Source of the DNA: Candidatus Avispirillum sp. | GTDB taxonomy: Bacteria > Bacillota > Clostridia > Oscillospirales > CAG-272 | Reading direction: 5' to 3' | DNA length: 41,975 nucleotides | NCBI GenBank assembly: GCA_045632025.1 | Contig: JAZQVW010000140.1 | Location: 1 to 41,975, forward strand | Shown here: piece after piece, positions 1 through 41,975 of the stretch | Position numbering within the stretch: position 1 is the first letter of the stretch | How the letters are laid out: each line of letters opens with the position of its first letter | Notes under the pieces: generated by a model | What the model was told of the DNA's origin: nothing | Seen by the model: the letters and a program-made list of their open reading frames with translations, nothing else | The model's database searches: none | Position numbers and translations under genes: made by a program

Positions 1-647
1 AGCTTAAGAGCATCTGGGCTCCCTATCTTCAGCTTGAAACAGACTACGTCTCTGTCAACAAAAGCATAGTTGAAGCACTTCCCGAGAAAAACAGAGCGCA
101 TATGCAGCTTGCCGTTGATACGGGACGTGGCATCCGCATCCTCCGTCAGGACTCCTGGGAGGCGCCTTGCTCCTTTATAATCTCACAAAACAACAACATT
201 CCCCGAATCAAGAAAATAATCTCTCAGATGAGCGAGAAATTCGGCGAAAAGCTTGATTGCGTCTACTCCTTCCCCTCCCCCAAGGCTCTTTTTGAGGCAG
301 GCGAGGCGGAAATATTCGCGCTTAAAACAGGATTTCGCGCGAAATACATATATGATGCCGCAAAAAAGGTGTATACAGGCGAGCTTGACTTAAATGCCGT
401 TGCAAATGCCGCAACCTACGACGAAGCAGCAGAAATGCTTATGACGGTTTCCGGCGTCGGCCCCAAGGTTGCCGCCTGCACCCTTCTCTTCGGATTTGGC
501 AGATACGATGCCTTCCCCGTTGACGTCTGGATAAAAAAGGTTATAGACAAGCGCTTTGACGGAAGCCTTGACCATAAGGCTCTGGGCGACGTTGCAGGAA
601 TAGCACAGCAATACCTTTTCTATTATGAAAGATATATCGAGGGCTAA
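1..647 (+). CDS. ogg: 8-oxoguanine DNA glycosylase / HhH-GPD base-excision repair enzyme (5' end lies outside the window)
   Basis: The frame of the 102..647 ORF stays open back to base 3, so the gene enters from the left edge. The product has a helix-hairpin-helix/GPD signature (VSGVGPKVAACTLLFG ... DAFPVDVWI) and the FIISQNNNIPRI block typical of Ogg-type glycosylases. Confidence 0.75.
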   Translation, partial: LKSIWAPYLQLETDYVSVNKSIVEALPEKNRAHMQLAVDTGRGIRILRQDSWEAPCSFIISQNNNIPRIKKIISQMSEKFGEKLDCVYSFPSPKALFEAGEAEIFALKTGFRAKYIYDAAKKVYTGELDLNAVANAATYDEAAEMLMTVSGVGPKVAACTLLFGFGRYDAFPVDVWIKKVIDKRFDGSLDHKALGDVAGIAQQYLFYYERYIEG

Positions 648-952
648 TAGGTCAGCTCCTCAACCATTTCGTGCAAGCAGCAGGGCGTGACTCTTCCGCG
701 GCTGATCAGCCTGAAAAGACGAAGCGCCTCAGCCTCGTTTCTTGCAATATCATAAACACGGCTCACCTCGCGTCTTCTCCCGCCGCAATCTATCTTTGTC
801 ACGGAAATGGAATAAACGCTTGAATATGCGCCGCTGTAATACGTTTGCTTTTCCTCGGTCAAACGGTAAAGCAAAATAATATCTCCCGTGAGATGCTTGA
901 TAGAGAGCCTTGTTACAAAGGGCTCTCTTTTCTGTTTTCTTAAAACTGCCAT
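644..952 (-). CDS. Small conserved hypothetical protein (about 100 aa)
   Basis: ORF 644..967 on the minus strand. An internal ATG at 952 is preceded by GGAG at good spacing, whereas the ORF-track start is a TTG. The sequence has non-repetitive, protein-like composition (…VYDIARNEAEALRLFRLISRGRVTPCCLHEMVEEL). It resembles a small Clostridia-specific family from memory only. Confidence 0.5.
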   Translation of the reverse strand: MAVLRKQKREPFVTRLSIKHLTGDIILLYRLTEEKQTYYSGAYSSVYSISVTKIDCGGRRREVSRVYDIARNEAEALRLFRLISRGRVTPCCLHEMVEELTY

Positions 953-1376
953 AGCTGTCAACTCCAAATAAAAATGTCTGCTTACGAGCTTATGTTTGTG
1001 GGTTGATTATAGGTTGAAATAGCGCTTGAAGATTAAGAAAAATCCGTCGTATTTTGGAGCGATTTTTTCTATGCACCAGCTATCCCCCAAAAGCTCCCAA
1101 AATATTGTTGATGCGATATTCTGCGACAGCGAGATGTGCCATACCGAAACATTTTTCGCCATTATTTTCATAGCCCCGCAAATGCCAATGTTTTTTTATT
1201 TGCAAAAAACGAGAGTTGTAGGTTCTTTTGACACAAAAACACTACATTGCACAAAACGCCGCGAAATTTCTCTTAATTTACAAAAAACGACATACCCTGA
1301 TGATTTGATTTGGGCAAAAAATATAGTAAAAGTGCAAAAAAACATCCATAACAATAGGGCGTTTTTTCAAATACTA

Positions 1377-1405
1377 TTGACATAAATTAAGAATTGTTAT
1401 AAAAT
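1377..1405 (+). promoter_or_regulatory. Sigma-A type promoter upstream of rny
   Basis: TTGACA (1377-1382), 17-nt spacer, TAAAAT (1400-1405). It lies about 160 nt upstream of the rny start. Confidence 0.4.
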
Positions 1406-1565
1406 AATTGTATGTGTATGCTCATACTCCGGCACAAAACTGTCGGATTTATATAGATTGAATTGCATGATTGAAAATTTAATAGTATAAGTCGGGCAGT
1501 ATCTCCGGGGATATGGTTAAATATGCTTTTAATCATTTTTAAATTATAAAGATAGGAGGTATTGC

Positions 1566-3125
1566 ATGCTACCATATGTAATAACAGGGGCAATTGCACT
1601 TATCGTTGGTCTCATCATCGGTCTTCCCTGCGGAATCGCATACCGCAAGAAGGTTGCCGAAGCGGCTATCGGAAGCGCGGAGCTCCAGGCTAAAAAGATT
1701 ATTGCAGACGGTCTGAACCAGGCGAAAGCTGATGCGGCAGCGGCAAAGAAGGAAGTTCTTATAGAAGCAAAAGAAGAAATGCTCAGAAGTAAGAACGAAT
1801 TCGAACAGGAAATTAAAGAACGCCGTAGCGAGCTCTCAAGACAGGAACGCCGAGTTCAGCAGAAGGAAGAAAATCTGGATAAGAAGACAGAAGCTCTTGA
1901 AAAGAAGGACGAAGTTCTCCAGAAGAAGATTCAGGAAAACGACGAAACAAAGGAAGAGCTGCAGAATCTTAAAACTGAAGCAAGAATGGCGCTTCAGCGT
2001 ATATCCGGTATGACAGCAGAGCAGGCAAGACAGAAGCTTATCGACGATATGGTTGATGAGGTTCGTCACGAGCAGGCAAAGAGAATGGTTGAGCTTGAAG
2101 AGGAATTCAAGGACGCAGCTGATGATAAGGCGAGAAATATTATCTCCCTTGCTATCCAGCGCTGCGCAGCTGACCACGTTGCCGAAATCACAGTTTCCAC
2201 AGTATCTCTCCCCAGCGAGGATATGAAGGGACGCATCATCGGTCGTGAGGGTAGAAATATCCGCACCATCGAAACACTTACAGGCGTTGATCTTATTATC
2301 GACGACACACCTGAAGCAATTACAATTTCCAGCTTTGATCCTATCAGAAGAGAGGTTGCAAGACTCGCTCTTGAAAAGCTCATCTCCGACGGTAGAATCC
2401 ATCCCACAAGAATCGAAGAAATGGTTGAAAAGGCTCGCCACGAGGTTGAGGTTTCAATCAAGAAGGCGGGCGACGCCGCAACGTTCGAAACAGGTATCCA
2501 CGGTCTTAACAACGAGCTTGTTAAGCTTCTCGGCCGCCTGAAGTACAGAACAAGCTACGGCCAGAACGTTCTCCGCCACTCTATCGAGGTTTCCCTTCTC
2601 TCCGGTATTATTGCGGACGAGCTTGGCGTTGACAGCACACTTGCTAAGCGCGCAGGTCTTCTCCACGATATCGGTAAGGCGCTGACAGCAGAGCTTGAGG
2701 GATCCCACGTTCAGCTCGGTGTTGACACAGCGAGAAAGTATAAGGAGGGCAAGGAAGTTCTCCACGCGATCGAAGCGCACCACGGTGACGTTGAGCCTCA
2801 GACAATCATCGCTATGATCGTTCAGGCAGCGGACGCAATTTCTGCGGCAAGACCCGGCGCAAGACGCGAAAATCTTGAAAACTACATTAAGAGACTCACA
2901 AAGCTTGAAGAGATCGCTAAGAGCTTTGAGGGTGTTGAAAAATCCTTTGCAATCCAGGCAGGCCGTGAGGTTCGTATTATGGTTAAGCCTGAGATCATCA
3001 CAGACGATAAGATGCCCTTCGTTGCTCGAGACATCGTTAAGAAGATCGAGGAAGAGCTTGAATATCCCGGACAGATCAAGGTTAATATCATCAGAGAAAG
3101 CCGCGCTGTTGATTACGCAAAGTAA
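1566..3125 (+). CDS. rny: Ribonuclease Y
   Basis: N-terminal membrane helix, long charged coiled coil, KH domain ([26 protein letters not shown]) and HD domain (LRHSIEVS…LLHDIGKA). GGAGG RBS sits 5 nt upstream. Confidence 0.97.
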
Positions 3126-3206
3126 AAAGGTAAGCTAACGTCTTACAAAATTCCGTGGCGAAAGCCGTTCATATATACTTAATATAGAGCTATAACGGAA
3201 ACAATC

Positions 3207-3234
3207 AGGGACTGCATTTGCAGTCCCTTTTTTG
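3207..3234 (+). terminator. Intrinsic terminator after rny
   Basis: AGGGACTGCA/TGCAGTCCCT stem followed by TTTTTTG. Confidence 0.7.
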
Positions 3235-3263
3235 CGCTGTATTGGCCTTCGCTTATTTTAATG

Positions 3264-3370
3264 ACGTAGGGCGGGGGTCTACTCCCGCCGTTATTAATGC
3301 AATCTTACGTTTTGCATTTTATAATTTTGTTTGTGTTTTATGGCGGCGGGAGCGAGCCCCCGCCCTACGG
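3264..3370. repeat. Inverted pair of a ~28-nt GC-rich hairpin unit (ACGTAGGGCGGGGGTCTACTCCCGCCGTT / CGGCGGGAGCGAGCCCCCGCCCTACGG)
   Basis: 3264-3292 and 3344-3370 are near reverse complements separated by an AT-rich ~50-nt spacer. A third copy lies at 5810-5837. Confidence 0.75.
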
Positions 3371-3558
3371 GATAGACGGCAACTTTCGCTCAACCCGCAT
3401 GGGGAGGCTTGGCAGACGACTGATGGTTGCTCCTACAAAACTTGACTCCCCAAACTTCCCGTGATATACTAATTGTAAGCAGAAATCCAAATTTTTTTGA
3501 CAAACCACTTGACTGTAAAGCAACTTTATAGTGTATAAACGATACGGAGGTGATATAA

Positions 3559-4338
3559 ATGACCATTAAAGAAGTTGAGCAGATATTATCCGTATCCCGC
3601 GCTAACATTCGTTTTTACGAAAAAGAAGGATTGTTAACTACAGCAAGAAAGTCCAATAATTATCGCGATTATAGCGAAGAGAATATACAGGAATTAAAGA
3701 AAATAATTCTATTCCGAAAGTTGGGCTTTACCGTTGACGAAATCAAAAAAATGCAGAGCGGTGACTTAAAGCTTGATAATGCTGCAAATGATAATATTGC
3801 CCGTCTTGAACTGTAAATTGAAAATCTCAAAGGAGCGTTGAAGCTTACAAAAAGATTGGCAAGCGAACACTCCGATTTTCAAGACTTGGATGAAAACTAC
3901 TATTTTGATGTATTGGTTTCCGAAGAAAAGAATGGAGCAAAATTTGTAGACATTTTAAAAGATTATCTACAATTTCAATCTGACAGATTTGACGATATGT
4001 GGAAGCTGGTATTCTTTCACGATTTCAAAAATTCGAGAAAAAAGCATGGAACTCTTGCCGCTGTTATCGTACTTTTTGTTATTTGCGTAGCACGGGGATT
4101 GTCATATAAATTTATTTGGCAATCAGGACCTTTTTGGGAAGGCTTTTTATACCCTTTTATCTTATTTGCAGGTGCTTCTTTAATCACAACACCTCTACAT
4201 ATGCTTTCAAAAAAATCACCTAAAGTTGCTTCTGTTATAGCAGGAATTCTTTTGTTCCTAATTATTTTGTTTTTTGCAGGACTTGCTATTCTTATAATTG
4301 TTTTAATTTTGAATTCGATTTTCCATTTTTGGTTTTAA
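3559..4338 (+). pseudogene. MerR-family regulator with C-terminal membrane domain, interrupted by one in-frame TAA (3814-3816)
   Basis: ORFs 3559..3816 and 3838..4338 are in the same frame, separated only by TAA plus 7 sense codons. The N-terminus is a MerR HTH (IKEVEQILSVSRANIRFYEKEGLL…YRDYSEENIQELKKIILFRKLGFTVDEIK). The stop falls inside the expected dimerisation helix. The downstream ORF has only a TTG start, 2 nt after a GGAG. Confidence 0.6.
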
Positions 4339-4372
4339 TAAAACATTGGACAAATCGAGAAAGGTACGTACA

Positions 4373-4564
4373 ATGAAAAACAAAAATGACATATTAAGAT
4401 TAATTGCTTCTACATCACTTTTTCTTGCAACAATAATAAACTTTTCAAATAATTTTATTGAATTACCTGAGGCTATACATTTCTTGGGTGTTACTCTATT
4501 ATTAACCACTTTAATTCTTTATATTATTATTCTTATTAGATATTTCAAAGACAAACGCTCTTAA
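4373..4564 (+). CDS. Small two-helix membrane protein, hypothetical
   Basis: ATG at 4373 preceded by GAGAAAGG. The product has two hydrophobic helices. It lies in the AT-rich islet co-directional with its neighbours. Confidence 0.45.
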   Translation: MKNKNDILRLIASTSLFLATIINFSNNFIELPEAIHFLGVTLLLTTLILYIIILIRYFKDKRS

Positions 4565-4596
4565 ATTATATAACAACTTACAAAGAGAGACTTTTA

Positions 4597-5124
4597 ATGG
4601 AAATAACAGCAAAATGCAAGTTTGATTTTGAAACTATAAAAGCTCTGACACATTTAGCAGTTTTCAAAAAATCAAACCCGAAAAAGCAATTCATTTTAAT
4701 AACTATACTTGATACAATCGCCATTGTATTATCGCTTTTGGAAATTATTCTTTTTTCAGCACCATTCGGTTGGATTTTTCCTTGTACTATATTTATGCTT
4801 CTGTTTATAAACTACATATATTTCCTCTTGCCCAAGGTAAGATATAAGGCATTGGCAAAAATGAAAACAGCTGAAAACGAATATATTTTCTATGATAATT
4901 CCTTTAAGATATTCGCTAAAAACGAAGTATATAACGGCGAAGCTGATATCGAATATTCTCTTCTTGTTTGTGCATATGAAACATCCAAATATTTCTTCTT
5001 GTATCAAACAAACAACCAAGCTTTTATCGTTGACAAATCTACCCTTGTAGGAGGAACTGCAGAGGAAATAAAAAGCAAGCTTAGTTATTTCCTCAAAAAC
5101 AAATATTTCGTTTGCAGATACTAA
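4597..5124 (+). CDS. YcxB-like membrane protein
   Basis: Two adjacent TM helices followed by a soluble domain (…YIFYDNSFKIF…YSLLVCAYETSKYFFLYQTNNQAFIVDKSTL). This layout is characteristic of YcxB-like proteins. AGAGAG RBS. Confidence 0.6.
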   Translation: MEITAKCKFDFETIKALTHLAVFKKSNPKKQFILITILDTIAIVLSLLEIILFSAPFGWIFPCTIFMLLFINYIYFLLPKVRYKALAKMKTAENEYIFYDNSFKIFAKNEVYNGEADIEYSLLVCAYETSKYFFLYQTNNQAFIVDKSTLVGGTAEEIKSKLSYFLKNKYFVCRY

Positions 5125-5139
5125 AAGGAGGTAGTGTTA

Positions 5140-5733
5140 ATGAAAAAAGTATTAAATGCATTTAAGAATCTTGGCTTTGAAATATTGGGTATTATACTTG
5201 TTATAATACTTGGAGTATTTTTAATTTTAATGTTGCCATTTGACTACATAAAATACAAAAGATCTCTTTATTACAAAACTGAACATAAAAAATATACCCT
5301 CTTCGCGGCATCGGGATTTGCATTTGATTTGTATAATGAGATATTGAAGCACAATTTGCCTATCAAATACATTCACAATCCGAACAACGATGATTTAGGT
5401 TGCGGTTGGTTTGTTTATAACAGCACGCTTATCATTCTTAATGTTCTTGATTTTGAATATGATACTAAAAACAACACGTGGGCTTTTTGCTGTGAAGATC
5501 CTGAGGAAGAAACCACAGAAGCCAGAAGCATTATGACCCTTGACGAATATATAGAAACAAGCATCGCAGATGCAAATAAACTTGCAGGAAAAACCATCTG
5601 CGACAATGCGGTTGTCTTAATAGAAGCGGATATGTTTGATGATCCGGAGCTTGCAAAGCAGGAAAAGAGATTTGTAATCTATGATGATAATCTTGCCGAA
5701 GCGCTGAAGGCTTTTTGTGATAAAAATATTTAA
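5140..5733 (+). CDS. Membrane-anchored hypothetical protein
   Basis: ATG at 5140 lies 8 nt after AAGGAGG. One N-terminal TM helix. No recognisable domain. Confidence 0.55.
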   Translation: MKKVLNAFKNLGFEILGIILVIILGVFLILMLPFDYIKYKRSLYYKTEHKKYTLFAASGFAFDLYNEILKHNLPIKYIHNPNNDDLGCGWFVYNSTLIILNVLDFEYDTKNNTWAFCCEDPEEETTEARSIMTLDEYIETSIADANKLAGKTICDNAVVLIEADMFDDPELAKQEKRFVIYDDNLAEALKAFCDKNI

Positions 5734-5738
5734 TTTAA

Positions 5739-5766
5739 AGCACCCTAAGGGGTGCTTTTGATTTTT
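5739..5766 (+). terminator. Intrinsic terminator closing the AT-rich islet
   Basis: AGCACCC/GGGTGCT stem followed by TTTGATTTTT. Confidence 0.7.
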
Positions 5767-5809
5767 ATAAAACGGACGACCGATGCTGAATTATAGAATT
5801 GTATTAAAA

Positions 5810-5910
5810 CGGCGGGAGTAAACCCCCGCCCTACGTTATCAAATTTTGTGTAAGCCAAGCCCAGACTCCTCACCCACCGCAAAGCGGTCCCCCCTCCCCC
5901 AGGGGAGGGC
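5810..5910. repeat. GC-rich palindromic repeat cluster (unit 1 copy plus ~54-nt unit 2 copy)
   Basis: 5810-5837 CGGCGGGAGTAAACCCCCGCCCTACGTT matches the reverse complement of 3264-3292. 5857-5910 is the reverse complement, with a few substitutions, of 39706-39758. Confidence 0.8.
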
Positions 5911-5960
5911 TTAATGGCGAAACATTTGTTCTTTTTCTTGCTATTTCCAAGGAATTTTGC

Positions 5961-5989
5961 TTGACTATAGAGGGGTTTTGTTATATAAT
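5961..5989 (+). promoter_or_regulatory. Sigma-A type promoter upstream of recA
   Basis: TTGACT (5961-5966), 17-nt spacer, TATAAT (5984-5989). Confidence 0.55.
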
Positions 5990-6040
5990 TATTATGTATA
6001 TTTATAAACATTTCACTATAACGAAAGGCAATATAAAATT

Positions 6041-7150
6041 ATGGCAGCAAAGAAGAAAATCACAGTTGCGGCAGCAGAAGATACAGGCGCTGAAAACAAG
6101 AAAAAGGCCCTTGCTACCGCTATTTCTCAGATAGAAAAGGCTTACGGAAAGGGAACTATCATTAAGATGGGCGAAAGCCCCGAAATGAACGTTTCCGTTG
6201 TTTCCACAGGCTCCATCGGTCTTGACCTCGCTCTCGGTGTCGGCGGATTCCCCCGCGGTCGTATCGTTGAGATCTACGGTCCCGAATCCTCCGGTAAAAC
6301 AACTATCGCTCTCCACGCAGTTGCAGAGGTGCAGAAGCTTGGCGGCGAGGCGGCTTATATTGACGCTGAGCACGCGCTTGACCCTGCATATGCAAAGAAT
6401 CTGGGCGTTAACATTGACGAGCTTCTGGTTTCTCAGCCCGACTCCGGTGAGCAGGCTCTTGAGGTTTGCGAGGCCCTCGTTCGCTCAGGCGCTATCGACA
6501 TCATCGTTATTGACTCCGTTGCGGCTCTCGTTCCTCAGCAGGAAATTGAGGGCAATATGGGCTCCTCCCACGTTGGTCTTCAGGCTCGTCTCATGAGCCA
6601 GGCTCTTCGTAAGCTCTCCGCAACTATCAACAAGACAAACTGTATCGTTATCTTCATCAACCAGCTCCGTGAAAAGGTTGGCGTTATGTACGGCAACCCC
6701 GAAACAACAACAGGCGGCCGCGCTCTTAAGTTCTACGCTTCCGTTCGCCTTGACATCAGAAAAACTGAGGTCCTCAAGGCAGGCAGCGAGCCTTACGGTA
6801 ACAGAGTTAAGTGTAAAGTAGTTAAGAACAAGGTTGCTCCCCCCTTCAAGGTTGCAGAATTTGACATTCTCTTCGGCAAGGGTATCTCCAAGATGAGCGA
6901 AATGGTTGATATGGGCGTTGAAACAAAGGTTATCGAAAAGAGCGGCTCCTGGTTCTATTACGAGGGCGAACGCCTCGGCCAGGGTAAGGACAACGCGCGC
7001 GCAACAATCGAAGCAAACGCTGAGCTTGCAGCTGAGATCGAAGCAAAGATCAAGGCGGCTATGACAGCAAACCTTGAAGAGGAATTTGATATGCCCGAGG
7101 ACGACGAGGATCTTGAAATCGACCTCATGGGACTTGATCTCGACGAATAA
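6041..7150 (+). CDS. recA: Recombinase A
   Basis: Walker [10 protein letters not shown], the IDSVAAL and FINQLREK blocks, and an acidic C-terminal tail. Confidence 0.98.
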
Positions 7151-7176
7151 ATTTTAAATCCAACAGGTGAAACGCC

Positions 7177-8298
7177 TTGATCTGCAAAAAGATTACTTAT
7201 AACAATTTCAGAAACATCGAAAATGAAACGCTGACGCTTTCGCCGGGGGTAAACGTTATCCGCGGCGAAAACGCTCAGGGAAAATCCAATATGCTCGAGG
7301 GCATCTATTTCTTTGCCCGCGGGCGTTCTTTTCGCGCTTCAAAGGATAAGGAGCTGATCCGCTTTGGCGAGAGCGAAGCAAATCTCTCCCTTGATTTCAC
7401 CCGTGACGAAAGCGAGAGAGTTTCCACTCTCACAGCTACCATCCCATCCCAAGGCAAAAAGATCATCACCCGAAACGGAGCCAAGCTATCATCTCTCAAG
7501 GAAATGATAGGAAACTTCCGCGCAGTTCTTTTTTGTCCTGCCCATCTCACCCTTGTTGACGGAGGACCGTCCCTTCGCCGCAGCTTTCTCGATATCGCTC
7601 TTTCTCAGCTCTATCCTGCCTATCTTGACAGCCTTTCAACCTATAACAGAGCTCTGGGACAGCGAACAGCCCTTCTTCGCGAAGCGGCCGCAGGAAAAAA
7701 GATAGATAACTATATGTGGGAGATCTATGCAGACCAGCTGGCAAGCTCGGGTGCCGTGATCGCCGCCAGACGATGGGAATACACCAACGGACTCTCCGAC
7801 TCCCTCTCCGTTTTCTTCTCGGAAATGACAAACGGAAGGGAAGTGCCGCTCCTGACTTATAAGAGCGACGCCATTGAAGCCGATATGACCTATGACGAGA
7901 TCATACGTGACGGCGAAAAGCTGCTTTTCGACTCTATTATGGCCTCTCTTGAAAAGGATATTAAATATACAATGAACTCCCACGGAGTTCACCGCGATGA
8001 TATCGCCATTAAAATAAATCAGAAGGACGCCCGCCTTTACGCCTCTCAGGGACAGAGAAGATCTCTTGCTCTCTCAATGAAGCTGGCGGAGGGCGAGCTT
8101 TCCAAGGCCGCCACAGGCGAATTTCCCGTTTTTCTTCTGGACGACGTTTTAAGCGAGCTTGACCGCAACAGAAGAGGATATATCCTCGGATGTCTTCGTG
8201 ACAGACAGATAATCGTTACCTCCTGCGAGGACGATCATTTCAAGGGCGATAACGTGAAATTCATAACTGCCTCAGGCGGAAAAATTATTGAAGAATGA
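7177..8298 (+). CDS. recF: DNA replication/repair protein RecF
   Basis: N-terminal FRNIE…GENAQGKSNMLEGIYFFARGRSFRA (RecF-type Walker A) and C-terminal SQGQRRSLALSMKLAE…FLLDDVLSELD (ABC signature plus Walker B). TTG start. Confidence 0.85.
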   Translation: MICKKITYNNFRNIENETLTLSPGVNVIRGENAQGKSNMLEGIYFFARGRSFRASKDKELIRFGESEANLSLDFTRDESERVSTLTATIPSQGKKIITRNGAKLSSLKEMIGNFRAVLFCPAHLTLVDGGPSLRRSFLDIALSQLYPAYLDSLSTYNRALGQRTALLREAAAGKKIDNYMWEIYADQLASSGAVIAARRWEYTNGLSDSLSVFFSEMTNGREVPLLTYKSDAIEADMTYDEIIRDGEKLLFDSIMASLEKDIKYTMNSHGVHRDDIAIKINQKDARLYASQGQRRSLALSMKLAEGELSKAATGEFPVFLLDDVLSELDRNRRGYILGCLRDRQIIVTSCEDDHFKGDNVKFITASGGKIIEE

Positions 8299-8936
8299 AA
8301 ACGTATTTTATAAAAGACATTTTTGAATCCCGACGCGGAATGGGAATCGAGCTTATGAGCGACGACATAGCGGAAGAAAACGTTGTTTTCTACGTTGGAG
8401 CAAAGACCATACGCGAATTGGGACTTTCAAAGAGTATGGACATAGACGAGGTCTGCTTTTCTCAGCTTGAGGATGCTCACAAGCTGAGGGCTGCGGTCTA
8501 TAAGGCGGCTGATATTCTTGCCGCAGGGGACTACAGCGTTTCAAAGCTTCAGAAAAAGCTGACCGATAAGGGAATAGACCGCGAAACCGCCCTCGCCGCC
8601 GCCAAATATATGGAGGAGCGAGGATATATCAGGGAAGCTGAGCAGGCCGCCCGCCTTGCAGAATATCTTGCAAAAATCAAGCTCCGCGGCAAAAAGCGTG
8701 TTTATCAGGAGCTTCTTCAAAAGGGCTACGGCAAATTCGCCGTAAAGCACGCGGTTGAATTCGTTACCGACGAGGAATACTACGAAATTTTAAAAGAGCA
8801 TATCAAAAGAAAATACAAAACGCCTGCCGCCGACAGAAGGGAACTGGAGAAAAGGGTTGCCGCCCTTGTCCGCCAGGGATTTTCGGCAGGAGATGCCCTT
8901 CGCGCACTGCGAGAGGCAGATGAAAACGAAATTTAA
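8295..8936 (+). CDS. recX: RecA regulator RecX
   Basis: Repeated three-helix modules (…KLTDKGIDRETALAAAKYMEERGYI…ELLQKGY…LVRQGFSAGDALRAL) and position in the recA operon. Its start overlaps the recF stop (ATGA). Confidence 0.75.
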   Translation: MKTYFIKDIFESRRGMGIELMSDDIAEENVVFYVGAKTIRELGLSKSMDIDEVCFSQLEDAHKLRAAVYKAADILAAGDYSVSKLQKKLTDKGIDRETALAAAKYMEERGYIREAEQAARLAEYLAKIKLRGKKRVYQELLQKGYGKFAVKHAVEFVTDEEYYEILKEHIKRKYKTPAADRRELEKRVAALVRQGFSAGDALRALREADENEI

Positions 8937-8958
8937 TTTATTTTTGAGGAATACAAAA

Positions 8959-10308
8959 ATGAACAAGAAAATGAGATCTAAGAAAAAGGTTGGCTTTATC
9001 AGCCTTGGTTGCCCCAAGAATCAGTGCGACACCGAGGTTATGCTTCATACTCTTATGAGCGCAGGCTATGAGATCACAGCCGAGGAAACTGAAGCAGATG
9101 CCGTTGTTATAAACACCTGCGGCTTTATTGAAAGCGCAAAGCAGGAGGCTATTGATAACATTCTTGATATCGCCTGGCTTAAGGAAAACGGAAAGCTTCA
9201 GGCGCTTATCGTTACAGGTTGCCTTTCCGAAAGATACAGAGAACAGCTGATCAACGAAATGCCCGAGATCGACGCTATTATCGGTATCGGCGCTCTTGAT
9301 AAGATCACAGACGCTGTTGACTCCGCTCTCTTTGGTAGCGACAAATATATCGCTCTCCCCGAAAAGGATGCTTGCCCCCTCGGAGGCGACCGAATCATCA
9401 CAACAGGCGAGACATTCGCTTATCTTAAGGTCAGCGAGGGATGCGACAACAGATGCACATACTGCGCTATCCCCTCTATCCGCGGCGGACTTCGCTCCCG
9501 CACGATCGAGGATTGCGTTAAGGAGGCAAAGGACCTTGATGCAATGGGCATCAAGGAGATCGTTGTTATCGCTCAGGATACGACCGCTTACGGACGCGAT
9601 AACTACGGCGAGCTTATGCTCCCCAAGCTTCTCCGCGCTATCACAGAGGAAACAAATATCCCCTGGATCAGAATCCTCTATTGCTATCCCGATAAGATCA
9701 CAGACGAGCTTATCGCAGAAATGAGAGATAACGACCGTATCGTTAAATATATCGACCTTCCCATCCAGCACATCAGCGACCATATGCTCGCTGCAATGAA
9801 CCGCCACGGCGACGGCGCTTGCGTTCGCGATGCTATCCGCAGACTCCGCGAGGGCGTTCCCGGAATCGTTATCCGCACAACAGCTATCGTTGGCTTCCCC
9901 GGAGAAACTGAGGAAGACTTCACAGAGCTTTGCAAATTCGTTAAGGAAGCTAAGTTTGAGCGCTTTGGCGCCTTTACATACTCCAGAGAAGAGGACACTC
10001 CCGCATACGACTTCGACGATCAGATCGACGAGCAGGTAAAGCAGGACAGATACGATATCCTTATGCGCCATCAGCTTGAGGTAAGCGGCGACTACAACGA
10101 GCAGTTCGTCGGCACAACTCAGATGGTTCTCTGCGAGGGCTTTGACCCCGTTTCCGAGGCATATCTCGGCAGAACCTACAGAGACGCGGCTGAGATCGAC
10201 GGCAAGATCTGGTTTACTGCTCATCGCCCCGTTAACGAAGGAGAATTCGTTTCCGTTAAGATAACAGAAGCCCTTGATTACGACCTTGTTGGAGAAGTTA
10301 TCGTTTAA
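8959..10308 (+). CDS. rimO: Ribosomal protein S12 methylthiotransferase RimO
   Basis: UPF0004 N-terminal domain (ISLGCPKNQCDTE), radical SAM CDNRCTYC motif and a C-terminal TRAM domain. The ATG at 8959 is preferred over the longer ORF-track start, which overlaps recX. Confidence 0.93.
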   Translation: MNKKMRSKKKVGFISLGCPKNQCDTEVMLHTLMSAGYEITAEETEADAVVINTCGFIESAKQEAIDNILDIAWLKENGKLQALIVTGCLSERYREQLINEMPEIDAIIGIGALDKITDAVDSALFGSDKYIALPEKDACPLGGDRIITTGETFAYLKVSEGCDNRCTYCAIPSIRGGLRSRTIEDCVKEAKDLDAMGIKEIVVIAQDTTAYGRDNYGELMLPKLLRAITEETNIPWIRILYCYPDKITDELIAEMRDNDRIVKYIDLPIQHISDHMLAAMNRHGDGACVRDAIRRLREGVPGIVIRTTAIVGFPGETEEDFTELCKFVKEAKFERFGAFTYSREEDTPAYDFDDQIDEQVKQDRYDILMRHQLEVSGDYNEQFVGTTQMVLCEGFDPVSEAYLGRTYRDAAEIDGKIWFTAHRPVNEGEFVSVKITEALDYDLVGEVIV

Positions 10309-10310
10309 AA

Positions 10311-11081
10311 ATGATCAAGGTTTCAACGCTTTTTTCAGGTTCAGCAGGAAACTGCACGCTTCTTCGAACAGATAATACCGCCGTTCTGGTTGACTGCGGC
10401 AGAAATTGCAAGGCTGTTTGCGAAGGACTTCGCGCCGAGGGGCTGGAGCTTTCGGATATTTCCGCAATTTTCATCACCCACGAGCATAAGGACCATATAA
10501 GCGCACTTGACGTTATGATGAGAAGGTGCGCTATCCCCATCCACGTGACCTCCCCCTCCGCTCCCGAGCTTTGTAGGGGAAGAAGCGCGGCTGAAAACGC
10601 CGTAATTCACCGCGGAGTTCTCTTTGAGGAAAGAGTTGGGGATATAACCCTTCGCTCCTTCGCTCTCCCTCACGACAGCGCCGCCCACGTTGGCTACGTT
10701 GCAACTGACGACTCGGGAGACCGCGCAGGAGTTGCAACAGATATGGGCTTTGCCACAAGAGATGCCTTTGAAAGCCTTTGCGGATGCCGCCAGATAGTTC
10801 TGGAGGCAAACCACGATATCGCAATGCTGAGACGCGGTCCCTATCCCGAATTTCTCAAGGCGAGAATACTCTCCCGCGGAGGACATCTTTCAAACGTTGA
10901 ATGCGCCGCTCTTTGCCGCGGACTTGCGGAAAACGGAACACAGGCCTTTCTCCTTTCACATCTCAGCTCAGAAAATAATACACCCGCGCTTGCTCTTGAA
11001 ACAGTTCAGTCCTGCCTTGACGAAGGAAATATCAAGGCTCACCTGAAGGTTGCACGACGCAGCGAGATTACGGATCTATAA
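10311..11081 (+). CDS. MBL-fold metallo-hydrolase (YycJ-like)
   Basis: HxHxDH motif (ITHEHKDHISAL) plus downstream His/Asp ligands. Confidence 0.85.
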   Translation: MIKVSTLFSGSAGNCTLLRTDNTAVLVDCGRNCKAVCEGLRAEGLELSDISAIFITHEHKDHISALDVMMRRCAIPIHVTSPSAPELCRGRSAAENAVIHRGVLFEERVGDITLRSFALPHDSAAHVGYVATDDSGDRAGVATDMGFATRDAFESLCGCRQIVLEANHDIAMLRRGPYPEFLKARILSRGGHLSNVECAALCRGLAENGTQAFLLSHLSSENNTPALALETVQSCLDEGNIKAHLKVARRSEITDL

Positions 11082-11083
11082 TT

Positions 11084-11566
11084 ATGCTTAAAATAAAATT
11101 TATAGTTATGGGCGCTCTTGGCGAAAAGCATTGGAAAGAGGCCTGTGAAGAATATAAAAAGAGAATGGGAGCCTCCTATCAGGTGTCTGAAATACAGCTG
11201 AAGGAGATAGCAACTCCCAAGAACCCCTCGGAAAAGGATATTGCGGCAACACTTGACCGCGAAGCCGATATGATCCTTGAAAACGTTTCTCCCCGCGCCT
11301 GCCTTGTTGCAATGTGCGTTGAGGGAAAGCAGCTCTCCTCTCCCCAGCTTGCCGAATTTATCGATAACAAGGCAACGGGAGGAGTTTCCGAGATCTGCTT
11401 CGTTATCGGCTCGTCTCACGGCCTTTCCGATAAGGTCAAAAAGGCGGCGGCACTGCGCCTTTCAATGTCAGCGCTCACATTCCCCCATCAGCTTGCAAGA
11501 GTTATGCTCTATGAGGCGGTTTACCGCGCAGGCGAGATCATAAAGGGCTCACACTACCACAAATAA
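11084..11566 (+). CDS. rlmH: 23S rRNA (pseudouridine1915-N3)-methyltransferase RlmH
   Basis: SPOUT fold, ~160 aa, with a C-terminal FVIGSSHGLS…LSMSALTFPHQLARVMLYEAVYRA block. Confidence 0.93.
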   Translation: MLKIKFIVMGALGEKHWKEACEEYKKRMGASYQVSEIQLKEIATPKNPSEKDIAATLDREADMILENVSPRACLVAMCVEGKQLSSPQLAEFIDNKATGGVSEICFVIGSSHGLSDKVKKAAALRLSMSALTFPHQLARVMLYEAVYRAGEIIKGSHYHK

Positions 11567-11576
11567 GGAGATAAAA

Positions 11577-13577
11577 ATGAAAGGTTTTTTTGAAAATCTG
11601 CTTTTTCATATAAAACGAAGAGTGCCTGCCATTGTGGCAAGTGCTTTCATTTTGTGCGCCTTTGCCCTTTACTATTTTGGAATTTATGATATCTCCTTTA
11701 TAAAGCGTCCCGATGCCTGGATGGATAATGCAACTCTGTTTTACGATGCTATGGACGAGATCTTCGGGCGCGAGGAGGAAACCACTCCCGCTCCTGAAAC
11801 AGAACCCGTAGAAACAGAGGATCCCGAAACAAAGCCCCTTGAAACAGAGCCTCAGGAGACAACACCTCCCGAAACAGAGCCTGAGGAAACTACTCCTCCC
11901 GAAACTGAGCCCGAGGAAACAAAGGATCCCGAGATCACACCCTCTACCGTTATGCCCACGGTCAGTCAGCTTGAGGCAGAGGATTTTTCTCTTACGGACA
12001 CTCCCTACGGAGAGGGCCATAAATTTGCGCTCCTTAAGACCTCGTATAAGCTTCCCAATAAGCTTTCCTTCAGAGATAAGACCTACAAAAAGAACGAGGT
12101 CGTTTCCTATGACGACGGTAAGCTCTCCGAAATAAAAACAGTTACCGTTACAGAGGACAGACTTGCCATAGAGCTTTATATGGGCTATATCCTCTACGAC
12201 GACGGCGGTAAGCTTTATCTTCTTGATTCAAAGGGAAATGCCCTCACCAAATACGACGACAAGGAGTTTATACCCGCTTATACAAGAGACAGAGAGGGAC
12301 GTCCTCTTTTCTATCAGGTAGTAGAGGAAACTATTGAATATCCCACCGAGTACGGCGAATTGGACGAGGAGGGCAAGCGCCCTTGGCTGAAGACCGCCAA
12401 GCTTAAGGTTGATAAGAAAAAATATTTCTATCTTGACGAGGACGGCAAGACCTTTACGGAAAGCACATACAACGATGCGACCGACAACAGAGGTCTTTAC
12501 TTTGACTATCCCGCATATTACGGTATCACCGACGAGGACGATACCGAAAAGGGCCTCGTTCGCTATTTCAAATATGCAACCAAAATACTTACACAGACAG
12601 TGACTGAAAAGGGCAAGGAGAAAAAGATCACATCCCTTGTTGACGTTGTCAGCTGGCTCTTTGACGAAAAAATAGAGCTTCCCGAGGACGAAAAGACCGA
12701 AGGGAAGACGGAAAAGACAGAGGAAACCACCGCTGTTGATTCAAGCGAAACAACACCCGATGGCGAGGAGATCAAATCTCCGCTTCAGCAGAAGGTTGAA
12801 GAGCTTCTTGAGGGGCAGGAGTTCCTCTATTCAAAGGCTTACGATTACAAGGAAGGCCATGCCGTTGTTCTTCGCGACGTTACCTGGAGCTATAAGGACC
12901 CCGACCTCTCAAAGGCTGAGGCTGATAAGGCTGAGCCCATTGAAGTGACTGCGCCCGAGATTCAGGTTATTGACGAAGAAGGTAAGGTAATGTTCACATC
13001 CCGCAAGAGCTTCACAAGCGACCTCGGCTGGAATGCAAACGAATACTACACCGAGCCGCTTCTTCGCGATATCTCCTCCATCGGAAGCTATTATTTTGAC
13101 CACGGACTTCTCCGAATCCGACTCGTTTCCTACGACAGATATCAGTATATCAAATACGATATGTTTATGGTCGGCACGGATGACGACCTGCTTATCCGCC
13201 CCGACGGAACAAGATTCTATATCCCTGCAGGCTATAAGCTTGAAGGATATTCCGACGGAATGCTCCTCCTCTCAAGAAACGGCCTTTACGGCTATATGAA
13301 CTACAGAGGAAAATGGGTGGTCGAGCCCGAGCTTAAATACGGCGGCGCATTCGTTGAGGGCGTTGCCGCTATCCAGACAAGCGACGGTAAATGGGGTATG
13401 ATAGACACAAACGGCAATGCCGTTATCCCCTTTAAATATTCCTACGTTTCCAATATCTCAAGCGGCGTCGTTGCAGCCTACAGCGACAGCACGGGCTGGG
13501 AAATATACCATAAGATGGCCGTTATTGAGGATGAAGAGGACAAAGACGATAAAAAAGACAACAAAAAAGCTAATTAA
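11577..13577 (+). CDS. Membrane-anchored WG-repeat protein
   Basis: N-terminal TM helix, T/E/P-rich linker and C-terminal KWG-type repeats (GLYGYMNYRGKWVVEP…DGKWGMIDTNGNAVIPFKY). Confidence 0.8.
   Translation: MKGFFENLLFHIKRRVPAIVASAFILCAFALYYFGIYDISFIKRPDAWMDNATLFYDAMDEIFGREEETTPAPETEPVETEDPETKPLETEPQETTPPETEPEETTPPETEPEETKDPEITPSTVMPTVSQLEAEDFSLTDTPYGEGHKFALLKTSYKLPNKLSFRDKTYKKNEVVSYDDGKLSEIKTVTVTEDRLAIELYMGYILYDDGGKLYLLDSKGNALTKYDDKEFIPAYTRDREGRPLFYQVVEETIEYPTEYGELDEEGKRPWLKTAKLKVDKKKYFYLDEDGKTFTESTYNDATDNRGLYFDYPAYYGITDEDDTEKGLVRYFKYATKILTQTVTEKGKEKKITSLVDVVSWLFDEKIELPEDEKTEGKTEKTEETTAVDSSETTPDGEEIKSPLQQKVEELLEGQEFLYSKAYDYKEGHAVVLRDVTWSYKDPDLSKAEADKAEPIEVTAPEIQVIDEEGKVMFTSRKSFTSDLGWNANEYYTEPLLRDISSIGSYYFDHGLLRIRLVSYDRYQYIKYDMFMVGTDDDLLIRPDGTRFYIPAGYKLEGYSDGMLLLSRNGLYGYMNYRGKWVVEPELKYGGAFVEGVAAIQTSDGKWGMIDTNGNAVIPFKYSYVSNISSGVVAAYSDSTGWEIYHKMAVIEDEEDKDDKKDNKKAN
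11836..11925 (+). repeat. Three tandem ~30-nt units encoding the ETEPxETTPP linker
   Basis: CCTCCCGAAACAGAGCCTGAGGAAACTACT is followed directly by CCTCCCGAAACTGAGCCCGAGGAAACAAAG and preceded by a more diverged copy. Confidence 0.6.
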
Positions 13578-13589
13578 AAGGACTAACAA

Positions 13590-15467
13590 ATGTCAGTTTA
13601 CGAGTACGATATAATCGTTGTTGGCGCGGGCCACGCAGGCGTTGAGGCCGCTCTTGCAGGCGCAAGAAGCGGACTTAAAACGGCGCTTTTCACAATGAGC
13701 CTTGACAGCCTTGCAAATCTGCCCTGCAACCCCTCCGTCGGAGGCACGGGCAAGGGTCATCTTGTTTTTGAAATAGATGCCCTCGGCGGCGAAATGGGCT
13801 ACGCGGCCGATGCCGCAACGATACAGTCCCGCACACTTAATACGGGAAAGGGAGCAGCCGTTCGCTCCAAAAGAGTTCAGGCAGACAGAAAATTCTATTC
13901 CGCCTTTATGAAAACAACTCTTGAGCAGACCGAAAACCTGCATATCATTCAGGGCGAGATAACAGATATCCTTTATGAAAGCGCAGGAGATAAAAAGAAA
14001 GCTTGCGGCGTTATCAGCGCCCCCGGCGGCGAGCATATGGCAAAGGCCGTTGTTATCGCAACGGGAACTTATCCCGGAGGAACGACTCACGTTGGCAACG
14101 TTAAGCGCGCAAGCGGACCTGACGGCCTTCTCCCCTCCGCATTCCTTTCCGAATCCCTTTCAAATATGGGTATCAAGCTGATGAGATTCAAAACGGGAAC
14201 TCCTCCCAGAATCCACCGCGGAACTATTGACTTCAGCGTCCTTGAGGAGCAGCAGGGAGAGGATTATATCACCCCATTCTCCGTTCGCAGTGACGCTAAA
14301 AAGCTTAACAGCATAGATCAGATCCCCTGCCACATCGTTTACACAAACGGGGAAACTCATCAGATAATCCGAGATAATCTCCATCTCTCTCCCCTTTATA
14401 GCGGTCAGATCCACGGAACGGGACCTCGCTATTGCCCCTCCATTGAGGATAAGGTGGTCCGCTTTGCAGATAAGGAGCGCCATCAGCTCTTCGTTGAGCC
14501 TATGGGACTTGATACCGACGAAATGTATCTTCAGGGCTTTTCTTCATCCCTGCCTGCAGAGGTTCAGTACAAAATGCTCCGCAGTCTGCCCGGCTTTGAA
14601 AATGCGGAAATTATGCGATATGCATATGCTATAGAATACGATTGCTGTGACCCCACTCAGCTTCTTGCAACTCTCCAGTTCAAGAATATTGAGGGACTTT
14701 TCGGCGCAGGACAGTTTAACGGCTCCTCGGGGTATGAGGAGGCGGCGGCTCAGGGCCTCGTTGCGGGAATCAACGCCGCGGCTTACGTTAAGGGCACGCC
14801 TGCACTTATTTTGCCCAGATATTCCTCCTATACGGGAACTCTCATTGACGACCTTGTAACAAAGGGAACGAGAGAGCCCTACAGAATCATGACCTCCCGA
14901 AGCGAATACCGACTGCTTCTCCGCCAGGATAATGCAGACCTTCGCCTCACTCAGATGGGACGCGACGTTGGTCTTATTGACGACGACCGCTACAGTGCTT
15001 TTATCCATCGACGCAGAGTGACAGAGGCAGAGAAGGAGCGTCTTGAAAGAACGACAGCCTCTCCCACAGCGGCAAACCCCGTGCTTGAAAAATGCAACAG
15101 CACTCCCATCACAACGGGCGCAAAGCTTGCAGACCTGCTTCGCCGTCCCGAAGTTGATTATGCCGCTCTCGCAGAATGCGACAGAGAAAGGGAAGAATTG
15201 CCTCCTCGCGTTTGCGAAACTGTTGAAACAGAGATCAAATACGAGGGATATATCAAGCGACAGATCTCCGAGGCCGAAAAGCAGAAAAAGATCGAAGCAA
15301 AGCTTCTCCCCGCCGATATTGATTACACAAAGATAAAGGGCCTTCGCCTTGAGGCCGCGGCAAAGCTGCAGGAAATGCGCCCTGCAACCCTTGGTCAGGC
15401 CGCAAGAATCTCAGGCGTTAACCCTGCAGACATCTCCGTTCTTGTTATTTATCTCTCGCTGAAATGA
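13590..15467 (+). CDS. mnmG: tRNA uridine 5-carboxymethylaminomethyl modification enzyme MnmG (GidA)
   Basis: FAD-binding VVGAGHAGVEAA N-terminus, the GPRYCPSIEDK block and the expected length of 625 aa. Confidence 0.97.
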   Translation: MSVYEYDIIVVGAGHAGVEAALAGARSGLKTALFTMSLDSLANLPCNPSVGGTGKGHLVFEIDALGGEMGYAADAATIQSRTLNTGKGAAVRSKRVQADRKFYSAFMKTTLEQTENLHIIQGEITDILYESAGDKKKACGVISAPGGEHMAKAVVIATGTYPGGTTHVGNVKRASGPDGLLPSAFLSESLSNMGIKLMRFKTGTPPRIHRGTIDFSVLEEQQGEDYITPFSVRSDAKKLNSIDQIPCHIVYTNGETHQIIRDNLHLSPLYSGQIHGTGPRYCPSIEDKVVRFADKERHQLFVEPMGLDTDEMYLQGFSSSLPAEVQYKMLRSLPGFENAEIMRYAYAIEYDCCDPTQLLATLQFKNIEGLFGAGQFNGSSGYEEAAAQGLVAGINAAAYVKGTPALILPRYSSYTGTLIDDLVTKGTREPYRIMTSRSEYRLLLRQDNADLRLTQMGRDVGLIDDDRYSAFIHRRRVTEAEKERLERTTASPTAANPVLEKCNSTPITTGAKLADLLRRPEVDYAALAECDREREELPPRVCETVETEIKYEGYIKRQISEAEKQKKIEAKLLPADIDYTKIKGLRLEAAAKLQEMRPATLGQAARISGVNPADISVLVIYLSLK

Positions 15468-16294
15468 AATACTCAAGAGCTTACGTTGAAATAACAAATA
15501 TCTGCAATAAAAACTGCTCCTTTTGCCCTAAAAACAAGCGCGAAAAGAGAAGAATGACGGAAGGCGAATTCGAGATAGTGGCTAATAAGCTTCGCGGCAT
15601 CACCGATTATAGCTATTATCACGTTATGGGCGAGCCGCTGACTCATCCACTCCTTCCGCACTTTATAAAAAAGGCAAACGAGCTTGGCTTCAAATCTGCC
15701 GTTACAACAAACGGCTCCCTCCTGGCTTCCCGCGGAGACGAGCTGATAGAAGCAGAGGTTTATAAGGTCAATATCTCTGTTCACAGCTTTGAGGACGGAG
15801 ACAAAGAAGACTACCTTCGCTATATTAACGATTGTATTGATTTTGCAGATAAGGCAAGCAAAAGCGGAGTTCTCACAGTTCTTCGCCTGTGGAACAACGG
15901 CCACGACGGCGGCCTTAACGACGAAACCCTCGCTCTTATGCGGTCCCGCCTTGAAGGCGAATGGAAAATGGGCCCGAGAGGCTATCGCATCCGCCACAAG
16001 CTTCACCTTGAATACGGCGAGCGCTTTGATTGGCCCGATATGACGGCGGACAATTACGGAAACGACGTTTTCTGCTACGGACTGAAGGACCATTTCGGAG
16101 TGCTCTGCGACGGAACGGTTATCCCGTGCTGTCTTGACCACGAGGGAGATATCCCTCTTGGCAATATTTTTACAGACAACATAGAAAATATCCTTTCCTC
16201 TCCTCGCGCCGAGGCAATGCGATGCGGCTTTGCCAACAGATGTGCAACAGAGGAGCTTTGCCGCCGTTGCGGCTACGCAAGAAGGTTTAAATAA
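15464..16294 (+). CDS. Radical SAM / SPASM-domain protein
   Basis: CNKNCSFCP (CxxxCxxC) near the N-terminus and a Cys-rich C-terminus (CDGTVIPCCLD … CRRCG). Its start overlaps the mnmG stop (ATGA). Confidence 0.85.
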   Translation: MKYSRAYVEITNICNKNCSFCPKNKREKRRMTEGEFEIVANKLRGITDYSYYHVMGEPLTHPLLPHFIKKANELGFKSAVTTNGSLLASRGDELIEAEVYKVNISVHSFEDGDKEDYLRYINDCIDFADKASKSGVLTVLRLWNNGHDGGLNDETLALMRSRLEGEWKMGPRGYRIRHKLHLEYGERFDWPDMTADNYGNDVFCYGLKDHFGVLCDGTVIPCCLDHEGDIPLGNIFTDNIENILSSPRAEAMRCGFANRCATEELCRRCGYARRFK

Positions 16295-16328
16295 CCAAGC
16301 ATAGCTATCAGATCACAGGAGAAAAACA

Positions 16329-18503
16329 ATGAAAGCCATCAATTTCAGACCCCTTGCAACCTTTTGCCTTTCATTTTTTATCTCCGCCATAATTATTTGC
16401 ACAGTTCATTCAGGCAAGCTGCCCTATGCGGCAGCTTTGCTTGTATTAGCTGTGCTTTTCTTTTTTATTTCACGCAAATTGAAGAGAAATCTCTATTTTC
16501 GCTCCCTTGGAATCATTTTCCTTGCTGTCTCAGCCTCACTTTTATTTACTCATCTCACTATAGATACACCAATTAAGGAATACGAGGCTCTGTCCGGAAA
16601 TCATACTGCATCGGGTAAGATATGCGACGTTGTTTGGACCAATTCCACAGGAAGCGGATATCTTGCAAAAATAACAGAGCTTGACGGCGAGCCTGCCGAT
16701 TTTAAGGTATCCCTTGAAGCCCCCGACGTTTACGCTCAGGGCGACACCTTCTCGGGAACAATCACCCTTTCTCCTCTCACCTCGCCTCCCAATTTCAACT
16801 CAAGACGATTTTATCTCAGCCTGGGCGCCTTTCTTTCAGCTGATGGCACGGATATTGAATATACGGGGAAAGATATTTCTCTGAACGACCGCCTTGACTA
16901 TGCCAACGAGGCCATGAGCGCAAGATTTGTTACACTTATGGGCGAGAGAAACGGAGGCCTTACGGCATCGATGTTTCTCGGCAACCGCGATTATCTGCAG
17001 GACGATTTCTACACAGCAGTTAAAAACCTTGGACTTGCCCACGTTATAGCCCTCTCCGGTATGCATCTGACGGTCATCTGCGCTATGCTGAGCATTTTCC
17101 TCTCTAATATAAACGCAAAAGCCAGCCGCCTTTGCGCTATTCCCATAGTTGGCTTTTATATTATCATAACAGGCTTTTTCGCCTCCATCGTCCGCGCGGG
17201 AATAATGCTTGCCTGCTATAATCTGATATCATTCACCAAGCGCTCCACCGACCAACCGACGAATCTTGGAATTTCCGCCATCCTTATCGTTCTTTTTGAC
17301 CCCGCATCCCTTTTTGACCTTGGCTTTCAGCTTTCCGTTGCGGCAATGCTGGGTGTTTTTGCAACGCTGAAAATAATGGGTGGCACCTCCGATTTCGAAA
17401 GCAACAGAAAAAGAGCCATAAAGGCTCTCCTTGTTCCCGTTGTGATGAGCTTTATTTCAATGGCGTTCACAATGATAATAGTTGTGGTATATTTCGGGTA
17501 TATAACCCCCGCAGCTATAATTGCCACGGTGCCCTTTGCCTGGTTTGGCGACCTTATTCTATGGATGTCTCCCTTCGTTTTGCTTTTCGGTCGCCTTCCT
17601 CTTATAGGAAACGTACTTTGCACCCTTTGCTCATTCCCATGCATTGCCTTCGACCGACTTGCCCTCCTTTTCGGCCAATCAAGCAAGGTTATCGTAACCG
17701 TTCGGGAGGACCATCAGATATGGCTTGCCATTCTTTTTTCCATCACCTTTATGGTGATATTCGTTATTGATTCAAAAAGAATACGCAGGATCGTCTTTGC
17801 CATCTCTATGACCCTGCTTGCAGCATTTATAGCTCTCAGCTCTTATTTGGGTTGGAAGGAATATAACAGCATCAAGCTTGACGCCATATACGACAATTCG
17901 AGCGAGGGCTTTGTTCTCTCCTCGCAAAACGATTGTATCGCAATAGATATTTCAAACGGCACAAAGGGACTTTATTGCGATATGGCAGATACCGCCTTCA
18001 ATCAGATGTCGGATAATATAGACTGTCTGGTAATAGCAAATCCTCATCCCGCTCACGCCTCCGCCTTTACGTATCTTAACGGGAATATTAAGGTGATGAC
18101 CGTTTATATGCCCGACGAGGAGGACTCCCATCTCGTCGCCCTTCAGATGCCTGAAAATATAGAGATAATCTACTACACCCAAGGGCAGTTTCTTGAATTT
18201 TCAGACTTTACGCTCACAACCTATCGTGATACCTATCTTTCACGCTCGGTAGTGCCCATCGTTCAGTTCAAAATAGAATCTAAAGACGTAAGCTTCTTCT
18301 ATATGGGCGCGGCGGCAGAGGAGGCAGGCATCAAGCCTCCCAGATCGGATATTATCTGGCTCGGAAGCTACGGCCCCAAATTCAGATCAGAACCCAATAC
18401 GGACTATGACGCAGACCGCGTTATATCCAAAGCCGCAACGCAAAAATACCTGGGTGGATACTCTCAGCGCTCATATGAAAAATTTGTACTTTTTAGCCCA
18501 TAA
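16329..18503 (+). CDS. comEC: ComEC/Rec2 family DNA internalisation protein
   Basis: Polytopic membrane core with GLAHVIALSGMHLTVI and FQLSVAAMLG blocks, plus a C-terminal beta-lactamase-like region. Confidence 0.85.
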   Translation: MKAINFRPLATFCLSFFISAIIICTVHSGKLPYAAALLVLAVLFFFISRKLKRNLYFRSLGIIFLAVSASLLFTHLTIDTPIKEYEALSGNHTASGKICDVVWTNSTGSGYLAKITELDGEPADFKVSLEAPDVYAQGDTFSGTITLSPLTSPPNFNSRRFYLSLGAFLSADGTDIEYTGKDISLNDRLDYANEAMSARFVTLMGERNGGLTASMFLGNRDYLQDDFYTAVKNLGLAHVIALSGMHLTVICAMLSIFLSNINAKASRLCAIPIVGFYIIITGFFASIVRAGIMLACYNLISFTKRSTDQPTNLGISAILIVLFDPASLFDLGFQLSVAAMLGVFATLKIMGGTSDFESNRKRAIKALLVPVVMSFISMAFTMIIVVVYFGYITPAAIIATVPFAWFGDLILWMSPFVLLFGRLPLIGNVLCTLCSFPCIAFDRLALLFGQSSKVIVTVREDHQIWLAILFSITFMVIFVIDSKRIRRIVFAISMTLLAAFIALSSYLGWKEYNSIKLDAIYDNSSEGFVLSSQNDCIAIDISNGTKGLYCDMADTAFNQMSDNIDCLVIANPHPAHASAFTYLNGNIKVMTVYMPDEEDSHLVALQMPENIEIIYYTQGQFLEFSDFTLTTYRDTYLSRSVVPIVQFKIESKDVSFFYMGAAAEEAGIKPPRSDIIWLGSYGPKFRSEPNTDYDADRVISKAATQKYLGGYSQRSYEKFVLFSP

Positions 18504-18537
18504 TCCTATTAAAATTTAGAAAATGATTATATAATTC

Positions 18538-18566
18538 TTGCAATTACAGAAACCATACTGTATAAT
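18538..18566 (+). promoter_or_regulatory. Sigma-A type promoter upstream of metA
   Basis: TTGCAA, 17-nt spacer, TATAAT. The leader is too short for a riboswitch. Confidence 0.5.
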
Positions 18567-18606
18567 ATACTATGTATAATGATATTCAGCGGAAGGAAAA
18601 GACTAA

Positions 18607-19524
18607 ATGCCTATAAAGATACCGACAGCTCTGCCTGCAACTGAAGTGCTCCAGAGCGAAAATATTTTTGTTATAACAGAAACAAGAGCTATAACTCAGG
18701 ATATCCGCCCGCTGAGAATAGCAGTTCTCAACCTTATGCCCACTAAGATAGTTACGGAAACTCAGCTTGCCCGACTTCTCGGCAACACACCCCTTCAGGT
18801 TGAGATAGAATTGCTCCATACAGTTTCTCATAAGGCGAAAAACACGTCTGAGGAGCATATGCTCTCATTCTATCGCACCTTTGAGGACGTTAAAAACGAA
18901 AAGTTTGACGGACTTATTATAACAGGCGCTCCCGTTGAGCATCTTGAATTTGAGGACGTTGAATATTGGGACGAGCTTTGCCGCATAATGGAATGGTCAA
19001 AAACTCACGTTACAAGCACCTTCCACATCTGCTGGGGCGCTCAGGCAGGACTTTATTACCACTACGGAATTAAAAAGTTCCATCTGGACGAAAAACTCTC
19101 CGGCGTTTATAAGCACCACAAGGATAAGGAAAATGCAATTCTTCTTCGTGGATTTGACGACGAATTTATGGTTCCTCAGTCAAGACACACTTATACAAAA
19201 CGCGAGGACGTTGAAAACGAGCCCCGCCTTAAGATCCTTGCATCCGGCAAGGAAGCAGGCGTTTATGCGGTTATGAACCACGGCGGAAGCCAGGTGTTTA
19301 TCACAGGACATTCCGAATATGACCGCGACACCTTGAAGAGGGAATATCTCAGAGATAAGGCTGCAGGCCTTAACCCCCATATTCCCGTCAACTATTTCCC
19401 TGATGACGACGATACAAAGGATCCCGTTGTTTCTTGGAGAGGCCACGCAAACCTCCTCTTCTCCAACTGGCTCAACTATTTCGTTTATCAGACAACACCC
19501 TACGACATTAACCAGATCGGCTAA
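18607..19524 (+). CDS. metA: Homoserine O-acyltransferase MetA
   Basis: MPIKIP… N-terminus, and the NLMPTKI and HICWGAQA active-site blocks. Confidence 0.93.
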
Positions 19525-19554
19525 AATACATATTTCAACAAAAGGAGAGAAATT

Positions 19555-19815
19555 ATGGCAGACTTTGCATACGACAAGACACAGACATTTAAAATTCCCA
19601 ACGAGCGCGAGCGCACAACTCGTGAAATTCTCAGCGCAGTTTATTCCGCGCTTCTCGAAAAGGGCTACGACCCCATCAACCAGATCGTTGGATACATCCT
19701 TTCCGAGGATCCCACATACATCACAAACCATAAAAATGCCCGCGCGCTTATCTGCCGCATCGACCGCGATGAGCTTATGGGCAGCCTCGTTAAGAACTAC
19801 CTCGGCATCAGATAA
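19555..19815 (+). CDS. ireB: IreB-family regulatory phosphoprotein (UPF0297)
   Basis: An 86-aa protein with the [27 protein letters not shown] block. Confidence 0.85.
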
Positions 19816-19853
19816 ATTCAGGTCTAATCTACGAAATTCGGAGGAATGGAGTT

Positions 19854-20771
19854 TTGATAATTTACAAGCTGCCCGAGGGCAGAGTAATAGAAAGGCTCCC
19901 TGAGGGCACAGCAATAGCTCTCGGCAATTTCGACGGAGTTCACAGAGGGCATCAGCAGCTTTTTGAGCTTGCAGGCGCAAAGGGACATAAAAGAGTTGCC
20001 TGGACCTTTACTACCTTGGCAAAGCCCGACGGCTCGGTTCCTTATCTGACCGATATGAAGGCAAAAATCGAGCTTTTCACAAAATATGGGCTTGATTATG
20101 CCATTTTTGAGGACTTTGAATCGGTGAGAGGCCTTGAATACGATCATTTTGCAAAAACATACCTTGTGGAGGAGTTTGCCCCCGCAAGAGTTGTTTGCGG
20201 CTTCAATTTCAAATTCGGACGCGGAGGCAAGGGCAATGCTGAGGCTCTGCGCTCTATTCTTACCGAAAAGGGCGTTGAGGTTGATATTCTACAGCCCGTT
20301 TCCCACCATGGAAAAACTGTTTCCTCAAGCGCTATCCGCACCGCAGTTATGAGCGGGGATATGGAAGAGGCTCTTGATCTAATGGGCCACCCCTTTTATA
20401 TCAAATCCCCGGTTTGCCACGGAAAAAAGCTTGGCAGAACCTTGGGGATCCCCACAATCAACCAGAATTTCCCCAAGGGGCATATTGTGCCCAGACGAGG
20501 AATATATGCCTGCACAGCCACCATCGATGATACTGTTTATACCGCTGTTACAAACGTTGGCAATCGCCCCACTGTTTCGGGTGATTTTGTCAATTCGGAA
20601 GCTCATATCATCGGCTACGACGGCGACCTTTACGATAAAGAGGTAAAGGTTGAGTTTTACAGCCTTCTCAGAGACGAAATGCGCTTTGAAAGCATTGACG
20701 CCCTGGCAGAGCAGATCCGCAAGGATATAGAAAGCGCAAAGGCCTTCTTTTTGCAGCCCTGCGGAAAATAA
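19854..20771 (+). CDS. ribF: Bifunctional riboflavin kinase / FMN adenylyltransferase
   Basis: GNFDGVHRGHQ nucleotidyltransferase motif and the C-terminal riboflavin kinase block PTINQ…GIYA…NVG.RPT. TTG start after GGAGG. Confidence 0.93.
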   Translation: MIIYKLPEGRVIERLPEGTAIALGNFDGVHRGHQQLFELAGAKGHKRVAWTFTTLAKPDGSVPYLTDMKAKIELFTKYGLDYAIFEDFESVRGLEYDHFAKTYLVEEFAPARVVCGFNFKFGRGGKGNAEALRSILTEKGVEVDILQPVSHHGKTVSSSAIRTAVMSGDMEEALDLMGHPFYIKSPVCHGKKLGRTLGIPTINQNFPKGHIVPRRGIYACTATIDDTVYTAVTNVGNRPTVSGDFVNSEAHIIGYDGDLYDKEVKVEFYSLLRDEMRFESIDALAEQIRKDIESAKAFFLQPCGK

Positions 20772-20834
20772 AATTTAATAAACCTGCGCAGCGCTAAACG
20801 TGCTGCGCTTTCATATAAAGAAAGGATAATTCGG

Positions 20835-22124
20835 ATGAAACGTATTGTTTCTCTCTTACTATGCCTTGCAACGCTTATCTCAACTCTGGCACTCCTTGCC
20901 CTGCCTGCGGCGGCAATTGAGGATCCCGAGGTTCAAAATATAGGCGGCGCATTAGTTTATAACTTTGAAAACGAAAAGGTCGTTTATAAATATAAGGACA
21001 CGCAGAAGATATATCCCACCTCAACCGTTAAAATTATGACAGGTATACTTGCCATTGAAGCGCTTGGCGATAAGCTTGAGGATAAGATAACCATCACAAG
21101 CGAGATGATCTCAAAGGTTTCAGGTAATAATATCAAGCTTGAAGCAGGCGACGTTGTTACGGTTAAGGATATGATATGGACTCTTCTTGTAAACGGCGCA
21201 AACGACAGCGCATACGTTCTTGCATACGCCGTTTCGGGAAGCCTTGAAAAATTTATTTCAAGAATGAACACAAGAGCCAAGGAGCTTGGCGCTATCCATA
21301 CTAACTATACTAATCCCACGGGAATGCACGATGAAAATATGTACACCACCGTTGAGGACACAGCTATAATCGCGCGCCACGCCTATACTCTTCCTATGTT
21401 TATGGAGTGCAGCTCCTCTATGAAATATACCATGGAGTCCTTTAACCACACGGTCCATAACAGAAACTGCCTTCTCACTCTTTATTACGATAAGAACTAT
21501 TTCGACTCTCAGGCTCGCGGAATGAACGCAGGCTCAACCCCTCAGGGCGGCCATAGCGTCGTTACCACAGCAACAAACGGAGATCTTTCCTATCTTGTTG
21601 TAGTAATGGGCGGAGAAACAGTTGAGGGAACTATATATTCCTATACAACAGCATCAAAGCTTATCGACTGGGCGTTTGAATCCTTTAATTATATCGAGGT
21701 TCTCTCACCCAAGCAGATAATCTGCGATATTCCCGTAACCCTCTCATCTGTAACGGATATGGTAAACCTTGTTTCAAAGGACACTCTCAGCGTTTACCTC
21801 CCCTCCGACGTTGACCCCAAAACAGCGATCGAATTAAGCTACGTGACCTATTCCGAGGAGCTTCAGGCCCCCGTTACAAAGGGAAAGGTCTGCGGAAGCG
21901 TTACGGCAATATATAACGGCGATATCCTCGGAACGTCCGATATGGTAGCAACAGCCGACGTTGCACGAAGCGAGCTTCTTTATACGTTTTATAAAATAGA
22001 ACAGTTTTCAAAGAGCAAATTCTTTATCGCAACTATAGTATCAGCAGTTATACTGACAGTTATCTATATCTTCGGAACAGCATTCCTCCGCGCAAGAAGA
22101 CCTAATAAGAGACGCAGATATTAA
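20835..22124 (+). CDS. Serine-type D-Ala-D-Ala carboxypeptidase (PBP5-like)
   Basis: Signal peptide, SxxK (STVKIMT), SxN (NDSA), a C-terminal beta-sandwich and a membrane anchor. Confidence 0.9.
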   Translation: MKRIVSLLLCLATLISTLALLALPAAAIEDPEVQNIGGALVYNFENEKVVYKYKDTQKIYPTSTVKIMTGILAIEALGDKLEDKITITSEMISKVSGNNIKLEAGDVVTVKDMIWTLLVNGANDSAYVLAYAVSGSLEKFISRMNTRAKELGAIHTNYTNPTGMHDENMYTTVEDTAIIARHAYTLPMFMECSSSMKYTMESFNHTVHNRNCLLTLYYDKNYFDSQARGMNAGSTPQGGHSVVTTATNGDLSYLVVVMGGETVEGTIYSYTTASKLIDWAFESFNYIEVLSPKQIICDIPVTLSSVTDMVNLVSKDTLSVYLPSDVDPKTAIELSYVTYSEELQAPVTKGKVCGSVTAIYNGDILGTSDMVATADVARSELLYTFYKIEQFSKSKFFIATIVSAVILTVIYIFGTAFLRARRPNKRRRY

Positions 22125-22131
22125 AAATAAT

Positions 22132-22171
22132 AAAAACTCCGCTGCAAAAGCGTGATGTCCTTAACGGAGAA
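22132..22171. repeat. attL of the integrated element (outer arm is the left half of a terminator stem, inner arm is the element end)
   Basis: AAAAACTCCGCTGCA-AAAGC-GTGATGTCCTTAACGGAGAA is the reverse complement of 33620-33658 except for the 5-nt centre and one arm mismatch. Confidence 0.8.
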
Positions 22172-22378
22172 AACGAAAAACCGAATAGGATAACAGAGAA
22201 AGGCAGCATAGTCTATGATGGCTATGCTGTCTTTTGCATTGTTTGATTATAGAAAAGTGAACTTGATTGAAAGCGTCGCAGAAATGCGGTGTTTTTTTGA
22301 ATATTATATCGAAAATCACTGGACTTGTGGAAAGTGTTGTGGTATGTGTTTGTGTTGCAAAAAGGAGGTGCAACGCAC

Positions 22379-22663
22379 ATGACAACACTTGAAGATCTGT
22401 ATTACGGTAACATCAGTCCGCACGAAAGGTACATAAAGCGCGGTTCGAGAGTCGATCAACTCGTAAAGCTCATATGCAAAAACGAGGAAAGCCTAACGGC
22501 AACGCTCACTGAGCAGCAGAAAGAAACCTTCGAAAAGTTTAAAGACTGCCAAAGCGAACTTGCAGGGTTAACCGAGCGAGATGCGTTCAGGGATGGCTTC
22601 ATCCTTGCAGTGCGAATAATGGTCGAAGCGATGGAAGGGTTAGAAACGGTGGATGACATATGA
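22379..22663 (+). CDS. Small element-backbone protein, hypothetical
   Basis: ATG at 22379 after AAAGGAGG. MTTLEDLYYGNISPHE… resembles, from memory only, a family common on clostridial transposons/ICEs. Its stop overlaps the next start. Confidence 0.6.
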   Translation: MTTLEDLYYGNISPHERYIKRGSRVDQLVKLICKNEESLTATLTEQQKETFEKFKDCQSELAGLTERDAFRDGFILAVRIMVEAMEGLETVDDI

Positions 22664-23370
22664 AAAAACTAATAATCCTTATTCTCTGCTGTGGGGTGGT
22701 GCTTGTGAGTATGGTGGGATGCGGTGGCAACACCGCACCACCGCCTACCGAGAGTCCATCAACAACGGTATCGAAAACGATAATAACAGAAACACCTACC
22801 GAAACAACACTGCCTGTAACGGCGGTAGAGCCAACTGAGCAAGAAAAAGAGCCTGTTCCCACCGAGGACAAGGAACCGGCAACCGAGACGACCGTGACCG
22901 CCACAGAGCCAACAACGACACAGCCAACAGAAAAAGCAACGACCACTGTAACAAACACCGCTAATGAAAAGGTTACTCTTCCGATTGAGAAAACCGTTGA
23001 AAGCACAACACCGCAGCTTACAGAAAGCGAAACGTCGGAAGCTGAACCGCCAAAAGAAGAACCAAAATGCGAAACGGAACCTATGAGGGTGACCGAGCCG
23101 GAACCTACAGAAAGGCCTGCTCCCTTTGATATCGACTACTGGATCGCATACGCAAGGAGCTACGCCGAAAGCAAAGGACTTATACTGAGCGATACGGCGG
23201 TGGATTGTTGGGACAACCCCGTCCGAGCAGGCGCACACTGCATTTTCCTCGAAAGAGATATTCAAAGCCGGCTTGACCGCTATGCAAAGGATGAGGACAT
23301 CGCCGATGTGTGGATCTGGGCAGAAGCCACGGACAACGACTGCTATGACATTTATATCGGCTACGCTTAA
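22660..23370 (+). CDS. Lipoprotein with T/P/E-rich linker and a small C-terminal globular domain
   Basis: Signal peptide with lipobox (LVSMVGC), a low-complexity linker and a C-terminal DIDYWIAYARSYAESKGL… domain. Confidence 0.75.
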   Translation: MKKLIILILCCGVVLVSMVGCGGNTAPPPTESPSTTVSKTIITETPTETTLPVTAVEPTEQEKEPVPTEDKEPATETTVTATEPTTTQPTEKATTTVTNTANEKVTLPIEKTVESTTPQLTESETSEAEPPKEEPKCETEPMRVTEPEPTERPAPFDIDYWIAYARSYAESKGLILSDTAVDCWDNPVRAGAHCIFLERDIQSRLDRYAKDEDIADVWIWAEATDNDCYDIYIGYA

Positions 23371-23447
23371 AAACAAAATAATTCCAAAACCAGGGCACTC
23401 ACTGGACGCGGCAATCCAACAGAGAAAACAAGAAACGAATAGGCCTA

Positions 23448-23482
23448 AAAATTCTGCTTAACATGGGCAGAATTTTTGTTTT
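23448..23482 (+). terminator. Intrinsic terminator at the backbone/cargo boundary
   Basis: AAAATTCTGC/GCAGAATTTT stem followed by TGTTTT. Confidence 0.65.
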
Positions 23483-23502
23483 ACAACATTTTCTCAAATT
23501 AA

Positions 23503-23531
23503 TTGAAATATTCACGATTTCGTGATATAAT
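23503..23531 (+). promoter_or_regulatory. Promoter with embedded perfect palindromic operator
   Basis: TTGAAA (23503-08), 17-nt spacer, TATAAT (23526-31). The spacer contains TCACGA-TT-TCGTGA (23512-23525). Confidence 0.7.
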
Positions 23532-23557
23532 ATAGACCAATGAAAGAGGGGGTCGTT

Positions 23558-23770
23558 ATGGCTGTATCTTATAAAAAGTTATTTCATTTGCTGATCGACA
23601 AGGGGATGACCAATGCTGAGTTGATGGAGAAAGCTGGCTTTAGTGCAAATATCATTACCCGAATCAAGCGTGACAATTATATTTCTCTCGATAGCATTGA
23701 GAAGATTTGCAAAACTCTGAACTGCGGTGTCGATGATATCTTAGAGTTCACCATGGAGGAAGAAGAATGA
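23558..23770 (+). CDS. XRE/Cro-type helix-turn-helix regulator (~70 aa)
   Basis: MTNAELMEKAGFSANIITRIKRDNYISLDSIEKICKTLNC is a classic HTH. The ATG at 23558 follows GAGGGGG, whereas the alternative ATG at 23540 would be almost leaderless. Confidence 0.85.
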   Translation: MAVSYKKLFHLLIDKGMTNAELMEKAGFSANIITRIKRDNYISLDSIEKICKTLNCGVDDILEFTMEEEE

Positions 23771-26727
23771 ATAATATTGCAGTAAAATTTATAGGCAAAG
23801 AATATTCCATACCAAAGGATGTTATAACCTATATTGATTTGCTTGATTTTGCTGATAACGTTCAGAAACAGTTAATGGCAGATTTTATCTCTATAATCAA
23901 AGGCAGAATTCAAAACAAAAATGTTGGTTTGATTGACGACGAGGATTTGCGAGCACAGATTGAAAAGCAAGTTGGACGATTTATTGCCAAACTTTGCGAT
24001 CAAGGGATTTTTACACGTACAGTTAACGACTATCTTAACGGTAACAAGGGATATGAGTATTTCTCCAAGGTAAATAAAGCGGCTCTCGAAAAGGTTAAAT
24101 CTTTTCTTATGCAGAGATTGGATTCTTTGCAAGAAGGTTATGAAGATGCTGTCCAAAGAGCTGAATCACATGTTACTGGAATGGGATTTTCTATTTGGTC
24201 GAGTAGCTTTGTTAATCATGCCATTTATGCTGCAATGGAAGCTTCCACCATCAACAAACAGGAAAAAGAAGCTTCTGCAAGATATCAAAAAGAAATTAGT
24301 GAACTGTGTTCCAAATTGGAGTCAGAATACGATAGAGCGACCAGTCAATATATAAACAATGAATATATCCCCAATATGGAAGCAGCACTTACTGTATTGG
24401 CTTATGAGTTGCTTGATAAATACGTGAACGATCTGATTGCAAACGATAAATTTGATAGAAGAACATTGGGATTCGTTGACATTAGCCGTTCAAATGATCT
24501 GTTGAAAAACCTAACCCTATCCAACAGCAAACAGGCTATACTCGAAAATGCTTTTGTCGCCTGCCCTTACAACATAGCTGTTTATATGCACGCAATGAAA
24601 TTGGAAATGTTGGATGAAGATACTTTTGAAACAGCCAATGTTTTCAAGCAAGGTTCAAAAATTATTTCGTTTTTGAAAGAATCTTTGGGTACGGCTGATT
24701 ATCCCAACTTTGTTGAGCCGAATTATTACAGTGCTTCTTTGTTGGCACGTTACGAAAATAAAAGCGCGAATGATGTCCTGTATCAGCACACAGCCTCTTA
24801 TGCAAATGCTGTGATTAGAGAGTATGAAAAAATTGTTAGAGCACTCGATAATCTCAATCAATGCAGGGACTACTTGCGCAAATTGAATGATGATGAGATT
24901 TTGTTAGGAGAAGGAACCTCAAAACGATTGGCAAAATCACTTGTTTATTCGATTGCACCGAATGACAACTGGAATATTCTTATGAAACAATGTGGTCACG
25001 CTGATCTGCTCGAAAGATTATTGGCTATTATGCCTGTAGGTTCGACCTTTGGAAGTAAAGAGGATTGCGATTCCTATTTAACGGAAGCTTTGTTCAATGC
25101 GTTGGAAGTAGCCCGTAAAGATTTGGCTCAAAGGATTTCAGAGAGCAGAGCTCGTGCTGAAGCCGAACGACAGAAACTTGAGGCGCAAAAAAGAAAGAAA
25201 CGTATTAAGACAACAGCTATTTTGTGTGCAATCGTTGCTGTTATTATTGTTGCTTTCTCTTTGCCCTCCATAATAGAAAATGCAAAGATCTTAAAAAGAG
25301 AAAGTTGTGTTGAAAAACAAATTCAAGCAGTAGTTGAACCATTAGAAAGCAAAATGGAGAATGCTACCGGCGTTGACATTATTATCGATTACTACTTCTC
25401 TTTGGAAAATGATTGGGACGACGAACAGTGGTATGAATGGACGTTTAGTGTTGAACTTCCTATTTTTGATGAATACAGAAAATCCAACAGCGCAAACGAG
25501 CAATCACTGTTAGAAGTAATGGATGTTTGCAAATCTCTTGTTGAAATTTATGATGATGTTTACGATGATTTAGATTTTGACTTCAAGGACGAAGATGTAA
25601 GAATTGTAATGGACTTTTCTGGTGGAAATTTCGGTTCGCTAAAAATCCATGATACATCTACATCAGAAACATTCTATTACGAAGAATATGGCGGAGATCG
25701 TTATCTTCATTCCTCTGATACTGAATATGTATTAGACAAAAATTCCGAAGTTGTTCAAGCGACAGAAAAGGAAGCAGCGTACAATGATGCCCTTTCTCTT
25801 ATGACTGCCCAAAAATATGATGAGGCTATTGAGATATTTGCAAAATTAAGTGGATATAAAGACAGTGTTGGCAAAATTACTGAATGTGAAAATGCTATCA
25901 TCGAATTAAAGTATAATGATGCTCTTGCTTTGATGTCTGCGCAAAAATATGACGATGCTATTATCATATTCACGGAATTGGGAGAATACAAAAACAGCGC
26001 ATCCAAGATAGTCGAATGTAACGAAGCTATTGCAGCCGTTATCGAAGCAAAATATAACGAAGCATCTTCTCTTATAGTCGAAGGAAAGTACAACGAAGCC
26101 TTATTGATTCTTGATGAAATCGGCGATTATAAAGATGCAGTTGCTTTGAAACAAAAATATGCGCTTCTCACCTGTGAATCTGGAGATGTTATCACATTTG
26201 GAACATACGAACAAGACAACAATCTTGATAATGGTGCAGAAGCTATCGAGTGGCTTGTTTTGAACAGAGACGGCAACAAGGCTCTTGTAATAAGCAAGTA
26301 TTGCCTTGAGCAAATGCCTTTCAACAACACTTTAGCGTCAGTTACATGGGAAAATTGTACAATTAGAAAGTGGCTCAATAACGATTTCTTTGATACAGCG
26401 TTTTCTACAGATGAAAAAACCTCGGTCCTTGTGTCGAATATCAGCTACCCGGATGATGTGGACCACGAAGAACCGACAAGAACAACAAAGGATAGAATTT
26501 TCCTTCTTAGCGAGAACGAAGCATTAGTGTATTTTGACTCGGATTCTGAAAGAGCAACGCAAACGACTGAATATGTTGGAGCTTTGCATTGTTACTGGAT
26601 TCTTCGTACAAATGGAAGTGTTTCTAACGTTGCCCATGTTGATACTTCTGGGTATGTGGGTTACTACGAAAATGTTGACCGTGAATGGTATATTCGTCCA
26701 GCCATGTGGATTGAGACAAGCGAGTAA
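23767..26727 (+). CDS. 986-aa single-pass membrane protein: ~475-aa helical cytoplasmic domain of unknown function, TM helix, and an extracellular region with three ~45-aa repeats and a DUF6273-like C-terminal domain
   Basis: Its start overlaps the HTH stop (ATGA), with a GGAGGA RBS. The TM segment is TTAILCAIVAVIIVAFSLPSII, preceded by a KRKKR cluster. The repeats have the form YNDALxLMxAQKYDxAIxIFxxLGxYKDS. The C-terminus (GDVITFGTYEQD…IEWLVL…IRKWLNNDFF…RIFLLSENE…YWILR…IRPAMWI) matches, from memory, a domain common in Firmicutes surface proteins. Confidence 0.8.
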   Translation: MNNIAVKFIGKEYSIPKDVITYIDLLDFADNVQKQLMADFISIIKGRIQNKNVGLIDDEDLRAQIEKQVGRFIAKLCDQGIFTRTVNDYLNGNKGYEYFSKVNKAALEKVKSFLMQRLDSLQEGYEDAVQRAESHVTGMGFSIWSSSFVNHAIYAAMEASTINKQEKEASARYQKEISELCSKLESEYDRATSQYINNEYIPNMEAALTVLAYELLDKYVNDLIANDKFDRRTLGFVDISRSNDLLKNLTLSNSKQAILENAFVACPYNIAVYMHAMKLEMLDEDTFETANVFKQGSKIISFLKESLGTADYPNFVEPNYYSASLLARYENKSANDVLYQHTASYANAVIREYEKIVRALDNLNQCRDYLRKLNDDEILLGEGTSKRLAKSLVYSIAPNDNWNILMKQCGHADLLERLLAIMPVGSTFGSKEDCDSYLTEALFNALEVARKDLAQRISESRARAEAERQKLEAQKRKKRIKTTAILCAIVAVIIVAFSLPSIIENAKILKRESCVEKQIQAVVEPLESKMENATGVDIIIDYYFSLENDWDDEQWYEWTFSVELPIFDEYRKSNSANEQSLLEVMDVCKSLVEIYDDVYDDLDFDFKDEDVRIVMDFSGGNFGSLKIHDTSTSETFYYEEYGGDRYLHSSDTEYVLDKNSEVVQATEKEAAYNDALSLMTAQKYDEAIEIFAKLSGYKDSVGKITECENAIIELKYNDALALMSAQKYDDAIIIFTELGEYKNSASKIVECNEAIAAVIEAKYNEASSLIVEGKYNEALLILDEIGDYKDAVALKQKYALLTCESGDVITFGTYEQDNNLDNGAEAIEWLVLNRDGNKALVISKYCLEQMPFNNTLASVTWENCTIRKWLNNDFFDTAFSTDEKTSVLVSNISYPDDVDHEEPTRTTKDRIFLLSENEALVYFDSDSERATQTTEYVGALHCYWILRTNGSVSNVAHVDTSGYVGYYENVDREWYIRPAMWIETSE
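25777..26175 (+). repeat. Three tandem ~135-nt coding repeats (TPR/Sel1-like helical hairpins)
   Basis: AAYNDALSLMTAQKYDEAIEIFAKLSGYKDSVGKITEC / KYNDALALMSAQKYDDAIIIFTELGEYKNSASKIVEC / KYNEASSLIVEGKYNEALLILDEIGDYKDAVALKQKY. Confidence 0.7.
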
Positions 26728-26770
26728 CAAAGCCTTCCGTATTTGCATTCTTGTAATGGAGGTGACTAAA

Positions 26771-27409
26771 ATGAATGTCAAAGATTGGGGACAACGTATT
26801 TCTCACAGAACAGATATAAGCATGGGGCTTGTTCATCTTACCAAAGGAGACAGAGAACTTAGTTCTCTTGCTGTTTTGATGAAAATTCTCGAAGAAAAAA
26901 CAATATTGGGCAGCACAAACAAAATAGTAGGCGGACATCCAAGAGGGTTTATATGTGGTAGTGATCCCGTTGTTTGCTTTCAAGATGTTCCTTTACATTC
27001 TCTCTCAGAAAACATTTTTTGGGAACAGCAACTACATGATAAAACCCCGGAAGCGCCAATAAGGTATGCTCCTTTTGGACTACGCTTTGATAAAAGGTAT
27101 GTTTTTAGAAATGGCGGAAGGCCTGTCATTTACGAGGATACCAACATCGCAAAAAATTTTCTTCCCGAAAATGAATACTGGCGAATTGTTAAACTCGATT
27201 TGGACAGCGACGATAATATTGTTGACTGGACACATGAACGAGAATGGCGAATCAAGGGAGATTTTCATTTCGAACTTAGTGAGGTAGAAATTCTTCTAAG
27301 CGACCAAACTTCTCTAAAGAAATTCAACAGATACTGCAAAGAGAAGAATATGGAGAACCTTCTAAATGAAATTAAAGGAATTGTGATTCTCAAAAGCCTT
27401 CTGTTCTAA
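26771..27409 (+). CDS. AbiGi-like (abortive-infection family) protein, 212 aa
   Basis: ATG at 26771 lies 7 nt after GGAGGTG. The blocks VVCFQDVPLHSLSENI, YAPFGLRFDKRYVFRNGGRPVIYED and WTHEREWRIKGDF parallel the C-F-x-D-x-P / YG-x-G-I / P-V-x-Y / EREWR pattern I recall for AbiGi-type proteins. Confidence 0.6.
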   Translation: MNVKDWGQRISHRTDISMGLVHLTKGDRELSSLAVLMKILEEKTILGSTNKIVGGHPRGFICGSDPVVCFQDVPLHSLSENIFWEQQLHDKTPEAPIRYAPFGLRFDKRYVFRNGGRPVIYEDTNIAKNFLPENEYWRIVKLDLDSDDNIVDWTHEREWRIKGDFHFELSEVEILLSDQTSLKKFNRYCKEKNMENLLNEIKGIVILKSLLF

Positions 27410-27413
27410 GTCC

Positions 27414-27467
27414 AGTTATGGAGCACTTCGTTCGTTGTTCGGATGAGGTGCTCCATAACTATTTTTC
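27414..27467 (+). terminator. Strong intrinsic terminator splitting the cargo into two units
   Basis: 13-bp perfect stem AGTTATGGAGCAC/GTGCTCCATAACT followed by ATTTTTC. Confidence 0.7.
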
Positions 27468-27515
27468 AGTTGATGTTACTTGTCGTGAATACAAAATATA
27501 ACTTTGGAGGAAAAA

Positions 27516-28118
27516 ATGGAACTCATTATTACATTCTTAGAATCAAACTTGTTGTCTGCACTTGTTTCTGCAGTTGTTTCCGGTCTCATTGCCATAATAG
27601 GTATTCGCTTATCTTACAAGCTCTCTGTGAGCGAAACACAGAAGGCAATGGAGTATTTTAAGTCTCAGCTCACCAAGAAAGTTTATGCTTCCTCGAAACG
27701 TTCTGATATGGAATATGAGATATTCCATACGTTAGGGAGAATCTGCGGTGAGATTCATTTAGTCATGGAACGCTTTTACCCCGACAAGATGAGCTTGCTT
27801 TTATTGAACAGTGCGGAAAAGCCTACTCTAAAAGAATTGGCTAACAAAATCCATGACCTGGATATAGAATTAAATATTCATAGGGCCTTTATTCCAAAAG
27901 AAATTGTGACACTGTTTGAAGAGCTAATAAAAGACGCAGAGCAATTTTTTGATGATGCAGAAAAGCATATTGATTGTTGGGATGATACAAAGGACGATAA
28001 AAACAGAAAAGAAAAACTACGATGCACTGCCTATGAAAAGAGATTAGCATTTTACGAAAAATGGAAGTCTTCAAGTGCAAAATGTCTGGAATATCTACAG
28101 TCAAAAGAATTGGTGTAA
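27516..28118 (+). CDS. Small membrane-anchored helical protein, hypothetical (200 aa)
   Basis: ATG at 27516 lies 5 nt after GGAGG. One N-terminal TM helix (LLSALVSAVVSGLIAIIGI). The rest is charged and helical with no known motif. Confidence 0.6.
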   Translation: MELIITFLESNLLSALVSAVVSGLIAIIGIRLSYKLSVSETQKAMEYFKSQLTKKVYASSKRSDMEYEIFHTLGRICGEIHLVMERFYPDKMSLLLLNSAEKPTLKELANKIHDLDIELNIHRAFIPKEIVTLFEELIKDAEQFFDDAEKHIDCWDDTKDDKNRKEKLRCTAYEKRLAFYEKWKSSSAKCLEYLQSKELV

Positions 28119-28163
28119 AATCTGATTTTGATAAATAGTATTTTTCAAAAGGAGGGGCAATGT

Positions 28164-29747
28164 TTGAATATTAGAGATATTGAAAAAATAATAGACGATG
28201 CACACAAAGGACACGAAATTTTCAAAATGAATAAAGAGCAGGCAATTTATTCTACATTATCGACATTTGAATATTCGTGCAGTTCGGTAATGATGGCAAG
28301 TGTCTTAAATCCGTTTGCATTAAAAAGCATTACTGATCTAATGGACGCATTGAATATGGCGTTGACATGGATAAATGAACTGTGTCCCGTTTCCGACGAC
28401 GGCACTATCCAATTGGAGATGTCCGAGGAATGTAATCAACAGTGCTGTGACTTCTTGCACAATCACGCTTACCCCTATTCTGTGATTTGCAGCGGATACA
28501 TAGCGTACTCAAGAAAACGCTTCAAAGCAAATGTTGTCGATAATTGCGTTACCTTTGATCTGGCTGACAATCAAAACAATTCGGCATGGAATGATATTCT
28601 CAGAGAAGCTACGAGTAATGATTTAAGTAGCCTGTCTGCCCTCGTTAATCCTTATGAATTGTTGCGAGCAAGCGGCGAGATAAAAAAACATACCACTATA
28701 GAAAACGGAATGTTGTGCTACGCTCTATCTGGCGATGTTTTCGATGCTTTTGAAAAGATGGCACGTGCTCATTGGGAAGCCGCAAAGACTTTGCCAGAAA
28801 ACTGGAAGTTTGAGAAATTTTCTTTGGCTGAGTATAAAGAGTTTTGGATTGCTTTAACTTCCTTGTGCTATGTGCATCTTTGCAGTTGCTTTAGCATTGA
28901 AGAACAGTTGCTCAAATTGAAAAATAGTACTATAGTACAAAACAAGCAATGCATTGTTAATTTCATCAAATCTCGAACCAAACTTGACGAAAACAAGATA
29001 CTGACGCTCATTGACTACATTACTTATGAGCCGCAAAAAACAAATGTTGATATCATGTACCAACCCATAGTAGCTTTGAATGATAGTACTATAATCATCA
29101 CTCCTACTCTTTTTATGGGATCTCGTCCTGAACGAAATTTACTATCAGTTGTAAGCACAAGGAAAGATAAGGAATACTTCAACGAAGTTAACGATTTGGA
29201 AGGTTTGATGGTCTCAGAGTTGGAATCCTATGTGAAATCAGAATACATAGCAAAGCATAAACATTTGCGTGATGATTTGCCTGATCTTGATTTCGCAGTT
29301 TTAGATAAAGAGACTAACTCAGCTTTGATTTGCGAAACAAAGTGGTTTGCTCCTGCTGATTCTTCAAAAGAGGTTTACGCCAAGGAAGATGAAATAAATC
29401 ATGGATGTCAGCAAGTTGAGGATATCATGTCTTATGCTATGGCTGACAAAAAGCATTTCTTCAAGCAAGTGTTTGGTGTTGAGAATGGAGAGACGATTGA
29501 CCTGTTTTGGTGTGTTGTTGCAAAACACAACATTCGAACGCAAAACAGAATTGTTCCGGTAATAGATTTGAAGAGAATCGAAGACTTGTTTTCTTCAAAT
29601 TCTCTTAATACTGTTTTTCATCTCATACGCAACCATGAATATGAAATTAAGATGCCCGATGATGTTTCGATTACACATCAAGAAGTAGAATACGCTGGTT
29701 TTAAGTTCAAAATTCCTGCGCTTTGTTTGGGAAATATGCCAGAATAA
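28164..29747 (+). CDS. ~527-aa protein with a C-terminal PD-(D/E)xK nuclease-like motif and a large uncharacterised N-terminal region
   Basis: An in-frame TTG at 28164 lies 8 nt after GGAGG; the ORF-track start at 28128 is also possible. The C-terminal region has ELE…LPDLDFAVLDKETNSALICETKWFAP…CQQVEDIMSY, meaning E, PD, ExK and a downstream Q..Y, as in restriction-endonuclease-fold/Shedu-type domains. Confidence 0.65.
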   Translation: MNIRDIEKIIDDAHKGHEIFKMNKEQAIYSTLSTFEYSCSSVMMASVLNPFALKSITDLMDALNMALTWINELCPVSDDGTIQLEMSEECNQQCCDFLHNHAYPYSVICSGYIAYSRKRFKANVVDNCVTFDLADNQNNSAWNDILREATSNDLSSLSALVNPYELLRASGEIKKHTTIENGMLCYALSGDVFDAFEKMARAHWEAAKTLPENWKFEKFSLAEYKEFWIALTSLCYVHLCSCFSIEEQLLKLKNSTIVQNKQCIVNFIKSRTKLDENKILTLIDYITYEPQKTNVDIMYQPIVALNDSTIIITPTLFMGSRPERNLLSVVSTRKDKEYFNEVNDLEGLMVSELESYVKSEYIAKHKHLRDDLPDLDFAVLDKETNSALICETKWFAPADSSKEVYAKEDEINHGCQQVEDIMSYAMADKKHFFKQVFGVENGETIDLFWCVVAKHNIRTQNRIVPVIDLKRIEDLFSSNSLNTVFHLIRNHEYEIKMPDDVSITHQEVEYAGFKFKIPALCLGNMPE

Positions 29748-29940
29748 ATCGGAACACTGTTGGCTCGCCACCAACGGTGTTCTCGTTCTCATAAAACTAT
29801 CATTGGCAGCGTTGACAGGAAATAATGCTGTAAAAAATATATCCTCTCATACATGACAACTGAATCTAAATGTTTGACCATACGGATATTCACCTATAAT
29901 TTGTAATATCTTCAAATCTATTTGGATAACATAAAATTTC

Positions 29941-29971
29941 AAAAGGCACCGCTTCGGCGGTGCCTTTGCTT
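29941..29971. terminator. Bidirectional intrinsic terminator at the right cargo boundary
   Basis: AAAA-GGCACCGC-TTCG-GCGGTGCC-TTTGCTT. A second, 12-bp hairpin lies at 29752-29782 directly after the nuclease gene. Confidence 0.7.
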
Positions 29972-30023
29972 ATGCCTAAACAGAATAGTATTCCCGTTTT
30001 TCTTGCACTTTATTCACCCTACC

Positions 30024-30053
30024 TTGACAAAAGTTTCCTGCGTATGGTATAAT
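30024..30053 (+). promoter_or_regulatory. Near-consensus extended -10 promoter
   Basis: TTGACA (30024-29), 18-nt spacer, TGgTATAAT (30045-53). Confidence 0.7.
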
Positions 30054-30059
30054 AAAGAC

Positions 30060-30283
30060 ACCGAGAGATCGGATGAAAAATGAATATTAAGTGCCACGAC
30101 AGTTACCACTGTCACCCCGTCGCTTGAAAGACAGCGACATACTTATTTATCTGCTCATTTAGAGCAAGCACTAATTAGAGTTATAGACTCGTACATACAT
30201 CGGCACGGAACATTTTTAAGCGAACAATTTTGTTCGCCTGTTTGTGTTTCCGTATCGATGTATGTGCGAGTCTTTTTGTTTTG
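30060..30283 (+). ncRNA. Candidate ~220-nt structured RNA (or terminator-containing leader) of unknown class
   Basis: It starts just after the promoter. Five hairpins are present: 30061-72, 30098-113, 30119-138, 30152-166, and a ~28-bp-arm hairpin at 30185-30273 enclosing GCGAACA/TGTTCGC. It ends in TTTTTGTTTT. The only ORF is 5 codons long. Confidence 0.5.
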
Positions 30284-30371
30284 CTCTCGCCGTGATTACA
30301 TAAAAATCGAAAGGTGGAATGCAGATGATTGTATCAAAATTTAGAATCAACAAAAACGAAAGGAGGATCGG

Positions 30372-30659
30372 ATGCAACACAAAAATTTCTTTATGGTTCC
30401 CAACCGCATCTTTGATTTAGAACTAAAGCCGAGGGACTTCACCGTGTATTGCTGTCTGCTTCGGCACAGTGACAGCAAGGACGGCTCCTGCTTCCCCTCG
30501 CGGAGAGTCATCGCAAAGGAGTGCGGTATGGATAGGAAAACCGTTGACTCTGCCATTGAAAATCTCTCGTCCCTTGGTCTGGTGAAAAAGATTCAGCGGC
30601 ACCGAGAGGATGGAACGAGAACGAGCAATCTCTACTACGTGGCAAACCTCTTGGAGTAG
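30372..30659 (+). CDS. Winged-helix/HTH protein of the element backbone (replication-initiator-like HTH)
   Basis: AAAGGAGG RBS. FFMVPNRIFDL…FTVYCCLLRHSD…CFPSRRVIAKECGMDRKTVDSAIENLSSLGLV is typical of HTH proteins found next to serine recombinases on clostridial elements. Confidence 0.7.
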   Translation: MQHKNFFMVPNRIFDLELKPRDFTVYCCLLRHSDSKDGSCFPSRRVIAKECGMDRKTVDSAIENLSSLGLVKKIQRHREDGTRTSNLYYVANLLE

Positions 30660-31165
30660 AGTGAATTTTTCATCGGGATAGTGTCAGAATTTCCTATCAA
30701 GAAGAAAACCCATAGAACAAAACCCAGGAATTACTACAACAGAAAAAGAGAAAAGATAACCACCACGGAGCGCCCATGTGTCGCCCACAGACCGCCTGTG
30801 TGCCGAGGAACGCAGAGATGCGAGGAAACACCCGACCAAAAGAAAACCGCCCGTTTGGGGCGATTTGAGGGCAAGGTTGGAACGGCAAAATGAGGTGTGA
30901 TGTAAGGCAGCTTTCAGGCATTTTCGATGGGTCGAAAATCAAGCAGGAGAAAGAGTCGGGGTCGTAAACGCCCCTCGACTCGGGTCACAGCGGACGGCAA
31001 CGCCGACCGCACAAGGGTTTTTGGCATTTTCGTTCTTTTCCCGAAGTGGTACCACTTTCGAGGATAAGGAGTCAATTTAGGCGGTGTGGAGTGCCAAAAG
31101 TGCCGTGAAACAAGGAAAATCATAGGCGACAATATAGGTGTCGTAAGCGGAAAGGAGAATTTACT

Positions 31166-31570
31166 ATGGCTACTAACAACAAAATCAAGTTTCCTTTTTG
31201 GGTAACACCAAAAACGATGGAAACCGTGAAAGAAATGTACAAGGACGATGATTGCCGGAGCCAATCGGAATTTATTGAGAAAGCGATAAACGCATATGTC
31301 GGCTATCTACGGGCAGATAACAGTCCAGGAATGCTGCCGAATTATATGGTCTCCACGATGAAGGCTATTGTGGACAGCAGCGAAACACGAATGTGCAGAA
31401 TGCTGTTCAAGCTGGCGGTGGAGATGGCGATCACGATGAACGTCCTCGCAGCTCACTGTGATATAGAAGAAGGAAGTCTTGCTAACCTTCGCCAAAGCTG
31501 TATCGACGAAGTGAAACGAATTAACGGAACGCTTGGATTTGAAGATGCCTACTATTGGCAGAAGGGCTGA
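31166..31570 (+). CDS. Element-backbone protein with a ribbon-helix-helix-like N-terminus, hypothetical
   Basis: AAAGGAG RBS. The RSQSEFIEKAINAY motif resembles CopG/RHH proteins. The position upstream of the recombinase suggests a regulatory or directionality role. Confidence 0.55.
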   Translation: MATNNKIKFPFWVTPKTMETVKEMYKDDDCRSQSEFIEKAINAYVGYLRADNSPGMLPNYMVSTMKAIVDSSETRMCRMLFKLAVEMAITMNVLAAHCDIEEGSLANLRQSCIDEVKRINGTLGFEDAYYWQKG

Positions 31571-31586
31571 GAAAGGAGAACGGAAC

Positions 31587-31790
31587 ATGGATTATGAATT
31601 ACTGAAAAAGCGCAGAGAGAAATATCTAAAATTACAGAGAGAATTAGAGGAAGAACAGCATATCGGTCTCGGTTACGTGCTGACCGTAGAGGGAAAGCAG
31701 TATCCCGTACTGTCTTGTTTCTCTGTCAGTGGAAAAACGGAAGAAGCAAAGGACAAACTGAAATACCTTATCAACGGTCGAAAAAGTTAA
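31587..31790 (+). CDS. Small (67 aa) element-backbone protein, hypothetical
   Basis: ATG at 31587 after AAAGGAG. It lies between the RHH-like gene and the recombinase, a position often occupied by small Tnp accessory proteins. Confidence 0.45.
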   Translation: MDYELLKKRREKYLKLQRELEEEQHIGLGYVLTVEGKQYPVLSCFSVSGKTEEAKDKLKYLINGRKS

Positions 31791-31866
31791 CAAAACTGTT
31801 TCAGCAAAGTCGCTGGACTACTCGACCGAGTTGTGATATGTTGTTGCCGTATCCTATTCGGTTTGA

Positions 31867-33567
<1,701 letters not shown>

Positions 33568-33619
33568 AAAGTAATAACCGGAAGGTTTTTACACCTTCCG
33601 GTTACATACCACCCACCAA

Positions 33620-33658
33620 TTCTCCGTTAAGAACATCACGGAAATGCAGCGGAGTTTT
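33620..33658. repeat. attR of the integrated element
   Basis: TTCTCCGTTAAGAACATCAC-GGAAA-TGCAGCGGAGTTTT is the reverse complement of attL apart from the core. Confidence 0.8.
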
Positions 33659-33664
33659 CTTTTA

Positions 33665-33900
33665 GCCATCCCCCTTCGCAAAGGGGGATGGGGGACCACA
33701 AAATGGTGAGTGAGGAGTTTAAGGGTATTTCGCTCGTTGCGACGAGCGACCAAGGGGTATCCCCCTTGGAATCCCAGTGGGCAATAGGCGTTCCGCGCTC
33801 TGCGGAGCGCGTCTTAGGGCGCCGCCCCGCGTCCAGTCATCGTCGTGTGTCGTGAGCTATCGCTTCGATACACTCAGCTCTGCTCACTCACACTTTGGAT
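33665..33900. repeat. Cluster of GC-rich palindromic units (BIME/REP-like)
   Basis: Hairpins CCATCCCCCTT/AAGGGGGATGG, TCGCTCGT/ACGAGCGA, CCAAGGGG/CCCCTTGG and CGCGCTC/GAGCGCG. The first ~60 nt parallel unit 2 at 39706-39758. Confidence 0.7.
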
Positions 33901-34009
33901 GACACCGCTTGCAAAAACGATATTTAATCGTTTTTGCCGCACTAACCTTTTTTATAAAAGGTCGATAAAAACATTCTTTACTATGTGCAGCTATAAATAT
34001 TCATATTCC

Positions 34010-35422
34010 TTACTTCTCACCGAAAACGGAGATATTCATAACTGCGGGAGTTATTCCCTTAGGTGCGCCGAGGATAGTGAGGCGAGCCTCGTTTGCTCTT
34101 GTTACCTCAAAGGTGCGATAGTCGATAATAAGATCCTCTTCGCTTTCGCTTCTGTCCACAACAGTTATCCAGGGATCCTCCTCTTCTGTTGTGTGATCGT
34201 TATAGCGAAGCTCTAATTTATACTTGATAGGTCCGGGAAGTGCGCCCTTTTCAAGAGAAAGTCCAACATCGCGCCAGATTATTCTCACAGCGGTGCAATC
34301 AGCTCCCCAATAAGACATAGGGATAGTGAGCGTGGGGCATTCGTCATCGTCCGCAGGCTGCCACCAGGACATAAGGTCCTCGTCTGTTGCGTAAAGCGCA
34401 TCACGACCGGGAGCACAGCTTGAAGCATATGCACGGCGGCGGCCCGTTACGCAAACAAGACCTGCATCGCCATCCTTAAAGGGATCAGCCACAACTCCGG
34501 GCGCCCAACGGGGTGATTCTGAAATAACGGGGCAAACAAGGTCGCCCTCATCATTGATATATACGGGGTCAAAACCGATTCTTCTTTCCATAGCGTCAAG
34601 ATAGCAAACCGTGCAGGTATAGAACACCCAAAGGTTGCCGTCGGGACCCTCTGTGATACATCCGTGTCCGGGACCGCGAACTACACCGTCAGTTTTTCTT
34701 GTAAAGGGATTGGTCTTCATATATTCCCAAGGTCCAAGAGGAGTGGAGCTCTTATAAGCGCCGAGACCGTAGGTTGAATATTCTGTTCCGGGAGCGCAGT
34801 AAACGAGATAATAAACTCCGTTTTTCTTCAGCATCCAGGGGCCTTCAAGTGCGCAGGAGATCTTGTCCTCGTTATATTCGCCGTTTCTCTCCCACTCGTG
34901 TGCAGGATCAAATTCGATAGCAAGCTCAGGCTCTGAAAGAAGCTGGGTGGGATTGTCAGCATCAAGCTCAACCGCCAGAACTATAGGCGCGCCCGTGCTG
35001 TAATAAAGATAAAGTCTTCCGTCGTCATCAGAGAAAAGCATGGGATCGTAGCAGCGCTGCAGCTCCTCGCCGTTTGGCAGAGTGAAGCGGCCGATGCTGT
35101 GATAATCCTCTAAAAGATCGTCGGAAACATACAAGTCGGAAAGGCTTCCGCAAAGATAATACTTGCCGCGATGGTTAACGACCGTTGGAGCATATCCGCA
35201 ATCGTAGGGCTCAATTCTCTTATGGTTCCACGTGCAAAAATCCTCGCTCCAATAAACGATTCCGCATGAGGAATAGAGATACCACTTGCCGTTTTCATAA
35301 AGGACCGTGGGGTCGGCAGTTTCTCTCCAGTTATAATCATAGCCGTTCATAATAGAAAAGCGACCGATAGGATAATCGGGAAGGGGCATGGGGTTAACGT
35401 AGGTTTTTTCGTACTTATTCAT
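34010..35422 (-). CDS. Glycoside hydrolase family 43 protein with a C-terminal beta-sandwich domain
   Basis: Five-bladed propeller blocks ADPTVLYENGKWYLY, APTVVNHRGKYYL, DPMLFSDDDGRLYLYY and EGPWMLKKNGVYYLVY. The ATG at 35422 has better RBS spacing than the GTG at 35431. Confidence 0.85.
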   Translation of the reverse strand: MNKYEKTYVNPMPLPDYPIGRFSIMNGYDYNWRETADPTVLYENGKWYLYSSCGIVYWSEDFCTWNHKRIEPYDCGYAPTVVNHRGKYYLCGSLSDLYVSDDLLEDYHSIGRFTLPNGEELQRCYDPMLFSDDDGRLYLYYSTGAPIVLAVELDADNPTQLLSEPELAIEFDPAHEWERNGEYNEDKISCALEGPWMLKKNGVYYLVYCAPGTEYSTYGLGAYKSSTPLGPWEYMKTNPFTRKTDGVVRGPGHGCITEGPDGNLWVFYTCTVCYLDAMERRIGFDPVYINDEGDLVCPVISESPRWAPGVVADPFKDGDAGLVCVTGRRRAYASSCAPGRDALYATDEDLMSWWQPADDDECPTLTIPMSYWGADCTAVRIIWRDVGLSLEKGALPGPIKYKLELRYNDHTTEEEDPWITVVDRSESEEDLIIDYRTFEVTRANEARLTILGAPKGITPAVMNISVFGEK

Positions 35423-35548
35423 AGCCATCACCTTTCATTTTCCTTAGTTATCATAATTTTATCACAGAAAAGCCCTTTTTTCAATGCCCCTCTTAGCATC
35501 TTTAACATTATACGCTCAATTTTTTTAGCGAAAATGTTTAAAAAATGC

Positions 35549-35577
35549 TTGATTAGTGAGAAGGTGTGCAGTATAAT
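35549..35577 (+). promoter_or_regulatory. Sigma-A type promoter upstream of typA
   Basis: TTGATT, 17-nt spacer, TATAAT. Confidence 0.5.
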
Positions 35578-35622
35578 TAAAAAGTTAGGTATCCAAAAAA
35601 TTTAAAAGATTGGAAAGATAGT

Positions 35623-37464
35623 ATGATCAGAGAAGATTTAAGAAACGTAGCTATCATTGCTCACGTTGACCACGGTAAGACAACGCTGGTTGATGAAATG
35701 CTCAAGCAGTGCGGCGAATACCACGAAAATCAGGTTGTGCAGGAAAGAGTTATGGACTCCGGCGATATCGAGCGCGAGCGCGGTATCACAATTCTTGCAA
35801 AGAACACCTCTGTAGTTTATAAAAATACAAAGATCAATATCGTTGACACACCCGGACACGCAGACTTCGGCGGCGAGGTTGAGCGTATTCTCAAGATGGT
35901 TAACGGCGTTATCCTCCTTGTTGACGCGGCAGAAGGCCCCATGCCCCAGACTCGCTTTGTTCTTCAGAGAGCAATGGAGCTTGGCCACAGAGTTATCGTT
36001 GTTGTTAACAAGATCGACCGTCCCGATGCAAGAATCGACGAGGTTATCGACGAGGTTCTTGAGCTTCTTCTTGAGCTTGATGCAACAGACGATCAGCTTG
36101 ATTCTCCCATGCTCTTCTGCTCCGGCAGAGCGGGAACAGCTTCTGTTGATCCTCACGGCGAAGGCGAAAACCTTATGCCCCTTCTCGACACTATCCTTGA
36201 ATATATTCCCCAGCCCGAGGGCGATCCCGAGGCTCCCCTTCAGATGCTCGTTTCTTCTATCGACTATAACGAATACGTTGGTAGAATCGGTATCGGCAGA
36301 ATCGAGCGCGGTACAATGAAGGTTGGCGGCGAGGCAGTTATCGTTAACTACCACACACCCGACGCACTTCCCAAGAAAACAAAGGTAGTTTCTCTCTATC
36401 AGTACGACGGTCTTGGCAAGAAGACAGTTGAAACTGCTACAGTTGGCGATATCATCTGCTTCTCCGGCGCTGAGTCTATCACTATCGGTGACACTATCAC
36501 AGCTGTCGACACTCCCGAAGCTCTTGAATTCGTTAAGGTTAGCGAGCCCACTCTTGAAATGACCTTTGCTGTTAACGACAGCCCCTTCGCAGGCAAGGAA
36601 GGTAAGTTCGTTACAACAAGACAGATCAGAGAGCGCCTCTATAAGGAAACTCTTCGCGACGTTTCTCTCAGAGTTGAGGACGGTGAAACAACAGATAGCT
36701 TCAAGGTTGCAGGCCGCGGCGAAATGCATCTCTCTATCCTCATTGAAAATATGAGACGCGAGGGCTATGAGCTTTGCTGCTCCACACCTCACGTTCTTTA
36801 TAAGACAATTGACGGCGTTAAGCACGAGCCTATGGAAAAGGTTACTGTTGACGTTCCCGAGGAGTACGTTGGTACAGTTATTGAAAAGCTTGGCTCCAGA
36901 AAGGGCGAGCTTCTTGAAATGAACCTCCGTGGCACAAGAATGAAGATCGAATATCTTATTCCCGCAAGAGGTCTCTTCGGCTACAGAAGCGAATTCCTTA
37001 CAGATACTCGCGGTGAAGGCCTTATGGCATCTGTTTTCGCAGGCTACGAACCCTTCAAGGGCGAGATCACAACAAGATACACAGGCTCTCTCGTTGCAAG
37101 CGAGGCAGGCGAATCCACATCCTACGGTCTTTATAACTGTCAGGACAGAGGAACAATGTTTATCGGCGTTCAGACTCCCGTTTACGAGGGTATGATCGTT
37201 GGCGAATGCCCCAAGCAGATCGACATCGCTCTCAACGTTTGTAAGAAGAAGCACCTCACATCTATCCGCTCTAGCGGCGCAGACGAAGCTCTTCGCCTTA
37301 TTCCTCATAAGGTATTCAGCCTTGAGCAGGCAATTGAGTTTATCGGCGAGGACGAGCTCCTTGAGGTTACTCCCAAGTCTATCAGACTCAGAAAGAGAAT
37401 CCTCAACACAGAGCTTCGCCTTAAGGAAGAGGCTAAGATGAGAAAGGCTGCTCAGCAGGTTTAA
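35623..37464 (+). CDS. typA: Translational GTPase TypA/BipA
   Basis: G-domain motifs [14 protein letters not shown] and NKID, an EF-G-like domain layout, and a length of 613 aa. Confidence 0.97.
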
Positions 37465-37472
37465 GTTAATAT

Positions 37473-37508
37473 AAAAAGCTCGGATGATGATCATCCGAGC
37501 TTTTTATT
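37473..37508 (+). terminator. Intrinsic terminator after typA
   Basis: AAAAAGCTCGGATGA/TCATCCGAGCTTTTT followed by ATTT. Confidence 0.8.
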
Positions 37509-37520
37509 TGTTATAGCGTT

Positions 37521-37735
37521 ATAAATTATCGTTTAGTGCCCAAGCCTCCCCTATTTTAGGGGAGGTGGATTGCCGAAGGCAAGACGGAAGGGTAGAAAAA
37601 TGATTGATTACCTTCAAAACTACCCTTCAGTCTCACTGCGTTCGACAGCTCCCCATCCCAAGGGACCCCGTGAAATCGTAGATTTCAGGGGATTGGGAGA
37701 ATAGGGGAGCCTCAGTAACATAAATTATCGTTTAT
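37521..37735. repeat. GC-rich palindromic cluster bounded by direct ATAAATTATCGTTTA repeats
   Basis: ATAAATTATCGTTTAG is at 37521-36 and ATAAATTATCGTTTAT at 37720-35. Between them lie the hairpins CCTCCCCT/AGGGGAGG, GAAGGGTAG/CTACCCTTC and TCCCAA…CCCC.TGAAAT/ATTTCAGGGG…TTGGGA. Confidence 0.75.
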
Positions 37736-37741
37736 CACACA

Positions 37742-37769
37742 AAAAAACGGCGGAATATCCGCCGTTTTT
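37742..37769 (-). terminator. Intrinsic (bidirectional) terminator after the Na/Pi transporter gene
   Basis: CGGCGGA/TCCGCCG stem flanked by an A7 run on one side and a T5 run on the other. Confidence 0.8.
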
Positions 37770-37772
37770 ATA

Positions 37773-39458
37773 TTAATTATAAGCCTTTTCGGAGCCTGTA
37801 GGATCTACTATACTGAAGCCAACGTTGATAAGGTGGTCGGCAACTCTCTCAAGACCAACTACCGCAGAGGAGAAATAGGGGCTTGCTTCCATATTGCAAT
37901 TACCCTCAGCAAGACGCGCAAAGTGGCTCGCTGTAAGCTCGCGTTTCATAGCGTCAACCTTGTTTTCAAGCTCTGTAAGCTCGGGAAGTCTGCCCTCGTT
38001 AAGGTTTTCAAATACGTCCTTTGCAACCTCGATCATCTGGCTGACCTTGCCGTGCATATTTTTGATATCATTGCGGCCAACCTCGGAGAAGGAAAGCTTC
38101 TTTGCAACCATTTCCTCGCCGATGCCGTAGAAGTTTTCCGCGTGGTCACCGATACGCTCAAGGTCGTTGAGCACGTGGAAATATGCGCCGACGATCTTTT
38201 CATCACTCTGCTCAAGCTTCGAGGAGAGGTTGATAATGAACTTTGTGAGATTGCTATTTGTGAAGTTTATAATTTTCTCATTGTTTGCTACCGTTTCACC
38301 GTGACCAACGTCGCCGTTTTCCAGCGCCGCAAGGGAAAGCTTGAAGTTTTCTTCAACAAGGCTGAACATATAGTCCATTTCCTTCTTAACCTGACCGAGA
38401 GCAACGGGAGGTGCTGCAAGAAGTCTTTCGTCAACGTACTTAAGTGCAAGCTCTTCCTTTTCACCCTTAGTATCCTTGATAACAATGCAGGAATACTTTA
38501 CAAGCTGACGAACAAAGGGAAGGAGAACCGCTGTTGTTGAAACGTTAAATATTACGTGGAACGCGGAAACTCTCATCTGGAGGGACATAGGATCCTCGCC
38601 GGGGAACAGAGAAACAAGGAAATTAACCATAGGCTCCTTGAAGATCCAGATAAACGTTGTGAACAGAACTGTTCCGATAAGGTTAAACGTGAAATGGATA
38701 AGAGCAACACGCTTTGCGTTTACCTGTGCGCCAACGGATGCAAGAAGAGCTGTTACGCAGGTTCCGATGTTAGCGCCGAGAATGATAAATAAAGCAAGAG
38801 AAAGGGGAAGTACGCCTGTGCCAACCATTGTGATAACAACACCTGTTGCGGCAGAGGAGCTCTGAATAAGCGCTGTGAAGATAACGCCTACGAAAATGAG
38901 AATAAGAGGATGGTTAACAACGCTGAAAATATTTGTAAACATTGTTTCAACCAGCTCGTTGCCAAAGGCCTGATCGCTGCTCATTACCTCAAGACCAACG
39001 AAAATAAGACCGAGGCCTGAGAAAAGGCTTCCCATGATCTTAACCTTTTCCTTCTTAGCAAAGCCCATCATAACGCCTGCAAATGCCAGAAGGTACATAG
39101 CCATATTGAAGTAGTCGTTTTTAAGAGCAACGAGAACGCCTGTAATAGTTGTACCGATGTTAGCGCCCATAATAATGGGAGTCGCCTGCATAAGTGTCAT
39201 AACTCCTGCATTTACAAGACCGATAACCATAACCGATGTTGCAGATGAGCTCTGAATGATAGCAGTTACAGCAGCACCTATTCCAACACCTGAAAAGCGG
39301 TTGTTGCTGATTTTTTCCAGCAGGCTTTTCATTCCGCTTCCTGCGCTTTTTTCAAGGGCATCGCCCATAAAGTTCATACCGACGATGAACACGCCTACGC
39401 CTGCAAGAAGCCAAATCATGCTCGCAATAAGCTGCATAATATCTGCGGATGATAACAT
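37773..39458 (-). CDS. Na/Pi cotransporter family protein with C-terminal PhoU-like domains
   Basis: Duplicated membrane repeats with the QSSSAT/QSSSAA motifs, plus PhoU-type helical repeats (…ERIGDHAEN… …ERVADHLIN…). Confidence 0.93.
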   Translation of the reverse strand: MLSSADIMQLIASMIWLLAGVGVFIVGMNFMGDALEKSAGSGMKSLLEKISNNRFSGVGIGAAVTAIIQSSSATSVMVIGLVNAGVMTLMQATPIIMGANIGTTITGVLVALKNDYFNMAMYLLAFAGVMMGFAKKEKVKIMGSLFSGLGLIFVGLEVMSSDQAFGNELVETMFTNIFSVVNHPLILIFVGVIFTALIQSSSAATGVVITMVGTGVLPLSLALFIILGANIGTCVTALLASVGAQVNAKRVALIHFTFNLIGTVLFTTFIWIFKEPMVNFLVSLFPGEDPMSLQMRVSAFHVIFNVSTTAVLLPFVRQLVKYSCIVIKDTKGEKEELALKYVDERLLAAPPVALGQVKKEMDYMFSLVEENFKLSLAALENGDVGHGETVANNEKIINFTNSNLTKFIINLSSKLEQSDEKIVGAYFHVLNDLERIGDHAENFYGIGEEMVAKKLSFSEVGRNDIKNMHGKVSQMIEVAKDVFENLNEGRLPELTELENKVDAMKRELTASHFARLAEGNCNMEASPYFSSAVVGLERVADHLINVGFSIVDPTGSEKAYN

Positions 39459-39683
39459 GTTTTTTCTCCTTTTATATCAAAAAAATCATTTCAAAATCAA
39501 TAAGTCAAGGGGCACTTACCGAGGTGATAATAGCACACGAAAATCCCTAAATCAAGGCTTTTTTCAACATTTTTTCGCCAAATCCAAAGGTTTAACCGAG
39601 ACTTAACATAGATATAACATAGAGGGTTTTATTGTTAAAATCTGATTATATTTAAAGGTCTGATTTAACATTTAAATTTGTTG

Positions 39684-39852
39684 TAATTTATCGTTTAGCG
39701 TAATGGCCCTCCCTTGGGGGAGGGGGGACCGCTTGCGGTGGGTGAGGAGTCTAGGCTTAGGACCAACGAAAAGCGAAGCCCAGACGCCTCATCCGTCTGC
39801 TTCGCAGACACCTTCCCCCCGGGGAAGGCTAACGCGCTAAATTATCGTTGAT
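39684..39852. repeat. GC-rich palindromic cluster bounded by TAATTTATCGTTTAG / TAAATTATCGTTGAT
   Basis: Unit 2 (39706-39758), the nested hairpin GCGAAGC-CCAGACG…CGTCTG-CTTCGC, and CCTTCCCC/GGGGAAGG. The flanking motif is the same as at 37521 and 37720. Confidence 0.75.
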
Positions 39853-39860
39853 CACCCAAA

Positions 39861-39889
39861 TTGAAAGTTTTTAAATATTATGATATACT
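39861..39889 (+). promoter_or_regulatory. Extended -10 promoter upstream of the ECF sigma gene
   Basis: TTGAAA, 17-nt spacer, TGaTATACT. Confidence 0.45.
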
Positions 39890-39953
39890 AAATATAAGGA
39901 TTTTAACCTTTTCGTTCGTATAATAGTTAGAAAAAGAAGAAAGGCTTACACAA

Positions 39954-40499
39954 ATGGACAACGGTGCAAGTAGCTACCGCCGTTTTCTTGACGGTGACGA
40001 GTCAGCCTTTGACGAGATAATAAACGAATACCGAATTCCGCTGACTCTTTTTATAAATCGATATACGCACGACCTATGGATCGCGGAGGACATTGCCATA
40101 GACGTTTTTTCGCGCCTTATCGTCGACCGCAGACACTATAATTTCAAGGTTTCATTGAAAACCTACCTATTTATGCTGGGAAGAAGCCGGGCGCTGGATC
40201 ATTTAAGGCGAAAAAAGCGAATTCTTTTCACATCTCTTGAGGATGCTCTGACAATGGAAAGCGGAGATGGGCCTGAGGAGGATTTTATTCGCGAAGAAAA
40301 GCGAAAAACAGTTAACGAAGCTATAAAAAAACTTAGCCTTGATATGCAGGAGGCAATTCATCTGGTTTATTTTGAGGAGCTTTCCTACGAAGACACGGCG
40401 AAAATTATGAAAAAAACGAAAAAACAGATAGACAATCTCTTATATCGGGCCAAGAAAAAGCTTGGCGAAACTCTCAGGGAGGAGGGAAATGCTATATGA
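39954..40499 (+). CDS. ECF-type RNA polymerase sigma-70 factor
   Basis: Region 2 (…DIAIDVFSRL…) and region 4 HTH (LSYEDTAKIMKKTKKQIDNLLYRAKKKL). Length is about 180 aa. Confidence 0.85.
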   Translation: MDNGASSYRRFLDGDESAFDEIINEYRIPLTLFINRYTHDLWIAEDIAIDVFSRLIVDRRHYNFKVSLKTYLFMLGRSRALDHLRRKKRILFTSLEDALTMESGDGPEEDFIREEKRKTVNEAIKKLSLDMQEAIHLVYFEELSYEDTAKIMKKTKKQIDNLLYRAKKKLGETLREEGNAI

Positions 40500-41083
40500 A
40501 GAGAACAAACGACGAATTCCGAGCGGAAATATTCAATCGCTCTGATAAAATAATCAAAAAAAGAAAAAAGATCAAAAAAATCGCTCTCTACTGCGTTCCT
40601 TTTTTCCTTTGCGCTGTTATTTCCGTGTACGTTATTATGATCGTCGGCGGTATGCATAAGGGTGCAAATATGGAATCTATTATGGACAATTCCTCGCTGA
40701 GAGATGAGATTGCAGCTGACAAAGACGGCGCTGACAACACTCTTCCCGAGGCTGAGCTGTCCGGCAACAGCGGCCAGAACACAGGCTCAATCACCCACGT
40801 TGTTTCCTCTATCACCATAGAAAACTGCAAAACGGGAATTACAACTCATATTCCTGATCAGTCAGTTGCCCTTGATATGGAATGTCTCATTGCCGGTATT
40901 ACAGAAAAGGCTGAAAAGGGAGAGAAAACTGAGGAGGCAGACTATAATATCACTCTCCACTGCAGCGCAGGAGAGTCCGTCACCTACAGCATTGCAGGAA
41001 ATTCTCTAATCTACGAGGATGAGGTCTATAAAATAAGTTATTCCAACCTCCAAAAGATCCTTGAAATTATAGAAAATCACTGA
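40496..41083 (+). CDS. Single-pass membrane protein coupled to the ECF sigma (possible anti-sigma factor)
   Basis: Its start overlaps the sigma stop (ATGA). One TM helix. There is no zf-HC2 motif, so the function is inferred from position only. Confidence 0.5.
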   Translation: MKRTNDEFRAEIFNRSDKIIKKRKKIKKIALYCVPFFLCAVISVYVIMIVGGMHKGANMESIMDNSSLRDEIAADKDGADNTLPEAELSGNSGQNTGSITHVVSSITIENCKTGITTHIPDQSVALDMECLIAGITEKAEKGEKTEEADYNITLHCSAGESVTYSIAGNSLIYEDEVYKISYSNLQKILEIIENH

Positions 41084-41145
41084 TTTTAATAATTTTTTCT
41101 TATCTATTGCAATAAAAATCGATTTGTTATAGAATATAAGTGTGC

Positions 41146-41176
41146 AAATACCCTTCCCAAAGCGGGAAGGGTATTT
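41146..41176 (+). terminator. Hairpin terminator after the sigma operon
   Basis: AAATACCCTTCCC/GGGAAGGGTATTT stem. The T-tract is short. Confidence 0.5.
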
Positions 41177-41205
41177 CAGAATAAGACCTTTATAGGAGGA
41201 TGCTT

Positions 41206-41975
41206 ATGAAAAAGGAACACATTCTCATAGTTTGTGTTGTTCTTGTTATATGTCTTTGTGTCGTTTTTGATATTGCATTTGCAAGCAGATTTGCAGTCAA
41301 TGAAAAAACGGACGATGCGGAAATCGAGACGACCGTAACTGAAACAGAGCCCGAAACTGAAACTGATCCTCCCGAAACAACTGCTCCTCCCGTAGTTGAA
41401 ACGGAGCCCGAGGAATACAAGTCTCCCATTGATTTTGAAGCTCTCTACGCTGAAAACGAGCATATATATTCCGTTATTAAGATAGAAAACACAAACATCA
41501 ACTTTCCCATCGTTCAGCATCCCACGGATAAAACCTTCTATCTGAGACGCGGTCTTGATAAGAAATACGACGTTTACGGCAGCGTTTTCACGGAGCACGT
41601 TTATAACACTACTGATTTTTCAGACCCCGTTACAATGATCTACGGACACGACACCAGAAACGGAAAAATGTTCGGCGATCTTCACACCATGTATTACGAA
41701 GAGCTTACAACTCATGGTGAGATCGTAGTATATCTCCCCGAAAAGGAGCTTCACTATCAAGTTTTTGCCGCAGTTGTTCATGATAAGCGCCACGTGCTTT
41801 ATTATAACGACTTCACAAACCCCGGCGTTTTCAACAGCTTCTTTGGAAAAGTTTTTGAAAAGGAAGGCGAAAAGATGGTTGTTGATAAGGAATGTGAGCT
41901 TTCTCCCGACGATAAGATCATTATTCTCTCAACCTGCGTTGAAAACCGACCCGATAACCGCTTCCTCGTTATGGC
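41206..41975 (+). CDS. srtB: Class B sortase (3' end lies outside the window)
   Basis: This gene is absent from the ORF track because it runs off the window edge. ATG at 41206 after AGGAGGA. N-terminal TM helix and T/E/P linker, then IENTNINFPIVQHPTDKTFYLRRG, GSVFTEH, VTMIYGHDTRNGKMFGDL and IIILSTC, which contains the catalytic Cys. Confidence 0.8.
   Translation, partial: MKKEHILIVCVVLVICLCVVFDIAFASRFAVNEKTDDAEIETTVTETEPETETDPPETTAPPVVETEPEEYKSPIDFEALYAENEHIYSVIKIENTNINFPIVQHPTDKTFYLRRGLDKKYDVYGSVFTEHVYNTTDFSDPVTMIYGHDTRNGKMFGDLHTMYYEELTTHGEIVVYLPEKELHYQVFAAVVHDKRHVLYYNDFTNPGVFNSFFGKVFEKEGEKMVVDKECELSPDDKIIILSTCVENRPDNRFLVM

Follow-up and report, generated by a model that had tools for sequence, protein, structure and literature searches.

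The window analysed here, a 41,975-nucleotide stretch of a Candidatus Avispirillum sp. genome, contains a block of five genes (g1 to g5), all transcribed from the forward strand, that is carried by a serine-recombinase element and flanked, as first claimed, by stable terminator hairpins (Table 1). The computed G+C content of the block is 37.6% (0.376 for positions 23503-29790), compared with 0.474 and 0.477 for the two parts of the element backbone (22147-23400 and 30300-33644) and 0.459 for the remaining host DNA of the window. The initial annotation had estimated one third G+C against one half by eye; we found the block to be AT-rich with a sharp step in composition, but those figures somewhat overstated the contrast (37.6% versus 47-48%). 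GC3 values follow the same division, at 0.33-0.38 in g2 to g5 versus 0.47-0.65 in backbone and host genes, and g1, at 0.49, resembles the backbone and is unlike g2 to g5. Composition and GC3 together support the earlier proposal that the block is foreign cargo on the element. The element's recombinase has Resolvase, Recombinase, Zn_ribbon and DUF4368 domains and falls in a 90% cluster of 495 members; related elements carry DUF6809 and TnpV, and on DUF6809-bearing elements the cargos are interchangeable behind a conserved HTH_26 head.

Table 1. Genes and regulatory features of the cargo block, with gene starts refined by ribosome-binding site
Feature	Position	Strand	Evidence
Left-edge hairpin terminator, closing the upstream backbone genes	23446..23478	+	-14.6 kcal/mol, z -5.1, followed by a T-run
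Sigma-70-type promoter, TTGAAA-17-TATAAT	23503..23531	+	11/12 consensus positions, TG ahead of it
Palindrome TCACGA-TT-TCGTGA (6+2+6), candidate g1 operator	23512-23525		Lies in the promoter spacer
g1, 70-aa XRE/Cro-C1-type HTH regulator	23558..23770	+	HTH_26 7e-17, HTH_3 2e-5
g2, 986-aa single-pass membrane protein	23767..26727	+	DUF6273 at residues 837-983, 1.6e-23
g3, 212-aa AbiGi-family protein	26771..27409	+	PF10899 23.6-23.8 bits, cut-off 22.4
Terminator-like hairpin and T-run between g3 and g4	27415..27459	+	20-bp stem, -34.5 kcal/mol, z -9.4
g4, 200-aa protein with N-terminal transmembrane anchor (~residues 7-34)	27516..28118	+	Transmembrane scan
g5, 527-aa protein, TTG start	28164..29747	+	Length agrees with homologues of 527-530 aa
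Hairpin terminator closing the cargo	29942..29967	+	Core GGCACCGC-TTCG-GCGGTGCC, -21.6 kcal/mol, z -5.2

Searches of family libraries found no methyltransferase, helicase, P-loop, reverse transcriptase, cyclase, TIR or SIR2 domain in the five proteins, and no named-system layout in PADLOC 2.0 fits the block. None of the five genes has a housekeeping or transfer function, and profile searches assigned no unrelated metabolic function to any of them. On all of these points the initial annotation stands, as it does in listing an XRE-type HTH gene (g1, by its HTH_26 match) and a small membrane-anchored protein (g4, by its N-terminal helix).

The palindrome in the promoter spacer would serve as the operator of g1, which would thereby regulate its own expression. 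Left-edge terminator, promoter and palindrome are all retained in a related locus (L034) where g1 is 95% identical and g2 just 44% identical. The hairpin between g3 and g4 is much stronger than the terminators at either edge and was missed in the initial annotation. Because this strong terminator splits the block, we recognise two transcription units, g1-g2-g3 and g4-g5. In L051 the hairpin and a leader of ~55 nt also stand 5' of g4, although the upstream gene differs, and the hairpin marks the 5' boundary of a g4-g5 module. A promoter scan found no convincing promoter in positions 27460-27515; g4-g5 may be expressed by read-through or from a promoter that escaped the scan.

The stop codon of g1 overlaps the start of g2 (ATGA). 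The g1 protein also has a VanU-like match (4e-13), which lies under the NCBIfam cut-off, and belongs to a 90%-identity cluster of 453 members, one of which is present on 777 contigs. An HTH_26 gene lies directly 5' of the g2 relative in L034 and in three further loci (L030, L033 and L036), and elsewhere g2 occurs alone or with other partners. Judged by these comparisons, g1 and g2 are a separate pair that is independent of the other genes of the block.

As the initial annotation had proposed, g2 encodes a membrane protein with a large domain on the cytoplasmic side: a transmembrane scan placed its one helix at ~483-505, residues 1-480 ahead of it form an all-helical and presumably cytoplasmic domain, and the positive-inside rule suggests this orientation. 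An AF2 model of residues 1-500 (pLDDT 88.9) had no fold match in the PDB. The ectodomain consists of TPR-like repeats followed by the C-terminal DUF6273, a C-type-lectin-like, ligand-binding domain (PMC10743442; bioRxiv 10.1101/2024.10.15.618418), and a 132-nt internal repeat lies within the gene at 25779-26030. In at least 158 relatives the ectodomain attached to this N-terminal domain is swapped, being of DUF6273, TPR, RCC1-like, RHS, Sel1 or LRR type. The gene directly downstream also varies, being ADP-ribosyltransferase-like in the window, a Shedu nuclease in L005, ORFs bearing HEPN-like Rx4H motifs in L029, L033 and L034, and small membrane proteins in L030. One could imagine the XRE-g2 pair as a receptor-type immune sensor whose interchangeable ectodomain detects phage outside the cell and whose cytoplasmic domain activates the adjoining downstream effector, and we consider this a long shot. 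A named defence gene, Shedu, lies near the g2 homologue of L005, and other homologues stand alone or have other partners; the gene recurs on DUF6809/TnpV-type mobilisable elements and on an ICE, once without an adjacent effector, and no relatives were found in viral contigs. The g2 protein may work on behalf of the element, with exclusion and adhesion as examples, and not in defence.

The assignment of g3 to the AbiGi family, made in the initial annotation, is upheld by a marginal PF10899 score in which no single stretch passes the cut-off alone. PF10899 was matched by 22 of 32 g3 relatives (best 7.9e-10), g3 itself matched the PADLOC AbiGi profile at 2e-5, and tblastn aligned AbiGi-annotated proteins over 76-91% of the query at 21-26% identity. 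Residues H22, Y121 and E156-R157-E158 (EREWR) are invariant in 32 sequences of the g3 family, including an AbiGi-annotated protein. AbiGi and DUF2971 have been assigned to the ART superfamily, for which an H, Y, ExE motif has been defined (PMC12522546), and we predict from these residues that g3 is ADP-ribosyltransferase-like and belongs to the H-Y-E clade. One near homologue is annotated as DUF2971; no member of the family matched Pfam DUF2971 at E<=0.01, and a PDB sequence-profile search with g3 found nothing. Relatives of g3 are common in prophages and occur as stand-alone genes in 43 viral contigs and several plasmids, where no conserved neighbour or AbiGii-like gene was found beside them; defence genes were found near g3 relatives in part. 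AbiG is a two-component system with an adjacent AbiGii (PMC13064643), and neither Pfam nor PADLOC gave an AbiGii match among g2, g4 and g5. As to whether every gene falls in an already named system, only g3 is in a named family, and the second gene of that system is missing.

The second unit combines g4, which matched nothing in any family library or in the PDB, with the nuclease-motif gene g5. Adjoining g4-g5 homologues were found in L005 (64% and 85% identity) and in L051-56 (90% and 92%), behind differing upstream genes; neither L010, where g5 is 87% identical, nor any of the more distant g5 loci has g4. On this distribution, g4 accompanies g5 only in its closest clade, across three different cargo arrangements.

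The 174 close homologues of g5 are all about 527-530 aa long and have no Pfam domain, and the family comprises 1,228 representative clusters at E<=1e-3 (~1,200 at 50% identity), mostly from gut Clostridia. The claim that the large protein of the block ends in a PD-(D/E)xK nuclease motif gained support from both conservation and structural modelling. Among 30 close homologues, residues D374, D376, E391 and K393 never vary, and in 85 relatives with 17-42% identity the conservation of the equivalent positions D378, D380, E395 and K397 is 90% or higher, such that the D..D..ExK pattern persists down to 17% identity. The AF2 model of g5 (pLDDT 86.7, pTM 0.83) contains the alpha-beta-beta-beta-alpha-beta core (DSSP: H336-356, E361-366, E375-381, E386-393, H401-427, E446-453), strands 2 and 3 carrying the motif. 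The core spans residues ~335-527 and is preceded by a novel, mostly helical N-terminal region (~1-330) in which residues ~245-315 possibly form a winged-helix unit, judging by DSSP topology only (helix-strand-helix-helix-strand-strand).

No specific match to g5 was found in Pfam, PADLOC, PHROGs, NCBIfam, PDB sequences or PDB folds; Pfam returned only a weak Tn7 TnsA_C match (0.0058), and Foldseek searches of the PDB and BFVD gave no significant fold match, the top sub-threshold matches (E 0.07-0.5) being PD-(D/E)xK proteins (the R2 endonuclease domain, Bax1 and phage nucleases). Two named candidates were rejected. The PADLOC candidate system PDC-S12 was matched by 11 of the 85 distant relatives but not over its full length: the match that was inspected (P0436) is confined to the final ~50 residues of that protein and to positions 164-216 of the 218 in the profile, which fits a SEC-C-type zinc tail of some family members that is absent in g5. 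Shedu was rejected as there was no match to PF14082 (SduA_C / DUF4263) in g5 and just one, at E 0.0056, among the 85 relatives; hhalign of the g5 family profile against the Shedu protein of L005 also gave nothing (probability 0.1).

The genomic context of g5 was sampled in a set of ~21 non-redundant loci, each with a homologue of the gene. At least 10 of these loci have named defence genes within 6-10 kb of g5, a raw count over loci that are not a random sample. The neighbours include Shedu SduA_C, two genes 5' of g5 and at the place taken by g3 in the window (L005); Gabija with ResIII/RE_endonuc, Peptidase_U49 and WYL (L006); GajA (1.5e-104) and GajB (5.4e-97) directly upstream of g5 (L013); Hachiman HamA and its helicase with SIR2/STALD and TIR_2 (L031); Avs4 (1.7e-40) with AbiLi/PDC-M12 (L021); PDC-S01 at 4e-109 (L014); type I R-M (L018, L025 and L026); and C5 methyltransferases beside g5 (L010). 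In other loci (L007-9, L016, L017 and L044-47) g5 lies at prophage or serine-recombinase ends, and L011, L012, L015, L019, L020 and L023 had no recognised defence neighbour. The expectation that relatives of the block genes would be found in defence islands and prophages was thus borne out, and g5, with or without g4, is on these sequence comparisons a good candidate for a new defence nuclease.

These same neighbourhoods bear on how g5 might act. Type IV enzymes sit in 'immigration control' regions, which the g5 neighbourhoods of L018, L026 and L010 resemble, and g5 could be a type IV-like endonuclease, dependent on a modification or DNA feature, with an N-terminal region that reads DNA and a core that cuts constitutively, rather than an abortive effector triggered by infection. 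Such an enzyme would account for a single polypeptide with a conserved D..D..ExK core, for the lack of a cognate methyltransferase in the block, for homologues that are often alone, for the winged-helix-like topology of residues ~245-315, and for the genes directly adjoining g5, which are type I R-M in L018 and L026 and the C5 methyltransferases of L010. However, searches of Pfam, NCBIfam, PADLOC and the PDB with g5 and its relatives found no modification-reading domain and no Mrr/McrB/GmrSD-type family, the winged-helix call has no confirmation from fold searches, and abortive-type neighbours (Gabija, Hachiman, Avs and AbiL) are equally frequent. We therefore regard a type IV-like g5 as possible but unlikely.

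The neighbourhoods also bear on whether the block is primarily anti-phage at all. A block in which g2 acts in adhesion, host interaction or exclusion, and g5 in element competition, addiction or recombination, would suit the lectin-like or repeat ectodomains of g2, its mobilisable-element and ICE contexts, its absence from viral contigs, and the serine recombinases that adjoin g5 at element ends in many loci. We consider this improbable, as in chromosomal islands named defence systems, not recombination genes, dominate the neighbours of g5, most copies of the backbone do not carry g5 (495 members of the recombinase cluster versus 174 g5 homologues of all degrees of relatedness), and the AbiGi family of g3 was first defined by an anti-phage phenotype (PMC13064643).

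The initial annotation had treated the five genes as one locus. If they formed one integrated defence system, g2 would sense infection, g3, g4 and g5 would be its effectors and g1 would control it; the genes are co-directional, closely spaced and of equally low G+C, and L005 shows the same order of g2, a nuclease gene, g4 and g5. Yet the third slot of L005 holds an unrelated gene, Shedu, and identity between the window and L005 is uneven (g2 52%, g4 64%, g5 85%). Across the ~21 g5 loci, tblastn placed g2 beside a g5 homologue only in L005 and g4 beside one only in L005 and L051-56; a g1 relative lies next to g5 only in L051-56 (34% identity), L026 having one ~8 kb away. Outside near-identical copies of the window locus, g3 was absent from the g5 loci and was never found with g2, g4 or g5. 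In ~20 loci g5 occurs without g1 to g3, and even the 87%-identical homologue in L010 lacks g4. Thus co-occurrence holds for the sub-modules g1-g2 and g4-g5, and once for g2 with g4-g5, but not for a five-gene unit, and the idea of a unified locus is not supported. Because the modules distribute separately and the strong terminator between g3 and g4 splits the block, a membrane sensor, an Abi protein and a nuclease acting as one mechanism have no comparative support, and we consider an integrated five-gene system very unlikely.

We instead favour, with a probability of roughly 0.6, the reading that the block is a defence-island-like cargo hotspot of a large-serine-recombinase element, in which at least three independently moving modules are arranged in two transcription units. 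Unit 1, g1-g2-g3, would begin with the promoter at 23503 and end with the terminator at 27415. Within it, g1 would be a small XRE repressor, probably binding the palindrome inside its own promoter; g2 would be a receptor-like membrane protein with a conserved cytoplasmic domain and an interchangeable ligand-binding ectodomain; and g3 is predicted to be a stand-alone, DarT-like ADP-ribosyltransferase whose probable role in infection is to modify nucleic acid or protein. Unit 2 would be g4-g5, with g5 as its self-sufficient core: a predicted DNA-targeting PD-(D/E)xK nuclease whose N-terminal region most likely recognises a cue from the invader, or a form of DNA, and licenses cleavage. The g4 protein would be a clade-specific, membrane-anchored accessory to g5. 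We infer the biochemical activities of all five proteins, and any anti-phage phenotype, from these sequence, model and context analyses.

Within this hotspot reading, g5, with g4 as an optional membrane tether, could represent a widespread, unnamed family of anti-phage nucleases with an N-terminal sensor unlike solved structures. If g5 protects against phages or plasmids, it would add a large family of ~1,200 clusters to the known immune nucleases, with a sensor region that has no counterpart in current structure or family databases, and it is easy to test because it is a single gene. The g2 family is an uncharacterised class of membrane proteins on mobile elements, in which the cytoplasmic domain is conserved and the extracellular binding domain is swapped. 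More broadly, the locus illustrates how defence-type cassettes are shuffled on the small serine-recombinase elements of Lachnospiraceae-type gut bacteria, behind a near-invariant regulator-promoter head that offers a practical handle for mining further cargo.

Several known systems share features with these modules. Like Shedu (SduA) and similar single-gene nucleases, g5 joins a non-catalytic N-terminal region to a C-terminal D..ExK core in a single polypeptide, and it shares with Shedu its residence in defence islands and prophages; whereas the N-terminal sensor of Shedu is variable, the N-terminal region of g5 is conserved family-wide. Compared with lactococcal AbiG (AbiGi and AbiGii), g3 has the EREW core and the H and Y positions of an AbiGi-annotated protein, but it has no AbiGii partner and scores 14.9 bits against the NCBIfam AbiGI equivalog, for which the cut-off is 300. 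Its family residues H22, Y121 and E156-x-E158 also fit the motif pattern reported for AbiGi and DUF2971 (PMC12522546), members with DarT of the H-Y-E clade, but unlike DarT it has no DarG-like macrodomain antitoxin nearby. The ectodomain of g2 ends in DUF6273, as do the DGR-diversified receptor-binding proteins of phages (tentaclins, Mtd-like); in contrast to those virion proteins, g2 belongs to the cell membrane and has a cytoplasmic domain of 480 aa, and the window contains no reverse transcriptase and no template/variable repeat pair. Finally, the block resembles the cargo hotspots of other mobile elements (Tn4451-type mobilisable transposons, ICE, IME and prophage islands) in carrying interchangeable cargo with a large serine recombinase, and we take the window element to be akin to Tn4451/TnpX. 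It differs from Tn4451-type elements in that no mobilisation gene was seen in the window copy and in that its cargo consists of several uncharacterised defence-type genes rather than a resistance gene.

Comparison across loci indicates that the five genes of the AT-rich cargo (g1 to g5, encoding proteins of 70, 986, 212, 200 and 527 aa) mostly do not belong together. We collected ~21 non-redundant loci containing homologues of g5, the nuclease-motif gene, and then searched them with g1-g4. Within this set, g2 was found in L005 only, g4 in L005 and L051-L056 only, and g3 never. At L010, a g5 homologue that is 87% identical occurs without g4 and has a different small XRE gene upstream. Together with a hairpin between g3 and g4, this distribution lends no support to the single five-gene system proposed in the initial annotation; its looser claim, that the region is a defence-type locus with undescribed genes, is supported by association only.

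The physical description of the block in that annotation, as a markedly AT-rich segment between terminators with five co-directional genes, was borne out. In a sliding window, G+C drops from 0.45-0.51 to 0.33-0.41 over approximately 23500-30000; it is 0.376 for 23503-29790, compared with 0.474 and 0.477 for the two arms of the element backbone and 0.459 for the remainder of the window. GC3 is 0.33-0.38 in g2-g5 versus 0.47-0.65 in backbone and host genes, with g1 (0.49) as the exception among block genes. The two bounding hairpins, at -14.6 kcal/mol (z -5.1) and -21.6 kcal/mol (z -5.2), are much more stable than shuffled controls, and five plus-strand ORFs fill the block, the homologues of g5 agreeing in length with the 527-aa protein. 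The hairpin in the g3/g4 gap, which was absent from the earlier feature list, splits the block into g1-g2-g3 and g4-g5. A consensus scan of 27460-27515 found no promoter for g4-g5, and the window contains neither an Rfam family nor a tRNA.

Gene starts and transcription signals in the cargo block
Feature	Position	Strand	Details
Promoter	23503-23531		TTGAAA-17-TATAAT, near-consensus; ahead of g1
g1 start	23558	+	ribosome-binding site
g2 start	23767	+	ribosome-binding site; overlaps g1 stop
g3 start	26771	+	ribosome-binding site
Hairpin	27415-27459		20-bp stem and T-run; g3/g4 gap; -34.5 kcal/mol, z -9.4
g4 start	27516	+	ribosome-binding site
g5 start	28164	+	TTG; ribosome-binding site

No near-identical DNA was found in plasmid or phage collections, and several gut-type metagenome assemblies contain near-identical fragments of the g2-g3-g4 region (L001-L004). 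The window makes up a whole contig of an NCBI assembly, and proteins identical to g1-g4 are already on record; exact-protein look-ups of g2 and g5, with two start choices, gave no match.

The first gene encodes a Cro/C1-type HTH protein (HTH_26, 7e-17) whose PADLOC matches are to generic control-protein HTH models only. A perfect palindrome, TCACGA-TT-TCGTGA, lies inside the spacer of its promoter; TCACGATTTCGTGA is a candidate g1 operator, and g1 probably represses its own promoter. The g1-g2 pair was also found in L030, L033, L034 and L036. In L034, g1 is 95% identical and the upstream terminator, promoter and palindrome are all the same as in the window, so that window 23446-23770 and L034 7640-8004 form a near-identical pair, whereas beyond this head g2 is just 44% identical and DUF6809 just 42%. 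Clustering at 90% identity places g1 in a cluster of 453 members (one of them on 777 contigs) and g2 in one of 11. Because of this difference in cluster size and the contrast within L034, comparative data point to g1 as a conserved head, with exchange of the cargo that follows it. The 23446-23770 cassette resembles a landing pad for recombination or a site of cargo exchange.

Three different gene sets precede the retained g4-g5 pair. The window has g2-g3 in this place, L005 has g2-Shedu, and L051-L056 have genes for a 165-aa protein, a DZR zinc-ribbon protein of 337 aa, a Band_7_1+GYF_2 protein of 458 aa and a 187-aa protein. The window and L051 share the hairpin and leader 5' of g4 despite the different upstream gene. 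In the alternative cargo (L051 4170-10232, also in L052-L056), carried by a DUF6809/MobC/AAA_25 element, an HTH_26 head comes first and g4-g5 last; the four genes between them may form a further defence-type module, as yet uncharacterised. The g4 protein carries a membrane anchor at its N terminus, and its relatives are detectable only within its own clade; a PDB sequence-profile search and tblastn against the plasmid collection gave no match. It would be a lineage-specific membrane tether or regulator.

The PD-(D/E)xK nuclease motif assigned to g5 was upheld. Residues D374, D376, E391 and K393 are invariant in close homologues and at least 90% conserved in 85 relatives of 17-42% identity, and an AF2 model (pLDDT 86.7, pTM 0.83) places them on strands 2 and 3 of a helix-strand-strand-strand-helix-strand core. 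Foldseek searches of this model against PDB and BFVD gave no match at E<=0.001, the weak top matches being PD-(D/E)xK nucleases, and a PDB sequence-profile search found nothing. Since Foldseek finds nothing significant, the first ~330 residues have no recognisable precedent; within them, a helix-strand-helix-helix-strand-strand unit at ~245-315 looks like a winged helix in topology only. Searches of Pfam, PADLOC, PHROGs and NCBIfam assigned g5 to no family, a PADLOC SIR2 match being at chance level (E 0.019). The family comprises 174 close homologues and 1,228 representative clusters at E<=1e-3, nearly all members being full-length (520-600 aa); tblastn returned a single weak partial match in plasmids and a single one in phages. 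We propose that g5 is an autonomous unit whose conserved N-terminal region would recognise a DNA feature or infection cue.

At least 10 loci with g5 homologues carry named defence genes within 6-10 kb. These neighbours include Shedu (L005); Gabija, a ResIII/RE_endonuc enzyme, Peptidase_U49 and WYL (L006); GajA (1.5e-104) and GajB (5.4e-97), ending 15-40 bp before g5 (L013); HamA, a DEAD helicase, SIR2_2/STALD, TIR_2 and FRG (L031); Avs4 (1.7e-40) with AbiLi/PDC-M12A and PDC-M12B (L021); an AbiLi-like ATPase (L022); PDC-S01 (4e-109; L014); type I R-M (L018, L025 and L026); and two C5 methyltransferases (L010). In at least five further loci g5 lies at a prophage end or adjoins serine recombinases, and six g5 loci have nothing recognisable nearby. 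The link to defence is a strong association, given as a count uncorrected for background and not as a statistic. In L006 5043-11587 and L013 14-3874, g5 homologues (60-61% identical) lie directly 3' of two different Gabija variants, an arrangement that could be island coincidence or functional pairing.

The description of g3 as an AbiGi-like protein held, narrowly for g3 itself (23.6 bits against a Pfam threshold of 22.4, with a weak match in PADLOC) and more broadly in its family, in which 22 of 32 relatives match the model (best 7.9e-10). By tblastn, 76-91% of its length aligns to proteins annotated as AbiGi family. H22, Y121 and E156-R-E158 (the EREWR motif noted earlier) are invariant across the family. 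They form the H-Y-ExE pattern by which a 2025 survey assigns AbiGi and DUF2971 to the DarT-like ADP-ribosyltransferases (PMC12522546). A PDB sequence-profile search found nothing. The relatives of g3 (851 matches) are stand-alone genes; they occur on 43 viral contigs with no conserved partner and in plasmid islands, for example in a Vibrio cassette array next to Hhe, an anti-phage gene. We infer that g3 acts as a single-gene enzyme of AbiGi type whose probable activity is ADP-ribosyl transfer.

The g2 protein has a single transmembrane helix at ~483-505, and its C-terminal half contains DUF6273 (1.6e-23) as well as TPR-like repeats. According to two papers, DUF6273 is a ligand-binding domain that resembles C-type lectins and occurs in receptor-binding proteins of gut phages (PMC10743442; bioRxiv 10.1101/2024.10.15.618418). 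Residues 1-500 were modelled confidently as an all-helical domain (pLDDT 88.9) that matched no PDB fold at E<=0.001 and nothing in family libraries; weak matches to alpha-pore-forming-toxin-like folds were taken as noise from long helices. Neither a PDB sequence-profile search of g2 nor tblastn of its N-terminal domain against the plasmid collection gave a match. A diversity-generating retroelement acting on DUF6273 was rejected because both a reverse transcriptase and a template/variable repeat pair are lacking; the sole repeat seen was a 132-nt one internal to g2. At 25779-26030, two 120-nt copies (70% identical, 132 nt apart) encode ~44-aa TPR-like ectodomain repeats, KYN[DE]A..L...KYD[DE]AI..F..LG.YK[DN]S.

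The gene 3' of g2 is g3 in the window, Shedu in L005, a split ORF with RNNETH in L029 and L034, a 333-aa ORF with RSEAIH in L033, two membrane proteins in L030 and nothing in L101. The Rx4H-motif ORFs (L029 4656-5543, L034 11571-12487, L033 2947-3948) suggest HEPN RNases by regular expression alone, and in L029 and L034 the gene looks split or frameshifted into two ORFs. The solitary homologue in L101 (5993-9403) has a TPR ectodomain and lies between a divergent DUF6602 gene and DUF6809/TnpV genes in convergent orientation. Its carrier is a tyrosine-integrase/Mob_Pre element, so the g2 family rides more than one class of mobilisable element. Overall, g2 occurs on mobilisable elements and an ICE, once without a partner, and no relatives were found in viral contigs. 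It looks like a receptor with a conserved cytoplasmic domain and an interchangeable extracellular binding domain, and its distribution fits a surface function serving the element equally well as defence.

The block is most likely a cargo hotspot of a large-serine-recombinase element (domains Resolvase, Recombinase, Zn_ribbon and DUF4368). Just 3' of the cargo, 30024-30290 contains a perfect sigma-70 consensus promoter (TTGACA-18-TATAAT, 12/12), then a long, very stable hairpin at ~30185-30273 (-55.8 kcal/mol, z -10.8; no Rfam family match) and a T-run, ahead of an HTH_36 gene at 30372; the arrangement resembles a leader or attenuator acting on the regulatory and recombinase genes of the element itself. 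Short repeats at 11792-11930, 22877-22910 and 41318-41427 encode E/T/P-rich linkers in several predicted host surface or lipoprotein genes and in the element's 236-aa lipoprotein (22660-23370), and are low in complexity and probably without special significance. A 36-nt G+C-rich repeat, GGCGGGAG...CCCCCGCC, at two host intergenic sites (3334-3369 and 5800-5835, 81% identical) probably represents terminator hairpins.

The whole locus is a case of defence cassettes carried by small mobile elements, a familiar type of cargo island; new here are an unnamed nuclease family (g5) and an uncharacterised receptor-like family (g2). Candidate defence genes like these are numerous and nothing is mechanistically surprising yet; g5 is broadly distributed and cheap to test. 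AbiG is a two-gene system (PMC13064643); g3 belongs to the Pfam AbiGi family, but with AbiGii missing it does not constitute an AbiG system. The g5 family falls outside Shedu and HamA, hhalign against a protein of each finding nothing, and fits none of the curated anti-phage models of NCBIfam 2026. It also falls outside PDC-S12, considered for the g5 superfamily: the single inspected match spans just a ~50-residue C-terminal tail, consistent with the SEC-C tail of some superfamily members. Literature searches on SEC-C with restriction endonuclease fold and defense, and on DUF6809, found nothing. In its predicted action, g5 would work like the stand-alone nucleases of Shedu type or type IV type.

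What the first reader, a model, noticed from the sequence alone, without database searches (positions are those of the whole stretch)
23503..27467. Operator-controlled HTH translationally coupled to a giant bitopic membrane protein, followed by an Abi-like gene, in one transcription unit
**Regulation and coupling.**
- A near-consensus promoter has a perfect palindrome, TCACGA-TT-TCGTGA, filling its -35/-10 spacer. This is the expected geometry for autorepression by the 70-aa XRE protein encoded immediately downstream.
- The HTH stop overlaps the start of the 986-aa gene (ATGA).
- The next gene follows after 43 nt with its own strong RBS.
- The unit ends at a 13-bp-stem terminator.

**Topology of the large protein.** It has about 475 cytoplasmic residues with no catalytic motif I can recognise, one TM helix preceded by KRKKR, and about 490 extracellular residues.

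**Interpretation.** This is a receptor-like topology physically linked to an abortive-infection-family protein. It raises the possibility of an envelope-sensing trigger feeding an intracellular effector. A lone TCGTGA half-site also lies in the putative promoter region of the next unit (27483-27488).
Basis: partly seen in the sequence, partly recalled or inferred. Interest (0 to 1): 0.75.

Follow-up and report, generated by a model that had tools for sequence, protein, structure and literature searches.

The report
Repressor-controlled cargo operon on a mobile element
A small repressor gene, a gene for a large membrane protein of an undescribed family and a toxin-like phage-defence gene form one operon inside an 11.5-kb mobile element of a gut Clostridia bacterium. 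The defence gene is a swappable passenger, not a fixed partner of the membrane protein.

Summary
**Observation.** The sequence features are real: promoter, palindrome in the spacer, 70-aa HTH_26 gene, ATGA overlap with a 986-aa bitopic protein, a third gene 43 nt later, and a strong terminator.
- Promoter, palindrome and overlap are conserved in every related locus that carries this HTH, so autorepression is well supported.

**Setting.** The unit is low-GC cargo of an 11.5-kb element (22133-33658) with 39-nt inverted ends and a TnpX-like serine recombinase.

**Large protein.**
- Its 475-aa helical cytoplasmic domain has no Pfam, PDB-sequence or fold match.
- The domain defines a family of about 450 clusters and is always N-terminal.
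- It is followed by one TM helix and a variable ectodomain, here TPR-like repeats plus the lectin-like DUF6273.

**Third gene.** It is a distant AbiGi-family protein with a DarT-like ADP-ribosyltransferase fold.

**Linkage.**
- No homologue of the third gene lies next to the large gene in any of 25 other loci.
- That slot instead holds a HEPN-motif protein (9 loci), AbiH, TIR, Fic or unknown genes.
- Near-identical large-protein alleles carry different downstream genes.

**Verdict.** The sensor-to-Abi relay is not supported as a fixed system. A looser link between the membrane protein and toxin-like neighbours is real but unexplained. Interest is moderate.

The parts
22133..33658 (+). 11.5-kb integrated element: 39-nt inverted-repeat ends (22133-22171 and 33620-33658), low-GC cargo (23.5-30 kb, 37-40% GC against 45-50% in the flanks) and a large serine recombinase at the right end
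   Evidence: - Inverted repeat I3, 87% complementary.
- GC profile.
- Housekeeping genes lie on both sides: dacB ends at 22124, and GH43 and typA follow 33.7 kb.
- Backbone homology with L009 starts at 22138.
23446..23478 (+). Terminator-like hairpin plus T-run that ends the upstream lipoprotein gene and insulates the unit
   Evidence: - RNA fold -14.6 kcal/mol, z -3.8.
- An equivalent TTCTGC...GCAGAA hairpin is present upstream in L005, L009, L012 and L014.
23503..23531 (+). Sigma-70-type promoter: TTGAAA, 17-nt spacer, TGaTATAAT
   Evidence: - 11 of 12 consensus matches.
- Conserved in all five related loci aligned upstream of the HTH gene.
23512..23525 (.). Operator candidate: palindrome TCACGA-TT-TCGTGA inside the spacer, overlapping the extended -10
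   Evidence: -.
- The TCACG/CGTGA cores are invariant in all the related loci where the site was found.
- It is the only copy in the window.
23558..23770 (+). 70-aa XRE-type HTH_26 protein, predicted autorepressor
   Evidence: - HTH_26 E 5.5e-17.
- PADLOC 'control protein' 3e-4.
- PDB 3tyr transcriptional regulator 1e-9.
- 80-95% identical in 9 related loci.
23767..25191 (+). Large protein, residues 1-475: conserved all-helical cytoplasmic domain of an undescribed family
   Evidence: - No Pfam, NCBIfam, PADLOC or PHROG family.
- About 450 cluster representatives, with the domain N-terminal in the listed members.
- AF2 model pLDDT 86.8.
- No PDB or BFVD fold match below E 0.08.
- No PDB sequence match.
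- The invariant hydrophobic motif TGMGFSIWSSSFVNH (137-151) overlaps the only low-confidence segment of the model, 138-156.
25213..25275 (+). Single transmembrane helix (residues 483-503), preceded by KRKKRIK
   Evidence: - KD19 maximum 2.9, with 7 K/R before and 4 after.
- 168 of 174 family members have such a segment at 440-560.
25744..26715 (+). Ectodomain: TPR-like repeats (about residues 660-810; a 120-nt internal repeat at 25779-26030) and DUF6273 (residues 837-983)
   Evidence: - DUF6273 E 1.6e-23, with weak TPR hits.
- Direct repeat D2.
- DUF6273 is described as C-type-lectin-like in phage receptor-binding proteins (PMC10743442; bioRxiv 10.1101/2024.10.15.618418).
26771..27409 (+). 212-aa solo AbiGi-family protein with a predicted ADP-ribosyltransferase fold
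   Evidence: - Weak AbiGi hits; 19 of 30 family members hit PF10899 only.
- AF2 model pLDDT 87.3.
- The best PDB fold match is DarT 7omw (E 5.4e-3, probability 0.99, TM 0.5), followed by pertussis toxin S1, NatT, MbcT and Xre-RES at E 0.8-6.
- Invariant H22 and E156-x-E158.
27414..27460 (+). Intrinsic terminator that closes the three-gene unit
   Evidence: 21-pair stem, -34.5 kcal/mol, z -8.2, followed by TATTTTT.
27516..29747 (+). Second cargo unit: 200-aa protein with an N-terminal TM helix, then a 539-aa protein with a D...ExK-like motif. No family assigned.
   Evidence: - No significant family hit.
- Hydropathy.
- Absent from all related loci except L016, a near-identical copy of this element, which carries the 200-aa gene.
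31906..33567 (+). Large serine recombinase (Resolvase, Recombinase, Zn_ribbon_recom, DUF4368), TnpX-like
   Evidence: Related loci also carry serine recombinases, TnpV, DUF6809 and Mob_Pre.

Best explanation
**What it is.** This is an autoregulated accessory operon in the cargo region of an 11.5-kb Tn4451-like serine-recombinase element, in the chromosome of a gut Clostridia (Oscillospirales-type) bacterium.

**Step 1, regulation (sequence shown, binding inferred).** A dimer of the 70-aa HTH_26 protein binds the TCACG-N4-CGTGA palindrome between -35 and the extended -10. This blocks RNA polymerase and keeps the operon at a low, self-limited level.

**Step 2, coupling (shown in sequence).** The HTH gene is translationally coupled through the ATGA overlap, with a ribosome-binding site inside its last codons, to a bitopic membrane protein.
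- That protein belongs to an undescribed family: a conserved 475-aa helical cytoplasmic domain, one TM helix, and an exchangeable ligand-binding ectodomain.
- Here the ectodomain is TPR-like repeats plus the C-type-lectin-like DUF6273.

**Step 3, the third gene (inferred from comparison).** It is an AbiGi-family protein with a DarT-like ADP-ribosyltransferase fold.
- It is an independent, exchangeable defence or toxin cargo gene.
- It occupies a recombination hotspot between the large gene and the conserved backbone at about 29.95 kb, and it is transcribed from the operon promoter.
- It is not a dedicated signalling partner of the membrane protein.

**Step 4, role of the membrane protein (inferred, weakest step).** It most likely has its own function at the cell surface for the mobile element, such as defence, exclusion or recognition. 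This is judged from its mosaic, fast-changing sequence and from its company.
For: **Operator and coupling**
- Promoter, palindrome and overlap are in the sequence and conserved wherever this HTH occurs.
- The HTH is 80-95% identical across loci where the large protein's N-domain is only 44-70% identical.

**Element and cargo hotspot**
- Inverted ends lie at 22133/33658, with a GC dip, a serine recombinase and housekeeping flanks.
- L009 shares the backbone: DUF6809 99%, HTH 93% and the small HTH gene at 30372 97%.
- DNA homology with L009 covers only 22138-24643 and 29951-30864. The stretch from inside the large gene to 29.95 kb is therefore replaced.
- L003 shares the same right-hand boundary at 29936.
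- Homology breakpoints fall inside the large gene in L003, L019 and L023.

**Independence of gene 3**
- 0 of 25 other loci have a gene 3 homologue.
- The gene 3 family is larger, includes a Vibrio member, and occurs in other contexts.
- L012 and L021 (98% identical over the first 300 residues) carry TIR-wHTH versus a 140-aa gene plus split fam1. L009 and L010 (94%) also differ downstream.
- There is no shared domain among the downstream proteins.
- fam1 and the N-domain do not co-diverge (Spearman -0.22).

**Defence flavour of the slot**
- Among 35 downstream proteins, PADLOC hits include AbiH 9e-28, SoFic 2e-43, PD_DExK 4e-27, PDC-S04, NucC-like, bSEFIR and PDC-S19.

**Gene 3 fold**
-. AbiGi is listed among ART families in PMC12522546.
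Against: - No binding data exist for the HTH.
- 14 of 25 loci with upstream sequence have the large gene without an HTH_26 gene. The repressor therefore belongs to some backbones, not to the large protein as such.
- The downstream gene is always on the same strand and usually 45 nt or less away.
- The downstream genes are repeatedly toxin-type enzymes with no visible antitoxin.
- fam1 recurs in 9 of 25 loci, across distant N-domain clades, and its family is similar to the large-protein family in size and habitat.
  - These last three points fit a functional pairing as well as they fit a hotspot.
- The function proposed for the membrane protein rests only on context and architecture.
- The background rate of PADLOC hits in these genomes was not measured.
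Confidence: 0.55

Rival explanations
1. **Sensor with swappable effectors (a generalised form of the first reader's idea).** The bitopic protein senses an envelope or phage-adsorption signal through its lectin or TPR ectodomain. Its conserved cytoplasmic domain then holds or activates whichever toxic enzyme is encoded just downstream: ART here, and HEPN, AbiH, TIR or Fic elsewhere.
For: - The downstream gene is always on the same strand and close: 25 of 25 loci, and usually 45 nt or less away.
- 12 of 25 loci have a toxin or defence-type gene within two genes.
- HEPN-motif fam1 recurs in 9 loci across N-domain clades.
- The fam1 family is similar in size and habitat.
- No antitoxin is visible for gene 3.
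- The large gene and its neighbours move together between backbones with and without the HTH.
Against: - 0 of 25 loci carry a gene 3 homologue.
- Near-identical large-protein alleles pair with unrelated neighbours.
- No shared adaptor domain exists and there is no co-divergence.
- AbiH, SoFic and the gene 3 family exist as stand-alone genes elsewhere.
- Several loci have no recognisable effector: L013, L025, L031 and L039.
- PADLOC has no model that matches the large protein.
Confidence: 0.2
2. **Transmembrane anti-repressor.** The large protein's cytoplasmic domain sequesters or releases the co-translated HTH in response to an extracellular ligand. Operon and cargo expression would then be signal-dependent, by analogy with anti-sigma or RsgI-type and BlaR1/BlaI-type circuits.
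For: - The ATGA coupling is conserved in all 10 HTH-bearing loci, including one whose HTH is only 29% identical (L020).
- A third HTH_26 lineage lies directly upstream in L038.
- The variable ligand-binding ectodomain resembles sensor architecture.
Against: - 14 of 25 loci lack any HTH_26 gene upstream.
- HTH presence follows the element backbone (TnpV-DUF6809-HTH), not the large-protein phylogeny. L003 and L004 (without) are 91% identical; L009 and L010 are 94% identical.
- The 70-aa HTH has no extra domain for partner binding.
- No anti-sigma, peptidase M56 or kinase domain is present.
Confidence: 0.12
3. **Ordinary surface or adhesion protein.** The large protein happens to be carried as cargo and has no role in defence or regulation. 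Its gene neighbours are coincidental.
For: - The ectodomain modules (TPR, Sel1, RCC1, YD/RHS, DUF6273) are generic binding domains.
- Some loci sit among housekeeping genes (L025, L031).
Against: - A strongly conserved 475-aa cytoplasmic domain with many invariant polar residues is not needed for a passive adhesin.
- Most loci are mobile elements that carry defence-type genes.
- No cell-wall anchoring or adhesion locus context was seen.
Confidence: 0.1

Closest known systems
XRE/Cro-C1-type small autorepressors with the operator inside their own promoter (for example the controller C proteins of restriction-modification systems)
   Same: - A 70-aa single-domain HTH (HTH_26 5.5e-17; PADLOC 'control protein' 3e-4).
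- A palindromic site between -35 and -10.
- It is the first gene of the operon it would control, and it is coupled to the next gene.
   Different: - No binding or regulation data exist.
- The controlled genes are a membrane protein plus exchangeable cargo, not a restriction enzyme.
- The NCBIfam VanU hit (49.8 bits) is far below its cut-off of 150.
AbiG (AbiGi plus AbiGii) abortive-infection system of Lactococcus
   Same: - Gene 3 and 19 of 30 of its relatives hit only PF10899 AbiGi.
- It lies in a defence-type context on a mobile element.
   Different: - The hits are marginal: 23.8 bits, and NCBIfam 15 bits against a cut-off of 300.
- No AbiGii-like gene is nearby.
- Relatives of gene 3 also occur alone.
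DarT of the DarTG toxin-antitoxin and defence system, and other ADP-ribosyltransferase-fold toxins (RES/MbcT, pertussis S1)
   Same: - The best fold match of the gene 3 model is DarT 7omw (E 5.4e-3, probability 0.99, TM about 0.5). Other ART-fold toxins follow at non-significant E values.
- An invariant ExE motif is present.
- PMC12522546 places AbiGi and DUF2971 next to DarT.
   Different: - There is no sequence-level DarT match.
- No DarG macrodomain or other antitoxin is adjacent.
- Substrate and activity are unknown.
Tn4451/Tn4453-type mobilisable transposons (TnpX large serine recombinase, TnpV)
   Same: - A large serine recombinase with DUF4368 lies at one end, and the element has inverted-repeat ends.
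- Relatives carry TnpV, DUF6809 and Mob_Pre.
- Cargo lies between the backbone genes.
   Different: - No TnpV or relaxase was identified in this window.
- Excision and target site were not examined.
- The cargo is defence-type genes rather than catP.
Membrane-sensor defence systems with separate cytosolic effectors (Zorya, Kiwa). Recalled from own knowledge, not tested.
   Same: A membrane-anchored protein is encoded next to nuclease- or toxin-type genes in variable islands.
   Different: - There is no homology (PADLOC gives no hit for the large protein).
- There is no fixed partner gene.
- It is single-pass with a large ectodomain rather than a multi-pass or motor complex.
DUF6273 C-type-lectin-like receptor-binding domains of gut phages (targets of diversity-generating retroelements)
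   Same: The C-terminal domain is DUF6273 (1.6e-23), which PMC10743442 and bioRxiv 10.1101/2024.10.15.618418 describe as lectin-like and receptor-binding.
   Different: - Here it is on a cell-encoded membrane-anchored protein.
- No template repeat was detected in the window and no reverse transcriptase was seen among the ORFs scanned.
- The N-domain has no match in phage records or viral contigs.

Membership tests
XRE-type autorepressor and operator module | Cro/C1-type HTH domain | tested here: met
   HTH_26 5.5e-17 and HTH_3 1.6e-5; PDB 3tyr 1e-9.
XRE-type autorepressor and operator module | Palindromic site overlapping its own promoter, conserved with the gene | tested here: met
   The site is at 23512-23525 in the spacer. 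It is found in the related loci that carry this HTH, with intact TCACG/CGTGA cores.
XRE-type autorepressor and operator module | Protein binds the site and represses transcription | not testable with these tools
   Needs EMSA or footprinting, and reporter assays.
AbiG two-gene system | AbiGi-family protein | tested here: inconclusive
   - Pfam 23.8 bits against a cut-off of 22.4, with no single stretch passing.
- PADLOC 1.9e-5; NCBIfam 15 bits against a cut-off of 300.
- 19 of 30 relatives hit PF10899 only.
AbiG two-gene system | Adjacent AbiGii partner | tested here: not met
   - The neighbours (200 aa and 539 aa) have no AbiGii hit, or any other family hit.
- No AbiGii-family gene is annotated next to relatives of gene 3.
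DarTG-like ART toxin-antitoxin | ADP-ribosyltransferase fold with a catalytic motif | tested here: met
   - Foldseek best match DarT 7omw: E 5.4e-3, probability 0.99, TM 0.47-0.50.
- Invariant H22 and E156-x-E158.
- The match is at fold level only and modest in strength.
DarTG-like ART toxin-antitoxin | Cognate macrodomain (DarG) or other antitoxin next to it | tested here: not met
   No macrodomain or antitoxin family was found in 23.5-29.7 kb.
Membrane sensor plus dedicated effector defence system | Sensor and effector families co-occur across genomes | tested here: not met
   - Gene 3 homologues are next to the large gene in 0 of 25 other loci.
- Near-identical alleles have different neighbours.
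- The toxin-type class recurs in 12 of 25 loci.
Membrane sensor plus dedicated effector defence system | Match to a known defence-system model | tested here: not met
   PADLOC gives no family for the large protein.
Anti-sigma or BlaR1-type transmembrane regulators | Recognisable anti-sigma, peptidase or kinase cytoplasmic domain, with an obligate regulator partner | tested here: not met
   - No such domain is present.
- 14 of 25 loci lack the HTH_26 gene.
Tn4451-type serine-recombinase element | Large serine recombinase (with DUF4368) at an element end, and terminal repeats | tested here: met
   39-nt inverted repeats at 22133 and 33620.
Tn4451-type serine-recombinase element | TnpV and a Mob relaxase; excision to a circular form | not tested
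   - TnpV and Mob_Pre were seen only in related loci.
- The small ORFs at 30.3-31.8 kb were not scanned against families.
- Excision needs experiment.
DGR variable-protein target | Template repeat and reverse transcriptase nearby | tested here: not met
   No repeat of the 3' end of the large gene exists in the window. No reverse transcriptase was found among the ORFs scanned.
ClyA-family alpha pore-forming toxins (lead from the fold search) | Significant fold similarity | tested here: not met
   NheA, PaxB, YaxA/B and AhlC recur only at E 1.5-5.5 with TM 0.23 or less.

The most novel reading that the evidence does not exclude
The bitopic protein family is a previously unrecognised envelope-anchored sensor or regulator for toxic effectors carried by mobile elements in gut Clostridia.
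- Its phage-receptor-binding-like ectodomain (lectin, TPR, RCC1 or YD) would detect phage contact or surface damage.
- Its novel 475-aa cytoplasmic domain, with an invariant hydrophobic hairpin tip, would license whichever enzyme is encoded downstream: ART, HEPN, AbiH, TIR or Fic.
- Alternatively the cytoplasmic domain could itself act on the membrane.
Probability: 0.2. Interest if true: 0.8.

Novelty: new variant of a known kind. Interest (0 to 1): 0.5.

Why it matters
- It shows that this family of Tn4451-like elements in uncultured gut Clostridia carries a defence-type cargo slot. The slot lies behind a conserved promoter and operator and a conserved but unannotated membrane-protein gene.
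- It defines a family of about 450 clusters whose 475-aa cytoplasmic domain matches no known family or fold.
- That family is a reasonable candidate for a new surface-linked defence or exclusion function.
- It adds fold-level support that AbiGi-type proteins are DarT-like ADP-ribosyltransferases.
- The operator and repressor pair is a ready-made, testable regulatory part for organisms with few genetic tools.

Tried and rejected
**Searches on the N-domain that found nothing**
- Family searches of residues 1-475 in Pfam, NCBIfam, PADLOC and PHROGs.
- A profile search of PDB sequences: best E 0.14.
- Foldseek against PDB and BFVD: best E 0.16 and 0.08. ClyA-type toxins recur, but only at E above 1, so this was rejected as evidence.
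- Viral contigs, phage records and plasmid records: no match. The family is therefore not a phage or plasmid gene in those collections.
- The metagenome contig scan gave only 4 extra loci.

**Ideas tested and rejected**
- DGR targeting of DUF6273: no template repeat in the window.
- The lone TCGTGA half-site at 27483 as a second operator: half-site count is 17 against 18 expected.
- A second membrane segment at the invariant 137-156 motif: KD19 is 0.8 or less.
- A shared adaptor domain among downstream proteins: an all-against-all phmmer found only within-family matches.
- Co-divergence of fam1 and the N-domain: none.

**Left unresolved**
- PDB sequence searches for gene 3, the ectodomain and the 539-aa protein gave no hits.
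- Literature searches for DUF6809, and for TnpV/TnpX together with defence, found nothing relevant.

Full report

Yes.
- The + strand reads TTGAAA (23503-23508), a 17-nt spacer and TATAAT (23526-23531).
- TCACGA-TT-TCGTGA (23512-23525) fills the spacer. Its right arm supplies the TG of an extended -10.
- In the 9 kb around it, only this site and one other reach 11 of 12 consensus matches.
- Perfect 6-N2-6 palindromes occur 12 times in the 41,975-nt window. One falling inside a given promoter spacer is therefore a rare event.
- The HTH gene is 23558-23770: 70 aa, HTH_26 E 5.5e-17.
- Its TGA overlaps the ATG of the 986-aa gene at 23767.
- The third gene starts at 26771, 43 nt after the stop, behind GGAGGTG.
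- The unit ends in a 21-pair hairpin at 27414-27460 (-34.5 kcal/mol, z -8.2), followed by a T-run.
- A weaker terminator-like hairpin at 23446-23478 precedes the promoter, so the unit is insulated on both sides.
- The large protein has one hydrophobic segment, residues 483-503. It is preceded by KRKKRIK: 7 K/R in the 15 residues before it against 4 after it.

Two details need correcting.
- The isolated TCGTGA at 27483 is not above chance: 17 half-sites in the window against 18 expected.
- 'AbiGi-like' rests on marginal scores.

**2. Where it sits**

- Upstream of 22.1 kb lie recA, recX, miaB, mnmG, comEC, metA, ribF and a D-Ala-D-Ala carboxypeptidase. Downstream of 33.7 kb lie a GH43 enzyme, typA and a phosphate transporter.
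- Between them GC drops to 37-40% over 23.5-30 kb, against 45-50% elsewhere.
- A large serine recombinase with a DUF4368 domain lies at 31906-33567.
- A 39-nt inverted repeat (22133-22171 and 33620-33658, 87% complementary) brackets the whole stretch.
- Homology to the related locus L009 begins at 22138.
- The finding is therefore cargo of an 11.5-kb integrated element of the Tn4451/TnpX kind.
- Related loci carry TnpV, DUF6809, Mob_Pre, DUF6061 and serine recombinases.

**3. The large protein**

- Residues 1-475 match nothing in Pfam, NCBIfam, PADLOC or PHROGs.
- They are nevertheless strongly conserved. A word-indexed search found 148 homologues. A full profile search found 450 representatives of 50%-identity clusters.
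- In the listed members the domain is at the N-terminus, in proteins of about 500-1,136 aa.
- 168 of 174 members of 560 aa or more have a hydrophobic segment right after it.
- The C-terminal parts differ: TPR, Sel1, RCC1, YD/RHS, DUF6273, or a short Cys-rich tail.
- Here the ectodomain is TPR-like repeats plus DUF6273 (1.6e-23). Two papers describe DUF6273 as a C-type-lectin-like, receptor-binding domain of gut phages (PMC10743442; bioRxiv 10.1101/2024.10.15.618418).
- An AlphaFold2 model of residues 1-480 is confident (pLDDT 86.8) and almost entirely helical. It has a long hairpin, H94-137 and H150-225.
- The tip of that hairpin (138-156) is the only low-confidence stretch. It overlaps the invariant motif TGMGFSIWSSSFVNH.
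- No solved or viral predicted structure matches: best Foldseek E is 0.16 against PDB and 0.08 against BFVD, and a profile against PDB sequences gives E 0.14.
- ClyA-type pore-forming toxins recur in the list, but only at E 1.5-5.5. I treat that as a lead, not evidence.
- The family has no match in viral contigs, phage records or plasmid records.
- All relatives come from gut or rumen Clostridia metagenome bins: Oscillospiraceae, Acutalibacteraceae, Faecousia.

**4. The HTH and its site in relatives**

I assembled 27 distinct related loci.
- 25 of the 27 have usable upstream sequence.
- Nine of these carry this HTH at 80-95% identity.
- Two more carry other HTH_26 lineages directly upstream: L020 at 29% identity, and L038.
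- Fourteen have none. Some have an HTH_17, an AAA_14 ATPase or unknown genes instead.
- Wherever this HTH occurs with its upstream region, the promoter and palindrome are present with intact TCACG/CGTGA cores. The surrounding sequence diverges.
- The ATGA overlap, with GGAGG in the last HTH codons, is present in all 10 loci compared.
- HTH presence follows the element backbone rather than the large-protein phylogeny. L003 and L004 (without) are 91% identical over the first 300 residues, and L009 and L010 are 94% identical.
- The repressor and operator pair is therefore a real, conserved regulatory module. It is not an obligate partner of the large protein.

**5. The third gene**

- Its family is large: 851 hits, including one from Vibrio.
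- 19 of 30 members hit PF10899 AbiGi and nothing else.
- The alignment shows invariant H22 and DWTHEREWR, which contains E156-x-E158.
- The AlphaFold2 model (pLDDT 87.3) best matches DarT with NAD+ (7omw; E 5.4e-3, probability 0.99, TM about 0.5).
- Pertussis toxin S1, NatT, MbcT and Xre-RES toxins follow, at E 0.8-6.
- This agrees with a published survey that lists AbiGi as a poorly studied ADP-ribosyltransferase family near DarT and DUF2971 (PMC12522546).
- No AbiGii, macrodomain or other antitoxin gene is nearby.
- Gene 3 is best described as a solo AbiGi-family, ART-fold protein.

**6. Is gene 3 tied to the large protein?**

No.
- A gene 3 homologue lies next to the large gene only in four short contigs that are 99-100% identical to this element (L015-L018).
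- It is found in none of the 25 other loci with downstream sequence.
- Elsewhere gene 3 relatives lie next to a trypsin-like protease, a LexA-like gene and PemK in one island. In another serine-recombinase element they lie next to a LytTR gene.

What follows the large gene varies between loci.

| Downstream gene | Loci |
|---|---|
| fam1, about 296 aa (DUF3644, PADLOC candidate PDC-S19, RNNETH = Rx4H HEPN motif) | 9, two of them split copies |
| AbiH plus DUF6602 | L005 |
| TIR-wHTH | L012 |
| Fic / SoFic | L026 |
| SEC-C protein | L007 |
| Unknown family, 209 aa | 3 |
| Unknown family, about 140-151 aa | 3 |
| Unknown family, about 102-107 aa | 3 |
| Other unknown genes | remaining loci |

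- Alleles 98% identical over the first 300 residues (L012, L021) and 94% identical (L009, L010) carry different downstream genes.
- The downstream proteins share no domain.
- fam1 and the N-domain do not co-diverge (Spearman -0.22).
- L009 has the same backbone as the window: DUF6809 99%, HTH 93% and the small HTH gene at 30372 97%.
- DNA homology with L009 runs only over 22138-24643 and 29951-30864. L003 shares the right-hand edge at 29936.
- The exchanged segment therefore runs from inside the large gene to about 29.95 kb. Other relatives show homology breakpoints within the large gene.
- This is the signature of a recombination hotspot for cargo.

**7.

- The downstream gene is on the same strand in all 25 loci and usually 45 nt or less away.
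- It is often a toxic-enzyme type with no visible antitoxin.
- fam1 recurs across distant N-domain clades.
- The fam1 family (335 hits, same habitats) is of similar size to the large-protein family.
- I could not measure how often fam1 occurs without the large gene.
- I therefore keep a 'sensor with swappable effectors' reading at about 0.2.

**8. Most likely mechanism**

| Status | Statement |
|---|---|
| Shown | The anatomy of the operon |
| Shown | Conservation of the promoter, operator and coupling |
| Shown | The mobile-element setting |
| Shown | The exchangeable downstream slot |
| Inferred | The HTH dimer represses its own promoter by occupying the spacer |
| Inferred | All three genes are read from that promoter |
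| Inferred | Gene 3 acts on its own as an ART-type abortive-infection or toxin gene |
| Inferred (weakest) | The membrane protein has its own surface-linked role for the element, probably defence, exclusion or recognition |

The last inference rests on the protein's mosaic, fast-changing sequence, its phage-like binding domain and its company.

**9. Novelty and score**

- Autoregulated XRE operons and defence cargo hotspots on mobile elements are known kinds.
- The new parts are a conserved, unannotated 475-aa domain family with no fold match, its consistent placement ahead of a toxin-type slot in gut Clostridia elements, and the conserved operator.
- I rate this a new variant of a known kind, with interest 0.5.

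Noticed in passing
window 22133-22171 and 33620-33658: A 39-nt inverted repeat (87% complementary) brackets the whole island, including the serine recombinase. These are probably the element ends. Homology with L009 starts at 22138.
   Followed up: partly
L001 9672-10571; L002 8961-9851; L003 3140-4030; L004 8934-9818; L008 8305-9258; L011 3439-4329; L019 2069-2956; L021 9571-10487; L023 4656-5543: - The commonest gene downstream of the large gene is a protein of about 296 aa (fam1).
- It matches DUF3644 and the PADLOC candidate PDC-S19, and it carries an RNNETH (Rx4H, HEPN-type) motif.
- It is split in L021 and L023.
- Its family has 335 hits and a similar habitat to the large-protein family.
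   Followed up: partly
window 27516-29747: - This is a second low-GC cargo unit.
- It encodes a 200-aa protein with an N-terminal TM helix and a 539-aa protein with a D...ExK-like motif (LDFAVLD...ICETKW).
- There is no significant family or PDB hit.
- It is absent from related loci, apart from the 200-aa gene in the near-identical copy L016.
   Followed up: partly
window 30024-30053 and 30372-30659: A perfect consensus promoter (TTGACA, 18 nt, TGnTATAAT) lies ahead of a 95-aa HTH-like backbone gene. The region 29936-30864 is conserved with L003 and L009 and marks the right edge of the variable cargo slot.
   Followed up: partly
window 3242-3292 and 5808-5858 (also 3265-3369): A 51-nt inverted repeat (82%) with G/C-rich hairpins flanks a very low-GC stretch (29.5-39% GC) that holds ORFs at 3838-5733. 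This may be another small inserted element.
   Followed up: no
window 5857-5904 and 39711-39758: A 48-nt inverted repeat (81%) lies 34 kb apart. It looks like a dispersed repeat.
   Followed up: no
window 22325-23370: A DUF6809 gene (6.4e-28) is followed by a 236-aa lipoprotein-like protein with a Thr/Pro/Glu-rich linker. Both are backbone genes shared with L009 at 99% and 77% identity.
   Followed up: partly
window 11577-13577: A 666-aa protein carries WG_beta_rep repeats and tandem 30-nt ETEPEE-type repeats at 11792-11930. Similar repeats occur at 41359-41427.
   Followed up: no
L025 7001-9032; L031 2850-4861: Short forms of the large protein (558-567 aa: N-domain, TM helix and a Cys-rich CxxC...CxxC tail) are each followed by a conserved gene of about 105 aa. 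They lie in otherwise housekeeping contexts, without the HTH or any defence genes.
   Followed up: no

Follow-up and report, generated by a model that had tools for sequence, protein, structure and literature searches.

A predicted stand-alone nuclease resembling the C-terminal part of Upx as a candidate defense gene on an integrated element of Candidatus Avispirillum

The window analyzed here is a stretch of 41,975 nucleotides from Candidatus Avispirillum sp. (Clostridia, Oscillospirales; GenBank assembly GCA_045632025.1, contig JAZQVW010000140.1). Behind an AbiGi-like gene it carries a gene for a small membrane protein (ORF1) followed by a gene for a larger protein (ORF2), which an earlier note, made from the sequence alone, had read as a two-gene unit ending in a possibly Shedu-like nuclease. 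The locus raises the questions of which nucleases ORF2 is related to, whether it works with ORF1 or on its own, and what role it may have in the cell.

Layout of the locus and its carrier element

The strong terminator claimed at 27414-67 is real, judging from its stability and T tract (Table 1); it closes the upstream AbiGi-like gene and sets it apart from the ORF1-ORF2 pair. We sought a sigma70-type promoter between this terminator and ORF1 and found no clear one. The two proteins that had been announced, of 200 and ~527 aa, are encoded on the same strand by real genes, beyond chance open reading frames, that lie 45 nt apart, and the terminator scan returned nothing between them. The TTG start of ORF2 agrees with the N-terminus (MNIRDIEKIID) and the 527-aa length of its closest homologs. 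The hairpin found just 3' of ORF2, whose T tract is poor, may act as a weak terminator and is absent from the output of the terminator scan.

Table 1 Features of the ORF1-ORF2 locus, in coordinates of the window
Feature	Position	Strand	Basis and remarks
Intrinsic terminator	27415-27467 (hairpin 27415-27459)	+	~20-bp stem and T tract; dG -34.5 kcal/mol, z -9.35
ORF1 ribosome-binding site, GGAGG	27506-27510	+	Read from sequence, 6 nt 5' of the ATG
ORF1	27516-28118	+	ATG start, 200 aa
ORF2 ribosome-binding site, AGGAGGGG	28150-28157	+	Read from sequence, 6 nt 5' of the TTG
ORF2	28164-29747	+	TTG start, 527 aa; predicted nuclease standing alone, similar to the C-terminal domain of Upx
ORF2 residues 1-217, mostly helical N-terminal region	28164-28814	+	Model, alignments
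ORF2 residues 218-477, homologous by profile to the final ~290 residues of Upx	28815-29594	+	hhalign
Predicted PD-(D/E)xK core, ORF2 residues 336-468	29169-29567	+	AF2 model, conservation
E346, predicted active site	29199-29201	+	Conservation, model
D374, predicted active site	29283-29285	+	Conservation, model
D376, predicted active site	29289-29291	+	Conservation, model
E391, predicted active site	29334-29336	+	Conservation, model
K393, predicted active site	29340-29342	+	Conservation, model
Q417, conserved	29412-29414	+	Conservation
13-bp hairpin just 3' of the ORF2 stop	29751-29782	+	dG -19.6 kcal/mol, z -5.75

ORF1 has a single hydrophobic segment (residues ~3-38), which corresponds to the one transmembrane helix already noticed and lies at the N-terminus. 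Its AF2 model consists of a long N-terminal helix and then a four-helix bundle, the bundle (residues 62 to 197) being predicted as cytoplasmic. Nothing in Pfam, PADLOC, PHROGs or NCBIfam matched ORF1 above threshold, and Foldseek with the model found generic four-helix bundles, none of them informative.

The locus is chromosomal and belongs to a low-GC island, an integrated element of ~11 kb with approximate limits at about 22.3 and 33.6 kb, at the end of which lies the gene of a large, TnpX-like serine recombinase (553 aa) whose domains are Resolvase, Recombinase, Zn_ribbon_recom and DUF4368. A scan of the island with Rfam gave nothing, and none of the window genes that were scanned was identified as a relaxase. 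Mobilizable transposons of the Tn4451/Tn4453 type carry the large serine recombinase TnpX, TnpV and a Mob/Pre relaxase. The island resembles them in its terminal recombinase, and related cassettes carry TnpV together with DUF6809 (locus L042) or a Mob_Pre relaxase (L008), but the cargo consists of defense-like genes instead of an antibiotic resistance gene.

The ORF2 family and its nuclease core

A word-indexed search found 174 relatives of ORF2, and the family as a whole comprises at least 1,239 representatives (clusters at 50% identity) at an E value of ≤1e-3, or 791 at ≤1e-10. The best 150 relatives listed were mostly full-length matches of ~520 to 600 aa, and none of the family proteins listed exceeded ~600 aa. 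ORF2 had no match above threshold in Pfam, NCBIfam, PHROGs or PADLOC. PDB sequences yielded nothing useful when searched by phmmer or by profile, whether the query was the whole protein or a profile of its C-terminal 200 aa, and a Foldseek comparison of the model from this locus with viral predicted structures gave no significant match. Two weak matches were discarded, one to TnsA_C (E value of 0.0057, below the cut-off), located on the helix after strand 3 and judged to be due to chance, and one to a PADLOC SIR2 model (E value of 0.018) in the scans of ORF1 and ORF2.

The AF2 model of ORF2 (pLDDT of 86.7 and pTM of 0.83) contains, toward the C-terminus, the alpha-beta-beta-beta-alpha-beta core of PD-(D/E)xK nucleases, made up of a helix (336-356), three strands (361-366, 375-381, and 386-393), a second helix (401-427), and a final strand (446-453). 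A conserved acidic residue falls at the start of predicted strand 2 and the (D/E)xK motif in predicted strand 3. E346, D374, D376, E391, K393, E403, and Q417 were each present in all 37 close homologs. Across a wider set of 116 homologs, reaching down to 18% identity, D376 was found in every sequence, K393 in 114, Q417 in 110, D374 in 108, and E346 in 103. Position 391 was Glu in 101 of these sequences and Gln in 12, a substitution that we have counted against our preferred reading of the family (see below). The conservation of the D, E, and K residues and the fold, both of which the earlier note had proposed to check, thus bear out the claimed motif, with some changes in the residues assigned to it. 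The ExK stands, while the upstream Glu is E346 (in NDLE) and not one of those in SELESY (E352 was Glu in 53 and E354 in 22 of the 116), and the invariant Asp is D376, the D374 of the PD pair being slightly less conserved. Taken together, conservation and model predict that ORF2 is a metal-dependent PD-(D/E)xK nuclease with its catalytic domain at the C-terminus, behind an uncharacterized N-terminal region, as had been suggested.

Residues 1 to 217 retain D11, Y105, and W214 within the family, and no sequence relative of this region was detectable outside it. The Cys/His cluster, formerly considered as a possible metal-binding site, is not conserved among the 116 homologs, in which C90 is mostly replaced by Arg, C94 mostly by Ala, and C95, H99, and H101 vary, so that a metal site there is unlikely.

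Upx, Shedu, and restriction enzymes as relatives

Upx is an anti-phage nuclease, shown experimentally, whose ExK mutant no longer defends; it acts on single-stranded DNA and is triggered by a phage protein (PMC13099982, PMC13601566). Phage gene libraries have been screened with Upx for toxicity on co-expression (PMC13601566). The C-terminal domain of SeUpx has its limits at 715 and 1272 (PMC13099982). The N-terminal domain has been reported to be a second nuclease, and protection is abolished without it (PMC13099982), while the large N-terminal part of Upx has also been reported to be a terminase sensor (PMC13601566).

In a Foldseek comparison of ORF2 with the PDB, the only match with an E value of ≤0.001 was 9wuf, the structure of SeUpx (E value of 1.2e-5, probability of 1.00, and 529 aligned columns). 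The match over the whole protein is moderate (TM of 0.42 and rmsd of 9.1 Å), which we have counted against our preferred reading, and this alignment is also the only one that covers residues 1 to 217 in the comparison with Upx. When a 63-column profile of the motif was compared to all PDB sequences, chain A of 9wuf was again the top match (E value of 0.046), with the DID...ExK in register (D376 with D1161, E391 with E1176, and K393 with K1178). Profile-profile comparison (hhalign) of the ORF2 family with six Upx homologs, retrieved by tblastn against plasmids, aligned residues 218 to 477 with Upx 940 to 1231 at a probability of 97.7% (E value of 1.5e-12), and a second comparison of this kind gave 98.0% (E value of 2.4e-13). 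The aligned region comprises a helical or winged-helix-like segment, a segment with the invariant P301, and the nuclease core, and the homology reaches ~120 residues upstream of the core. In a greedy alignment, the profile of the family fell collinearly on Upx 726 to 1222, roughly the Upx C-terminal domain.

The PADLOC Upx model (PDLC02221) had no match at an E value of ≤1 to ORF2 and seven other diverse family members; two of the six Upx homologs, scanned as positive controls, both matched it (2.2e-43 and 4.2e-24). A 42-aa fragment of Upx used as the query of a homolog search yielded no candidate. In a PDB search with the wide profile, spurious G-gamma matches ranked above Upx. The 986-aa DUF6273 protein encoded upstream was considered as the N-terminal half of a split Upx and showed no similarity to Upx.

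On these profile and model comparisons, ORF2 is a stand-alone homolog of the C-terminal part of Upx. Both are single-gene units found in defense islands and on mobile elements; in both, the PD-(D/E)xK core is C-terminal, has its D-I-D...E-x-K equally spaced, and is preceded by the helical or winged-helix-like and conserved Pro segments (~260 residues of profile homology in all), and ORF2 as a whole corresponds to the Upx C-terminal domain in its length and in the order of its parts. Unlike Upx (~1,230 to 1,270 aa), ORF2 has ~527 aa and lacks a counterpart of the N-terminal and middle domains (~700 aa), and its first 217 residues have no sequence or profile similarity to any part of Upx.

The affinity to Shedu (SduA, DUF4263) proposed in the earlier note was not supported. 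Membership of Shedu, with a novel sensor at the N-terminus, was conceivable for ORF2. It shares with Shedu the catalytic order E...D...ExK...Q, the arrangement of a C-terminal nuclease behind an N-terminal region that varies, and the habit of occurring usually as a single gene in defense islands; moreover, among 25 C-terminal domains of the family, one had a sub-threshold match to SduA_C (E value of 0.023), and in L001 the second gene upstream of the ORF2 homolog is a genuine Shedu gene. We consider such membership most improbable, since ORF2 matched neither Pfam SduA_C (PF14082) at an E value of ≤0.01 nor the PADLOC Shedu models, none of the 50 PDB matches listed by Foldseek was described as Shedu or SduA, and another region, with the homology to Upx that extends upstream, precedes its core. 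The nearest known relative of ORF2 is Upx and not Shedu, in a comparison that covered Upx homologs by profile-profile alignment and Shedu through models and Foldseek.

Another possibility is that ORF2 is a solitary modification-dependent restriction enzyme of the type IV kind, in which the N-terminal and winged-helix-like parts would read DNA and the PD-(D/E)xK domain would cut it, with no phage protein being sensed. Like the type IV Mrr/PD-(D/E)xK enzymes, it is a single nuclease gene with no cognate methyltransferase and a C-terminal catalytic domain; restriction-modification (R-M) and other DNA-targeting systems are frequent neighbors, and the sub-threshold matches of the 25 C-terminal domains (DUF234, REase-ARP, SfsA, and SduA_C) all belong to the restriction endonuclease fold. 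However, neither a sequence or structure match to these enzymes nor a typical DNA-reading domain was found in ORF2, no restriction enzyme model in PADLOC, Pfam, or NCBIfam matched it, and its sole significant relative acts on single-stranded DNA upon a protein trigger (PMC13099982, PMC13601566), all of which makes such an enzyme an unlikely identity for ORF2.

Partner gene, surroundings, and proposed role

Wherever enough downstream sequence could be read (the window, L001, L042-45, and L046-48), ORF1 homologs lie directly 5' of an ORF2 homolog, and the ORF2 homologs so paired are at least 83% identical to that of the window. To this extent the claim of a two-gene unit stands. It fails for the family, as ORF1 is absent from L023, where ORF2 is 87% identical to that of the window, and from ~20 other distinct ORF2 loci examined, in which unrelated genes, among them those for a helicase, a methyltransferase, and a terminase, occupy the upstream position. 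Because most ORF2 loci are without ORF1, the core unit is a single gene, and ORF1 is an optional accessory gene confined to the closest relatives of ORF2.

We also weighed an obligate two-component system, in which the membrane protein would sense an envelope or injection event, or restrain the nuclease at the membrane, and ORF2 would depend on it. The tight spacing on one strand with no intervening terminator fits such a system, as does the constant order of the pair at the loci just listed. The genes 5' of the pair vary (the AbiGi-like gene, Shedu, a 102-aa gene, or Gabija with a methyltransferase and a nucleotidyltransferase), and the pair therefore moves together. Against it are the unpaired copies, the 11 clusters of ORF1 homologs versus at least 1,239 for ORF2, and the generic fold of ORF1, so that obligate dependence seems rather improbable.

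Loci related to ORF2 were found with the narrow alignment, the wide one being too diverse. In agreement with the defense setting assumed from the start, ORF2 homologs were located directly 3' of Hachiman, with TIR and SIR2 genes nearby (L002), downstream of Gabija (L003, L013-16, and L046), of a complete type I R-M system (L039), or of a DUF6361 gene and a helicase (L008), and in one array with PDC-S01 and Shedu genes (L001). One homolog lies in a prophage between the terminase and portal genes (L011), others at the ends of prophages or elements beside recombinases, integrases, or relaxases, and four IMG/VR viral contigs also carry members. Sites beside known defense systems and in the cargo of mobile elements thus recurred across ~25 loci, in a descriptive survey, and it is this guilt by association that suggests a role in defense. 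A distant member (P0212) in a variable region with no recognizable defense genes was counted against it.

The same surroundings could mean that ORF2 works for the mobile element itself, for example in its processing, in addiction, or in rivalry between elements, instead of defending the host against phages. Very often no further cargo gene separates it from a serine recombinase, integrase, or relaxase, or else it sits inside a prophage. We regard such a role as very improbable. The recombinases and elements are mutually unrelated (belonging to different families or sharing ~25% identity), some copies lie only 5 to 40 nt behind a chromosomal R-M or Gabija operon, and a cargo position beside the recombination module is the usual site of defense genes.

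Our preferred reading, to which we assign a probability of roughly 60%, is that ORF2 is a new candidate single-gene defense nuclease, similar to the C-terminal part of Upx and carried as cargo of the ~11-kb element, with ORF1 as an add-on. ORF2 would defend its host, or else the element, against incoming DNA of phages or of other origin. A cue from infection might be sensed through its own 217 N-terminal residues or through oligomerization, and would release a nuclease activity centered on D376, E391, and K393, whose substrate, if the C-terminal domain of Upx is taken as a guide, would probably be single-stranded DNA or replication intermediates; ORF1 may tether or modulate the nuclease. Since protection by Upx needs its N-terminal domain, a protein like its C-terminal domain alone cannot simply copy the Upx mechanism. 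We tentatively go further, at somewhat less than even odds, and propose that the family of ~530-aa proteins might be a widespread single-gene anti-phage "half-Upx" that has kept the nuclease module of Upx and in which a compact 217-residue domain for another cue, or homo-oligomerization, takes the place of the terminase-sensing domain; the subclade of the window would have recruited ORF1 and thereby linked the nuclease to an envelope event.

As Pfam, NCBIfam, PHROGs, and PADLOC have no model for it, this large family would escape current defense-finding tools based on models of this kind, an annotation gap that includes the gut Clostridia in which the close relatives of ORF2 are found. The link to Upx gives a starting point in the form of three residues to mutate and a likely class of substrate, and the optional presence of ORF1 lets natural versions of the nuclease that have an accessory protein be compared with versions that lack one. 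Upx requires its N-terminal domain, and the question is how the C-terminal module alone senses infection and spares the host. The answer could reveal a modular assembly of Upx.

Gene pair and host element

The window is chromosomal, encoding RNase Y, RecA, RecX, a MiaB-like enzyme, MnmG, ComEC, MetA, RibF and a D-Ala-D-Ala carboxypeptidase, and it contains an island of lower GC content. The island genes are, in order, those for a DUF6809 protein, a 236-aa protein, a 986-aa membrane protein, a 210-aa protein with borderline similarity to AbiGi, ORF1 (the small membrane protein), ORF2 (the predicted nuclease), a helix-turn-helix (HTH_36) protein, a ribbon-helix-helix protein and a 553-aa large serine recombinase with DUF4368. 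Since this order ends in the recombinase, followed by ordinary chromosomal genes (GH43, BipA and a Na/Pi transporter), the island is a small integrated element whose cargo ends with ORF1 and ORF2.

Features of the island (window coordinates)
Feature	Position	Strand	Details
Island	~22.3-33.6 kb		Cargo GC 37%; flanks 45-52%
986-aa protein gene	23767-26727		Central transmembrane segment, ~residues 478-509; C-terminal DUF6273
210-aa AbiGi-like gene	26777-27409		Pfam 22.2 bits (cut-off 22.4); PADLOC E 4.7e-5
Intrinsic terminator	27415-27459		~20 bp stem, dG -34.5 kcal/mol, z -9.35, then T tract
ORF1	27516-28118	+	ATG start, GGAGG 6 nt upstream; 200 aa
ORF2	28164-29747	+	TTG start, AGGAGGGG 6 nt upstream; 527 aa
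Hairpin after the pair	29751-29782		13 bp, dG -19.6
Promoter	30024-30053		Extended sigma70-type, perfect match (TTGACA, 18 nt, TG-TATAAT)
Promoter-leader region	30024-30380		~320 nt untranslated after the promoter
Leader hairpins	30119-30138, 30220-30237
HTH_36 gene	30372

The strong terminator and the two proteins of 200 and about 527 aa described in the earlier note were all recovered, the terminator lying directly 3' of the AbiGi-like gene. No convincing sigma70-type promoter was found between it and ORF1, and there was no terminator in the 45-nt gap between ORF1 and ORF2. The N terminus read from the TTG start (MNIRDIEKIID) and the length of 527 aa are common to the closest homologues of ORF2. 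Downstream from the pair, a perfect promoter precedes an untranslated leader with two hairpins, which matched no Rfam family and might regulate, as a leader, the replication or excision module of the element. The 986-aa protein has three tandem repeats of ~35 aa (YNDALSLMTAQKYDEAIEIF...), and its gene is syntenic with ORF1-ORF2 at related loci (L001 and L042-45; 53 to 61% identity). Judging by paper titles, DUF6273 is linked to targets of diversity-generating retroelements and to phage receptor-binding proteins. The protein is unrelated to the anti-phage nuclease Upx considered below.

Nuclease core of ORF2 and its relationship to Upx

The C-terminal PD-(D/E)xK motif proposed from the sequence is real, judging from both the alignments and the predicted structure. 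E346, D374, D376, E391, K393, W394, E403 and Q417 are invariant among 37 close homologues (≥49% identity). Across a wide set (116 homologues, with identity as low as 18%), D376 is found in all and K393 in 114, with D374 in 108, E346 in 103 and Q417 in 110; E391 is Glu in 101 and Gln in 12, and E403 is Glu in 109 and Asp in 7. Conservation of the D, E and K residues is thereby confirmed. In the AlphaFold2 model (pLDDT 86.7, pTM 0.83), these motif residues fall on the canonical core (helix 336-356, strands 361-366, 375-381 and 386-393, helix 401-427, strand 446-453), the fold that the earlier note had expected. Conservation across the family outside the core (P301 in 116/116, the E323-R324-N325 triplet, D11, Y105 and W214) indicates that the N-terminal part is also under constraint. 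The suggested metal site at the N-terminal Cys/His cluster was rejected because its residues are not conserved: C90 is usually Arg, the wide set mostly has Ala at C94, and positions C95, H99 and H101 are variable.

Membership of Shedu, the affinity first suspected, would find its support in one sub-threshold match to Pfam SduA_C (E 0.023) among 25 diverse C-terminal domains of the family. However, equally weak matches were obtained to other restriction-fold families (DUF234, REase-ARP and SfsA), and ORF2 itself does not match SduA_C. By these searches ORF2 is not a Shedu; its nearest relative is Upx.

A Foldseek search of the ORF2 model against the PDB gave a single match at E ≤ 0.001, Upx (9wuf; E 1.2e-5, probability 1.00), over 529 columns, with a moderate TM-score of 0.42. 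The same chain (9wuf_A) was the top match of a motif-region profile (63 columns, 116 sequences) among 177,635 PDB sequences (E 0.046), the matched stretch being Upx residues 1151-1192. The motif aligns without gaps (family consensus lpDIDlaiyd...lllcElKW versus PGDIDLLAWR...VLVIECKD at Upx 1157-1179), placing D376, E391 and K393 on D1161, E1176 and K1178, the Upx active site as defined by Zhou et al. (PMC13099982). Mutation E1176A abolishes both defence and terminase-induced toxicity of Upx (Evans et al., PMC13601566). Searching plasmid records with tblastn yielded six Upx homologues, from Salmonella, Sinorhizobium, Bosea, Deinococcus (two) and Clostridium butyricum. When the 116-sequence family was compared with these six, profile against profile, the probability was 97.7% (E 1.5e-12, 248 columns), with ORF2 residues 218-477 aligned to Deinococcus Upx 940-1231, and the C-terminal part alone gave 98.0% (E 2.4e-13). 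Homology sets in ~120 residues before the nuclease core and takes in a helical/winged-helix-like segment and the segment with the invariant Pro. A greedy alignment placed the family profile, in order, onto Upx 726-1222, a span close to the C-terminal domain of SeUpx (715-1272; PMC13099982) and in agreement with the Foldseek alignment. Taken alone, the first 220 residues did not match Upx anywhere at the profile level (probability 0.2%), and the N-terminal and middle domains of Upx are missing from the family. The PADLOC Upx model matched none of eight diverse family members, but both of the Upx homologues scanned as controls, out of the six (2.2e-43 and 4.2e-24). From sequence and model comparisons we conclude that ORF2 is homologous to the C-terminal module of Upx, with catalytic residues in register, but stands alone and is not itself a Upx.

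One of the plasmids, from Deinococcus sp. QL22 (L019, 1-6357), carries two adjacent genes of ~1,230 to 1,280 aa. The second is the Upx homologue, and the first may represent the "second Upx" arrangement mentioned in PMC13601566.

Family, partner gene and genomic context

A word-indexed search found 174 relatives of ORF2, none with a Pfam domain or name, and a profile search run exhaustively over 1.84 billion representatives returned at least 1,239 at E ≤ 1e-3 (791 at E ≤ 1e-10), the best 150 being mostly full-length matches of ~520 to 600 aa. Ten distant members had no Pfam domains, and ORF2 matched nothing in PADLOC, PHROGs or NCBIfam. Named hosts are Clostridia (Lachnospiraceae, Oscillospiraceae, Ruminococcus, Jutongia, Blautia, Pseudobutyrivibrio and Caproicibacter), Pelotomaculum and Brevibacillus. 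Some distant members end in a SEC-C zinc-binding tail (GRNDPCPCGSG..KYKKCCG), detected by Pfam in three out of the 25 C-terminal domains sampled, with a best E of 1.1e-9.

ORF1 matched no family in Pfam, PADLOC, PHROGs or NCBIfam. It has the single transmembrane helix originally predicted (~residues 3-38), and the basic residues after it suggest, by the positive-inside rule, a cytoplasmic C-terminal part, where residues 62-197 form a well-predicted four-helix bundle resembling only generic bundles in the PDB. Its homologues fall into 11 clusters, and wherever enough downstream sequence is readable, ORF1 is directly followed by a homologue of ORF2 that shares at least 83% identity with that of the window (counting one shortened by the gene caller). 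Upstream of the pair lies the AbiGi-like gene in the window, a Shedu gene in L001, a 102-aa gene in L042-45, and Gabija, methyltransferase and nucleotidyltransferase genes in L046. ORF1 and ORF2 therefore travel together within this subclade, and the AbiGi-like position, given its varying occupants in related cassettes, behaves like a swappable defence slot. This linkage is the part of the proposed two-gene unit that stands. Evidence against an obligate two-gene system comes from L023, where an 87% identical ORF2 lacks ORF1, and from the other ORF2 loci (~20 distinct contexts), where neither ORF1 nor a conserved small membrane protein in its place was found. A distant ORF1 homologue (L049, 59% identity) follows a KAP NTPase on a contig that ends 150 nt downstream. 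We interpret ORF1 as a lineage-restricted accessory and not a defining component.

The neighbourhoods of ~25 distinct loci provide descriptive evidence and not an enrichment statistic. In L002 a Hachiman helicase precedes the family gene by 37 nt, within an island that has TIR, SIR2-STALD and FRG genes as well. Gabija-like gene pairs come before it in L003, L013-16, L026 and L046, and in L039 it lies 5 nt behind gene four of an operon for type I R-M, whose M, S and R subunits were matched at E values down to 0. In L008 it comes after a DUF6361 gene and a helicase, L001 has it in an array with PDC-S01 and a Shedu gene, and in L004-7 and L030 it lies at a prophage end beside two serine recombinases. 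Four IMG/VR viral contigs also carry one. In the prophage of L011 (6020-10943), a member 51% identical to ORF2 separates the large terminase gene from the portal gene, a notable position because large terminases are what triggers its relative Upx (PMC13601566). Often found downstream are a serine recombinase, a tyrosine integrase or a Mob/Pre or MOB relaxase, the recombinases being unrelated or distantly related to one another (23 to 43% identity to that of the window). The pattern is that expected of horizontally mobile defence cargo. One distant member (P0212) is located within a variable region that has an IS element and a gene with an FRG domain, and no recognised defence system was found there.

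Putative function

Single-gene PD-(D/E)xK defence nucleases with a variable N-terminal part are a well-known general kind. Beyond the genes, fold, conserved active site, homology to the Upx C-terminal module and context, which are demonstrated, we infer a mechanism in which ORF2 would be an effector against phages or plasmids, its nuclease kept off until a cue from infection reaches the 217 N-terminal residues specific to the family or alters its oligomeric state. The active nuclease would then degrade nucleic acid; the C-terminal domain of Upx suggests, by analogy, single-stranded DNA and replication intermediates (PMC13099982), possibly at a cost to the cell (PMC13601566). Upx without its N-terminal domain no longer protects (PMC13099982), which limits the analogy: the half-size ORF2 family must sense its trigger differently. 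Alternatively, ORF2 might be a solitary modification-dependent restriction enzyme or an element-maintenance nuclease. Nothing mechanistically strange is apparent in the protein, and the experimental path is clear. As far as the searched libraries and literature show, the link to Upx is made here for the first time, for a large family without annotation in Pfam, PADLOC, PHROGs or NCBIfam, and ORF2 is a good candidate for a new defence system.
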